Assembly: GCF_004010195.1 (NCBI RefSeq) | Contig: NC_057718.1 | Coordinates: forward strand, 41,882,444-41,946,443 | DNA length: 64,000 bases | DNA from: Chiloscyllium plagiosum | Taxonomy: Eukaryota | Direction: 5' to 3' | Made by a program: the position numbers and the translations under genes | Notes under the pieces: model-generated | What the model was told of the DNA's origin: nothing | The model's input: the letters and a program-made list of their open reading frames with translations, nothing else | The model's database searches: none | Shown here: one piece after another, positions 1 to 64,000 of the stretch | How positions within the stretch are numbered: position 1 is the first letter of the stretch | Layout of the letters: each line of letters starts with the position of its first letter

Positions 1-114
1 TAACTACTTGAATTATCTCCTATTTGTATGATTTCTATTTCTCTGGAATTTTTTCTTTGCAAGATGTTTACTTTGCTTGTGAGGTAATTGAGGTAATGTT
101 TTCTTACAATTTCA

Positions 115-478
115 CAGAATCCCTTCAGTGTGGAAACAGGCCATTTGGTCCAACAGGTCCACAGTGACACTCCAAAGAGTATAGATTAAAGTGATGCTAG
201 AAAAGCATAGCAGGTCAGGCAGCATCTGTGAAGCAGGAAAATCAATGTTTTGGGCAAAAGCCCTTCATCAGGAATACTCCAAAGAGTAACCTGCCCAGAC
301 CTATTCTCCTACCCTATTACTCCACATTCCCCCTAACACGGCCAATTCACCTAACCTGTACATCTTTGGATTGTGGGAGGAAACCCACGCAGACACTGGG
401 AGAATGAGCAAACTCAACACAGTCCCCCAAGGCTGGAATCGAACCCTGAGGCAGCAGTGCTAACCACTAAGCTACCGT
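115..478 (-). mobile_element. HE1/V-SINE-like tRNA-derived SINE, interrupted by an insertion at 182-275
   Basis: Reverse complement shows tRNA-like head (TGGTTAGCACTGCTGCC...GGTTCGATTCC), central V-domain-like sequence and CR1-like tail (GGCCTGTTTCCACACTG); matches copies at 48322 and 52103. Confidence 0.85.
182..275 (-). mobile_element. Short Penelope-derived terminal fragment with decayed hammerhead motif
   Basis: Flanked by 13-bp direct repeat ACTCCAAAGAGTA (169-181, 276-288); minus strand reads CCTGATGAAGGGCTTTTGCCCAAAAC. Confidence 0.8.
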
Positions 479-1312
479 GTTCTTTTGTAAAGTTGACCCA
501 ATTGGCCACACTTATAGTACTCATTCCCTTGCTGCTGGATATGGATTGTGATTATGTTTGGTGATACACCTTGTAGCACCTAATATAATCGAAGATGTTG
601 ATTCCATCTCTTTTAGCATTTTGGCAGACTTTTGGGAGGTTAACAATGGCATCTTGGGGTCTCTCCAACCTACCATGTCAGAAAAGTCTCAGCTGTTTCC
701 TTACATTATTCATTTTAGGCAATGATTTCCATCGCAGAATGAATTAAATTGCCTGTTCATACTTTAACTCCTCCATTGATTAAAGAAAGTCTGATAATTT
801 CTCATACCTCATATCAACTGCTATACCATCTTATTTAATTCATCCTGAAAAGCTCTGTACCTGCTACATCCCTTAAGATGGTACAAAACTGTTTACTAAA
901 GAAAAACCATTGATTCTCTCAAATGTTGAAATCAGTGATTAAATGTGATCTGTTCCATTATTAAATTTCTTTTGGGAGCAATCTATGTTTTACCACAACA
1001 TCATCAGCTATTAGACCTACAACATACAAAAATGTGCTGACTTGATGATGCTGCTCCTTCAGATGTCATCCTGAAGGGGTCAGATAATGCTGAAACTGCC
1101 ACTTCCCAGAGCAGCTCACTTCTGGAATTTTTCTGTGTCTTTTGCATTATTGAACTGTTGAGTAATATTAAGGTCTCAACTGGAGTTGTTATCACTACAG
1201 GCTATCATCGCTGACTGATCTGTGGCTTGGTTGTGATCCTGTGGTTTCCCTCTCCAGTGTATTGCTGGGTCATGACTGTGATATGGACATCATAACATGT
1301 GCTGCTATTGAC

Positions 1313-1424
1313 AAGGTTAGAGGTCAGGTGACACCAGGCAATTGTCCAACAGGCTAATTTGAAATCACAAGCTTGTTATTTCAAATAAACTGGTTGGTCA
1401 ATAACCTGGGTCATGATTAGACTT
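1313..1424. mobile_element. Collapsed palindromic Penelope-derived mini-element
   Basis: TTTGAAATCACAAG|CTTGTTATTTCAAA fold-back; arms match the family at 20993-21172 and 24093-24500. Confidence 0.65.
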
Positions 1425-2164
1425 CAAAGACTTCCAAGGTTCATTTTCTTGCCTTTCAGACATTTCTGTTTTTCAACTTAACAGTACTTTCAAAATCTTC
1501 TACAGTCCTATACTGCCTTTGATATCTTCCCTCTTCAGCTGTGTTCTTCTGTTTTAACTTCAGATTCGGGCTGTGGCAATTTTTTGCCCATTTGTCATTG
1601 TGCTTTACCTTGTGTTTTAATCCAATCTTTTCAATGGGATATTGGTCTGGACTACCTTTGGACTGTGTATGTCTGCACATACATTGTCCCTGAGGCTGCT
1701 TGCTCTCTATAACCAAATATGATTCTTCGGCTCCTTACTTATTGGAAGAACTCCTTTATTTATGTTTGTACACAATAGGTTCTCAAGTACAGATCTCTAC
1801 TATTATGTACAGGACTTCTCTTCAGATATTCAGTCTAGACTGGTATCTGCCCTCTGTCAGTCATGTGATCAGTTACAGCTTCATGATTTACATGATTTTT
1901 TTATATTACAGAGAGCACAAATCCTCGAAAGGACATGGCATCGTATTCCATGGAACTACTGGCAATTCTCTGGGATGGCACTTCACCAATTTCAATAATC
2001 TCTTGGAGCACATACTGCAATGAGAATCTGTAGGCCCCTTTACAGGCTCATATCTGTAGCCATGATGGAAACAAACTGAGTTTGTCTAGTTGATTTTAAC
2101 CTTTCTACGAATCCTCTTCCAAGGATACACACCTTGAAGAAGTTCTCCTCCTCTCTCTACAAAA

Positions 2165-2346
2165 TCCCAGCCCCATCCCCCCTCCCATTTATCTCTCCAC
2201 CCCCGAAGCTCCCAGCCTCATTCCTGATGAAGGGCTCATGTCCAAAACGTCGATTCTCCTGCTCCTCGGATGCTGCCTGACCTGCTGTGCTTTTCCAGCA
2301 CCACACTCTTGACTCTAATCACCAGCATCTGCAGTCCTCACTTTCA
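2165..2346 (+). mobile_element. Penelope-like element 3' end with hammerhead-like motif
   Basis: CTGATGA at 2224-2230, stem GGGC-tcat-GTCC, GAAA decayed to AAAA; tail matches 20491-20580 and 22652-22786. Confidence 0.8.
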
Positions 2347-2349
2347 CGT

Positions 2350-4190
2350 GGGTTTGCTTGTTGCCACGCTAGGATTGCATAGAAGCAAGAATAGATTTGA
2401 TAATGTCTGTCTGAGCTTTATCTGCAGCACATATATTGTTCAGGAATGGAGAGGAACTTGCTGTTTTTTTTGGGGGGGTCTGCAGGGAGGCAGAGATTTC
2501 AGTCATTATGGTTCATGTAGGTAACTAGGCAGGACAAGAAAGAGGTTGTGCATAGTCAGTGTGAGGGTCTAGTCACAAAACTACAAAACAGAAACTCAAA
2601 GGTAATAATCTCTGGATTACTATCTGAATTATATGGGTTGGCACAGGGCAACTAAGAGTAAGATTAAATAAGAAATGAATGTCAGGCTCAAAGGCTGGTG
2701 TAGGACAAATGAGCCAGTTTGTTGGGATCCAGCACCGGGGACTGGAGAAAGTGGGCCCTATACTAGTGGGATGGTCTACACCTCAAGTGTACTGAGACCA
2801 GTGTTCGTGTGAACTGCATAACTGGGAAGTAGAGAGGAGTTAAAATTAAATGGGGGGGGGAAGGGATCAAACTTGGGAAATTGTGGTATTCAAAGAATTG
2901 AGACAAGGCAAGAAAGAAAGGTATTAATATGAGAAAGGTTAAAAAGAACATGACAGGAAGGATTGGAAGTACGTATCGATGACACCAAAATTGGAAGTGT
3001 AGTGGATAGCGAAGAAGGTTACCTCAGATTACAACAGGATCTTGATCCGATGGAGTTTAATTCAGATAAATGTGAGGTGCTGCATTTTGGGAAAGCAAAT
3101 CTTAGCAGGACTTATAGACTTAATGGCAAGATCCTAGGGAGTGTTGCTGAACAAAGAAACCTTGAAGTGCAGGTTCATAGCTCCTTGAAAGTGGAGTCGC
3201 AGGTAGATAGGATAGTGAAGAAGGTGTTTGGTATGCTTTCCTTTATTGGTCAGAGTATTGAGTACAGGAGTTGGGAGGTCATATTGTGGCTGTACAGGAC
3301 ATTGGTTAGGCCACTGTTGGAATATTGTGTGCAATTCTGGTCTCCTTCCTATCGGAAAGATGTTGTGAAACTTGAAAGGGTTCAGAAAAGATTTACAAGG
3401 ATGTTGCCAGGGTTGGAGGATTGGAGCTATAGGGAATGGCTGAACAGGCTGGGGCTGTTTTCCCTGCAGCGTCGGAGGCTGAGGGGTGATCTTATAGAGG
3501 TTTACAAAATTATGAGGGGCATGGATAGGGTAAATAGGCAAAGTCTTTTCCCTGGGGTTGGGGAGTCCAGAACTAGAGGGCATAGGTTTAGGGTGAGAGG
3601 GGAAAGATATAAAAGAGACCTAAGGGGCAACTTTTTCACACAGAGGGTGGTACGTGTATGGAATGAGCTGCCAGAGGAAATGGTGGAGGCTGGTACAATT
3701 GCAACATTTTAGAGGCATTTAGATGGATATATGAATAGGAAGGGTTTGGAGGGATATGGGCCGGGTGCTGGCAGGTGGGACTAGATTGTGTTGGGATTTC
3801 TGGTCGGCATGGACGGGTTGGACCAAAAGGTCTGTTTCCGTGCTGTACATCTCTATAACTCTATCTAAGAGTGCATCAGTAGATAAGGCTAGAGGTTACA
3901 AAAATAAGAAAAAAAACTGAAGAATCTACATGGAATTGCACATAGAATTCAAAACAAAATGTACAAACAGAAAGAAATATCATCTGATAAAGAGATGTGT
4001 CTGTAGGAGGTTATGGTTTGGGATTGAACATTGAGGAGTACGTGACATTTAAGAAAGACGGGAAGCTAAGAAATGTTGAGGGGCAGCTCTGTTAATTAAT
4101 GTTATTAGCACAAAAGAAAGAGATGATCTAAGTTCAGAAAATGGGATATAGAAGTGGCTTGGGTAGAGATTAAATAATGACAAAGACAAG
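2350..4190 (+). mobile_element. Old CR1 LINE 5' portion (ORF1 esterase-like region plus start of APE endonuclease), split by the younger CR1 at 2975-3864
   Basis: Decayed translation includes KVIISGLL and WDGLHL (CR1 ORF1 SGNH-like motifs); 3950-4190 resembles the endonuclease N-terminus. Confidence 0.65.
2975..3864 (+). mobile_element. Young 5'-truncated CR1 LINE (RT C-terminus and 3' UTR)
   Basis: ORF 2963-3712: DDTKIG...MEFNSDKCEVLHFGK...LYRTLVRPLLEYCVQFWSP...RRLRGDLIEVYKI; ends in CTCTATAACTCTAT tail. Confidence 0.95.
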
Positions 4191-4499
4191 AACATTTTTC
4201 TTTGCCAAATCTAAAAATATTGAATATAAGAGAAGAAAAGGATACTTGGCTGACAATCAAGCATCATCCAATTAGATAGTGAGCCTTCTTCAATTGGAGT
4301 ATAAAGGCAATGCACTGCAAAGGTAAAGGTATTGGCTGATTACTGGCTGCAGAATGGGTCAAATCATGTGATGAACCACTAGTCAGAGATGTAGTCATAA
4401 CTGGCAACCCTAATATCCTCTCCAGGGCTTTGGTATTTAGTTTTCCATAATTATTCACAATTTTCCAGTTGATATTGAATCAAAGATTTGTAATGATTT

Positions 4500-4670
4500 G
4501 AAAGCAAAACAAAAAGTGCTGGAGAAATTCAGCAGGTCTGGCAGCATTTGTAGAGAGACAAACAGAATTAATGGTTTGAATTAAATTTGACTCTTCCTAT
4601 GCTGTGTTTCTCCAGCACTTTCTATTTTTCTTTCAGATCTTCAGCATCTCTCGTATTTTGTATTTATTTG
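4500..4670. mobile_element. Old palindromic Penelope-derived mini-element
   Basis: AAAGTGCTGGAGAAA...TTTCTCCAGCACTTT inverted arms, related to 28880-29165. Confidence 0.65.
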
Positions 4671-4674
4671 TAAA

Positions 4675-6090
4675 GAATTTCATGTTTTGTATCCAATGCC
4701 TCAGTTTACAAAGTCATACACTTTCTTAACTGACTTATCATCAACTTGCCCTGCCATCTTCAGAGATTTGTAATGCACATTCAAGTCCTTCTGTTCTTGC
4801 CCAATCCACTATTCCAACATAATAGTAATACTTAGATTATAATGACATCACTTGTTTCACCCAAGGTGCATACGTTCACATTTTTTGGCATTATATTGTA
4901 CCTGCCCATTACATCAGTCCACATATACCCTCTTAAAGTCCAAGATCCAAGATAGATCCAGTAAGACACTTCAGCCAGAGCTCGTCTGCTTTGTCCATTC
5001 TTCTTCTTTTTCTCCCCCTCTTTGTGTTTCTTTCCTCTTCACTCCCGGCCTCAGGTTGACTCCCAGCCTCTGATTGACTCTCAGCCTCCAGTGACTCCAG
5101 GCCTCCAATGACTGCCAGCTTCTGATAGATTCACGGCCTCTGCTGACTCCCAATCTCAGCGCAGAAACAACGAGGGTCCTCCTGGTCTAGTGTAGTGGCT
5201 TCCCGGCTTTATGTAGCAGTTTCCCGGCGTGGCGGTCTCTCAGCCTGAGGTAGTCTCCTGGTCTTGAGGTGATACCAGATCATTCTGACAGCCCAGTGAT
5301 CCTCCAGGTCAAGCCCAGAGTGATCGAGAGCCAAGGCCCAGTGCGGATTGGAGTCAAGATGCCAGTGTGGTCTGAGTTGGAAGATCACGATTCTGAACTT
5401 TTATTTCTGCAATGCTGGACATTTTATTGCTCTATTTTCTAAGATCTGAAGAAGCTGTAACTAGATACCTTTGTACCTAAGATGGTGCTGTAAGTGGTGA
5501 CGTGTAAACTTTTCACTGTACTCATTTGTGTTTTTGACAATAAAGCTAATTGAATTCAAAATTATTCTCTCAATACTCAAGATCCTGTCAATTATATAAC
5601 ACACCAAGAAAAGCAGTAACCCAAACATTGAACCTTGAAAACACATAATGAATATTCTTTCCAATCAGAAAGTTTCTGTTCACCACCATTTTCTGCCTCC
5701 TAAACTTTAGGCAATTTTATTCATAAGTTATCACCATCCCATTAATAGCTGTCCTTCTATTTTCCAAAATGTCTGATATGAGTAGTTTAATCAAATGTCT
5801 TTTTTACAATTCATATATACAACATACAACTGCTTTCATCAACCTTCTCTGTTACTTTATCAATGAACTCAATCAAAATAGACAGGTTTAGTTTACTCAA
5901 GACAAATCAGTACTTTCTGATTCTTATGGTATGAATGAAAGCTTCTCTAATTAAGAACTCATTTCTGTCATGACTGTTGTTTCTCATTTTCTGACTACCA
6001 ATATCAGATTCTTTACCCTGTGGTCACTAGGTTAGTCGCTTTCTCCTTTCTGATCAAAACTGTAACATTTTCATTTTGCCATGCCTTTGA
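4675..6090 (-). mobile_element. Old CR1 RT remnant interrupted by the element at 4950-5560
   Basis: Minus-strand FQGSMFGLLLFLV resembles PQGSVLGPLLFLI; flanking segments resemble CR1 ORF2. Confidence 0.6.
4950..5560 (+). mobile_element. Non-coding, non-autonomous retroelement with internal minisatellite
   Basis: Shares 5' motif CAGCCAGAGCTC and 3' tail (TTGTACCTAAGATG...TTCACTGTA...GACAATAA) with the copy at 17870-18545; internal degenerate GACTCCCAGCCTC units. Confidence 0.6.
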
Positions 6091-6524
6091 TTCCACTCTA
6101 GCTCCTCAAATGAGTTAAGTAGAAGTAAAGAAATACAGCTGCACCTAAATATTATGTGAGCATTCATTTCACTGCATGCCCTGTCTAATGTCACTTCTGT
6201 GAAGCATTAAGTGGAATGAATACGTAGACCTTAATTAGCACACTTGTTGGGCAACGACTGGAATGTTGGAAGGAATGCAGGCTGTCGACAACAATTGCCC
6301 TTCAATATTGCTGCATTTCCTTCCTCCTGTTATTGGTGAGATCACTAGACAATAAAAACGGTTCAGCTTCAGGGGAGGGATTGGACACAGGAACCCATTT
6401 TATTTGCATCACTATCATGGAGATGCTGGTATGCGTGATCTTAACTATTTGACACATGTAGGTGCAAAGCCTGTCTGTGTTTATAATCTACATCTAGAAA
6501 GTTGGGAATACATAATTATCAGAA

Positions 6525-6900
6525 AAAGGAAGAAGAAATTACTTATGTTTATTTAGTACCTTATCAGGTAATTCAAACATGTTTTACAACCAATGGCATT
6601 TTGTTCAAATGTAGTGATTGTTGCTGGATGATAGACATGGTAAACATTATATGTACAATGTAATCTGACAGAGAGCAGTAAAGGAATGACCACTTCCTGT
6701 TTTGGGCTTTATCCTGGGGGAAATGTTGATCAGGTACGATGAAAATGCTTTGCTCTTTTTCAAATAATATTCAAGGAATAATTTATGGCAACCTGAATAG
6801 ATTCCTGATTTAACAACTCATCCAAGCACAAGCATCTCTAACAATATTGCACCCCTGTCAGAATGACACTGGAGGATGTGCTCAAATACAGCCCATCATC
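6525..6900 (-). mobile_element. Old AmnSINE1-like Deu-SINE
   Basis: Degenerate match to the recalled Deu-SINE consensus (TTTACAACCAATG...TGTAGT...CTCATCCAA); related copy at 51285. Confidence 0.55.
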
Positions 6901-7479
6901 TTGTAAACTAAGAAGCTGTTTAATGCCTGGAAAACAGTCACGAAGTGGAAGATTTTCTAGGCCACGTAATTTAAAGAATGAAGGAAAGACAGAATTTGTC
7001 ACTTCTGTAATCTTCATGAGAGCAAACAGAAGCTAAATTGTATCATTACATTTTATTCAACATGATTCTGTTTCTCTCCACTGCTATACACAGTCTATCG
7101 TCTGGGTCTGGAGGGAGAACTGGCAAATTCAGCATGGAATCCATTGCTAATTTACAAAACACATATGGCTGTATACTCTAATTTCTCTCCTGTAAACAAA
7201 TATCTGATATAAACCTGAGGGAATTAGTCTACAGTCTGACAACTTTCTGCTCATGCATGTTCTGCTAGCAAGAACGAATCAGACATTTTATTTGAATAAT
7301 GCCTCAAAGTGTTTTTGTTCATTCAGCTCAATTGTAATAATATTAAAGATGGCAGCAGACAGATCAAATGTGCTGTGTATTTTTGATATTACCACAGCAT
7401 TCACCTCTCTCTATAAGGAGCAAATGCTTGCACTCCGAATATACATGAATTGGAAATTATTGCTGGAAAGAAAATGCAT

Positions 7480-7922
7480 AGTGATATAACATCAAAAGTA
7501 ATCTCTGAGTTTTATACAACAATCAGACTGGCTGGTACAGGGAACTTAATTAGAATCAATGGGGGCCTGTTTTGCTTAAATTAAGTTGTGCTGTGTATAT
7601 TAAGGCTGAATCTGCACTCAGATGAATGCATATTAACTGACTTTATTTAACATTGTAATATACAAAGGGTGTAATATTTGTGTGAATGGTGACTGAAAAC
7701 AAATGTTTCAGTTTTAAAGGATAAATATTAATCAAATTAACTTGTTATTTAATTTTTCTCTGCTAGAGTTATGTATTTAATAAATTGTTAAGTGTTTTGT
7801 TTGAGATACAAAACCGATGCCTGGAAACTAATTGTTCATAAAGTGTGGGACTGGTTTTTCAAAACTTTGGGTAGAAACCATTGAAGTAACTATTAGGACT
7901 CTTTGGCAGTTTAATCATAGCA
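7480..7922 (+). mobile_element. Possible old solo LTR
   Basis: About 440 bp with AATAAA and an end in ATCATAGCA similar to other LTR ends in this window; no TSD confirmed. Confidence 0.3.
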
Positions 7923-9219
7923 TTCGTTCTACAGATACTGCCAGATTTTCAAAGTTTCTCCATATTTTTCTCTGCCTACAATTTGTTAACCCCTATACTT
8001 GTTATTCATTCAACTTTTACATCCATCCACTCCAAGTCTCCTACACCTGTGCTTCTGGTTTAGCAGTCTTTTTTAAACAAATATTTTTCTCTGACTAATT
8101 GTTCATTCTCCATTTGATGCTCAACTTTAAGCTTTTCTAAGGTACTTCTCTGTTCTAGCAATTCTAGATATATTATGTCCATGACTGAAAGAACCCTTGA
8201 GTGCTTCCATGGCTTACTGACAAAAGTGAATTGTCGACTTCATCTGCCATTTTTTGTCACTAAATAATTTCTGAAAGTTCAAAATTGACTTGATCCAATT
8301 TGGACATAAAACTATTCCTTCCACTGGATAGCTTTGCATGAGTTATTTGCAGTTTTTGTACTGGGGTGCTGATTTTGAAATTGTTTATCAAGATCTGTCA
8401 AGTTCACCCTGATATTATTTGCATTGTTGTGAGAAGGCATTGCATACAGTTGATTTCTGTAAATAAAAACGGGTACGATCCACCCTGCCTGAAGCTGATT
8501 GCTCATCAAGATTGTCAAAGCTCTGAGACCCATTTGGCATAATTGTAGATCCATTTATATCTCCATACTCCACGATTTAACAGATATTGTGGATATCTTG
8601 CTGATTGTAGAAAATTTTCAAATGTCTCTGGTGTTCCAGAGTTGTTAATAGCTGTTAGATTGGACAACTATTAAATCCTTTTCAACAACAATTGTCTCTT
8701 TAAGTACTTGGATGTCTATACTTTGAGGCTGTGCATTGCATGTAGCCTGCAGCACAGTTTAGTTTCCTGCAAATTTGTTAACATTCGTCTCTGAAAAATG
8801 TTAATGTAGAGTTGACAGAGCTGGATTTTCAGGATTACAGCCTTGTCCTGCTTCCCTGTCGTGCACCAACCTTCATTACAGGGAGCAATGTCTACATCTA
8901 GTTAATGTCATTCAGTTTTTGTTGTTGCATGTGGGTTAAGTGAAATAGGCAGACAAATTAATCTCTTTGTTACATTCTTCAGCAGAGGGTGAATATTCTC
9001 AAAAAAAGCCATAGAGCCTTCATGAGCATAGTCAGGCAAGTCAAAGAGTTTGATCCAGGACACCTGCTTCCACTAAATGAACGACATGAATGGGAAGTTC
9101 ATTATCTGCCTCTCTGCTCCCTTGTAGCTAGTCATCTCAATCTTTGACTTTTAATACCTCCCCTGCCCTAAAGTTGAATGGAAGATAGTTGAAATGTTCC
9201 TGAGTTCAAGCAGTACAGT

Positions 9220-9425
9220 GGGCAGCATGGTGCCTCAGTGGTTAGCGCTGGTGCCTCAGTGGTTAGCGCTGCTGCCTCAGTGCTAAGGATCGGGGGTGTG
9301 GGGGTTTAGCTATGGTAAATGTGGGGTTACGAGGAAAGAGTAGGGGTCTGTGGAATGCTCTTCAGAGAGTCAGTACAGACTTGATAGGAGAAATGGCCTC
9401 TTTCTGCACAGACGATTCTATGATA
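9220..9425 (+). mobile_element. HE1-like SINE, internally deleted, with duplicated head
   Basis: GGGCAGCATGG head; TGCCTCAGTGGTTAGCGCTG repeated in tandem; tail GGCCTCTTTCTGCAC...ATTCTATGAT. Confidence 0.75.
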
Positions 9426-9543
9426 CTAATTATGGTGTTCTCTCCAAAAGCATTGAGACAGCTGCCTTTGCATTCAATTCCAAAATAATATTCTTGCTAA
9501 TAACTGTGATATCTGTATTCCAAACTCTGTATCGTAAGTAAGC

Positions 9544-10600
9544 ATGATGTGTAAGTTTGAGTGTGTGGGAAGATGGTTTTGTGTGTGTGTGTGTATGCGG
9601 TTGAATGTGTGTGTGGGAGAATGGGTGTGTGTGTGTGGGAGGGAGGGTGTGTGTGGGAGAGTGGGGTGTGTGTNNNNNNNNNNNNNNNNNNNNNNNNNNN
9701 NNNNNNNNNNNNNNNNNNNNNNNNNNNNNNNNNNNNNNNNNNNNNNNNNNNNNNNNNNNNNNNNNNNNNNNNNNNNNNNNNNNNNNNNNNNNNNNNNNNN
9801 NNNNNNNNNNNNNNNNNNNNNNNNNNNNNNNNNNNNNNNNNNNNNNNNNNNNNNNNNNNNNNNNNNNNNNNNNNNNNNNNNNNNNNNNNNNNNNNNNNNN
9901 NNNNNNNNNNNNNNNNNNNNNNNNNNNNNNNNNNNNNNNNNNNNNNNNNNNNNNNNNNNNNNNNNNNNNNNNNNNNNNNNNNNNNNNNNNNNNNNNNNNN
10001 NNNNNNNNNNNNNNNNNNNNNNNNNNNNNNNNNNNNNNNNNNNNNNNNNNNNNNNNNNNNNNNNNNNNNNNNNNNNNNNNNNNNNNNNNNNNNNNNNNNN
10101 NNNNNNNNNNNNNNNNNNNNNNNNNNNNNNNNNNNNNNNNNNNNNNNNNNNNNNNNNNNNNNNNNNNNNNNNNNNNNNNNNNNNNNNNNNNNNNNNNNNN
10201 NNNNNNNNNNNNNNNNNNNNNNNNNNNNNNNNNNNNNNNNNNNNNNNNNNNNNNNNNNNNNNNNNNNNNNNNNNNNNNNNNNNNNNNNNNNNNNNNNNNN
10301 NNNNNNNNNNNNNNNNNNNNNNNNNNNNNNNNNNNNNNNNNNNNNNNNNNNNNNNNNNNNNNNNNNNNNNNNNNNNNNNNNNNNNNNNNNNNNNNNNNNN
10401 NNNNNNNNNNNNNNNNNGGGTGGGAGAGTGGGAGAGGGATGTGGATGTGTGGGAGAGTGGGTGTGGCTGTGCAAAGAGTGGGTGTATGTGGGAGGTTGGG
10501 TGTGGGAGTGTGTGGGAGAGTGGGTATGGGTGATTGTGTGTGTTGGTGGGATTGGGTATGGGTGTGTGGGAAGATGGGCGTTTGGGAGAGTGGGGAGTGC
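9544..10600. repeat. GT/GGGAGA-rich low-complexity array containing an assembly gap (N 9674-10417)
   Basis: TGTGTGGGAGA-type units on both sides of 744 Ns. Confidence 0.95.
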
Positions 10601-10865
10601 ATGAGCGATTGTGCTGAAAGTCTGTGGTCGCCCTCTTATTCACCAAGAAGAACCCATCCTGTTCTTCAATATCCTCTGAGGCTCTAATGAGATCTGTTTT
10701 TAACTTACTGTAAAATGGGCCTTTTTGGCACTCCTGATTGTATTTAATACTAGCTGAACAGAAACCTTACTTATACTTATAATGGCTTTGGCCACCTCTG
10801 TTACTTTGCACATTTTCCTTGGCAGATTTTCTGACTGATTTTTTTTTCCCATCTCTGTAAAGACT

Positions 10866-11473
10866 AGTATTGAGTACAGGAGTTGGGAGGTCATGTGCGG
10901 CTGTACAGGACATTGGTTAGGCCACTTTTGGAATATTGCATGCAATTCTGGTCTCCTTCCTATCGGAAACATGTTGTGAAACTTGAATGGATTCAGAAAA
11001 GATGTACAAGGATGTTGGCAGGGTTGGAAGATTTGAGCTACAGGGAGAGGTTAAATAGGCTAGGGCTATTTTCCTTGGAGGGTTAGAGGCTGATGGATCA
11101 CCTTATAGAGGTTTTAAAATCATGAGGGGCATGGATAGGATAAATAGACAAAGTCTTTTCCCTGGGGTGTGGGAGTCCAGAACTAGAGGGCATAGGTTTA
11201 GCATGAGACGTGAAAAATATAAAAAAGACCTAAGGGGCAACTTTTTCACGCAGAGGGTGGTACATGTATGGAATGAGCTGCCAGAGGATGTGGTGGAGGC
11301 TGGTACATTTGCAACATTTCAAAGACAATTGGATGGGTATATGAATAGCAAGGGTTTGGAGGGATATGGGTCGGGTCCTGACAGGTGGGACGAGCTTGGG
11401 TTTGGATATCTGGACGGCATGGACAATTTGGGCTGAAAGGTCTGTTTCTGTGCTGTACACCTCTATGACTCTA
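10866..11473 (+). mobile_element. 5'-truncated CR1 LINE
   Basis: LYRTLVRPLLEYCMQFWSPSYRK; very similar to 3255-3864; CTCTATGACTCTA tail. Confidence 0.95.
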
Positions 11474-11695
11474 CGACCCTCTGATGTTCAGTACTATACT
11501 AGCCATAGCCCAACTGTTTTTTCACTTTGCTGGCTTTTCATTTACTTTGTCGCTGTTGGTCAAAATTTCCTGCTCTGTGATGTGGTGCCGACGTTGGCCT
11601 TGAAGTCCTTTATTTGCAGCTTTATACTGCTGCTGGCTTCATTTGACAAGTTTCTTGCTTCTTGCCTCCAGCTCTGATGATCTACTTGTAACTAT

Positions 11696-11880
11696 GTGGT
11701 AAGATCAGGTCTGCATTTAGGTGAGTAAACATGAACAGACTTTATTGAAAATATATACAAGGGACATTAAGAGTGGACATTTCTGGAACCTTCAGACTTG
11801 GGTCTCATTATAATGTAGAACCTTACGCACATGCTTAGTAGTTATTCCTCGAGTAAAGACATTGTTAACCCTTTACTGCA
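11696..11880 (-). mobile_element. Possible short solo LTR
   Basis: TGTGGTAA...TTACTGCA imperfect terminal inverted repeat; minus-strand AATAAA; TSD not clear. Confidence 0.3.
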
Positions 11881-12712
11881 CACTGCTGACCCAAGAGTTA
11901 TTGAACTCAGTTCACTTGTTGGTGACCTTCACTTGCATCATTAAAAGGAGTGCCAGCTGCTGCTGGCCTGAGGTAGCAAGTAATATCAGGGGACAAAAGC
12001 TCAACATTGAACTGAGCCCATAGTCAGAACAACTATTCATTTTCACAGAGCAAGAGAACAGCCTTCATTGGAACAAAGACAAGTGTTGAAAAAGAAAATG
12101 GTCATTTTCTGAACTGATAGTTTTGATTGCCTATCCCCTCCCAACATGATATAGTTTTATGAGGCTGCATCAATGATGCTGAGTCTTGTCAGGGGAGGAT
12201 GCGGGTCAGAAAATTGGCCCTTGACTCACAATCCTGATTCATGCTGCAGACGATTTTCAGGTCTAATGACAAGTCATGCTTGCTCTGCACAAAACAAGCA
12301 GTGTTTACTGACCATACCACTCCTACCTGAGCATGCCCTTGATCTTCCGCCCTCACGCACAAGCACTCTTGAGACTCATCCTTACTTTAAATTTGTTAAA
12401 CACAAACTCTTTTGAATTCTGATAAAAGGCAATCACCTGAAATGTTAATTCTATTTCTCTTTCTGCAGACATTACCTGACAGGCTGAATTTTTTCCAGCA
12501 TTTGTTTAGACTTCCAACACCCACAACATGCTGCTTTAAACTTCTTACGTTTAATTTTGTCACAGACAAAGGGACAATGCAAGTAATTTTAACTTTAATT
12601 TGCATACTTTGTAAATTCAGAATCTTGAGGCTGCATGCTATCTTCCCTGTACACTCATGTCTCTGCCAATATGATTGTCACCACAAAGAGGGCTGCTTTT
12701 ATAGAGCACCCC

Positions 12713-12840
12713 ACTTTTACCTGGCAAGGCTTTGATGTTTTTGTTCCCCTGGGGAGTCCATGGCTGAGCTTTGTGGATTTTCAGTTAAATCCTAGGACTG
12801 CAATAATTTGTACAGGGGGTCTTGTATAGGTGGCACTCAG
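12713..12840 (+). pseudogene. Degenerate U1 snRNA-like sequence
   Basis: TTACCTGGCA (12717-12726) as in the U1 5' end; GACTGCA-A-TAATTTGT (12796-12811) as in U1 helix H plus Sm site; GGGGG at 12815; the middle is about 30 nt shorter than U1 and poorly conserved. Confidence 0.4.
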
Positions 12841-13959
12841 TTTCTAACAAAACAAAACTAGGGCAAAATTGTCTCCATGGGTTTCAGGATGTCAAATATG
12901 TATCAGCAGCAAGCACAGAGAGCAGTCACCTGGCTGTGAATTTTCCTGAATTGACCAGTTGGTGACCAGAGGGCAAACTTGTCATTTACTTAAGACTGGC
13001 AGGAAGGGTCTCATGGGAGTACTACATCATACCAAAAGGACAGCCTGCAGCACTGAAGAAGCAACAGGCTGCCTTTTCAAATGCCATCTTGAGATGGATA
13101 ATCCCTCTCTCTAACCTTCTATGTGGGGCTGTTGGCAAGTTCTTCCAGAGAGCAGTCTGCAGCAGAGCTGAAGCCAACAGACAGAGCACAGGTTAAAGCC
13201 TGCATGATGTCCTCAGCTGTCTCCCCCAGGCAGCAGCCAGTAATGAAGATGAAACACATATCCCTGCAGGGGGCATCTCTTAAACTATTATCAATTATTA
13301 CTTCTCTCTACACAAGATAAGATGTAGTATTCCCATGACTCTATACTCAGAATACAGCAGCAATTGTTGAAGTCATATATTTATACATAGCCTCCCAGTT
13401 AACACTGTGTGTATAATAAGGTGCTTCAAGGCACTTGAGCTGTTTTCTGATGCCTCTGAGAGCCTAAAGGCCACTGGAAAATTCATTGTTAATGGGCCTT
13501 CAAAAGACATTAAAAAGCATTAATTTTCTGTTCACACTAACAAACTGATAGCCCTGGCTAGTCCGCCTGCAGGTAAATAGATGAGGGCTGGATGTGCCAG
13601 CAAGTCAGAATTCCAGGCAGTGTGAAATTCAATGCCTACCCACCTCCATTTTTGTCCCCATTGTGTCCTAAAAAATCAAGCTCTTTTCCCTCCACATCAT
13701 TTCAGTTTGTATAAGGTGCCTGAACTATCTTTATTGGTAGACAGGAAGTGTAACGGAACACCATCACCTCTAAATCTCCCTTAGACATCCTTACTTGATC
13801 AACTATCATCATACTGGCCTTGTTGATCAGACAAAACCTTCCTCCCAAACCACACTGAAGGAGTATCTTTATGTCATGCTTTGCAGTAGTTCCAGGAGAA
13901 GACTTGTCATCATCTTATCAAGGACATCTAGGAATGAACAATAAATGAGATCATGACTA

Positions 13960-14345
13960 ATTTGATAATCCTCAGCTCTCTTGTCTTTTTCTCATAACAT
14001 TTGATTCCCTTATTGATTAAAAGTCTGTCCATCTCAGCTTTGAATATATCTAATCTCATCAACCTTCTACAGTCTAGAATTCCACAAATTCAAAAGTTTC
14101 CGAGAGAAGAGATTCCTAATCATTTTTGCCTTATTGGGTGACCCCTTAATTTATGCCGTTTGGTCCTCGACTCTCCCACAGAGCAAACAACCTTTCCACA
14201 TCTACCCCGTTAAGCCCTTTAAGAATCCTATATGTTTCAATAAGATCTATTCTTATAAACTTCAATGAGTACAGGTCCAATCTATTCAATTTCATCTCAT
14301 AAGACAGTCCCTCCATACCTGGAATCAGCCTAGTGAATATTGAAC
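13960..14345 (-). mobile_element. CR1 3' fragment
   Basis: ORF 14146-14367: FTRLIPGMEGLSYEMKLNRLDLYSL...DLIETYRIL. Confidence 0.85.
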
Positions 14346-14449
14346 ATCTGAGATACCTATTCAGCATGAAAAATGAACAAGAACTGCAAAACTACAGAGA
14401 TTCCCAAGGCTTTGCTCTAATTGAAGTTGTTGTCAGATTGCTCATGGAA

Positions 14450-15780
14450 TGCATTTAAATGAAGCCCAAACCCAGCTCATTCATCCTGGAAGTGGGTTTC
14501 AATTAGGTTGTCTCCAGCCTCTTGGTCTCAACAATGCATTCCTTTGCTATGCTGCTTTGGTGGCTCTCCTGGTCAATTTTCTAATCCTTATCCTTGCCTT
14601 CATCCTCAGAAGGTTGCTGCCAGTCCCCCATTCCATCTGCACCCAGGGCATATCGCCTTCGTTGGCTCCAGTGTGTGCCACAATGCTGGCTGTCTCCCTT
14701 TCTGGATTATCCTGCAATCCAAGCATTGAAACCCCATCTTCAGGAGGCCTATGGTCTGTTTCACAATGACTTGATTGAAATAGTGGCAGGCTGTTTGTTC
14801 ATTCTGTGCCCTCTGAAGGATTTGTAAAAGTGGTGTGTGTCATGTTTGAAGGGGATAGCCTTTGTCTCTGAAGATCCATCTCTGCATGGCTCAAGGACCT
14901 TAGAATGAGGAACAAACCTGTGAATTCTTCTTTCTGTAAGTGTCATGGGAGCTCCCAGGTTATCTGGTGCAGTCCTCCAAACTTTTGCATTGATGGTCAC
15001 ATATAATTTGAATGCTGATGGTGTGAATGCCTTTTCTGTTGTCAAACTCTTTGTGTTGCTGATAGGACACTCTGAAAGTAATATGGGTGCAATTGATAAT
15101 GCACTGCACTTGGAGGAAGCCAGAGATGGTGAGAAGTCCACTGCCTGGGCTATGTGAAACTCCTGGTCATGGAAGTGAAATGAACAGCTGTGATCTGGAA
15201 AAAATGCCTATCAGTTAAATCCCTGGTGCATTTCTAGATCAAGATACTGCACAGATACCCAGTTGCTTCTTGAAATGAGTCAGTGGCTTAAAGATTGAAT
15301 GCAGTTGTAACTTTACCCATTGGTATGGCATTGCCATCCAGTCCTCCTGCCTCCAGTTCAATTATGTTATATCTTTCATCAGAGTCTGCACCATTTTTCA
15401 GAGTTGAAGAAATTGACAGTGAGACCGGTAAATCTTGGGTCTCATCATCCTCTTTCACCTCTTGCCAGATTTGTTAACAACATTGTAATTACTGTCTTCT
15501 CTACTTTGTCTTTAGATTTCAGCTAAGGCCTCAAGGACTCCAGCCATAGCAATCTCCATATGAGGTGCAAGAGTGTGTAATCTTTGCGGAACATCAGAAA
15601 GATAGTAATATTATGGAAGGAACTCCTGAGTGCTCATATCCAACCCAGTGAAGCCTTGTGTTATGCTTTCACACAGTGTGGTGTGGAAGCTTCTCAAGGA
15701 GATCATTGTCCTTAGGACCAGTCTTCAGGAACTGACCTCTGTGGCCACCTGCTCCAGATCTAATTGGAGGATAAACTTTA
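14450..15780 (-). mobile_element. Decayed PIF/Harbinger DNA transposon (HARBI1-type DDE transposase; possible Myb/SANT remnant upstream)
   Basis: Manual minus-strand translation: KVTTAFNL*ATDSFQEATGYLC...GFLQVQCIINCTHI...EFDNRKGIHTISIQIICDH...PGSSHD...WIFRDKGYPLQT...VKQTIGLLKMGFQCLD; LEQVATEVSS*RLVLRT near 15700-15760. Confidence 0.85.
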
Positions 15781-17224
15781 TAGGCTTGTTGCTTCTCTGC
15801 TGCATTACTGTTCTTTATCTACCATTGTAACCTTAGTGGCCTGAATTCACCCTCTGTACAGAGATTCCAATTCCCTTTAAGAGGAGCAGGCAGGCTGTGC
15901 CGTTTGAAGCAGCAGTCGGACATTCTGCCAGACCTGCTGAGTTTCTCTAGCAATTTCCATTTTGTTTCTGATTTCTAACATCCTCAGTTCTTTCGGTTTT
16001 TATTTAGAAGTGGAAAGGTTGTTTTCCTGTGGAAAACTGAAGCATTAGGAGCTATCTAACCTTAACCACTGCTGATTCCCCAGCTGAGTGTGCAGCCAGA
16101 CAGCTGTACACTTTGTTTTGAACCACATGTTGCAGTTTCGATAATGAGCAGGCACAAAACTTACATCTGTCTGCATTAATGGGACTGCACATGGAGTAAA
16201 TGCATTTTGAGACCAGCACCCGATATCATTATTGTTGCAAATATAGTTAAGGAGTATCTGGAAATAAACAAATAATGTATTTCCTTCTTTCCTTCTTTCC
16301 AACCTCATGTTTCTATGATATATGACTATTACTTGGTCAGACCAAGCTTAGATTTTGTGCAAATCCTGTTCTGGACCTGCATGGTTTGCTTTACTATTGA
16401 AGAGCTATGAATAGAACTGAATATTATAGCAATGTCAGTAAACTGCTCCACTCCTATTAGAGAAAAAGCAGTAATTAAGCAATTGAAGCCGGTTGAGTCA
16501 AGGATGCTTTCCTGAGTTTAATCACTTTGTTGTTGCTTTATTGCATTGCAAGCTGTAGACAGAAAATAGGGCACTCTGTCACTTTGAGTCTGGCAGAAAT
16601 GTGATGGAAGAGCTGGAAAATATAACAGGACCTGGCATCTGGTGGATCCTAACCTTCCCAGCTACATTCTGCAAGAGCCAATTTGAGTCAGTGTCTAAAA
16701 GGGCACCCACTCTATAGGGAGGGTGGCTGAGAGAGAGAGGAAGCCCATAACTGGTACATCCTCATCTGTGGCTTGGCAATGCTGATGAGGCCTGTCAAAT
16801 GGCAGCAATGAATTCACCAGGCATGGGAATTGGTCTGGTTCCCTGGAGATATTTAAAATATTTAAAGCAGCTTTGGATTCCTTATAATGTTGTTGTAAAG
16901 GAACTTCCTCAAAGGTTTATTGGAAGATTTCTAGATATCAAAGATGTCAGGGGTGAGGGCATAAAGGCCTCATCTAGACTGAAGGACTAAACATGCTGGT
17001 GGGAGGATGTCATCACAACTGCATTATGCAGCATCACTCCACTGGCATTATTACAATTAGGAAAATTTGCCAACTTCAAAGAGACATCGGGTTCAATACA
17101 AATTTTTCCCAGTGAGCCAATCCTGGTTCTTAAACAAGTATGAAAGACAAGTGTTCAATATCATAGAGAAATCATTTGAGCTTTTGTTTCACTTTTTTTT
17201 ATTGGTACCTGTTCTGAACAGTCT

Positions 17225-17870
17225 TAGGAAATAGAAGCTGGATAGGCGATTCACCCCTTGAGCTTAGTCCGACATGCAATTGTATATCAACTGATCTTCA
17301 ATGCAACACTATTTTCTTGCACTGTCCCCATTTCTTTTGATGTGTTTGATATCTAGAAATCTATCAGTCTCATTCTTGAATATACTCAATGTTTGTGCTT
17401 CCATAGCCCTCTGGGATAGAAAACTGCAAAGATTCATGGCCCTCATCCTCACTTCTTCTGAAATGGATTATCATTATTCTGAGACTGCATCCTTGTTCTC
17501 GATCCCCCACCAGGGGAACTACCATTCCTGATCTATCCTGTCAGTCCCTATAAGAATCTTACAGGTTTCAGTGAGATCACCTCTCATTTTTCTAAACTCT
17601 TAAGAAGGCCACTTTGTCATAGGGTTATTAATTAACTTTTCTCATTGCACAATATTAGATTTAAAAGAGCCCATTCTCTAGTTTGTTCCTCAGCATACTC
17701 TTTTAGAAATCGACCCTGTATCAGTTCCTAGAATTTGTCCAGTGCAGAATTAACACGAATTTGGTTTACTCAGTGTATATGTGGATCAAAGTCCACTATA
17801 ATTACTGTATTACTCCTATTTCAAACCCCTATAATTTATATAATAATTTACATGACCACGACTTTGGGAA
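17225..17870 (-). mobile_element. Old internally deleted CR1 (endonuclease remnant plus 3' end)
   Basis: Minus-strand VIIVDFDPHIH...EYAEEQTRE resembles CR1 APE; 17225-17610 resembles a CR1 3' end. Confidence 0.6.
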
Positions 17871-18545
17871 TATAGAATATTCATTATTGTCACTTGTACT
17901 CCAGTACAGAAGTACAGGAATACAGTGAAGTTTTTACAATGGCTGCCTTTTACTGGCAACATCTTAGGTACAAGTACTGTATCTAGGAACAAATCGTACA
18001 GAGTAAAAAAAAAGCTTTATTATACAAAAAGAGCATTAAAGGAAAACAGTAGCTTTACTTACAGTTGTCTGAGTTAGAAATGAGGTAGTTATAACATTGT
18101 GAAAAGGACTTATATTCCAGTCCAGTAAAGAATTCCAAAAAGCAGCAACTCAGGATATGGCACCAGAGCCTCCAGACCTCTCCTCACTGGCACTCAGCAG
18201 CAACAAGATAAATCGTGCTGTACCGGGAATCACCTCCACCTCATGCCACTCCAGGACGCGGGATTCCTCATGCGCCGGCGCTCTGGGATTTCAGCCCTGA
18301 CTCGGCCCGTTCGCCGCTCCGTGACTCGCTCTGGGACTTGGTCTCTCCATTGCTCCAGGATTCGGCCCCTCTGTCGCTCTAGGACTCAGCCTGTCCATCG
18401 CTCCTTTCTCTGGGTAGGGGTAATTAAAAGTTGTGGGGTTGGGGGAGAAATGAAATACTTCAAATAGGAGGGAAAAAAAGAAAGGAAACGGAACTGGTGA
18501 GCAGAGGAGCTCTGGCTGGAGCATCCTACCCTGCTGCCATCTTCC
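17870..18545 (-). mobile_element. Non-coding, non-autonomous retroelement with GC-rich minisatellite (same family as 4950-5560)
   Basis: Minus strand begins GGAAGATGGCAGC...CTCCAGCCAGAGCTC; approximately 25-30 bp degenerate units at 18240-18405; ends GAGTACAAGTGACAATAA. Confidence 0.65.
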
Positions 18546-18589
18546 ATAATTCCCACTAATGTTCATTGCCCCTTGTGTTTCCTAGCTCC

Positions 18590-19210
18590 ACCCTTAGCAG
18601 GCATACACCCTCAGGCATGCATATTGGTGAGTGCAGATCACCCAGACATTACTTGAATGGAGCCCCTTCCTATTGACGAATTCTGCTGCATTGTGATATG
18701 TCCCTGTCTGTACCATGTGCACAGTTGGTGACACCCTGAACCTCAGGGAAACCGCCTGTGTTCCTGAATCCTTTTGCCTGGGCTGCAACACTGACCCCAG
18801 CGTGGAGAAACAAAGTGAGCTGGTTTGATCTTCAACAGAGAGTGTCAGCCACTGTTCTGAGACATATCTGTGTGCATGACAGAGAGATGTCACACAGGTC
18901 ACCCATCACTTGAAGGAACCAGTAGTGTAGATGTTCAAAGCACTATCACCTTCACAGCTGCCAGGAGACAATGGCTTCCCATTCATCAGCATTCAGAAGC
19001 TGGAACAGTTCTGTCAGTGTTTTGGGATATACGGATTCTGCAACAATAGTGCACCTTGCTCATCCCTAATGAAGACGGAGCATAAACTCTGGTCCTTTCA
19101 TAGATCTCGAGGAGCTCTGTGCTGCAACTTCTGCCTGGGCGGGGTGCTCCTTTGCCTCTTGCTGCTTTTCCTAGGGTTGCTATCAGCCCTATTAATCCTG
19201 CATCCATCTT
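18590..19210 (-). mobile_element. Second decayed Harbinger transposase fragment
   Basis: ORF 18594-18902 contains EFVNRKGLHSSNVWVICTHQ; upstream ALNIYTTGSF...GDLCDIS motif. Confidence 0.8.
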
Positions 19211-20055
19211 CTTAGATAGACAGTTACAATGATCAATATCCCATCTGCATCAGTCTTGCTGCCAATGTCGCATGTTGGGAATATAAGGAACAAAGCAGTT
19301 TCTTAGCAATGAGAAGAGTTGGTAAGGATGAGGACTGTACATGCTCTTCCATATGATGAGACATGCTGAGCCTCAAGAAGGAGGGTCATGTCTCCATCAA
19401 TCATTTATTTCAGCCTCAGTGTGTGCAGCAACCAGTAAGGGTGCCTCACTGATGCCCTCCTCAAAACATGCTTCTACCTTCCTCAGCGCAAGTCTTAGTG
19501 ACTTAAGCTCCACCATCTTCAGTTGCTTCATCAAAGACCTTCCCACTAGCATAAGGTCAGAAGTGGACATGTTCGCTGATGATTTCATAACGTTCAGCAT
19601 CATTCGTGATTCCTCAGATACTGAAGCAGCCCATGTTCAAATGCAACAAGATCTGGACAATATCCAGGCTTGGGCTGACATGTGGCAATGACATTCATGC
19701 TGTACAAATGACAGGCAATGTCCATCTTCAATAAGAGACCATCTAACCACCATCCCTTGACATTCAATGGTGTTACCATCACTGAACTCCCCACTGTCAT
19801 CATCCTTGGGGTTGACATTGACCAGAAATTCAACTGGACTGACCACATAAACACAATGTCTACCAGGGCAGGTCAGAGGCTAGCAACACTGCATTGTTTA
19901 ACTCACCAAAGCCTGTCCACCATAAACAAGGCACAAATCAGGAGTGTGATGAAATACTCCACACTTACCTGGATGGGTGCAGCTCCAATAACACTGAAGA
20001 AGCTTGACTCCATCCAAGACAAAGCAGTCTTCTTGATTGGCATCACATCCAAAGA

Positions 20056-20580
20056 GGAGAAAGTGAGGTCTGCAGATGCTGGAAATCAGAGCTGAAAATG
20101 TGTTGCTGGAACAGCGCAGCAGGTCAGGCAGCATCCAGGGAACAGGAGAATCGACGTTTCGGGCATAAGCCCTTCTTCAGACCACAACAACACGACAGTT
20201 GGAGGAAGAGCGCCTCATCTTCCGCCTAGGAACCCTCCAACCACAAGGGATGAACTCGGATTTCACCAGTTTCCTCATTTCCCCTCCCCCCACCTTGTCT
20301 CAGTCAAATCCATCGAACTCAGCACCGCCTTCCTAACCTGCAATCTTCTTCCTGACCTCTCCGCCCCCACCCCAGTCTGACCTATCACCCTCACCTTGAC
20401 CTCTTTCCACCTATCGCATTTCCAACGCCCCTCCCCCAAGTCCCTCCTCCCTACCTTTTATCTTAGCCTGCTGGACACACTTTCCTCATTCCTGAAGAAG
20501 GGCTTATGCCCGAAACGTCGATTCTTCTGTTCCCTGGATGCTGCCTGACATGCTGCGCTGTTCCAGCAACACATTTTCAG
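20056..20580 (+). mobile_element. Young truncated Penelope-like element with inverted terminal copy
   Basis: Arms 20092-20180 and 20491-20580 are near-perfect reverse complements; middle encodes TRQLEEERLIFRLGTLQPQGMNSDF (GIY-YIG C-terminus); TSD ATCACATCC(A/C)AAGA at 20042 and 20581. Confidence 0.9.
20486..20524 (+). ncRNA. Minimal type I hammerhead ribozyme motif (family A)
   Basis: CTGAAGA (20492-20498)-A-GGGC-ttat-GCCC-GAAA (20512-20515)-CGT-C; palindromic ACGT in place of helix III. Activity untested. Confidence 0.7.
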
Positions 20581-20958
20581 ATCACATCCCAAGAACCAAC
20601 TCCCACCACCACTGATGCTCAGTAACAGCAGTGTGTACTATCTACAAGATGCACTGCAGAAATTCACCAAAAATCCTTAGATAGCACTTTTCAAACCCAT
20701 GATCACTTCCATCTAGAAAGCCAAGAACATCAGATACATAGCAACACCACTACCCTCAAGTTCCCCTCCAGGCCATCCTGATTGGAAATATATTACCATT
20801 TCTTCACTGTCACTGGTTCAAAGTTCTAGAATTCCCCACCACTCAACAAATGGAATACCATTTCACTCCAGACCTCTGATCGACTTCGACGAGTAGCTCC
20901 TAGATATGGCTGACCAGACCCTGGTTGCTGGTTTTGTATCTGCTTGCCTGACATTATA

Positions 20959-21172
20959 TGACATGGAGGAGCTGGTGTTGGATTGGGATGGACAAAGTTA
21001 AAAATCACACAACACCATGTTATAGTCCAACAGGTTTATTTGGACGTACAAGCTTTCGGAGTGCTGGTGTTTCGTCAGGTAGCTACCTGATGAAGGAGCA
21101 GCACTCCGAAAGCTTGTACATCTAAATAAACCTGTTGGACTATAACCTGGCATTGTGTGATTTTTAACTTTG
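20959..21172. mobile_element. Spacer-less palindromic Penelope-derived mini-element
   Basis: 90-bp arms 20993-21082 and 21083-21172, centre CAGGTAG|CTACCTG. Confidence 0.85.
21084..21118 (+). ncRNA. Minimal hammerhead ribozyme motif (family B)
   Basis: TAC-CTGATGA (21087-21093)-A-GGAG-cagca-CTCC-GAAA (21108-21111)-GCT-T-GTA; helix I TAC/GTA. Confidence 0.7.
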
Positions 21173-21544
21173 ATGATATATGATTCTCCTGACTGCTTAT
21201 GTTGAGTCCTGTTGGGCTATCGGTATTGATAGTGCATTGGAGCTTCAGCCACAGCCAAAGACTAACAGGCATGGCACAGCATGGCAAGGCAGGATGAAGT
21301 GAGCCAAGCATTAAGAGAGAAAGGAAGCAATGCTGCAATGCAGCCTGGTCGAATCCATGAGCTGCGTGCCTGTCCCTGCACACAAGGTATTTTTGTAGCA
21401 GCCTTTCAGTGCTAGTTGCTGGCACACCCTGCAATGCAAGTCTGAACTGCCTAAGGATTTGGCAAGTGGAGGCCAGTGTATGAAGCTGGTGGCACTGAGA
21501 TGCTGTTTTGCACTGAACAACATGGAGCGTCTTTACAGCCATCA

Positions 21545-22085
21545 GTATTTTGGTCGCCTTGCTATAGGAAGGATGTTATTAAACTGGAAACAGTGCAGAA
21601 GAAATTTACAAGGATTTTGCCAGGAATCAATGGTCTGAGTTATAGGGAGAGGTTGGAGAAGCTAGTACTTTTTACTTTAGAGCATAGGAGACTGAGGGGG
21701 GGGGGGGGGGGATCTTATCAAAATGTATAAGATCATGAGAGACATAAATAGGGTTAATGCACTCAGTCTTTTCCCCAGGATTGGGGACCGGTAGACTAGA
21801 GGGAGTCAGTTTCAGGTTAAAGGGGGAAAGAATAAAAGGGAACCTGCGGGGCAATTTTCTTTTATACAGAGGGTGGTATGCATAAGGAATGAGCTGCCAG
21901 CGGACATGGTTGAGGCAGGTACATTAACAACATTTAAAAGGCATTTGGACAAATACATGGATAGGAAAGGTTTAGAATGATATGGGTCAAGTGCAGGGAA
22001 ATGGAGGTAACGTGGATGGACATTTTGGTCAGCCTGGACCAGTTTGGGCCAAACATCTCTGTGCTATTGGATTCTACGACTCTGT
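21545..22085 (+). mobile_element. 5'-truncated CR1 LINE
   Basis: FWSPCYRKDVIKLETVQKKFTRILPG; 3' tail ATTCTACGACTCT. Confidence 0.9.
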
Positions 22086-22599
22086 GAGTTGATGTCACCA
22101 GGTACCTGCTCTGATGTCAGGTAAACTCAATGTTTAGTTTGCTCATGGCAAATGGACGAATAGAAAGCTGTGTATTAATGAGGTGAGATGTGCAGTTAAT
22201 AAGGTTAACAAGCAATAATCTCCCTTAATAGGTAACTCACCACAGCCCAGTGATAATCTCACCTTGCACCTGGAATTTAGTTAAAAGCTGGAACAAGTTG
22301 CTGGACTTCTTTCATGATTCTGCCACATTTCTCGCCATTGTCCACATTATTCAGGTCCCTATAGAAGTCCATCGCTAGTTCTCTTGTGTAGATGTAATCG
22401 GATGACTGAGCCCATCAAAAAGCAGTTGGTCAAACAAGTGAACAAGCAGGTTAGGAAGCAGTTAAATGGGATTGGAAACCATTTGGACTGAACAAGCCGA
22501 TGAGCAAATGTATTGCAAAACACCCAGGGCACACATCAGCAAGTAGGTTGGGAAGCAGTCAGAATGGGTCAACATTCACTTCAGCTGATGTGGCTGGAA

Positions 22600-23135
22600 T
22601 TTCTTTATGCGCTTGTGAGACATAGGCATCACTGCTGGCCTAGCATTTGTTCCATTCATTCCTGATGAAGGGCTTTTGCCTGAAATGTCGATTTTCCTGC
22701 TCCTCGGATGCTGCCTGACTTGCTGTGCTTTTCCAGCACCACTCTAATCTAAACTCTGATTTCCAGCATCTGCAGTCCTCACTTTTGCCTAGCGTTTGTT
22801 GCCTGTCCCTTACTGCTCTTAAGTCGAGTGGCTTGCTGGGCCATTTTAGAGGGCAGTTAAGAACCATCCATTTTGCTGTGGGTGTGGAGTCACATGTAGG
22901 CCAATACAGGTGAAAATGGCAGATTTCCTTCCCCGATAGTCATGAGTAAACCATATGGATTTTTCTGACAATCAGCAATAGTTTCATGGTCATCAGTAAA
23001 TTCTTAATTCCAGATTTTTTTATTATTGAATTCAAATTCCACTGTCTGTCATGGCAAGCTTTGAACCCTGGTCCCCAGAATATTGCCTGGAACCTCTATA
23101 TTAATAGGTAATACCAGTAGACCATTGCTTCCCCT
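22600..23135 (-). mobile_element. SacSINE1-like Deu-SINE, interrupted at 22652-22786
   Basis: Matches recalled shark SINE pattern (GAGTCACATGTAGGCC...ATTGAATTCAAATTCCAC...GAACCC); related copy at 30590. Confidence 0.75.
22652..22786 (+). mobile_element. Penelope-derived terminal fragment with hammerhead motif
   Basis: CCTGATGAAGGGCTTTTGCCTGAAATGTC; TSD GCCTAGC(A/G)TTTGTT at 22638-22651 and 22787-22800. Confidence 0.85.
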
Positions 23136-23601
23136 AACGTTGCCTTCTGCATCTAGAATTTCCTATGGTCTTGTTTGGGTAGAACTTAATTACCCCAGTA
23201 GCTGGATAGCTGTGGTTTAGCACCGACCTCAAGATGTCCTTAATGTTTGTATATTTTCACCCTCAGGAGGCACCATCATTGATCACTTTATGTTTCTCCA
23301 TCAAATTAGTATGGTAATGCAGTTTACAGGAAATCCCAATTATTCATGGGTCTCTGGTGTGGGATGTTGGAGGAAACCTGAGAATCTGTCAAAATGTCAG
23401 AATTTGTGCTAGACCATGGCATATTCACTGGTCATTATCATTGATACATACATTTCATGAAAAAGAAGTCTTTTCTGCAGGTGTGTTTCAATGCTAAATC
23501 TGGTATCATGAAATAGACCTACTGGGATGGGAAATCTCCATGGATATGAAGCCATGTTTTTTGCTAAACTAACTAATTTTAAAAGTTAACTCTATTCATT
23601 A

Positions 23602-23814
23602 CAGGAAGTCCCCAGGTTACAAACGAGTTCCTTTTTTTTCCTGCTGTTCATAAGCCGAATTTGTGTGTAAGTCAGAACAGGTACGGGTTAATTAGTCCGC
23701 CTGTTCATTCGGATGAAACATTGTACGTAACTCAGAGTTTTAAAAATGAGAAGCTGGAGGTCGGTTCGTAAGTACAGGACGTAAGTCAGACGTTCGTAAC
23801 ATGGGGACTTCCTC
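23602..23814. mobile_element. Tc1/mariner (Tigger-like) MITE
   Basis: TIRs CAGGAAGTCCCCAGGTTAC / GTAACATGGGGACTTCCTC flanked by TA on both sides. Confidence 0.85.
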
Positions 23815-24092
23815 TAATAGGTATTATGAGAACTACCAGAAAACATGGGAATTGATCATCATTATCGTGCAGATTGACACAGATTGAGTGAAACTCCGAA
23901 TGGATCGTGATGATTCTACAAATTTGTGCAATATGTTCATTCTTGAACTCTGGGAAATGCCAAAACCTGGGTAAAACCATTTCCTGTTTCTTCTAAAAGT
24001 TGATGAGAAAAACGATCAAGCTGTATCTCCAGCAAGCAAGGAGATAGTCGTCTATTTTATATTTTATACATGTCTCTCTGTTGAAGGTAGCT

Positions 24093-24500
24093 ATGATGTG
24101 GAGATACCGATATTGGACAAAATCAGAAGTCACACAACACCAGGTTAAAGTCCAACAGGTTTATTTAAAATCACAAGCTTTCCCAGTGCTGCTCAGGTGC
24201 AGTGGAGGGAAGTACACATTCATTTGTTATTCAGACACTTGACACTTCATGCACATTGTTTGACACTTTTGATCACCTGCATAGACTTGTTATTCAGCTT
24301 GTCGATGTTCCACTCACAATATTTGTATTTATCTGTCGACATTCCCAATTACTTGGAATTATCTTACCATTATCTCTCCGCCTACAAATTCTGTGCCTGT
24401 GCACTTCCCTTTACTTCACCTGATGAAGGAGCAGTGCTCCAAAAGCTTGTGATTTCAAATAAACCTGTTGCACTGTAACCTGGTGTCATGTGACTTCTGT
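24093..24500 (+). mobile_element. Penelope-derived mini-element with inverted hammerhead-bearing ends
   Basis: CAGAAGTCAC...CAACAGGTTTATTT...ATCACAAGCTTT left arm inverted at the right end; CTGATGA at about 24420 with GAAA decayed. Confidence 0.8.
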
Positions 24501-24735
24501 CTCTATTGAAGCATAGCCTTTGTACTCATTACTTTTTTTTTCCTTTAAATACAGAGAAATAGTAAGGTTCTAGAAAACATGCAAACATGAGGACTCCAAC
24601 ATTTTTTCTACTTATAACTTCGAACAAAGAATGCACAAGTGTTAATGAAATGGATTTACAAAAGATTAAAAAAATCCCAAGTTCCAACCACAATTGGCTA
24701 GAATGTCCCTTTAAACCCATTTAATCCCTTTAAAT

Positions 24736-24978
24736 GCCAGGATATGTATGATGCAAAGATTGTGATCCTGTGCAAGAACAAGGGTCACCACAGCAGATGC
24801 AACAACTTTGAGGCATCTTCCTGCTCAATTTCATGAGGTAATTATTTGCTTGTGTTGCCCTTGTCAGATTGCAGATCCTGCCTGAATGCATCTACCTGAA
24901 TTCCAGTGTAGTTTCAGACAAGACAATTGGAATGGCCTTCTCAGTTGGCAGCTGCAAGGGAAATGCCAAGAACAAAGT
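24736..24978 (+). mobile_element. RTE-clade LINE RT fragment
   Basis: QDMYDAKIVILCKNKG...CNNF.GIFLL...RLQILPECIY...QLQGKCQEQ resembles RTE QDMRDAKIVTLYKNKGDRSDCNNYRGISLL. Confidence 0.8.
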
Positions 24979-24981
24979 ATT

Positions 24982-25107
24982 GGGGTGGCACGGTGGCACA
25001 GTGGTTAGCACAGCTACCTCACAGCACCCGGGTTTGATTCCACCCAAGAGCGACTGTCTGTGTGGAGTTTGTACATTCTCTTCGTGTCTGTGTGAATTTC
25101 CTCCAGG
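24982..25107 (+). mobile_element. HE1-like SINE 5' part, truncated
   Basis: GGGTGGCACGGTGGCACAGTGGTTAGCAC head and TGTGTGGAGTTTG core. Confidence 0.8.
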
Positions 25108-25486
25108 TCAACTTGTGTTCTCTGTAGCGGGCCAACACCTTCAACATATTGTCTAGCTATCACCATTGTTAACAGTTAACCCGAGAATGCAACTTTTTAA
25201 AAAAAGGTTTCGTGATTTACACATGAAAGAAGTGAAATGATCACTGTATTCTAATTGATGAAAGGCTTAACAGACAATCAATTTTTCAATGTATAATTTC
25301 AGTTACATCATACTGTAAATTTTTGCTATAAATTCTGAGTGTTAGGATTGAGCCCTCCACTACCACCTGATGAAGGAGTGTCGCTCCGAAAGCTAGCGTG
25401 CTTCCAATTAAACCTGTTGGACTATCACCTGGTGTTGTGTGATTTTTAACTTTGTACACCCCAATCCAACACCAGCATCTCCAAAT
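25108..25486 (+). mobile_element. Penelope-like 3' end with intact hammerhead core
   Basis: CTGATGA (25367-25373)-A-GGAGT-gtc-GCTCC-GAAA (25388-25391)-GCT-A; tail matches 21083-21172. Confidence 0.8.
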
Positions 25487-25791
25487 CAGGTTTATTTGAA
25501 ATCACAAGCTTTTGGAGCACTGCTCCTTCATCAGGTGAAGTAAAGGGAAGTGCACAGGCACAGAATTTGTAGGCGGAGAGATAATGGTAAGATAATTCCA
25601 AGTAATTGGGAATGTCGACAGATAAATACAAATATTGTGAGTGGAACATCGACAAGCTGAATAACAAGTCTATGCAGGTGATCAAAAGTGTCAAACGATG
25701 TGCGTAAAGTGTCAAGTATCTGAATAACAAGTGAATGTGCACTTCCCTCCACTGCACCTGACAAAGGAGCAGCACTGGGAAAGCTTGTGAT
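25487..25791 (-). repeat. Near-identical inverted copy of 24170-24467
   Basis: ORF-track translations 24197(+) and 25446(-) differ at only about 3 of 89 residues. Confidence 0.9.
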
Positions 25792-26419
25792 GTGACCATC
25801 AGAATCAGGAAGACAAATGTCATGCTCCAGCATGCTGCTACCCTGGTATCTATCAGCATTGACTATGTGATGCTGGAAGTTGTTGATTACTTCATATATT
25901 TAAGCTCCTGTCACTTGATGCCTGAATCAACACACACATTGCAAAATGTTATGTTCAAATTGAATAAGTGAATGTGAAATAACTGAAATCTTTTTGAGAA
26001 CACTAAATTGGGAATCTGCCAAACGTGCATCCTCCGAACACTTCTCTGCTGTCATATAGGGCAATTTTTGCTAGGCAGGAGAAAAAGCGAAACAGTTTCC
26101 ACTTTTGATATCTTTCACGTACTGTCTGCATATTTGGGCGAAACATATTCATTATCTCAGTGGTTCTGGAGTGGGCCACTTTCACCATCATACACTTATT
26201 GCTAATTCAGCAATTTCTGTGATCACTCAGTTTCCAATATGACTGTGTACTCAAAAATGTTCAGTACAGTAACTGGCCACTGGGTCACAGCCTCCTGTGT
26301 GTTTAAGCTGCCACTACAGGGAACATCTGCAAGTGCGATAGAGGGTAGGTGGTCATTGACACTTACAACTGGGACACATTCGCTGACAGCTGAAGTGTCG
26401 AGACCCTGTTTGAAAGAGG

Positions 26420-27960
26420 TAAGAAACAAAAAAATAAAGAATTGCAAGTGCTGGAAATCTGAAACAAAAACAGAAAGAGCTGGAGAAACCCAGCAGTTCT
26501 GGCAGGAGAGAAAGCAGAGTTATCATTTAGAGTCCAGTGACCCATCTTCTGAACTTATTGGAGCTAAGAAAAGGCGGAAGATATCCTGTTGCTGAGGGTT
26601 GGGGTGGGGGGGGGGGGGGGGAATGGGGGGAAGGGGATGGTGATGATGGAGCCCAGAGAGAGACGATAGCAGTTGTGCACAAAAAGGGATGGATAATGGT
26701 GAGCCTGGGAGAAAGAATAGGTATTAATATGGACCATTACTGGGCTAAAATGGCTGTGCTGGATGGCTCCATTAGTGGAGCATTAATGACCGTTAGCGGC
26801 TGTGCTGAAATCAGCCCATATGATGACAGTGCCTGATATATGGATGTTGTGGGAAGGCTATGGAAGAAGGTGCTCAAGCCCTAAAATTATTGAGCTCAAC
26901 ATTGAATCTTGAAATTGCAGGTTCTAATGGAAGGTGAGGTGCTGTTCTTTCGACTGGCGCTGAGACTCACTGGAGTGCTGCAGCAAACCCAAGATAGAAA
27001 TGCTGTCCAAGAAACACCAGTAGGGCCCCTCTAGTCCTCACTTTCCAACCACCAGCATCCACATCCAAAGGATCATGAGCTACATTTCAGCCACCTCCAG
27101 CAGGATGCCACCCCCAGACACATGTTCCCCTCTCCCTCTCTTGGCAGCCTTCAGCAGGGATCATTTCCATAAGAACATGCAGGTCCATTCCTTTTCCATG
27201 GCTAACACCTCCTCACACTCCCACTGCACCCCTTCCCATGCAAATGGAGAAGGTGCAATACCTGTCTGTTTACCTCCTCCCCGCTCACTATCCCATGCCA
27301 CATATGATTCACCTGAAGCAATGATTCAGCTGCACTTCACTCAGACTAGTCTATTCTATTCACTGCTCACAATATGGTCTTCTCTGCACTAGGGAGACAA
27401 AACGGTGCTTGCTTTGTGGAACACTCATGTTCTGTCCCCAAGCTTCTGGCTGCCTGCCACTTCAAAACATCACCACGTTCCCTGGCCAACATTTCTGTCT
27501 TGGACTTGCTGCAGTACTCCAGTGAGGCTCAGCTCAGGCTGGAAAAACAGCATCTCACTTTCCACTGGGGGACCCTGCAGCCTTCAGGGGTCAATCATTT
27601 TAGGACCTCAGCACCTTCTTCCATGTCCTTCCCCCACCTCCACACACCAAACCCTGTCATCACCAGCACAACCAAACCTATTCTCAGCTCCTAATGGTTC
27701 CTATTAACAGGAAGTTTTCCCATACCATTGTCCATTCCTGCACAATTGCTATTCTCTCACTCTCTGGCTCCATCTCCACTTAACGTTTACCCCTTCCCCT
27801 CCAATCACCATCCCGTCCTCACCCTCAGCATATGCACCACCTTTTTCTAGACACAGTCAGTTCTGTAGAAGGGTCACTGGACCCAAAACATTAACTGTGT
27901 CTTCTCTCCAGTGATGCTGCTAGGCCTATTGAGTTTCTCCAGCAATGTCTGCTTTATTTG
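26420..27960 (+). mobile_element. Penelope-like element (GIY-YIG region, 27020-27960) preceded by an inverted 3' segment (26420-27018)
   Basis: Decayed PLVLTF...HLQQDATPRHMFPS...CNTC...LVYSIHCSQYGLLCTRETK...EAQLRLEKQHLTFHWGTLQPSG; hammerhead-like motif at 27863. Confidence 0.85.
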
Positions 27961-28879
27961 GAAGTGGCATATTATGTGTGCTTCTGAATAATACTGATGA
28001 AGTGCCATTAGCAGGAATCAGGGTGATAATACTATAAGCCCTGGTGTGATGAATAGGTAGAAATCTTTAAGGAGTCAAATCTATAACTGTCCTTTTAACA
28101 GTTTCTCTGTTAATGTGTACCATATCCTTGTAACCTTGTAATAAGTTTCACAGATGCAATAAATTAGATTATGTCTACCAAAAGGGACACTTCTAGTTAA
28201 ACCAGAAGGGGGCTTTCCTCATCCCCAATTGACCATGTGGGCCTGGGGAGAACATATACCTGTACAGTGTATGTAACAGCGAGCAGAAACAAAAAGTTCA
28301 GCTGGCCGAGTAGAGAGGAAAAGCAATAGAGACGGTCATGATAGATTGGGGATCCAGGGTCACCTCAAGCAATGTTTAACATTGATTTGATTATCACTGT
28401 ACAAACTATTATCTTACTAGGTGGAAGGTTGCCTTTGAGTCCCTTAATGTTTTTATGATCTGAAACCTTTGATTTCTGGATGAATAATTAGGGAAACCAC
28501 ACTATTAACCTTGCAAAATTACATTATCATCTAAGTTCTTGTGCACTTTTTCAATCTGAGGATAATTAAGATAGTGGACTTGTTCTAGTTCACTATCTAC
28601 TTATTGGGCACTGGTGTATGACACAAAATGGAGTAAAATTATCAAGATTCATAACATTAGACCATGTTTTCCATGAAACTCTAAAAAGCCTCCTTTTTCA
28701 GATTAAGTATGCGAGGAGCTTTAATTACCTGCAATTTCCATTATCTGTGCAGGAAGGGGAATGCTCCCTTCATTACCACAGATAATTGTTTTTTGCTCCA
28801 CAGATTGTTTTCTTGCTAAAACGGTTCTGTGTTATAAAATACACTGTTGTTCCCAGTTTTAATCAGATCCCACATTATA

Positions 28880-29165
28880 CAGAAACAAAAACAGAAATTA
28901 CTGGAAAACTCAGCAGGGCTGTCAGCATTGGTAGAGAGAAAGCTGAGTTAATGCTTGGGTCCAGTGACCCTTCTTCAGAACAGGTATTAGTGAATCAGAC
29001 AAGTTTTCATAACAATGTGATTCACTAATGCCTGTACTGAAGAAGGGTCATTGGACCCAAAATGTTAACTCTGCCTTTTCTCTCTGCCTGACCTGCTGCG
29101 TTTTTCCGGTAATTTCCGTTTTTGTTTCTGATTTACAGCATCCGCAGTTCTTCAGTTCTTTTTTT
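28880..29165. mobile_element. Palindromic Penelope-derived mini-element (hammerhead family C)
   Basis: Inverted arms GGGTCCAGTGACCCTTCTTCAG / CTGAAGAAGGGTCATTGGACCC; inner palindrome ACAGGTATTAGTGAATCA / TGATTCACTAATGCCTGT. Confidence 0.85.
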
Positions 29166-30589
29166 GGTTAGTGCCCACCCTGCACAGATTGGATGTTAAT
29201 AATCCATACCCTTTGAATTGAAGTCATGTCACTTTTGAGATTATTCCGGATTTCAGACACCCAGGTTGGATGGGATTGAATGCCACTTGGCTCAACTCAA
29301 GGGATGTGAACAAGACTTGAGTGTTACTGTAAACAAAGCAGCAAAACTGATAAGTGATTTGCAAGCCACTGAGAACTAGCACCTAACTGAATTATAACAA
29401 CATCTGGACAATGAGTCTGAAGTTCACTTAACTAAATATCAAATGAAATGTTTTCATAATTGCCCAGTTTTTAGGCAACACTGTTATTGGACAGCTAGAT
29501 TTTGGATAACAACCTTTAAGGGCTAACACAAAATCTATTAGAAATTATTCCACTTTTGTTATATTATAAAAACTGTGTAACTATTAAACATCAGAAAATG
29601 AAATCAGTTGGTCTGGTTAAGCTTGCACCGAAATGTCTTGCTGATTTGTATTTTATGAAAGTGCATCAATGTTGACATTCCAGACCAGAGAAAAGGTTTG
29701 TGACCAAGTCAAAAATTTCATAAGTGTTCTCTGAAATGATGTGTTGCAGCCCTTACTATGCTTTATATCTAATGAATAAATTCTTACTGACACAAAGTGG
29801 CACCACTGAAGATGAAGGCTTTTAAAATCACACAGCAGCATTGTGAACACATTTCATTACAAATAGCTGCACATTCAGAGCTATTCAAGGCGTCAAGTGC
29901 AACTTTGCTACTCTTCTGACAAATTGAAGGCAAATTTAGACTCAGTGAGGTGTAATAGAGATTCAGTGAGAGGATATTATAACAAAGCTAAAATATTTCC
30001 ATGTTAAATATGACGTGATTTACAGTTGGAACAGCATGAGAACTTCTACTCTGCATTAAATTTAAGGTACGCAAGTACTTTTGGAAATGGTATATATCTC
30101 AGTTTCTAAATTGCATAATATTTAATTCATAATTTAGCAGCATAGTCAGCTGGAGCAAATCAGGCAGCCATGAACATTCACATATACCTGAAGCCTTTAA
30201 TGCCAATGACCCATCTGTTTTACTTGATTCATCTAGTTTTAGATATAAACCTCAATAGATGTATGATTTTTAAAGTCTGGAAATATATGTCTTCTCTGTG
30301 TGTAGCAGACTTGAACTGATCAGAATATAGATGAAAAGTTCATACTTAGACCTAGATTCAGAAATCTACTCAGATTTGAACTGAGCTTTAAAACACCCTT
30401 GTTCAGATTCTCTTCAAGGCCATACATATGACTTGTTGACCATTAAGGAGCCTTCAGTAAGGAGTTCAACGAGCTAACAATCAGTCCTGAATTATTTCCA
30501 CCACCTCCCAATTCCCCAAAGGCCAAAAATAAAATTTACAATCCACTAAAACAAACACTTTGGTCCAAATTCAGAATTATCTTCACTCC

Positions 30590-30915
30590 CTGTAATGTCA
30601 GTGGATTAGCAATCCAGACTCTCAGGCTAATATTCTGTGAAAATGGGTTCAAATGGCAGATAGTGAAATTTGAATTAAATCTAAATCTGAAATAAAAACT
30701 AGTTTGCTGGTGACTACGTAACTATGGTTGATTGTCAAGAAAGCCTATTGGATTCACTAACAGATCTTAGTGAAAGAAATCTGCTGTCTATACCTGGTCT
30801 CACCTGTGACTCTAGACATATGACTCCAGATCCATAGCAATGCAGTTGACTCTAAACTTCACTCGCCCAAGCAATACTTGCCCATCAAGCAATGTACACA
30901 TCCCACAATTGATTA
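30590..30915 (+). mobile_element. SacSINE1-like SINE
   Basis: Reverse-complement similarity to 22800-23135; GGGTTCAAAT B-box-like motif. Confidence 0.65.
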
Positions 30916-31394
30916 AAAGAAAGACAAACTCAATGAACCAGTCCCCTTTTCAAAAACTCGTATTCCGTCTTGAAGTCAGGTCAGATACTAGTCCTGATTA
31001 ACTCTGTAACCTTGGTTGCTGTGCAGAAATTGTTTTGAACCAATGCTCCAGGTGCAATAAAAATGCAGCCAAAGGTGCAAGGCTTTTGAATTAGGTAATT
31101 AACAATACTTAATGATGAAAAACATATATTAAAGAGAAAATGCATAACTGTCCTTAATTTAATAGTAATTGACATTGTGGCAGTCTCTCTCAAAAAGGGG
31201 CAATTCAATTGATATGGGAGGTGGAATAGGAGGAGGATAACAAGTAGAGTGACACAATGGTACAGACGCTAATGTTTTCCGAGATGTGGCTTACTGAAGC
31301 CTTAATGTACCTGTAGCCATGACCTCAGGGTGCATGGTTTTAAAGTTCACAAACATGAATATTCCCCATCTTCATGAGAACAAAGGTCATTGAG

Positions 31395-31565
31395 AAGAAA
31401 CAGAAAGTGCTATAAATACTCAACAGGCGTGGTAGTATCTATGAGGTGACAAACAGAGTTAATTTTTGCAGTTCAATATGGTTTCTCCTAACCTGGTGAG
31501 TTTCTCCAGCACTTCCTGTTTTTATTCCAGATTTCAAACATCCTCAATATTTTGCTTTTATTTTC
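31395..31565. mobile_element. Old palindromic Penelope-derived mini-element
   Basis: AAACAGAAAGTGCT...AGCACTTCCTGTTT inverted arms. Confidence 0.6.
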
Positions 31566-33594
31566 GTCTTTAAAAAGCAATGTTGTGGTAGCTTTTGTGA
31601 TTTGAAATAATAGGGATCATCTTGTCTCTGGGTGTTTGTGTGAAATGGAAGATATTGATTCAGTCACCTGCTACACATCTCTCTTGGTTTTCATCTCGAT
31701 TGACTTCACTTTTGTTGGCATGTGCCATAAAAATGTGTGAAAAATCTCGGATAAGCCAAAGTATCTTTGGCTCATGGAAGCTCATCAATCTCACATCCCA
31801 ACAGTCCTACCATCTCAGAGGCAATTTAAATTTATGCCTTAGCTCTATAACATTTTATACACCTAAATGATTGCCCTTTAAGCATTTTTTCCGAGAAAAT
31901 GCTCCAGCATGAGTTGACTAATCCTTACTCATAGCTCTCCAATTTTAGTCTCCCGATATTTTCTATGTTACAGTGACCAGACAAAAATATAGTGCGTAGA
32001 AACTCATTGTTTCTTAACTGTTTCATAGAATCAAATGCAGGTTCTTGATTATGTCAGCTTACCGCATTATGTTGACATCTAACTGGAGGCACCAAATAAG
32101 AATCGTCTTTGTGTTTGGCCTTTAATTGATGTCATGGATTTCCTGAGTTGAGAGGCCCAATCTGAAGGCATGAAGCTGTGGAAGGCTAACTGCTCCTGGG
32201 GGAGAAATGGGCATTGCTGAGGCAGTTCAGAATTGCAAGGGCCCCTCTTCACAGTAATGCTCACTGCAAAGAAAAGTCAATCACGGACACAGCAGTCAGG
32301 ACTTCAGTGGAGTATTCATGCAGAATGGTTAGCGCTCCACAGGATTGGTTGGGGCTCAGTGCTGATTAAGAGGCATTGATGGCTGCCCCACACTGTCACC
32401 AGGAGGACTCTTACATTTGCCTGCTGGCCTCCAATCTCATCCAGAGCAAAATCTGCCACTGATAGATACTAGCAATGCCATTCCTTTGCCCCGAAATGCC
32501 CTTTTAATGGGCTTAATCGGCAATCAACTATTGTCTTATTGACCTCATTTGTGGCAAGATCAGTGAGAGGTGAAAATGTCCCCAGGAGCAGAACCACACG
32601 TAAATTCCAAAGAGCAGAATTACATTTAAATTCCCTGGAGCTGACTCACATGCTAATTCCCAGGAGCAGATCCAAATGCTAATTCCTTGGTTTCCTCTCA
32701 GTGTTACTTCCAAATGTGCCTCCACAAGACTGAGAAGATTCTATTCATTGTTGCTTGCATAGTCTATCTTGTGCATTGAAAAAGTTTAGCATAATCTTTG
32801 GGGTAAAACACTATATAGGTGCCATGCCCAGTATTCTTTGTTCTGTTTTAATACTGCTGCTATATTTTTGAGATACCAAAGATGATAAGAGCATCATAAT
32901 TTCCCATCAAAGCTTTACTCAGCCAAATTAATGCTGTACGTTTTGCATCTAGATCAGCCTAAAGCCACATGGCTCTCTGTGCTATGGGTTTCTTTAATGA
33001 ACCTTCCTTGTTTAGCTCGGTGAACACTGTGATTATGTTCTTTTGAGGAAGCCAGCAAGGTTGACTTTTTGGTATTTAGTTAAATGCCTGTTAGCATGCT
33101 GTTCAAGCCATGCCAAGATGAACCAGAATAAAACAATTATATTTCTTCAGTTGCTTTACATACCAAAAGTGAGCATAGTTAAGTTCTGTAACATTTGAAA
33201 AATGTTTCTCTTGCTATGGGCTTTTACAACTCAGACTCCTCCTATTCTGTGTACTAATGGACAAATAAAACATTCCAGAATATAAAATAATAAGTCTGCT
33301 TAATTGTGCTGGGCATGCTCACACTAAAATTGTCATCTTCATTAGTTTTACAACTAAGGAATGAGGTAAGAGTGAGGGAGTAATGGGATTGGGATGAAGG
33401 TGGAAGTAACTTGTGTTCTTTGTATTCATATATGTAACTTGTTTATGATTCTGTACAGACTGTGCTAATGTATCACAGCAGATCCTGGCCAATATCATCT
33501 TGGAACCCTTTTGCCACTGGACCAAATGTTCTGCTCTACCAAAACCACGAGGTGGTTGACATGCTACTGTCATTTTACATTAAAAAGAATCAGA

Positions 33595-33776
33595 AACAAA
33601 AATAGAACTTGCTGGAAAAGCTGTGGCAGGACCTGTGGAGAGTTCTGAGGAAGGGTGACTCAACCCGAAATGTTAACTTTGATTTCTCTCTACAGATGTA
33701 AACAAAACAGCTGAGCTTTTTCAGCAATTTATATTTTTGTTTCTGATTTATAGCTTCCACAATTCTTTCGATTTTA
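33595..33776 (+). mobile_element. Penelope-derived mini-element with family C hammerhead motif
   Basis: AGTT-CTGAGGA (33645-33651)-A-GGGT-gactca-ACCC-GAAA-TGT-T-AACT; flanking repeat ATTAAAAAG(A/T)ATCAGA at 33579 and 33777. Confidence 0.75.
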
Positions 33777-35249
33777 ATTAAAAAGTATCAGACATTTTCC
33801 ACTTATCAAAATGAAATTTTGCCAGAAATTAACATCAGGTCCTTAATTTATTACACTTAACCAAAGGAAACTTTTACTAACAACTTTTGTGAGGGAAATG
33901 ACCAACTGGGTAGAATCCGATGCAAAGTGAGTACAGATTTGTCTGGTCTTAATTTCCAAGCTCTCTACACGCTTGTTCTCCTATTTATTTTAAACTGTAA
34001 TTCTCTTTAGTGCAGAATCAGAAATGTCTGCCAACTAATACATCCTGTTGCCATATCATTTTATAAATGCTATTTAAAATGCAACAGATCTCTGGAGGAG
34101 GCAAAAATACATAAAGGATAATACTACACCATCACTGTTATATATCAAAAACATCCAAGAAAACACCAAAATCTTTATCATTTTGCAGATGTTGCAAAAC
34201 AGGGCTTATAGTACTCCACCTTAACTTCCTAAAGTCGCAGATTTTACCTTCAAATTTGATGATGTGTCAAAGTCATTTACTGGTAATGAGTTCTGCGGAA
34301 TTTTATTTTGCTTGGAATTTAATTAATGGTCTGAAGACTTTCCATTGTGATTTGAGCAAATGAATAATAAATCAAGAAAGGAGATTTGTCAGGGAAAGAA
34401 CATCTGTTTCTTACAAGCGTTACAACATGACTACAGTTTGGCTGTGCATTACCAAAGCACTGACAGTAGGAGTCCTCTCCTCGAAAGCACTCTTCATTTA
34501 TTGCTCCATTGAAGGTGAACAGAGCACTCTAATGGGTCTCTGGTGTTAATAAAAGCTTGCAGTTCTCAATTCGTATCCCTGCTTTTGGCTTCTTCTGTCC
34601 TTAGTCCATGCTTTGTTGGGCAAAGCATCAAGATTCTGCAGTGTCAGTGGTTACAGGATGATTAATAGGGACAGACAAATTCATAAGCAGAAACGTTATA
34701 AAATCACTGTTATATTGGTGTCATGTGGCATACCATAGCTTTGCTATGTAAATGGTATGATGATTGAAGCTAAGCAGATTGAGCTAAATTATTCAGGGAA
34801 AACCTAAATTAGCGGTCCTCTTTCACTCGCTATTAGTCTTTTCACCTTTAGCAGTTTCTAGTTTGTATACTAGTGGATGTAAATAAATATTCTAGCATAT
34901 AAAATTGTAAGAGTCTGTGCTGAGTATCGTTCAAGTTACACAATTTTTTGATTTGAATCACAATCAGGGAATGAGATAAGCCATAACTGTGCTGAATTCA
35001 TTCTTGAGCTATGCTTTTGTCAAATCATAAGCTTAATACATGGGTTGAGAACACAGTGGTTTTCTCTTTAGATAGGTTAGTAGTAATGAATATGGAGTAT
35101 GATGTCCACATCACCTCTCGAAATTCAGGGATGACCATTGAGTGTGTTGCTCTTTTGTGTATAGTGGACATTTTGACCCCACAACAAACGATGAAGGAAA
35201 TTTCGCTCGTTTAAATCTTTTCCCCTCATAATTTTTTTTCTCCTTTAGT

Positions 35250-35440
35250 AAAAGTCACTATAATCCCAGAGGATTGATCACCCATTTGAGGGATAATCGG
35301 CAGCACTTTAACCTGAAGGTCACCACATCTCAGGCAAACACTTAGAAAAGTGAGTCCTTCGTGGTCAGCTCAGCTATTGTAGGAATTGAACCCACACAGT
35401 TGGCATTAGTCTGCATTGCAGGTCAACTGTCCAGCAACCA
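35250..35440 (-). mobile_element. tRNA-derived SINE (family of 47389-47645)
   Basis: GGAATTGAACCC B-box on the minus strand; shared CCTGAG...GTGGTGA...CAGGTTAAA core. Confidence 0.65.
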
Positions 35441-36849
35441 CTTTTATTAGCAAGACTCTTGTGCTTTATACAAGTGGCGACTCTTCATGTGTGAGCTTTG
35501 ATTCTTTGTGTTTTAGCAGCATGTTTTACTGTTAAAGGTTTCCCAACCAGGCTGGATCCAGTCACAAAAACAAAATGCTGGAGAAACACAACAGATCTGG
35601 GAGCATCAGTAGAGAGAAAGCAGAGTTAATATTCCAAGTCCAATGAACCTTCTTCTGATGCTTTTGCACATGCATTTCCAATGGGATAAATAGGAGATTG
35701 ATATTTATATATTGATATAGTAGGAAAATGTGTGAGTATGTTTGTGTCTAGAAATAGAACTCTCAAGCAGAACTGATGGTGATTGCAAGATGATTGATGA
35801 AAAGAACAAATTGAGAGAGAATCAATGTGGGTTACAGAAGAAAAAGTAATGAAGTGAAATTAAGAATGAGGATAAATATTTGGGCGAGATGGAAAACATT
35901 TCAGTGGTGATCTGGCTCAGATGTTAGACAAAGGGACATTGGTTAAGGGAGTGGGCAATGGACAGTGGAAAGTGAGAGTTTCTGTGGCACAGGTAGAGGC
36001 TGCATGATACAGGGCCACTGAAGATACATGTAGGGATTTTGCAGGAGAGGTACATAGTGAGCTGGCAGAGGTCGGCTGTTGAACTCTGTTGGATTGCAGA
36101 CAGTATGGAAGTACTAGTAGGTTCCGGTGAACTGGGACTTGCTGGGAATATAATATTGTTAAGATTAGCAACAAGAATATCTGTTGGGAGCATTATTTTA
36201 TGTGGGTCAGGGTAGATTGTCATTTTGAAAATGTGTTGCTGGAAGAGCGCAGCAGGTCAGGCAGCATCCAGGGAACAGGAGAATCGACGCTCCGGGCATA
36301 AGCCCTTTTTGCATAGGTTGAGGAAGGGTCTCCCTTTTCTGGGAGTGTCTCGCCATTTTGTGAAGGTTAGAGGTGGCCACCATTTTGCCAGCTTCAGGAA
36401 ATGATTGTTCTCCAAGGGAAGGCTAACCATTTTTTTTGGAGTGCCAGGGATGCCTTTCTGTGTAAGTGTGTTGTTGTCTTATCTTTTGTGAGGTTTTGCA
36501 GAAGAACCTGGAAAGTTGAGAGGAGATTGCATTTGGGGAGGTGGAATTTGATGCAAGGTAGTAGATGAACGAAGCATGGAACAGATGAAGGTGCAGTGGT
36601 CACATGTGCAACTGTTTATGATCATGCACAGAATGTGCTAGTGTCCCACAGCAAAGTCTGGCACCTAATTATCTTGGAAGCCCCTCGCCATTGGACCTAT
36701 GCCCAGCCCTGCTGAAACCATATGGAGGTTGATGTGCAACTGCCATTCAACAATAAAAGATCAGGCAAAGGTGCCTTTCATTAGTCAAACGATGTTTGAA
36801 AGATTGAATATCAGGACTTTAATGGACAAGCCCAACATTGATCTGAACA

Positions 36850-37035
36850 CCGTGCTGCCATCAAGTGATGGAAACTCAGACACATTGAATCTCATCTGAC
36901 TGAACCCTTCAAGCACCCCCTGTCCTACATGTGGCAGAGACTGCACATCATGCATTAGATCTATCAGTCATCTCAGAACCCAATGAACTTGAGTGGAAGC
37001 AAACCATCCTTGATCCTGAGGGACTGCCTAAGAAA
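36850..37035 (+). mobile_element. RTE LINE 3' end
   Basis: PCPTCGRDCTSCIRSISHLRT C-terminal motif followed by GTGGAAGCAA...GAGGGACTGCCTAAGA tail. Confidence 0.75.
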
Positions 37036-38451
37036 TGAAATGGCTGGTTATCAATCAGAAGTGAGAACCTGGGCTGATTTTCTACTTTCCTTTGCCCAGG
37101 ACAATTTATCATCTCACTTATTTAAATCTATATTCCAGGAATGTTAACTTCAACTAAGCAATATATTCCAAAGTTTTCACATTTCTGATTTGTAAACTGT
37201 GCATGCAATGTTCTTCCAATGTCAGCCTTGCAAAATATTTCTGTTTGCCCAAGAGCAAGTTTCAGACCTTAGTTCTGTTGGACCGCAAGGGGCCTGGAAG
37301 AATTCTAGAGTTGAGGGAGAGTTAGGGGAAAAAGATCTATTTTTAAACACAAAGTACATTTACCTGCGTCAAAGAGTGTCGCAAAGCATTGCTGATTTAT
37401 TATTTGTTTTTTTTCCATTCTTTGTGAAAGAGCAAGGTTCATTTGTTACCCGTGAGCTCCCTGGTGGTCTCATTGCTTGTCCTATATCACTTCTCTGCAC
37501 TGCTTAGCTCTGTGGCCATGACGAGCTTCAACATTCACAGCAAATACTTCATAAATAACATGTTTGTGATACTTTGACCATAGAATGAGGAGTACATAAT
37601 TATGAATATTACCAAGTCAAGTATATAGTTAGTTGCATTGCACAAGATGAAAGTGTTACAAGTGAGACTTCAAATTACATTTAATGGTATTGTTATGCAC
37701 ACTGTTGAAATGTTACATCAAAATATCTCACAAATAGACTGTCCAATGAAAACTATCTGTTTAAATGACTGGACCAACGCAGTTTCCAAACTATTGAGCT
37801 GTGTGGACTCATTACCCATGATGCTCTTGCTGGCCAGGCAATGAAGTCATTGGAGTTGGGGTGGATGCAGGGAGGCAATGAAATTGGTCTATGTCAGTAG
37901 TATTAAGCTGCTCATAGCGTCAGCTATTTTATACCGCATTTGATTTTCTTCTCAATATTGAAATCTAGCTAAACTGCTCGAGGCTGTTCCAAAATAGTTT
38001 CAATGATATTTGTGTTTTCTCAAATCAGAAACATTTGTAGTTCATTTCCTGGCTTCAAAAATCACCGATGGTTGTTATTAGCCTGCATTCAACACCACAA
38101 TACCTTGGCTCTTTTGAACAACATCTCGTCCCAAATATGCCCCAGAAATGGTTCAGCAGGTGAGCTCAATTGGTCATCTGATTGACGCCCATGATGCAAC
38201 TGGCTGATTATGTCAAGAGGATGGATGGAGTCTAGTCCTTGACCTCTTTATTCTGGTGCAGTGTCACCATGCACTGTTTTGCTTCAGAAGCTGTGGAATA
38301 TTTATCCCATTGATTCCCTAAATCTGCAAGGTTTAGTTTTGGAAGTGCTTATGAATGGCAAAAGTCCAATTGCTCCAAAAATTAGACTTTTTTACTGTTG
38401 GGCAAGACTTCTTAGTATGCTGGCATGGTACAACCACCTTTCCTTTACACA

Positions 38452-38663
38452 ACTAAAAATAGAAATTGCTGGAAAGCCTCAGCAGGTCTGGCAGCATCTG
38501 TGGAGAGAAAGCAGAATTCATGTTTTGGGTCCAGTTCTGAAGACTGATCATTGGACTTGAAACCTGCTTTCTCTCCACAGAGATGCTGCCAGAGCTGTTA
38601 AGTTTCTCTAGCAATTTATGTTTTTGATTCTGACTTCCTGCATCCACAGTTCTTTGTTTTTTT
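38452..38663. mobile_element. Palindromic Penelope-derived mini-element
   Basis: CTGGCAGCATCTGTGGAGAGAAAGCAG / CTGCTTTCTCTCCACAGAGATGCTGCCAG inverted arms; CTGAAGA...GAAA in the centre. Confidence 0.75.
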
Positions 38664-39940
38664 CTGTCCTCATATCGATGTCTATAACATGCAATCTACA
38701 TTTAACAGAATTATTCTAATCTTCGAATTGCAGCTTGTTATACTGCAGGCTCTTGTCAACAAGGAAAGAACTTGATGATTTCATATTTGACCAAAGCAAG
38801 GAGTTCTAATTCCTGGCAAGATCATTTTAAATGTTACGCTTTGCATCCTGCCAAGGTAATCTCAGAGTATCAGACTTACTTGCTAACTCCAGATCACCAC
38901 TGAATAAGTTCATAATCAATATTGGACTTGTGGGAATTGGATGCATAATCCGCTACTAAGTGCCTGGGATCATACATATTACTCCACGACTAGCAAATTG
39001 AACTGGATTACTGGATTGCTAAGCAGTCAAGTGCACAATGAACCTATCATTAAAAATAAAAAGTTAAGTCATAGTCATCTAACGAAGTGCAATAGGCTGA
39101 ACCTAATGTTAAAAAAAATACATGTATGCATTGTAAATGATATTGCATCTGTAACCAACAGATTTAAATTGGCTTATTTCCTACACATTGGCAACTCTGT
39201 CATGATATCCAAATCTCAATATTTAGAATTGGTCATTATTCATGATTTGGGCCAAATTTTAATCAGTTTGGATTTGACAGTTGTACTGCAAATGGTTTAA
39301 ATTCATCAGTAGCTCCCTATTCATATAATCTTCATTCTTCTCCCTTAAAATGTAATTGTTTGTGAATGGTGTTATGGTATTTAATATAATGTAGTTTGCA
39401 TAAGAAACATCTTTATGATGGTAAGCAGACTTAACATATTCAAATTGAGTCACTTACTACATCCCATTTATGAGAACCATTGGAATATATTGAGATGGAG
39501 TAAATGCACAACCAGAGCAAGGATTACAGAAATCAATGTACTCATGTTGACTAAAGGTGCATTTGCAAAGTTGTCTATATTCATAAAACTTTACTTATAG
39601 ATATTGATGCAAATTCTCTTTAGTAAAGTGTTTTGGCCACAGTTTCTTTGGAAGGATACTATTTTTGATGGAAATGAATGTCTGTGTATAAATACATATG
39701 GGTATGTCTGAATATAGAGAAACATGGACATAACAACATAGAAAATAAAATCAACAGTAGTATTGTGATCATGGGTGACCATCCAACTCAATAGCCTGCA
39801 TCCATTTTTCCTTCCTATCAATTAACGCCTTCAGCACCAGATGCTATATCCAACTCCTCCTTGAAATCTATGCAATGTTTTGGCCTCGACTATTTCAACT
39901 GGCAGAAAAGTCAATAAGTAGAGGACATAGATTTCACATA

Positions 39941-40370
39941 CTATAGATCACGGTGTATACGTCAATCTGGCTATAAAATCACCCCTTTTTTGTCACCAAG
40001 AGGCGTGTTTAAGTCGATATTGACGTATAAATCAAACTGGAATTTTTCAGCTGAAATTAAGTATTTGGGGATATACTCACATTAGAAGTAGGTTTCACTT
40101 TTTCTGCTCAGAGATAATTATTTAAATTTATACTCACTTCATAAGCTGGCACATGAGATCAAGTCAGTGATTCAGCTGCCAAAATGAGGCACCAAAGCTT
40201 AGGTTATGAGCACACAGGGAGAGAACTACACATGGCAGGCACAAGCAACCAAACAAAAAATGGTGTCCTCCTGAACTAAGCACATTTTACATATGATTTA
40301 GAAGTTGCTCCCAGTTTTTAGAAGGGTTTTTCAAGGATTTATAAATTCACTTATATATGATGATCTACAG
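39941..40370. mobile_element. Tc1/mariner-type MITE
   Basis: TA|CTATAGATCA...TGATCTACAG|TA; sits within an old CR1 3' fragment. Confidence 0.7.
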
Positions 40371-40718
40371 TAAGTGATGCACTGAGTTGCTTTGATTTGA
40401 AAAACATTGCCAGAAAAGCTGTTAGAAACAAATTTGATAGTATTGAAAAGAAAATTGGATAGGTGTTTTTAAAAAAAAGGAAATGTAGGGCTGTGGGAAG
40501 GAACCATATGGATGGGAGTATTTTGAGTGTTCTATCAAAAGGGCAACAGAGTCACAATGGACCTAATGATCTGATCTTGTATTAATTAGGTTTTAAACTG
40601 CATATATTATTTATCACAAAACAATTTTATGGGACATTGACTCTGGAGCAATATATTTTCAAATTGTTATTTACCCTAAAATAATGTTGTACCCTATTGC
40701 TCCAGTGTAACATAATGC

Positions 40719-41376
40719 CATGACAATGCTATGGCTTTAAGTGGTGTATTTTGTCCTTTTTTTTTATGGAGAAGTTGAGACAAAGGTAGTGAGCAGTCTG
40801 TTTCAAGCCAATAAAGTAAACAGCTTGTGAAGTCTGGAGATTTGTTTTAAGTTGAGAATAACAGAAGCAGCATGGATGGATAGAGTCAGGCTCCCACAGA
40901 ACCAGGGTTTTAGTTTAGCTTTCAGTAGATGGGGTTTTGAAGCTGCCATACAGCTCTCTCTGCTATAGCAAAATGCTTGAGTTCTCTCTCTCTGCCAGAA
41001 TGTCTCTTGATGCTTTGTCATCCTGAATTGGAGTAATACTGCATGTGACACAATCTATTTTACTGAATTCGCCTCTGCCAAGGGTGTGTTTATAGGATTT
41101 ACTGTATTGGAACAGTTGCTATTTAGTAGTTAAAATGTTTTTTTTTGTTAAGTTTTGCATTAGAGTTAATGTTAGACCAATTCTTTTTTTTTTGTTTGCA
41201 TTTTAACTGTAGAGTAAGAATAAAATATGTTTTGTTTTAAAGCCAAGTATTGTAACCAATTAAACCAATCTGGAACACATCAACTTACACTTGACTCTAA
41301 ACGGGAAAATGTTATGATCTAGGCTATCTCCTTGATGTACAAGTACTTGAAGGGGGTTTGGTCTGCTCCATTAAAA
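40719..41376 (+). mobile_element. Solo LTR (related to 58591-59602)
   Basis: Start TGACAATGCT...TATTTTGTCCTT and end TTTGGTCTGCTCCAT match the termini of the 58591 LTR; AATAAA at about 41219. Confidence 0.7.
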
Positions 41377-43064
41377 ATGACTTTATGACAAAGTTGATAA
41401 TATGTCCATTTAATACTTAGGGATCAATATAAATGAATGTGCATTCAGAGTGTGGAGGAGGGGTTATATAGAAAACTTAGGTTTCCTGAATGACACCTTT
41501 TAATTTTTTCCTCATTTTTCTATATAAAAGTTAGCCTGTTGGGTAGAAAAGCTTGTAGTAAAAGGTTTCAGCTGAGAAGTTGGAAAAAAAGGGTTCCAGC
41601 AGGGACTCGGAGCAATTGCAGTTTTGGTGACTGGGGAGAACTCATTGATAATTGGAAATAATGGCCAAGGGACAGATTGATGAGGTTTATGGTGATCATA
41701 TTGACCTACAGGAAACACTCCTGCTTCTCCAAGACCCTGAGCTGTGATACAGAGGTGTTATAGATACAACTCTACACATTTCCTTCCACCTGCAACATTT
41801 CCCTAGATCCAGAAAACCTGGTCAGTATATACGTTTAAAATAAAGCCTTTGTTAAAATGGATACATCCATCCAAAGTGATGCACTGAATAAATTACTCCC
41901 AGACAGCACTGGGAGAGGAAGATTGACTCTCACATTGGACAGGCTCCTTAAAAGGTTTTACACAACTCTGCAATCTGTCTGTTGAGAGCACCATCATTGT
42001 CCACCACTAAAACTGCTTCCAGACAGAAAACAGGAGTGAGTAGGGCTAAGGTGGTTTGGAGGCAGGTGTGAAGTCATTACATTTTCGCTTTTTACCCACA
42101 TAATTGCAGCTATCTTTGCAGAGTTGAATTACTGTCTCTGTACAAACAATTTAAATTCTACAGCATCATTATGTGGAGAACAGACCACAAAACATGTTTT
42201 TAAGAACATACGGTACAGAACAAGAAAAGACCATTAGTCACTCAAGCTTGATCTTCCCAACAAAGCGTATATAATTTGTGTAATCATGAAATCTACTCAA
42301 TTCACTTGTCTCCTGAGGCAAATGAATAACCAAAGATAAAAACTTCCAATGAGATAAAAGTTCTGTAAAGTTTCCAGCTGATCCTAAACATAAGCCAACT
42401 AAATTTCGAGATATAAATCTAACATTACAAGCTACATTTTGAACTCTGACAGTTACATTCATAAATGACAAATGTATATCCCAGAAGAACTAGAATCATC
42501 TATAATCTATGAAATCCCTTGCATATACTGCACACCTCCTTTCATCCACTTACTTCCTGTAATCTTATGCTTGTTCTACTTTACTCACAGTACTTTGCTC
42601 ATCACACGCCTATTAATATAAAGCAATGTTTATCCTTTCATTCACTTATGAAGGCGATCTGCTCCAAAGAATTTGATTATTTATTAATATGCTACAACTT
42701 AACCCTCACAAAATGCTGTATCATTGGAGTATTCTGGTTTCCCTTTCTAAATGAAATTTGCATCTATATCATTAAGCAGTAATGAGTGTTTCAAAAAGAT
42801 AATGTTATTCCCCGAAGTTTTTCAGTATATTGTGACTTTCAAGCCTCTTGTACAGTCAAGGTCTAGACTCCCAAATAAAAATGTCAGGGGACAGATGGCT
42901 TTTCAAGGGAGGGTTGAGCATCCCTATATGAGGTTGAGCTTGTTTTAGTGGACATTTATGCATCCTGACCACTGATATGCCCCACACCAACAAAGATCCA
43001 TCAGGTCTTCTTCCTCCTGACCTCATGAACATTGCAAGATCAGTGGCTGACATCTTGGCAGTAG

Positions 43065-44590
43065 TGATCCAAGTATATTGCCTGGTCTGGAGAGTTTTGT
43101 TATGAGGAGAGGTTGAATAAACTCAGATTGTTTTCACTGGAAAGATGGAAACTGAGGGGCAACCTGACAGAGGTCTATGAAATTAAGAGAGGCAGAGGTT
43201 TTGCACAAAACACGGAGGCATGGGATTGACGGTGATTTAGCAGTTTGGATCAGATGTTGGCTAGCTGAAAGAAGACAGAGGGTGGTGGTTGATGGGAAAT
43301 ATTCATCCTGGAGTTCAGTTACTGCATGGGGTACTGCATGGATCTGTTTTGGGTCCACTGTTGTTGGTCATTTATATAAATAACCTGGATGAAGGCAAAG
43401 AAGGATGGGTTAGTAAATTTGTGGATGACACTAGAGTTGTGGATAATGGTGAAGAATGTTGTAGGTTTCAGAGAGACATAGATAAGTTGCAAAGCTGGGC
43501 TAAGAGGTGGCAAATGGAGTTTAATGAGGAAAAGTGTGAAGTGATTCACTTTGGAAGGAGTAACAGGAATGCAGAGTACTAGGCTAATGGTAAGATTCTT
43601 GGCAGTGTAGATGAGCAGAGAGATTTCAGTGTCCAGGTTTGTTAAGAAGGCATACGGTGTGTTAGCTTTTACTGGTAGAGGGATTGAGTTTTGGAACGAT
43701 GAGATCATGCTGCAGTGTATATCCTTTCATTCACTGGTGCAGCCACATTTGGAATATTGCATACAGATCTAGTCACCACATTACAGGAAGGATGTGGAAG
43801 TTTTGGAAAGAGTTCAGAGGAGATTTACTAGGATGTTGCGTGGTATGGAGGGAAGGAATATGCAGGAAAGGCTGAGGGATTAGAGGCTGTTTTTGTTAGA
43901 AGAAGGTTGAGAGGTGACTTAATTGAGACATATACAATAATCAGAGGTTTAGATAGTTTGGACAGTGAGAGCCTTTTTCCATGGATGGCAATCGCTACCA
44001 TGAGGGGACATAGCTTTAAATTGAGGGATAGATATAGGTCAGATGTCAGAGGTAGTTTCTTTACTCAGAGAATAGTAGCGACATGGAACGCTCTGCCTGT
44101 AACAGTAGTAGACTCGCCAACTTCAAGGGCATTTACATGGTCATTGGATGGCATATGGACAAGAATGGAATCGTGTAGGTTAGATGTACTTCAGATTGTT
44201 TCCACAGGTCTGTGCAACAATGAGGGCTGAAGGGCCTGTACTGCACTGTAATATTGTATGTTCTGTAGGTAGGGTGGATAGTAAGAGGCTTTTTCCCAAG
44301 GTGGAAAGGTCAACTACAATAGGGCACAGGTTCAAGGTGAGAGGGGGAAAGTTTAGGGGATAAATGCAGGAAAAAGTTTTCACACAGAGGGTGGTGGGTC
44401 CTGGAATGCACTGTCAGTAGAGGTGGTAGAAGCAGGCATGTTAGCAATGTTTAAGGCGTCTGCTGATAGACACATGAATGAGAGGCGAACAGAAGGATAG
44501 AAACCACTTGTGAGCAATAGGTAGTAAGTCTAAATGAGGCGTAGGAATCGGCATAGGCTTGGTGGGCCAAAGGGCCTCTTCCTGTTCTAT
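43065..44590 (+). mobile_element. Nested CR1s: younger CR1 RT fragment (about 43195-44265) inside an older CR1 3' end
   Basis: HGIDGDLAVWIRCWLAERRQRVVVDG...GSVLGPLLLVIYINNLD...KFVDDT; the host CR1 resumes at TAGGTAGGGTGGATAG. Confidence 0.85.
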
Positions 44591-45349
44591 ATTTTATTGT
44601 ATTATTATTGTATTGTAATTGTAACTGTTGGATTCTCAATGACCATTCTTTAGTCTGTCAAATATAAAAAACATTGGTCGACGTGACGTGATCATCTCAC
44701 ACATCAGTGATGCACAGTACTCCAAGATTTTCCTTAATAACAGTCTGCTAAAGTAAATATCTGTTATTCCCTTATAAAAAGCTTCAGCCTAGGCAATACA
44801 CTGATTAATGTTATCGCACGAAAGCTTAACAGGGCCAAGGTGCTAATAAGAGGGGATCCTTTAATCCCTGGTTCCTCAGAAGATACAAAAGCCAATTATT
44901 TTCTTCCAGAACTTTATGGGAACAATTATAGGTCTGTTTGTGTATATTGGTATGCATATGGGTCGTAATGCATTTGAGAAGGTGCCGAATGAAGCAACGT
45001 GTTACCTAGTGTGGTGTGTGACAATGTGCATGTATGGATTGTGTCTATGGGGTAAAATGGAATGATTTTTTAAAGAGCGATTTGCAACCTGTCCATTTGG
45101 ATTCTGATCAAGGAGGGCAGTACATAAATTTGGTGCACCCACATTAACAGCATCATTGTACCATGGGTCCTGAAGTGTTTCCTTCTTCTTTCCCATGTGT
45201 GTTTCCCTTTGTGTTCATCAGGGAACCAAATAATATTGGTCAGATACCATATAGTGCCACCAGCTCACTCTTCTTAAAGAAAAGTTGTCCTTTTGAAATA
45301 GAAACTAAACTGAACAATAGCCATGAAATGTAGATTAACTAAAATTGAA

Positions 45350-45759
45350 TGCTACGGCAGAAAGAGGGTTCCAAAGTGATGCCAAAGGGTGAGGGGATAT
45401 CTTAATAGAATGGTGCATGATACTCTCTTTATGCATGATGCAGTTATACTTATTCCTTGCATGTTTTAACAATAACAGTCTGTGTAAACATATCATTCCT
45501 TACTACATGGAGCAACAAGATAAAGGGAACTGGGAACCCAGACAGAATGGCTGACAAGAGTTACTACAGCTACTTGCATCTCCAAGGCTGCCGGTTGAGA
45601 GAGTATGAAGTTGACAATTATAAACGAGAGCTGAAAACTCTGTATTTTGTCGAATTTCTTTGGGTAACGAAACTGGGCTTCTCCCTTGCATGTACTTCAA
45701 TAAAATCTTTGCTTGCTTGGATTGTGCAATGTTGAGAGTGGTCACTTTTCACCATAACA
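45350..45759 (+). mobile_element. 5' LTR of an endogenous retrovirus
   Basis: TGCTACGG...CCATAACA imperfect inverted termini; TATAAA about 45619; AATAAA about 45699; immediately followed by a PBS. Confidence 0.7.
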
Positions 45760-45761
45760 GT

Positions 45762-45778
45762 TGGCATAGTTAGCAGGA
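45762..45778 (+). promoter_or_regulatory. Primer-binding site complementary to tRNA-Ser
   Basis: TGGCATAGTTAGCAGGA versus TGGCGTAGTCGGCAGGA (complement of the vertebrate tRNA-Ser 3' end); all 3 mismatches fall at CpG positions; 2 nt after the LTR-terminal CA. Confidence 0.75.
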
Positions 45779-46202
45779 ACCACAAGGATTGGTCACTGGT
45801 TCCACTACAAATATTGACATTGGTAAGTGGATTTGCCTTACCATGTTTGTGTCCCTTAAGAAAGAGACACCAAACTAATCTAAACGACAATAATAGATTC
45901 AGGATTCAGATTGGAGACCCATAGGGTCACTCACCAATGTTTTTGGTAGATATGAATAAAAAGGTTTCTGGTTAACATGACTGAAGAAGGCTAGGATCCT
46001 TCAAGAAACTCAGAAAAGTGTAAAGGGTGGCCGGAAAATCAAGCAAAGAAAAGGAAGAGAAAGGAAGTCAGTTTACCTTGGTATATGCCAATGAGGAAAA
46101 TCTGAGGTCGGGAGGTTAACTCAGGAGAAGGGGGATTGTTAAAGGGGCAAGGCCAGACTTGCCTACCTTCACTAAAAGGTGGCCAGGGCATCCAAAGGAT
46201 TA

Positions 46203-46845
46203 TAGAATCATAGAGTCAGAAAGATGTTTAGCATGGAAACAGACCCTTCAGTACAACTCATCCATACCGACCAGATATCCTAACCTAATCTAGTCCCATT
46301 TGTCAGCACTTGGCCTATATACCTATAAACCTTCCCATTCATATACCCATTCAGATGCCTTTTAAATGTTACAATTGTACCAGCCTCCACCACTCCCTCT
46401 GGCAGCTCATTCCATACATGTACCACCCTTTGCATGAAAACATTGACCCTTAGGTCCCTTTCATATCTTTTCCCTCTCATCCTAAACCAATGCCCTCTAG
46501 TTCTAGATTCCCCCACCCCAGGAAAAAGACCTTGTCTATTTATCCTATCCATGCCCCTCAAGATTTTAAAAACCTCTATAAGATCACCCTTCAGCCTCCA
46601 ACGCTCCAGGGAAAACAGCCTGAGCCTATTCAGCCTCTCCCTATAACTCAAATCCTCCAACCCTGGCAACATCCTTGTAAATCTTTTCTGAACCCTTTTA
46701 AGTTTCACAACATCATTCTGATGGGAAGGAGACCAGAACTGCACGCAATCTTCCAAAACTGACCTAACTAATATCCTGTCCAGCCACAACTTGACCTCCC
46801 AACTCCGATACGCAATGCTCTGATAAATAAAGGAAAGCATGCAGA
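46203..46845 (-). mobile_element. 5'-truncated CR1 inserted into the ERV
   Basis: ORF 46280-47044: MLSFIYQSIAYRSWEV...CVQFWSP...RLKGDLIEVFKI. Confidence 0.92.
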
Positions 46846-47388
46846 ATATTATAGCTTTGGTTGAAGTAATTTTGGGGTAACTTATAAAGTAAGGCCTATA
46901 AGTATGGACACCAGGACTACTATGATCTGGGACCCAGCTTGCAGGATGCACCACAGTCAGGATCTTGTATCTGATGGTCCCATTTTGTCCAAGTACAGCC
47001 CTTCCATCTAGATTGGGAGGATCTGGACAATGTAGAAGCTGCACCTCCAGAGAAAAGGCTGAGACAGATGCCCAATCCTAACAGATCCTGGGCAGAACCA
47101 AATCTTGACCAGAATCACCCACAAGTCTTTCACTCCACACAAAAACACAAGTGGTATTAAATGATTGGGCAGTCCTAAACCCAATTGTGGCAATCCCAGG
47201 TTTTACAGGCAATTAGAGGAAGTGTAAAAGATACATAGCATTTGCAGGAAGGACATATATATCCTCTTATGAGCAAAATATCCCCAACAGAGATGATTTA
47301 TCTGTCTGGTTAATATCCAAGATGGCAGGTAGTAGCAGCAAACACTCCAATCCAACAAAGATATGATGGTCTTAAGAGCAAAGTAGGC

Positions 47389-47573
47389 GGGGAGGTGTTG
47401 GTTGTCTCAATTGGCTGGATGGCTTGTTTGTAGTGCAGAGTGACACCAAAAGAATGGGTTCAATTCCCGCACAAGCTGATGTTACCATGAAGGATCTACC
47501 TTCTCAGCCTCACTCCTCACCTGAGGTGTGGTGATCCTCAGGTTAAATCACCACCAATCATCTCTCTCGCTTG

Positions 47574-47613
<40 letters not shown>

Positions 47614-47645
47614 GTCTCTCTCTAATGAGAGAGTCAGCTTGATGT
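47389..47645 (+). mobile_element. tRNA-derived SINE with internal (CT)n microsatellite at about 47560-47622
   Basis: GGGTTCAATTCCCG B-box; family shared with 35250. Confidence 0.7.
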
Positions 47646-48103
47646 TCCTCAGGCAATGGACAGGCCAAATGGGAGCAGGACTAGGTGCCACGAAGCTCCG
47701 TGAGATCCCTGCAATGAATTTACCAGAAGTATGTGCACGGCGTATCAGGAATTCTCCAGAGCACAGAATCTCACCCAGAATGTCTGGCATATCTTCAAAT
47801 GTGAAAAGAAGGATTCAGTCAGAACCACTCAAAACTCCTACATGTGCAAATGTTTGTGGGTAATTGTTATGAAACCATCTTTCAAGTGTAAGAGGTGTTA
47901 AACAAGTGAAGTGCAGCCAAAGGCCACCACAAAGATGGCATTAACTGAAGCAATCTAACTAAGCCAGTGTACCGCCAAAGATACTTGTCACTGGATGTGG
48001 TTAAGGAGAAGCCCATCACTATGAAGTATTGATTGAAGAAGGATGGGAAGTTGAGGGCATTCCCTTAGAAGGGGAAGTGAGGAATTATTTCTAGTCAGTT
48101 CTA

Positions 48104-49185
48104 AGACATACAAGTTGGGCTGTTGTTAAAAGGAATGGTAAAATCGTGAAACAAGGAGCTCTAGGTGACGGATACTCTGCTCATGGGGCAGAACCAGTAG
48201 TGCTCATGAAGGCACTATAGAGGTATGATGGTCAATGGGCTAATGTTAATACAGATAGTCAGTACACATTTATATATGGCAGCATGGGCAAGGAAGGGAT
48301 ATATAACATCAGGAAGGATTTTAGATTAGATTACTTATAGTGTGGAAACAGGCCCTTTGGCCCAACAAGTCCACACGACCCGCCGAAGTGCAACCAACCC
48401 AGACCCATTCCCCTACAATTACCCCTTCACCTAACACTACAGGCAATTTAGCATAGCCAATTCACCTAACCTGCACATTTTTTTGGATTGTGGGAGGAAA
48501 CTGGAGCACCCAGAAGAAACCCACACAGATATGGGGAGAATGTGCAAACTCCACACAGAGAGTCGCCTGAGGCGGGAATTGAACCCAAGTCTCTGGCGCC
48601 GTGAGGCAGCAGTGCTAACCACTGTGCCACCGTGCCGCCCACAAGGGTCACCTCAAACATGAAATATTCAATCACGGCTGCAGGCAGCATGCTTTCCCAA
48701 TTAGTGACAGTAATAAGGACTGAAACCCGCTGAAGAACGGATCACTCCATTCAGATTGAGAATTAGTGGGCAGACTAAACAGCAAAAGATTCTGCTGAAA
48801 CCCTAATTCCAACTTTGGCTTTGAGGGCTGTTGGTGCCATCAGCCTTTGGATGTCAATGTTAAAACGCTGCATAAAATAATACCCCAGGAACAGCAGGAG
48901 GAATGGGAATGAGAATTGGTCTGTAAAGGAGGAGTTGGTATTTGGTAAAAGGAGGGTAGAGTGGCAGCCTCACATTGTGTCAAACAGAACTTGTTAGAAT
49001 AAGACTGCACTCCAGAGAAAGAATGCCATTTTGTAACTTTGGATTGTTATTGATGGCAGCCTGATTTGGGCTGGGACACTGCCCAATATTGTCAAAGATG
49101 TTTGATCTGTGGAAAGCGTGGAAAGGCAACGAAGGTCAATTAACCAACCAGCCTAGGCAAAAGGGCTCTTGAGAGACCCAGCAAA
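48104..49185 (+). pseudogene. pol: Retroviral pol remnant: RNase H and integrase N-terminus (interrupted by the SINE at 48322-48640)
   Basis: TSWAVVKRNG...YSAHGAEPVVLMKAL*RYDGQWANVNTDSQYTF...AWARKGYITSG; VTVIR...EN*WAD*TAKDSA; *WQPDLGWDTAQYCQRCLIC. Confidence 0.8.
48322..48640 (-). mobile_element. Young full-length HE1/V-SINE
   Basis: Minus strand GGGCGGCACGGTGGCACAGTGGTTAGCACTGCTGCCTCACGG...GGGTTCAATTCCCG; (AATCT)n tail; many CpGs retained. Confidence 0.92.
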
Positions 49186-49187
49186 TT

Positions 49188-49541
49188 AGTGTGAGTAAAG
49201 GGTCAATAGGAGAATAGCAAGTGAAGGGTTAACCTATAACCCTTAACTCTATTGACCCTTTACTGACACTGTTTAGCTCTTCTGATCACCTGAAAAACTT
49301 GTCCTGTCAACACTCTACTCTCACTATTTGTATTATCTTTTGACACTCTTCATTACCTGGATTATCTTGCAATGATCTCCCTGCCCATAAATTCAGTGCC
49401 TGTGTACTTCCCTCTACATCACCTGATGAAGGAGCAGCGTTCTGAAAGCTTGTGATTTAAAATAAACCTGTTGGACTCTCCCCTGGTGTCATGTGACTTC
49501 TGACTTTTTCCACCCAGTCCAACACCAGCACCTCCACATCA
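49188..49541 (+). mobile_element. Penelope-derived element with 5' hairpin and family B hammerhead motif
   Basis: AGTAAAGGGTCAATAG / CTATTGACCCTTTACT hairpin; ATCAC-CTGATGA-...-GAAA-GCT-T-GTGAT gives a 5-bp helix I. Confidence 0.8.
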
Positions 49542-50714
49542 TTATAGTGACAATGCAATGCTTTAATATGGCAGCTTACAGCAATCAGAAACCCACCAAA
49601 TGCCCAGCTAAGTCTCTCTACGAATGGGATGATTTGAATGATTATGATGATTACCTCAGATGGGGGCCACAATTTGAGAAACCTTGTCTCATTTTTGTCA
49701 GCTGACTATGACAATCAGGTTGTACCCCTCGATTTGGCAAAACAAAAATGATGGTACTTCGTCCGGGATGATCAGACTCTCAGAATCTCAGGAGTCCAGT
49801 TTACCCAGAAGGTGAGGGAGAAGTCAAGCTTATTAGGAGCTATGGAGGGTTTGTGAGAAATGCTAATGCTGATTTAATTCAGTATAAATCTCTGGTGTGA
49901 ACAATTATACCTTCTGAGTGGTTAGTGACAGCACAGGAGGACTGCAATTTGCAGCCAAGGGAACTGAAAATGTACTAATAGTCATACAGATCCAGAGGAG
50001 GTTGTAACAGGAAGATTAAAGATACTAACTTAGATCATTTTGAATACAATTGATTCATAATCCAAGAGAAGGGAATGTGAAATGTTTGTTCAGAAGTACA
50101 CAGATAAGGTCAGGTCTGATATTGAGAACAAAAGATTTGAAACTGTACCCCAGCATGTACATTAGGTTTTGAAAAGACTGCATCTTAATAATTTACAGCA
50201 AGGAAGACAGGAATGACAGTTACACAGCCTGTAGGTGGAGGAGCATAGAAGAAATTAAATTCCTGATGATTGTGCAACAAGAACATGCTAATGGAACTTA
50301 CTTGGAGAATGCAAATTTGAATCCCTGGAAGTGGAGAAGGGTGGGTGGATGTATCAGGTGGGATCCCAGGGATTACATCCCCATAATTGAAAGCCCTTTT
50401 TGATGACAATGTGGAATGTTATACTGCATCATAACATTCTATCCACTGTTCCTGTGTTGAAATCCTTCAGTAATGATTATGCCATAATGGTATTGGTTAG
50501 TCATCTTGTAAAGGTTTTTATGGCAGTCCAAACTTCCCCTATGTGGTGGTGCTCTTGGAGAAATAGGATAAGGTCCATTTATGGAGAGTTCAAGTCTGAC
50601 AACAATCATATCTTCTGCTTATATGTGGCTGACCACTTTACTGTGGAACACTTTCACCTTGCAGATAGGGTTCTCTGTCAGGCTAGGGGTAAAAGACAGT
50701 TTGGTTGCCCCTCA

Positions 50715-50970
50715 TTGAATCCCTACAAGATGGAATCAGGCCAGTTAGCCCTTCAAGTCCGCACAGATTCTCCAAAGTGCATCCCACCCAGATCCACCCA
50801 GCTTCCCTATCCCTAAAATCCTGCAATTCCCACGGATAATCTACCTAGTCTGCACATCCTTGGATTCTGCCGACACAAGGAGAATGTGCAAACTCCACAT
50901 GAGGCTGGAATCAAAGCTTGGTCCCTGGCACTGTAAGTCAGCAGTGCTAACCACTGAGATACCGTGTCAC
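50715..50970 (-). mobile_element. HE1-like SINE
   Basis: GAATGTGCAAACTCCAC...GCAGTGCTAACCACTGAG. Confidence 0.8.
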
Positions 50971-51284
50971 CCTCACTGCAGGAGAAGTAGCAGACAGGTT
51001 CTCCTACACAGTACTCAGATGTGGATGCTATTGGGTGACATGTAAGAACAGTTCTAATGGATGTGTGCACCCAGACACAGGATCCAGATAGGGTTCAGTC
51101 AATGTTGAGGAACATGCAGGAGTCTGGCTCCATGTTGGCAGAAGCCATTGTACAGAACTTCTTCTGACCACAGCCTCCTCTCTATCTCGTCAGTATATCT
51201 GCATGTCATTGGTATTGCCACTGTGTCCACCTTTGTTGCAGCTTTTAAAGGGACAGTTCAGCAAAAAGCTGTAAAACAATTGTC

Positions 51285-51515
51285 CTGCAGCAGACTCCCA
51301 CTAACAGCAATGAGATAATGATTAGGTCAATACCTTACTTATCATTGTTATGATATGGATTTAATGATAAATATTGTCCGGAGCACCATGGATAATTCCT
51401 CTTCTTCAAAATAGTATCATGGAATATAATTTACATCCATTGAACAGCTGGATGTGGCCGAGGTTTATCTGAAAGTCAGCAAACACAAAAATTGTTGCAC
51501 TCACTCAGTACTATC
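51285..51515 (-). mobile_element. AmnSINE1-like Deu-SINE fragment
   Basis: AACAGCAATGAGATAATGA...GATAAATATTG...CTTCTTCAAAATAGT...TTTACATCCA. Confidence 0.65.
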
Positions 51516-52102
51516 CCAGCCTAATCAACTTTTCCCTGTCACTCAAGTCCTCCAATACCGGCAACATCCTTGTAAATCTTTTCTGTCTCTTCTCAAGTTT
51601 AACAACGTCCTTTCTATAGAAGGAAAAAGCATTGTAAAATAAATAAAAAGACCCCTTTCATAATAGGAGTACAATTACAGCCTTTACAAGATATCTTAAG
51701 GTATAGCAGAATGAATTGATAAGAAATTTGTTAAGATTTCAGCATCTCCTAGAGTTTAGGAGCCTGCCACTTTAAGACAGCTAGTTAACAATAGTGCCAA
51801 TAATCACTTAGAAGCAGCTCAGTGCCATTCAAAGAAATATGTGTGCAAAGACTCCTGATATTCATTTTTCAGTCAGTCAGGTGCAAGTACCAGAAGTTAG
51901 AGTGAGATTTGCATGAAATGCTCCTGAAAAGTAAAATGAGAACAAAGGGGATCAGTGCTCATTTTTCTTTCATGCCAGCAACTTTTGGGGAGTTTATGGG
52001 AACAGAGCAGTAAAAATTAGACAGTGTTCTCCACCTCCAATCATAGCTGAAAAGATGGTTCATATCACAAAGAAAACAATGTTTTTTCCTGCAATTTATT
52101 TA

Positions 52103-52442
52103 TAGAATCCCTACAGTGTGGAAACAGGCCCTTCAGTCCAACAAATGCACACCGACCCTCCGAAGAGTAACCCACCCAGACCCATTTCCCTACTACTCTA
52201 CATTTTACCCCAGACCTAATGCACCTAATCGACACATCCCTGAACACTATGGGCAATTTAGCACAGCCAATTCACCTAACCTGCATATCTTTGGATTGTG
52301 GGAGGAAACTGGAACACCCGGGAGAAACTCACTCAGACACGGGGAGAATGTGCAAACTCCACACAGACAGTCGCCGAGGCTGGAATCGAACCCAGGTCCC
52401 TGGCGCTGTGAGGCAACAGTGCTAACCACTGAGCCACTGTGC
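52103..52442 (-). mobile_element. Full-length HE1/V-SINE
   Basis: Same head, core and tail as 48322-48640. Confidence 0.92.
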
Positions 52443-55083
52443 ATTTATATATAAAAAATTACTTTAATTACTTTCAATTTCTTCATGAGATAATACCAGA
52501 TGTCTAACACTAGAGTAAGTCTTTGGAAATGTAAAACCAAGTATACAAATGCTTCTACCCTAAAATGGTCAGTGTAGCTCAGGCTAAGTGAATCACCTTT
52601 CTGCACGTTGCTTAATGACATCCCAACTGTTTCTTTTATCATTTTCTTTGAGCTTTTCACTTGGGAGACCATATTGGATTTGACACTGATGTCCTGTAAA
52701 TCTGATTATAATCTAAAAGCTGGCCCCAATAGCTTGAGATCTAATTTATATGAGATTCAGCTTCTTTTTCCTCAGTTTAAGCAGCTGTTTTCTTCCCTCC
52801 TTGGGTGCAGCAGCCATTTTCAGCTCAAGTGCACCATGTGGCTTTAAGTATGTGTTGAACTATTACTTGCATACAATTATCATGAAAATTAATCTGCCAC
52901 TCCTGCTTGGTTCCAGATGCACACAGAGTAGCAAAATTACTCAATGTGACTAAGCTATCTGCAATGAAAATTGAAATCAAGGCAAAATGAACCTTTGTGA
53001 GGTGAAAATCTTTAATAGAAATATATTAAAACTTGAAGTAAACTTTGTTATATCAGGATGTTCCAGGGAGTTACCTTTTAAATTCTAAACCCTATTCTAA
53101 AGAAGTCTGTTGAAAACTCTTCCAATGTTTTCTACGTTGTGGTTTATAAATAAAATCTACAGATCAATTCTGCAAGGGGATGATATTCCTTCTGAGGGAG
53201 TGCAATTGTCACAGTCTCTAGTTTAATTGTTTATGCTAATGGCAATTTATTGACTCAAATGCAAATGATAAGCCAGCCAAAGTGAAATTTTATGATGAGT
53301 GAACTCCCCCCTTTTGCAAAAATTGAAAGTATCAAACAGGAAAGGCTCAAATGAGCCGAGGATGGTCTTAATGGTTGGGTTTTAATGGGGAAGGCGAAAT
53401 TAAGACTGATTTATGTGGTCAACTCCCTATTTTCCTCATCAGCTCATTTGGCAGGAAAAATGGAAAAGTGATTGTTCCTCTTGGATGAGAGGCTGCAAAC
53501 CGTTATTTATTGACTGAAATTAATCGCTGTTTATCCTTCATTCATGTGTAACTCTCTCCATCAGCATTATGAAGTGAAACACCTCCAGTAAGTCACTTGC
53601 AATTCAGTAAAAGTAGCAGAGACTCAGATGAGGCATGCCTTTCATTTTCTGGGCTGAGGAAGTTAATGACCATTCTTGGACTAAAAAAAAAACTCACAGA
53701 ACATCAACCAAAATGTAGATATTAATCGAAATATTTGTAACATTCTGTTCATCTGAATTGGGTGCTCTGCAAATAATTGTTTAAATTAATGATACAAAAT
53801 ACAACATTGCTATGATCACAATATTAGGCTACAAAGATAATCCAATACTGCACATTCCTTCCATAAAGTAACACTGTCCCTTTGTTGAAGGTGAAAGATT
53901 GTTTTTTCTAGTGATTTTTAATTTTATTTTTGTATGGCAAGTTTTTCCTTTAAAAAATCTACTTTTTTGGTTTTCCATATCACTACACTGAAAACAGTCA
54001 CTGTCATTATTCAGCTTTGAAATATGGATTCAAAACTCTCACATAAAATGACACGGAAATTAAAAAAAAATTGTAAGCTTTGACAAAAAGAAATAATGGC
54101 AAAAATTAAACTGTCATACAAATTGTAACTGCTAGAAAAAAGTCTCCATATCCGGACAGAAACCATACAATGAATATTAGAGTGGTGCTATTGTAAAAAT
54201 AGAACCATCTGAATTATTAATGCACAAATCAGACTTGTCACTGCTATTTCATTTCAGAGTGTTTAGCTTGTTGTAGCGATTGCAAGCAGTCTTTGGGACT
54301 AATCATTTGAAACAATACCATTCCTGTGAAGTGAGGTTGCACTGAAAGCCAAGCGGCGATTCTGCAAATGTTGTGCAACAACAGTTACTATTAGCATCTT
54401 GCTATTGTGTGACTGGCCATGTTTCGAATGATTTTGAAGCAGTAGAAAGTTTGCAATAAACATCATTTGTATATTTAAAATATTTATTAAGTGCTGTCAG
54501 GCCTTACTGTCATCTGTCAAAATCACCCACTGCCCTAGAATCATCCCGGAGAGCAAAATAACTGATGACCTCCGTTCCTCTGTTACTAATGTCTTTTCCC
54601 AATGACCCCATTTCCAGCCCCCTTATCCTAGCCTCAAACTTCTAGTTTCTCTACTATTCCTGTCGTCTCAGAACTCGTATAATTCAGAGAACTTAACTCC
54701 TGCTCAGTCATCCTATTGACAATTCAATTTCCTTTTGTTTTCTCCATGCTCTGTTTCGGGACTTCTCTTTCTAGGCCAAACTCACACAAAATGACTCTCT
54801 GCACTTTTAAAAATGGAAAGCAGGAGACACATGCTGAAGCCTGCCCCCTATTTTTGACAGATTTGACTTTTATCAAAAGGAGTAAATGGAGAAGAACATG
54901 ACTGAGAGAAAAACCCAAACTAGCCTAGGCCTTTTGAAATTATTGCTGGATGGATGGTTAATGTCTGTTTATGTGGCATGTCTAAAGTTATTTTTTAATA
55001 CCCCACTTTTTCAGCTGTAAAATACTGGCTGCACTCTATCAACAATTATTCAAAATCTTTCTGTTCGACTGCTTTGATTGACA

Positions 55084-55238
55084 AAAACCAAAAGAACAGC
55101 GGATGCCATAAATCAGAAATAAAAACAGAAATTGCTGGAGTTCTGAGGAAGTGTCACTTGATCTGAAACATTAACTCTGATTTCTCTCCAATTACGCTGC
55201 CAGACCTGCTTAGCTTTTCCAGTAACTTTTGTTTTTGA
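55084..55238 (+). mobile_element. Penelope-derived mini-element with inverted ends
   Basis: 11-bp TSD TTTGATTGACA (55073-55083, 55239-55249); decayed CTGAGGA...GAAA motif. Confidence 0.8.
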
Positions 55239-57389
55239 TTTGATTGACAGGTCAGTCAGTGTAGCATCTATTCAAGTGATTTCAAAAAGACTATTTGATG
55301 GATGTTCCCCTAAGGCGAATTCAAATGAATGTTTGGCTGAGTTTCAATAGTTACAAACATCTCAGCAGGGTATTCTGATTTCACAGTTTGATTGACAGAT
55401 CAAAGTGACTACTAGAGAGTTAGAGCTATAACAAAACTGTGTTTGTTTTTATAAGAAATTAACCCCTTGATTAGATTGCAAAGAATGATGCTTTCATGGA
55501 TGGGAGTTTTTTTCACTATCATGTTTTGATACTGAGAGCTGTTTTCTTGATCCTGGGTGAGTTTGCATTACATAAGCATGAGCATATGAGGGGCTATGGT
55601 TGGGGGACCAGTTGCTAAGGAGGGTATGTGAGACCAGAAGGAGTTGAGAATTTGTAAGGCATAGAGGGTTCAAATTGTCTGAAAAAAACAGCGACTAAGT
55701 ATCAGGGAGCTGAAGTGAGCTTACTCACCAGCTCACTTCAACAGATGGAAGCCCATGTATCACCCTCAAAACTACTTCTGTAGTCATTGGGCCTACCTCT
55801 TCCTCCAACAACACCCCATTACAACAGAGTGTGGAATTGATTAACTTAAGCTACTGCCTCGCTGTTCAAAATCCAGCCCTCCTTTCCTGTGTATTTTACA
55901 AAGGGTGGGTATATTATCAGTTACCTGTGCTTCGATCTCTGGAATTTCTGTCCAAAATCATTTAGCCTTTCCAACAAACTCACCTCTTTTATAACTCCCC
56001 TTAAAATCTAACTATTTTGTCATTGATTGATTCTCCTAAAATCTCTTTCTGAGACTTGACACCCACTTACATCTTATTTCTGAAAAAGCAACATAGCATG
56101 TTTACATAGAATATAAAATGTAGGTTGTTGTGTTGTCCAAACCATTTAAAGAATTATATTTTGAATCTAGTGCTTGTATGGAATACTCAAAGGTTTATGA
56201 GCCACCATACTGCCCATAAATATCACATTCACTAAAATCAATCAAAGAAAAGCACTAATACATTTTGTTACTTTCAAAACAAGCGGCGAATCCTAACTCT
56301 AACCTCTGATCTACTGCAAGAAGCAGTCAGACATTTATCTGTTCTTCTCCTACTGCTCAGAGCCTCTCTTCCTCTCCATTTACCAGTAAATACCGTAGAC
56401 TACAGTCCCCTCTGAAAGTTTGCATGTTCACCTATTCTTCCTGAATGTTTATCTGCTCGAATTTCACTTGCTTGTGCTCCTTCAAATTCCAGTTCAGTGC
56501 CACCAGATCCCGCCTATCCCTGAATAATCATAAACCCGAGTAAAATTCAGCCCCACCAGCTAACTGCCTTCAGAACATACCTCTACAGAATTTTCAAATG
56601 CTCTTCTCTATCAGTATTCTTACCTTCTGCCAAGAATGTGCACCCCAGCCTCGAGTTCCAGTCCCAGACTCAAATGACAGTCTGCCTACTCATTGCCTGA
56701 ATCAACTGCTCCTCGCTTCGCAATTAGAAAAAAGAATTGGAGAAGGAGTTTTAGATAACTGCTTCCTTTTGAATATAAGTACTTCTTCGACATGTTTTTA
56801 TGCAGACGATAGAAAATTGGCTCCCCGGTTAAGAGAGGCACGAGCCCTGGTCAGCATCATGTCCGGAGCGAATGACATTCCCTGTGCAGGGCAACTCCAG
56901 ATTGATAGTGCTGGTCCACAAGTACAATGCCCATTAAAGATAGAACTAGTGCCTGGCAACAGTGAGTTATTCCAGATACTGTGAGTGTTGGAAACAGGCT
57001 AGTATCAGATGAAAGCATCACTATAAGGGCAAAGGAGGTAGTTATTGGGGTGATGTGTGATGACAAGGTGAGAAATCCTGTTTGGGCCTTACCGAGAGAA
57101 ACTCACTGAATTTGACACAGCTAAACTATGACAAGATTCAGCCGTAGAAACACCATAAAGAAAGACATGCATGAAAATTACATGGAAAGAGTGAAATGAA
57201 GTGTGAACTGTGGTATGGAAAATAGTCAGCAAAGCATTTACAGAAAGAGAAGAGCACAAGATCAGCCATCAGTATAATAACCTTAGCTATCCTGAATGAC
57301 TCTAATCCCTGATAAAGGATTTGAAAATATTACTTATAAGCTTGCTGAGCACAATATATTTTTTCAATTTTGAAAGCAAGATGTACCTA

Positions 57390-57650
57390 GATAGAATCCC
57401 TGCAGTCCACACCATCCTCTGAAGTGCATCCTATTTAGGGAACTCCACCCCCCATCCCAGTAACTCTGCATCTCCCATGACAAATCCACCTAACCTGGAT
57501 TGTGGGAGGAAACCAGAGCAGTCAAGAAAACCCACACAGACACAGGGCAATTTGCAAACTCCACACAGACAGTCACCTGGGGGTGGAATCGAACCTGGGT
57601 CCCTAGCACTGTGAGGCAGGAGTGCTAACCATTGAGCCACCATGTCACCC
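57390..57650 (-). mobile_element. HE1-like SINE
   Basis: GGATTGTGGGAGGAAACC...GCAAACTCCACACAGACAGTC...GGAATCGAACC. Confidence 0.85.
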
Positions 57651-58590
57651 CACTAGAAGTTGGCTAATTCAAATTTGTCCTTAGAATCTAAATATTAAGC
57701 AATTCTTCCATTTAGTCATCAAAGTCCAAATTCAACATCTTTGCCACTATTTTCAGGCATGAAGTAGACACCATTAGAACAAGGCAGAGGTGTGGCTGCT
57801 AAATTGATCAAAACCTTTGTTTAGGTGGGCACCTAAGACCATTTCAATACTCTGCATTTTAGAATGCCTAACTGCTTAAACATGCTTAAATAGATCTCTA
57901 GTGGCTGCTCAACTGAAATGGTCCAATTCTCTTGAAATGTCAGGACCCAGAGTGTCCGTCTATTACTGGTTCAGCCTGGCCATGTTCTAGATCTGCCCAG
58001 CCACTCTCTTTTCTCCTCCTTGATTTAACTATAGGCCTCAATGCCTGATCAAATTGATAAAGCTCCTAAAATCAAATTGCATTAGGGAACCTTATTGACA
58101 ACTCCAGCTCAGCTGAATTTTAACAAATGGACCAATGTTTAATTTAGGATGGACCTCTCAGTTTTGATATGCTGTGATTGCATTCCAGCAGGAAGACAGC
58201 AGTGGGGCATGGCAAACTTTGAGCTCATTGAGTTGGGAAATCAAGGAGAAGAGGCTCCCTCTTGGATACATTTATTGCTTCCAAGTGTTTTCATGTAGAC
58301 AATGGCAAGTTCAAACTTTGCAAAAGTTGAGAGCCCTGGCCAAGATAATATTTTAGCCCAGTTCCACACTTCCACAATGAGGAATTTTCATACTCAGGGA
58401 CACGGGGAATCCCACTAAATTGCAAACACTGCACAGTGGTATTATGGACTTTCTCTGCCATCCTTCCATCGGTTGCCTGCCACTCACCCCTGCTCCTTGG
58501 CACCCTTGTTCTTGCCATCATGAACAGTATTGATCTCTCACCACAGTTGCTATTTCTATGGATTATGTCCTCCAATTTCTAACTTCTATG

Positions 58591-59602
58591 TGTGACAATG
58601 CTGCCCCTTTAACAAGGTTATTTTGTCCTTGATTTTTTAAGAGAAGTCATAAAGACAGAGATGCCAAAATGTCTGGAGAGAGGCTAGTTTAAGAAAGGTA
58701 GGAGAGTAGCCACTTCTCCCAGTTCACTCTGACACATCTTGCAGTGGTTGCCATGACAGGGTTGTATGGTGTTGTGGTTTGTGTTGTCCTGAAGGCTGAA
58801 CAGTTTGATGCGATCAATGATCTGTTTAAGGTTTGGTGGTTGTTTAAATGCAAGAAATGGAGGCGTAGGGAAGGTGTTCATCTTTATTAATAATATGTTG
58901 CAGACTGCGAAGAACATGGCGTAGTTTTTTGGCTCCATGAAAGTTCTGGACAATGAAGTGTACCCTATCGCTTGCAACCTATGTCTGTCTCCTGAGGAGG
59001 TCATTACAGTTTCTCACTGTGGCATGATGGAACTGGCAATCGATGGGTTGAGTATCGTATCCTATTCTTATGAGGACATCCTTGAGAACTTTCAGGTGTC
59101 TATCACGTTCCTATTGATCTGAACAGACCCTGTGTATGCATAGAGCTTCTCCGTAGAGGATGGCTGCTTTATTATGTTTTGGTTGGAAGCTGAAGAAGTG
59201 TAGCATTGTGAGGTTATCGTGGGTTTGCAGTAGAGTGAGGTGCTGTGGTCCCCATCCTTGATGGAAATGCATGTGTCCAAGATACTAAAGAGTAATCCAT
59301 AATAAGTCTGATGGTGGGATGAAACTTGTTGATATCACTGTGTAATTGTTTCAGTGATTCCTCGCCATGGGTCCAGAGGAAGAAAATGTCATCAATATCT
59401 CTGGTGTAATATATCTGTTTTCTTTTGGTTGGGTTTCAACTATAGTGTTTAAATAAATTCTGTTTGGCTTAAAGCCATGTGGTTTGATCTGCTGCATCAC
59501 ACCTGGGATATCCACTTCACATCTGTCTTTAAAATAAGAAAAAAATAGTGTCGAGGCCACCTTCTTAAAATATTTTGTGGGGATTTGGCCTGGTCCATAA
59601 CA
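58591..59602 (+). mobile_element. Solo LTR with 4-bp TSD, disrupted by a Penelope fragment
   Basis: TATG|TGTGACAATG...GGTCCATAACA|TATG; TG...CA termini. Confidence 0.8.
58728..59295 (-). mobile_element. Penelope-like element RT thumb/linker fragment
   Basis: LDTCISIKDG...STSLYCKPT; FPTPPFLAFKQPPNLKQII...QPCHGNHCKMCQ. Confidence 0.88.
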
Positions 59603-62600
59603 TATGTACAAATGATAACATTGCTCACACCAACTCCAGGCTTTCAAATGAGTCCTGACAAGTTAAGTCACTTGAAGTTATATACTGGGTTCCAGAAAGG
59701 TCATTAGCCCATTGTCCCTTACACAATCAATTTCTCTTAACAAATCAACATCATTTAATTTGCTGAATTTGCGAGCTGATTTCTTTTGCCTTAATAATGG
59801 TACGCATTGTTAAAACGCTATCGTTTTTTTCCAGCAAAGTTCTGAGGGAATACATTTTGCTTATTAATTATTTTTCTTTTAAATAATATTTCTTTTCCTG
59901 AAATCACATCTGCTTTCATCATCTGCAATATCAGTTAATCAGTCATTACACCTTTTTTATAGGAAGAAAGATAATATCATTTTTTCGTAATAATTTCTAT
60001 CCAGCTTCAGGTTGGATTTGTGTTATTCATTGTGTTTCTTTACAAAGATTAAGAGGCTTATATTTGTTGTTAAGAGGGTAAATTTACATTTTGTTATGGA
60101 AGAAAGAAGTTCAGATTCTTAACTAATTTTCACTTGGCTATGGAAAATGTTCATGCATCAGTATCATTTCTTCAGGTCTTTCTACGCTCCTGCCAATGAT
60201 TAAAGCCAAATATCTGCAATATCCATTTTCAGTTATCTGCAGGTACACTCTATTGTTGTGTACCTGTTATGGGCTGAATAGATTTAAAAATAGCCTTAAC
60301 TTTAATATCTACTGACTGGCCCTGTAGTGAGGGTCATAGTCCATGATAACCTACTCACACATATTCATCTGCAACCTAAGACACCTCAAAGAAGAGAAAA
60401 TAAACACATCCAAATAAAAATGTAGCAATGACTGCAAGCATTTTTCATAGTAATAAAAGTTCAAATACATAAATGATGTTTAATTTGACATTTCTGCTGA
60501 ACTAATTTGCCTACACAAAGCAATGGTTACACTGAACCAGATGCTTCTAAATAGATTGTGCTAGAAAGCACCTCATATGTCACCCAGTTCTGGGATTATG
60601 TTCTGAAAAGCATCTGCAATCATTTTTTAACTTATAATTGCTCATTTAGTCATTAACAACAATTATACAACACACTGGTGTACCGGCTGGCTGATAAATT
60701 GTTGTTTTCACATGTATGTATGATAGCGAAAGCTGAACACATATTCCAACATTTACATAATTAATTTGACAATTAATTTGTAATATTTTATTGCATAAAA
60801 CTCACTGTGTATAAACACAGTGCTCAATGGGGACTTTTGAAGTGTTGAATTTGTTTGAGAAAAGCCTTAATAACTCACTTGTGATCCTGTCACTTTGAGT
60901 TACCAGATCTGCTTCAATGTGGAATAGTTTTGTGCTGCACAGATCTCTGTGGAGTAGTCAGTATTTATAGTGTTGTGGTGACTTATTCCAAAAATTGGCC
61001 TTATATTTTTAGCATTTATATAATAATAGTGCTTTCATAGTTGAATGATTTAAATGTCAATTTGAGTAAGAACAAGGCTATTATAGCCTTAATAATCATT
61101 TCAGGAAGGTTTCATGCTGTTATAGTTTCTTTATTATTAATATTATAATAGAAATATTGGTTTCCATCTGTAGACATTTTTCAAGAACATCCCCTATAAC
61201 ATAGTTTCTTTCCCTTTTCCTTCATTTTGCACCATAATCACTGAACAGTGCTCCCCTGTCTCTCTCACAATTTCTCTCCTTGCCTCAACAACATCTTTCA
61301 CCTGAACAGATTTTCTGTCTACACCACCAACAATATGTCTCCTTCTCTATTTAACATTTGCAGAGGTCTTTATCACTCTTTTCTCCCAGCCACCCCATAT
61401 TCCAACAGTATCTCTCTCTCCCCCTCTCTCTTATCGCTCCAAAGCCAGAACAATAACATCAGCTTCTGATATTTCTATTTATTGAATTAGCATTGCTCAT
61501 TGACAAATAAATAAACAGGGAAATGTATTCATCAGCTGTTCACTAGGAGAGATGTACATGCTTTTCCCCATCTTCTTCTGCTGCACTTCTATTTACCCAG
61601 CCTCCCCATCTCATGATTTGGCATCTTTCCCTCTGAATTTCCATGATCAATTGTCTTCTCCTATTTTTTCATTTACTTGTTTCCTCATTTATTTCTCATA
61701 TATTTTGCACTTCTTAGTCTTCCATTTTATTTCTTCTGTTTGCTTATTTCTGCACACATTTGTGGTGGCTGTTCGTGCCAAATTCACTTTGCGACATGGG
61801 GAGACTACAGACATGATGAAATGTCAGGTATTTAGAATAGCATAGAGCAATCAGTTGGGAGCAGACCAAGCTAATCTCATTGATAAATGCTCCAAGCTAT
61901 TATAGTCTTGTATGTCAAGCTTCGGAGCGAGTCAATCAAACCCTAGTAGTTGACTTGGTGTATGTCTGGAAACAACAGAGGGGCCCCTGGTGTTCCTCTG
62001 CCAAAGGAATCCACTGTTGCTCCTGAAAATTATAATCCTGGAAATACTACCAAGCAAATTTAATGAGAAATATTCCTTGTTGCTTGGTAGAAGTGATCTA
62101 GCTGAAATCTGTGATTATTCAGAGCTCTAGCACAGCATCTACATTACTTGTGAAGATGATGAAGAGGAAATGACGTTGTGAGAAATAAACTTTTCAGATC
62201 AGTTTGTATTATTTTAAAGCAATTTGTCATGTGTTTATTATGTAATGAAGTTTAATTTTAATCATCAATAATAGAGTGGATGAGAAACTTTGACTATGCC
62301 AATTTCAGAGAATGCAAATGGAAAGGAATTGGAATTAGGAGAGGGGTTTTACATAATATGACTAATGATTAATGAAATTAGGTAAAAAGAAGAGAAAAGA
62401 AGAGAAAAGAAACATTTCATTTTTGAGGAGGAAGAAAATTGACGGATAGGATCAATTGTTATGAATTGCCTTTGATAGTCATCATGTTATGAAGATACAT
62501 TATGCAAAAGTATAAATTACACCAGGATAAAAAACATTGTCTCTGCTGAACACAATAATGTTGGTCACCTATTCCCAAACCATGCTTCTGATCCCGAATG

Positions 62601-64000
62601 GACAATAAATACACTCTTACATTTTGATCAGTTCTGCCCTTGAATGTTCTGGCCAGTAACGTTTTATCAAAAACAGTGGAGACCTATCCAGGAATGTTTG
62701 CATCCACCTGTGTTGTGTGTCTGTGCTGAAAACACACCCCTCTTTTAGCAATTGGTGTGTCACATAAGTAGTTTAAATGTCTTGCAACCCTTTGAAAGCT
62801 ACAAAGAGAAGGCAAGTATGTAAGGCAAGTGCATGAGGATGGCAGGTGAGGGGTGTCGGGTGCAGATAGGTGAAGGATGAGTTGCCAGGTGTGAGGGGGG
62901 AAGGAGGAAAATAGATGACGGCTTGGAGGAGGGAGGCTTAGGAGGTGGGTGGCAGCTCTGTGATGGTGTTAGGATGATACCTGGATAAAGGGGAGAATGC
63001 CAGGATGGTGAAGGGTTAGGGTGCAGAAGTGAGAGGGTAGACTGTCCGGTAAGTGGATGAGTGCTTAGAATAGAACATTGAGTCAGGTCAGCTTGGGTTG
63101 GGGCTGAGATGCCATGTCCAGAAAGCCAAGGTAGAGCAGGGATATGGGTGCAATGTGTGGGTCAAGAGTATTATGGCCCATAGGGTGCATGCGTAGAATT
63201 AACTGGATCGCTGGTTGTCAGTGTTGTGAGGTTCATTTTTCTGAGGATCAGAATCTTGTTTTTGGAGTGGACTAAAATAGCATTTCCAAGAAATATGTGA
63301 CTTGAGCTAAATGACTAGATCAGCTACCCAGTGAGATTACTGTTGAAATGTTTACTTTATGACTTACAGAAAGACAGGTCAAAGGCCAGAAGCAGGTTTA
63401 GTTCAGAAGAAAAGAATCATACCTGCAGAAGAGCAATTTAGTTTTTGCAGCCTTCCATACATCATAGCTTACATTGTTTAACATTGTTTTAACTGATCAA
63501 AGGGGTAGGACTGCAAAAAAAACCTGAGCTCCACCTGAAGTTCAGTGAGAAGAGTCAGTGAATTAGCCAGTTTTTGTGTATGTTGGAGGAGGTGGGAAGA
63601 ATCACACTTTGAGAATGTACAGGGAATTGCCAAGAGGGAATACCTGAGATCTTGTCATTTGAATAAGAAATTAAAGAATGTTCCTCAGTGCCTCTAATAG
63701 GACAAGAGAGTGGAAGAGGCAAAAGGCTGAAGGGGACAGACCAATGGCAGATCTCCATGTATGTTGTATTTTAGTATTTCATTTTTGCTCCAACTGCCTC
63801 CCCTTACCCTCCCCTGTCCCAGCAACACAAAAACCCAAAAAGCAGCTAAGGTTGTGAGCTGAACAGCCTGGAAGACAGAAACAGCACCCTTCACTGCATG
63901 GTGATTTCACTGGTGTTTGACTGTGCCACGCATTGGATTATTCTAAGTTAGGCTGTGAACAATTGAAATACCAGAATGGAGAAAGGAAAATATTTTCATT

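Follow-up and report, generated by a model that had tools for sequence, protein, structure and literature searches.

Minimal hammerhead ribozyme motifs in Penelope-like element ends of the bamboo shark Chiloscyllium plagiosum: scale and copy geometry

Penelope-like elements (PLEs) carry minimal hammerhead ribozyme motifs that lack helix III, bear one extra base after position 9 and before 10.1, a G10.1-C11.1 pair and a palindromic 15.2-16.2, form several consensus families per genome and derive for the most part from truncated PLEs, as lone or opposite-strand copies (Cervera and De la Pena 2014, PMC4209133; selected sections of this and the other cited papers are drawn on here). We find all of these features in Chiloscyllium plagiosum, in a window of 64,000 nt (NC_057718.1, assembly GCF_004010195.1, positions 41,882,444-41,946,443, forward strand) and beyond it. 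Helix II here is short (4-5 bp), unlike that of the PLE motifs described, and the scale differs, with 111,207 exact cores versus ~9,000 copies in Xenopus and ~4,000 in coelacanth; no mention of cartilaginous fish was found in the sections of PMC4209133 drawn on. Outside subscription journals and Repbase, we found no paper on shark PLE hammerheads or bamboo shark PLE repeats, nor on PLE strong-stop products, U6-PLE hammerhead chimeras or pLTR polyadenylation. The ribozyme type is already known; what matters is scale and copy geometry. The route of inverted PLE insertion and the role of the hammerhead are open questions in the PLE papers drawn on here, and this genome offers many reaction products with base-level ends.

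Judged by sequence, the motifs are minimal type I hammerheads located in the pseudo-LTR (pLTR) ends of coding PLEs. The layout helix I-CTGAnGA-A-helix II-GAAA-palindrome-helix I proposed in the initial annotation was recovered in all ten copies it named, at the coordinates given there, and its assignment to the PLE-type minimal hammerhead was borne out by the match to the published motif, with CUGANGA and GAAA-NN-UH boxes and no helix III. An unpaired A at 9.1, also noted there, is present in 116 of 117 copies (A 69/70, B 19/19, C 28/28). The first helix II pair (10.1-11.1) is G-C or G-T in 113 of 117, where G10.1 is partly built in as rows were chosen by helix II start. The palindrome at 15.1-16.1 is CG in 51/70 A copies (most others being CpG-type changes), GC in 16/19 B and CG in 25/28 C, 25 C loci having been selected for CG. 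Helix I is weak in most A copies, with 2 bp followed by a U-U pair in 47/70, and H17 is A or U in families B and C. None of the 13 Rfam 15 rows at E<=5 was a hammerhead.

The three families had been described as unrelated. This was not sustained for A and C, which form one lineage, since natural copies of both align downstream of the core (E 4e-6 and 2e-4) and the C element at 26424-27958 contains decayed A-type endonuclease sequence. Apparent compensatory helix change is seen between families and is absent within them, where helices are nearly invariant. Among four families, helix I pairs change as CG/CG/TA/AT at 2.1:1.1 and TA/AT/TA/CG at 2.2:1.2, helix II pairs as GC/AT/GC at 10.3:11.3 and CG/GC/TA at 10.4:11.4, and 15.2:16.2 as CG/GC, which amounts to few independent events. 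The view that ATGT in family C is decayed ACGT is confirmed by 366 exact ACGT copies genome-wide. CpG positions do mutate 2.7-3.9x faster than other core positions, but the claim that most damage is CpG decay was overstated, because CpG-only changes account for 20/78 damaged A cores, 4/31 B and 0/19 C.

Upstream of each of families A, B and C is a PLE RT/GIY-YIG frame that contains a Neptune-type zinc linker. A single ORF with RT followed by GIY-YIG was found in A and B; the A motif is downstream of the frame in 7/12 long A loci, frames of 674-893 aa are open from RT through endonuclease in 5/12, and the B motif is downstream on the same strand in 15/20 B-protein loci. The A endonuclease fragment matches 14 longer proteins, the best of them in Chiloscyllium, Rhincodon and Stegostoma; these proteins match RVT_1 and GIY-YIG, exceeding the cut-off in P0010 and P0013. 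The B frame carries YIDD and YIGET, and A and B proteins are 29% identical over 196 aa. One locus (L164) has an upstream motif, tail, ORF start and then a second, damaged motif at its 3' end. Inverted 5'-truncated copies, an optional 30-40 bp tail and target duplications also occur, as in Neptune-type EN+ PLEs. The CX2-5CxxC linker between RT and EN, seen in A, B and decayed C and common to the Neptune type and Nematis, points to a placement among Neptune-type EN+ PLEs. No GT-AG joint of a retained spliceosomal intron was seen among 15 cases listed of 900, in a stretch without the ORF start.

The prediction of a very large genome-wide motif population was confirmed, with 87,506 exact A cores, 23,335 B and 366 C against 0 matches for reversed-core controls; extrapolation from window and sample counts gives ~0.9-1.35 million arms. 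The proposed descriptor search yielded 52 matches in 0.98 Mb of blind genome sample and 0 in 10 shuffles. Within the window there are 32 arms (A 6, B 10, C 16), so the earlier figure of at least a dozen copies was an undercount. The core is intact in 6/20 window sites tabulated, and three sites (20492, 21087 and 49423) pass the full descriptor with both helices, compared with a mean of 0 in 100 shuffles of the window.

A family A insertion at 20054-20583 consists of an inverted tail-bearing arm (20054-20180, minus strand) joined to a tail-less 5'-truncated PLE end (20178-20583, plus strand), within a 12-bp target duplication with one mismatch (20042-20053 and 20581-20592). It includes a C-terminal piece of the PLE GIY-YIG endonuclease frame (20175-20303, plus; tblastn to P0003 aa 418-460, 67%, E 9e-12), which stops 188 nt upstream of the ribozyme, and a family A minimal hammerhead (20488-20523, plus) with C3 at 20492, helix II at 20500-20511 and a predicted cut after C 20519. 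The A at 20488, four bases before C3 (-4), would be the transcription start. Other family A copies are a solo stub starting at about -6 (22656-22785, plus; CpG-damaged core, C3 22662), a stub with a damaged core at 271 (176-278, minus), a stub truncated inside the core (36223-36310, minus), and a piece at 2086-2345 (plus) in which start-of-ORF sequence (2086-2170) is joined to a pLTR end with a damaged core at 2224, an internal deletion or template jump.

Family B is represented by a head-to-head insertion centred just upstream of the core (20954-21172; intact motif 21087, plus; damaged helix II 21078, minus), two inverted insertions of the GCTT subtype (24088-24502, damaged core 24420; 25480-25791, damaged core 25534, minus), a GCTT end (49231-49545, plus) whose motif at 49423 has G-U pairs in helix II, a head-to-head stub without core (1278-1411), and a GCTA-subtype PLE end with 3' UTR and tail (25130-25488, plus). 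In the latter, the motif at 25367 has an intact core, a broken helix I and a predicted cut after 25395, followed by ATTAAA (25407-25412), the poly(A) signal, and by the site of poly(A) addition (25424-25425), together 25407-25425 (plus).

Family C includes an old element with inverted pLTR arms (26424-27958; damaged cores 26551, minus, and 27863, plus) that encloses the decayed PLE endonuclease (27083-27628, E 5e-14). There are head-to-head insertions at 28871-29165 (damaged cores 28978, minus, and 29037, plus) and 38446-38665 (damaged core 38537), insertions at 33577-33780 (motif 33645, palindrome decayed to ATGT) and 55091-55269 (damaged motif 55143), in both of which the arm starts G-AGTT at -4, and head-to-head stubs without a whole core at 31394-31563 and, C-type and without core, at 4496-4670. 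A stub with a damaged core (35557-35665, minus) and a tail fragment (15922-16005, plus) complete the family.

Arm ends were analysed in a 1 Mb blind genome sample relative to core C3; they derive from local alignment and may be a few bases off, and family D and arms below 88% identity were excluded. Fifty-one of 133 A arms have their 5' end within -6..+2, versus 0.59 per nt further downstream (Poisson p 3e-32), and 14/133 reach beyond -60. Ends near the ribozyme 5' edge were also seen in 24/49 young A arms with long references and in 11/30 B arms, where stops are more diffuse (-12..+1); among intact-core C loci, 22/25 end less than 9 nt before C3 on its upstream side, and a further one ends at -9. 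At the cut site there is no significant excess (A 9/133, p 0.09; B 2/30, p 0.48). The 3' ends are bimodal, at ~+90 and +122-127 in A and +78-91 and +117-121 in B.

Capped full-length L1 copies are recognisable by an additional G (PMC11702581). Here, of 8,346 copies without a templated C, 65 among the first 100 listed have G at -5, versus 12 of the first 100 listed of 9,091 copies in a control one base further in (Fisher p 6e-15; letters counted by eye in one young A subfamily group on one contig end). In the blind sample, copies stopping at -4 showed no G excess (6/23, p 0.53), in a set of mixed subfamilies with 8 templated-C copies. Head-to-head partners are present for 244/372 arms. In 70 of 74 head-to-head insertions exactly one arm has the tail (A 50/52, p 1e-6; B 20/22, p 0.006), and in none do both. 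Both arms belong to the same subfamily in 11/12 pairs (chance 0.21). The tail-less arm extends further upstream in 49/70 pairs (p 0.001); for the 21/70 with the longer tail arm, fold-back copying is an equally good explanation.

In RNA run X19 (one library), 709 reads with poly(A) loose ends put polyadenylation of family B ~30 nt past the predicted cut site; they stem from many B copies, the one at 25407-25425 not being singled out. Hundreds of sense reads span the B core uncut, and no pile-up of starts or ends was seen in this fragmented 3' single-cell library. U6 is joined exactly at the hammerhead cut bond in three loci, sequence evidence that points indirectly to occasional cleavage. A nearest-neighbour model places the active dimer above both rival duplexes and a pair of folded monomers in 7/7 copies, a result that counts against the explanation proposed below. 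Folding of inverted insertions predicts a hairpin in the transcript that hides the ribozyme (helix II probability 0.0 in 3/3 folded), so most copies are likely not working ribozymes.

The motif, copy numbers, RT/GIY-YIG linkage, two 3' ends, target duplications, 5'-end pile-up, extra G and one-arm tail are all directly observed; from the copy geometry we infer two-site run-off on capped, uncleaved RNA. Most copies are probably, though by no means certainly, dead products of reverse transcription running from the tail to the end of an RNA that starts at the first base of helix I. Synthesis would begin within the tail, 90-125 nt downstream, on an uncleaved, probably capped template whose first base would be the first base of the ribozyme helix I, the A at -4 being the putative Pol II start. 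The endonuclease would cut both strands ~9-14 bp apart, with one end priming where the tail ends and the other where it starts, and the two cDNAs would join head to head. Long copies may result from RT priming on the 3' pLTR or jumping to it. Published work and folding suggest that the ribozyme may be a weak cleaver, acting as a dimer or assisted by protein. Cutting would take a 32-nt capped leader off the RNA and, in the 3' copy of family B, detach the poly(A) signal; cleaved RNA would be a minor route for insertion templates.

A more far-reaching account, which we hold tentatively and at slightly less than even confidence, has the shark Neptune transcript start at the hammerhead's first base and be primed doubly at two fixed sites on uncleaved capped RNA; the ~million stubs would therefore preserve, as fossils, a strong-stop step resembling that of retroviruses in a third retroelement class. 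The ribozyme would act as a dimer-locked decapping switch that in B severs the poly(A) signal, U6 chimeras would record germ-line firing, and ACGU versus AGCU palindromes would bar cross-activation between lineages.

It is unlikely that the same elements instead made longer RNA on which a structure or bound protein at the ribozyme 5' edge makes RT stall or switch template, the G being non-templated addition and the inverted arms cDNA fold-back. Locus L049, where arms at -4 and +28 overlap by 4 nt with the helix I complement as microhomology, would suit this, as would the self-priming proposed for PLE inverted junctions (PMC3846280) and the lack of G excess in the blind sample. A structural block, however, should halt RT at the 3' side of the fold (+28..+32) and not after passing it, and the G excess is confined to one position. 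Fold-back cannot add a tail missing from the first cDNA, yet the tail-less arm is most often the longer one.

Somewhat less likely still, the 100-130 nt copies may be a self-propagating SINE- or retrozyme-like family in which solo pLTRs are transcribed from their own internal promoter and PLE protein copies them in trans. Most arms lack coding sequence (14/133 A arms beyond -60), an internal promoter is present in Penelope (PMC2377424), animal retrozymes are traced to pLTRs in a preprint (bioRxiv 2026.07.22.740005), and 60/372 arms have a same-strand relative within 1 kb, the one inspected (L075) being a partial PLE tandem running into the ORF start. Against this, the window has no tandem arrays of the motif, the copies match coding-element pLTRs subfamily by subfamily with ragged ends, in those that begin at -4 the initiator-like sequence is missing its upstream half, and the one deleted form checked recurs in 1/100 sample loci; transcription from longer solo pLTRs would also suit run-off from capped RNA. 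The initial annotation had called the copies mostly non-coding, retrozyme-like derivatives. Most are indeed too short to code, but "retrozyme-like" is unsupported because published animal retrozymes are tandem repeats (PMC7229834; bioRxiv 2026.07.22.740005) and these are dispersed 5'-truncated ends of coding PLEs, largely with head-to-head partners. Identity with non-LTR retrozymes, which consist of head-to-tail units, was not supported in the window, where 0/12 tandem-repeat rows overlap the motif.

That the motif is kept mainly as a promoter, protein-binding or RT-initiation structure with vestigial self-cleavage that never matters in vivo is very improbable, for although arm ends show no significant excess at the cut, sense reads cross the B core, H17 is A or U in B and C, and PAc ribozyme mutants still insert in vitro (PMC11167929), the catalytic boxes, G10.1-C11.1 and palindrome are kept across A, B, C and D with apparently compensatory helix changes, and U6 is joined at the cut bond.

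Three sharp predictions follow from these natural products: capped starts should map to -4, each insertion should involve two primings, and 5'-OH ends should occur rarely at +28. With ~31 intact cores per Mb, a long host transcript will often include one, and dimer dependence together with antisense masking would explain their tolerance. Family B, moreover, spreads a poly(A) signal that is used in RNA.

With described Neptune-type EN+ PLEs (Craig et al. 2021, PMC8557442; Arkhipova et al. 2013, PMC3846280) the shark elements share RT followed by a C-terminal GIY-YIG, the DKG motif (here in A), a CX4CxxC linker (here in A and B), 5' truncation, an inverted copy and a 30-40 bp tail at one end. 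Target duplications occur here as in rotifer PLEs, where they measure 8-10 bp. Unlike in those elements as described, most insertions here are leader only and the one-tail rule is near absolute (70/74).

Poseidon from Anolis (PAc), which belongs to another clade, initiates reverse transcription in vitro from a pair of internal sites, with extension of both strands and use of uncleaved RNA (Frangieh et al. 2024, PMC11167929). Its two start sites bound the tail, as is proposed here, and cutting and extension of both DNA strands with uncleaved RNA as main template is likewise what we propose for the shark. In both the ribozyme lies near the ORF start; the PAc ORF starts inside the ribozyme, whereas the first in-frame ATG in family A is ~165 nt downstream. 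The sections of that paper drawn on do not report that a capped RNA starts at the ribozyme.

Non-LTR retrozymes (Cervera and De la Pena 2020, PMC7229834; Li et al., bioRxiv 10.64898/2026.07.22.740005) share the type I hammerhead, non-coding nature and tie to PLE pLTRs, and the axolotl total of up to 120,000 is similar to the copy number here. The preprint includes one chondrichthyan and counts tandem forms only. Retrozymes are head-to-tail tandem units, whereas shark copies are dispersed solo or head-to-head stubs. Finally, U6/LINE-1 chimeras (Moldovan et al. 2019, PMC6789731) also have a U6 3' end joined to retroelement RNA, by RtcB, which needs a 5'-OH such as hammerhead cleavage leaves. Here, in contrast, the partner is a PLE leader, the joint falls at the ribozyme bond, and the ligation is a presumed one.

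The layout of the motifs in the window equals the consensus of the minimal type I hammerhead (min-HHR) of Cervera and De la Pena (PMC4209133). The initial annotation had assigned them to the hammerheads of Penelope-like elements (PLEs), an assignment that this match upholds, and the ten motif copies it named were all recovered in place. An Rfam 15 scan of the window returned no hammerhead family match, and its miRNA matches at 28954 and 38498 are inverted arms of repeats, not miRNAs.

The family A motif at 20492 lies 188 nt downstream of the end of a GIY-YIG frame. The longer proteins related to this frame combine RT and endonuclease, and those with a named source come from carpet sharks and skates. 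Long genomic A copies hold open frames of up to 893 aa, with the motif downstream of the frame in seven of 12, and locus L164, outside the window, runs from motif through tail (the PLE 3′ extension) and ORF start to a second motif at the 3′ end. The second lineage is family B, whose protein shares 29% identity with A across 196 aa and whose motif is found downstream at 15 of 20 loci. Family C is old and related to A, so A and C are not unrelated, contrary to the initial annotation. A CX4CxxC linker, of the type that marks Neptune and Nematis, is present in A, B and C. A fourth family, D, is absent from the window and was found in a blind sample of the genome, chosen without regard to the motif (24 arms; L093:4920-5000, L035:516-600 and L104). 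Its helix II is longer and has a bulge, and position 9.1 is U. Its upstream sequence looks Poseidon-like. Both the ribozyme and the element that carries it are of known classes. The motifs are not retrozymes, and the suggestion of retrozyme-like derivatives was given up.

Several irregular PLE sequences were seen. At 2086-2345 of the window, start-of-ORF sequence is fused to a pLTR end, and a similar short ORF-start piece stands ahead of the pLTR at L075. The ORF reading frame at L164:2429-2600 is open upstream through tail and ribozyme, with no ATG. The tail of A and C carries a pyrimidine tract plus CAG, resembling a splice acceptor. At L156:4600-5060, an 893-aa PLE frame opens with some four in-frame repeats of a 39-residue unit, which may be an assembly artefact.

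Exact cores in the whole genome number 87,506 for A, 23,335 for B and 366 for C, and reversed-pattern controls gave none, in agreement with the very large ribozyme population that had been predicted. By profile search, the window has 32 arms, and the blind sample, which comprises 100 evenly chosen stretches of 10 kb (0.98 Mb excluding N), has 372; reversed sequence gave none. A strict descriptor matched three times in the window, 52 times in the blind sample and never in shuffles. Exact counts are used because the blind sample is richer in family A than the genome (42 vs 24.6 per Mb). For the same reason, an extrapolation of the strict descriptor to ~190,000 in total was dropped, and the genome-wide total of decayed arms, roughly 0.9-1.35 million, is only a rough figure. 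Among the published counts compared, the minimal-motif density here is the highest. CpG sites mutate 2.7-3.9 times faster than other core sites, but CpG-only damage explains just 24 of 128 damaged cores.

Compensatory helix changes between families occur at 2.1:1.1, 2.2:1.2, 10.3:11.3, 10.4:11.4 and 15.2:16.2, whereas within families the stems are almost invariant and loop II and N7 vary. The covariation is thus between families, not inside them. Pairs were counted on motif-anchored columns, a MAFFT alignment of A, B and C having placed B out of register. The compensation comprises a handful of independent events, short of statistical proof. The hammerhead-like monomer was the minimum-energy fold in three of the seven copies folded, and the active dimer lay above two monomers in all seven. 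In folding, the ACGU and AGCU palindromes paired with themselves and not with each other, and an antisense arm abolished helix II in all three inverted insertions.

What this work adds is the geometry of the copy ends, through which the copying mechanism of PLEs and the role of the ribozyme become testable. The 3′ ends fall at two sites ~35 nt apart, which bound the PLE tail. In head-to-head pairs, the two inverted arms of one insertion, exactly one arm has the tail in 50 of 52 A pairs and 20 of 22 B pairs, and both arms never do; C pairs were too decayed for this scoring (7 of 18 clear). Target duplications of roughly 9-14 bp flank the pairs (by eye, 21 young pairs), so each pair represents a single event. 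At the 5′ end, 51 of 133 A arms in the blind sample stop at -6 to +2 counted from core C3 (mode -4/-3; -4 is 20488 in the copy at 20492). The 5′ edge of the ribozyme is likewise where ends pile up among young arms that have long references (24 of 49), in family B (11 of 30) and at C loci.

In A, the -4 edge does not stem from a splice acceptor, as there is no AG there. The context of the -4 A is TCATTCC in A and TCAGTTC in C, both of which match the initiator consensus of Pol II. In Penelope, the promoter is internal and lacks a TATA box (PMC2377424). Of 100 listed copies, 65 have a non-templated G just before the -4 A, whereas one position further on the figure is 12 of 100; an extra G likewise marks capped L1 copies (PMC11702581). 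The blind sample showed no significant G excess (6 of 23).

In the mechanism we propose, transcription begins at helix I of the ribozyme, and the element protein cuts both DNA strands. The two DNA ends would start reverse transcription from the two tail sites, in the manner of Poseidon from Anolis (PAc) in vitro (PMC11167929); the RT would then run off the capped RNA end, and the two cDNAs would join head to head. Fold-back of a single cDNA could also produce inverted arms and, like double priming, is compatible with 21 of 70 pairs, but it cannot yield the longer tail-less arm seen in the other 49. Given run-off copying and head-to-head joining, most copies are likely dead on arrival, and either masked or lacking a partner.

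RNA that has been cleaved is a minor insertion template at most, since the nine A arms (of 133) ending in the nine bases around the cut, predicted after C 20519 in the copy at 20492, are no significant excess (p 0.09, blind sample). At two of 32 unselected U6 loci (L219 and L234) and at L246, U6 meets family A sequence exactly at the predicted cut bond; L246 is the one real chimera among four matches to a U6 pattern (L245, L247 and L248 arose by chance). None of the 32 is joined at -4. At L234, bounded by a 13-bp duplication, both arms run across one and the same U6 joint. Ligation of U6 to a 5′-OH by RtcB (PMC6789731) would explain the joints at the cut bond; template switching is a possible alternative source. 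Two other unselected loci, L230 and L233, join U6 to A-type endonuclease sequence elsewhere (by eye), showing that U6 can also be joined away from the cut. Separately, the U6 3′ end abuts the 5′ end of a single tRNA-like SINE in ~12 of 20 loci (L225, L228, L232, L235-L242 and L244), and at L220 U6 is joined to tRNA-like sequence.

Copies of tRNA-like SINEs occur in the window at 48539-48640, 50896-50972, 52346-52447 and 57549-57650, and several adjoin or are broken by PLE stubs (short end copies), as at 115-480. Another dispersed repeat, presumably LINE-like, lies at 3233-3864, 10896-11415, 21513-22004, 43732-43992, 46210-46840 and 51515-51624, the last copy accounting for a weak Rfam U6 match at 51517-51624. 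An assembly gap of 744 bases (9674-10417) falls inside a GT-rich repeat.

The RNA reads are from a single-cell poly(A) run with the matching species label, of which 2 in 100 were compared with 20050-25500 at 90% likeness. The 6,050 matching reads mostly derive from other copies. A further run, X20, gave no matching reads, and runs X15 and X6 consist of contigs, which are uninformative on ends. No pile-up of read starts or ends was seen in this run over 20050-25500, and family B reads were 7-10 times sense-biased. Poly(A) begins at 25424-25425 in 709 reads, 12-13 nt past ATTAAA, indicating that the family B poly(A) signal just downstream of the ribozyme (25407-25425) is used. ATTAAA or AATAAA occupies the corresponding place in 49 of 54 B copies, the two alternating between subfamilies. 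As the signal is upstream of both RT start sites, poly(A)-ended B RNAs could not be insertion templates. Since the poly(A) site lies ~30 nt past the predicted cut, cleavage of B RNA would detach the poly(A) tail, in parallel with the detachment by ribozyme cleavage described for Clec2.
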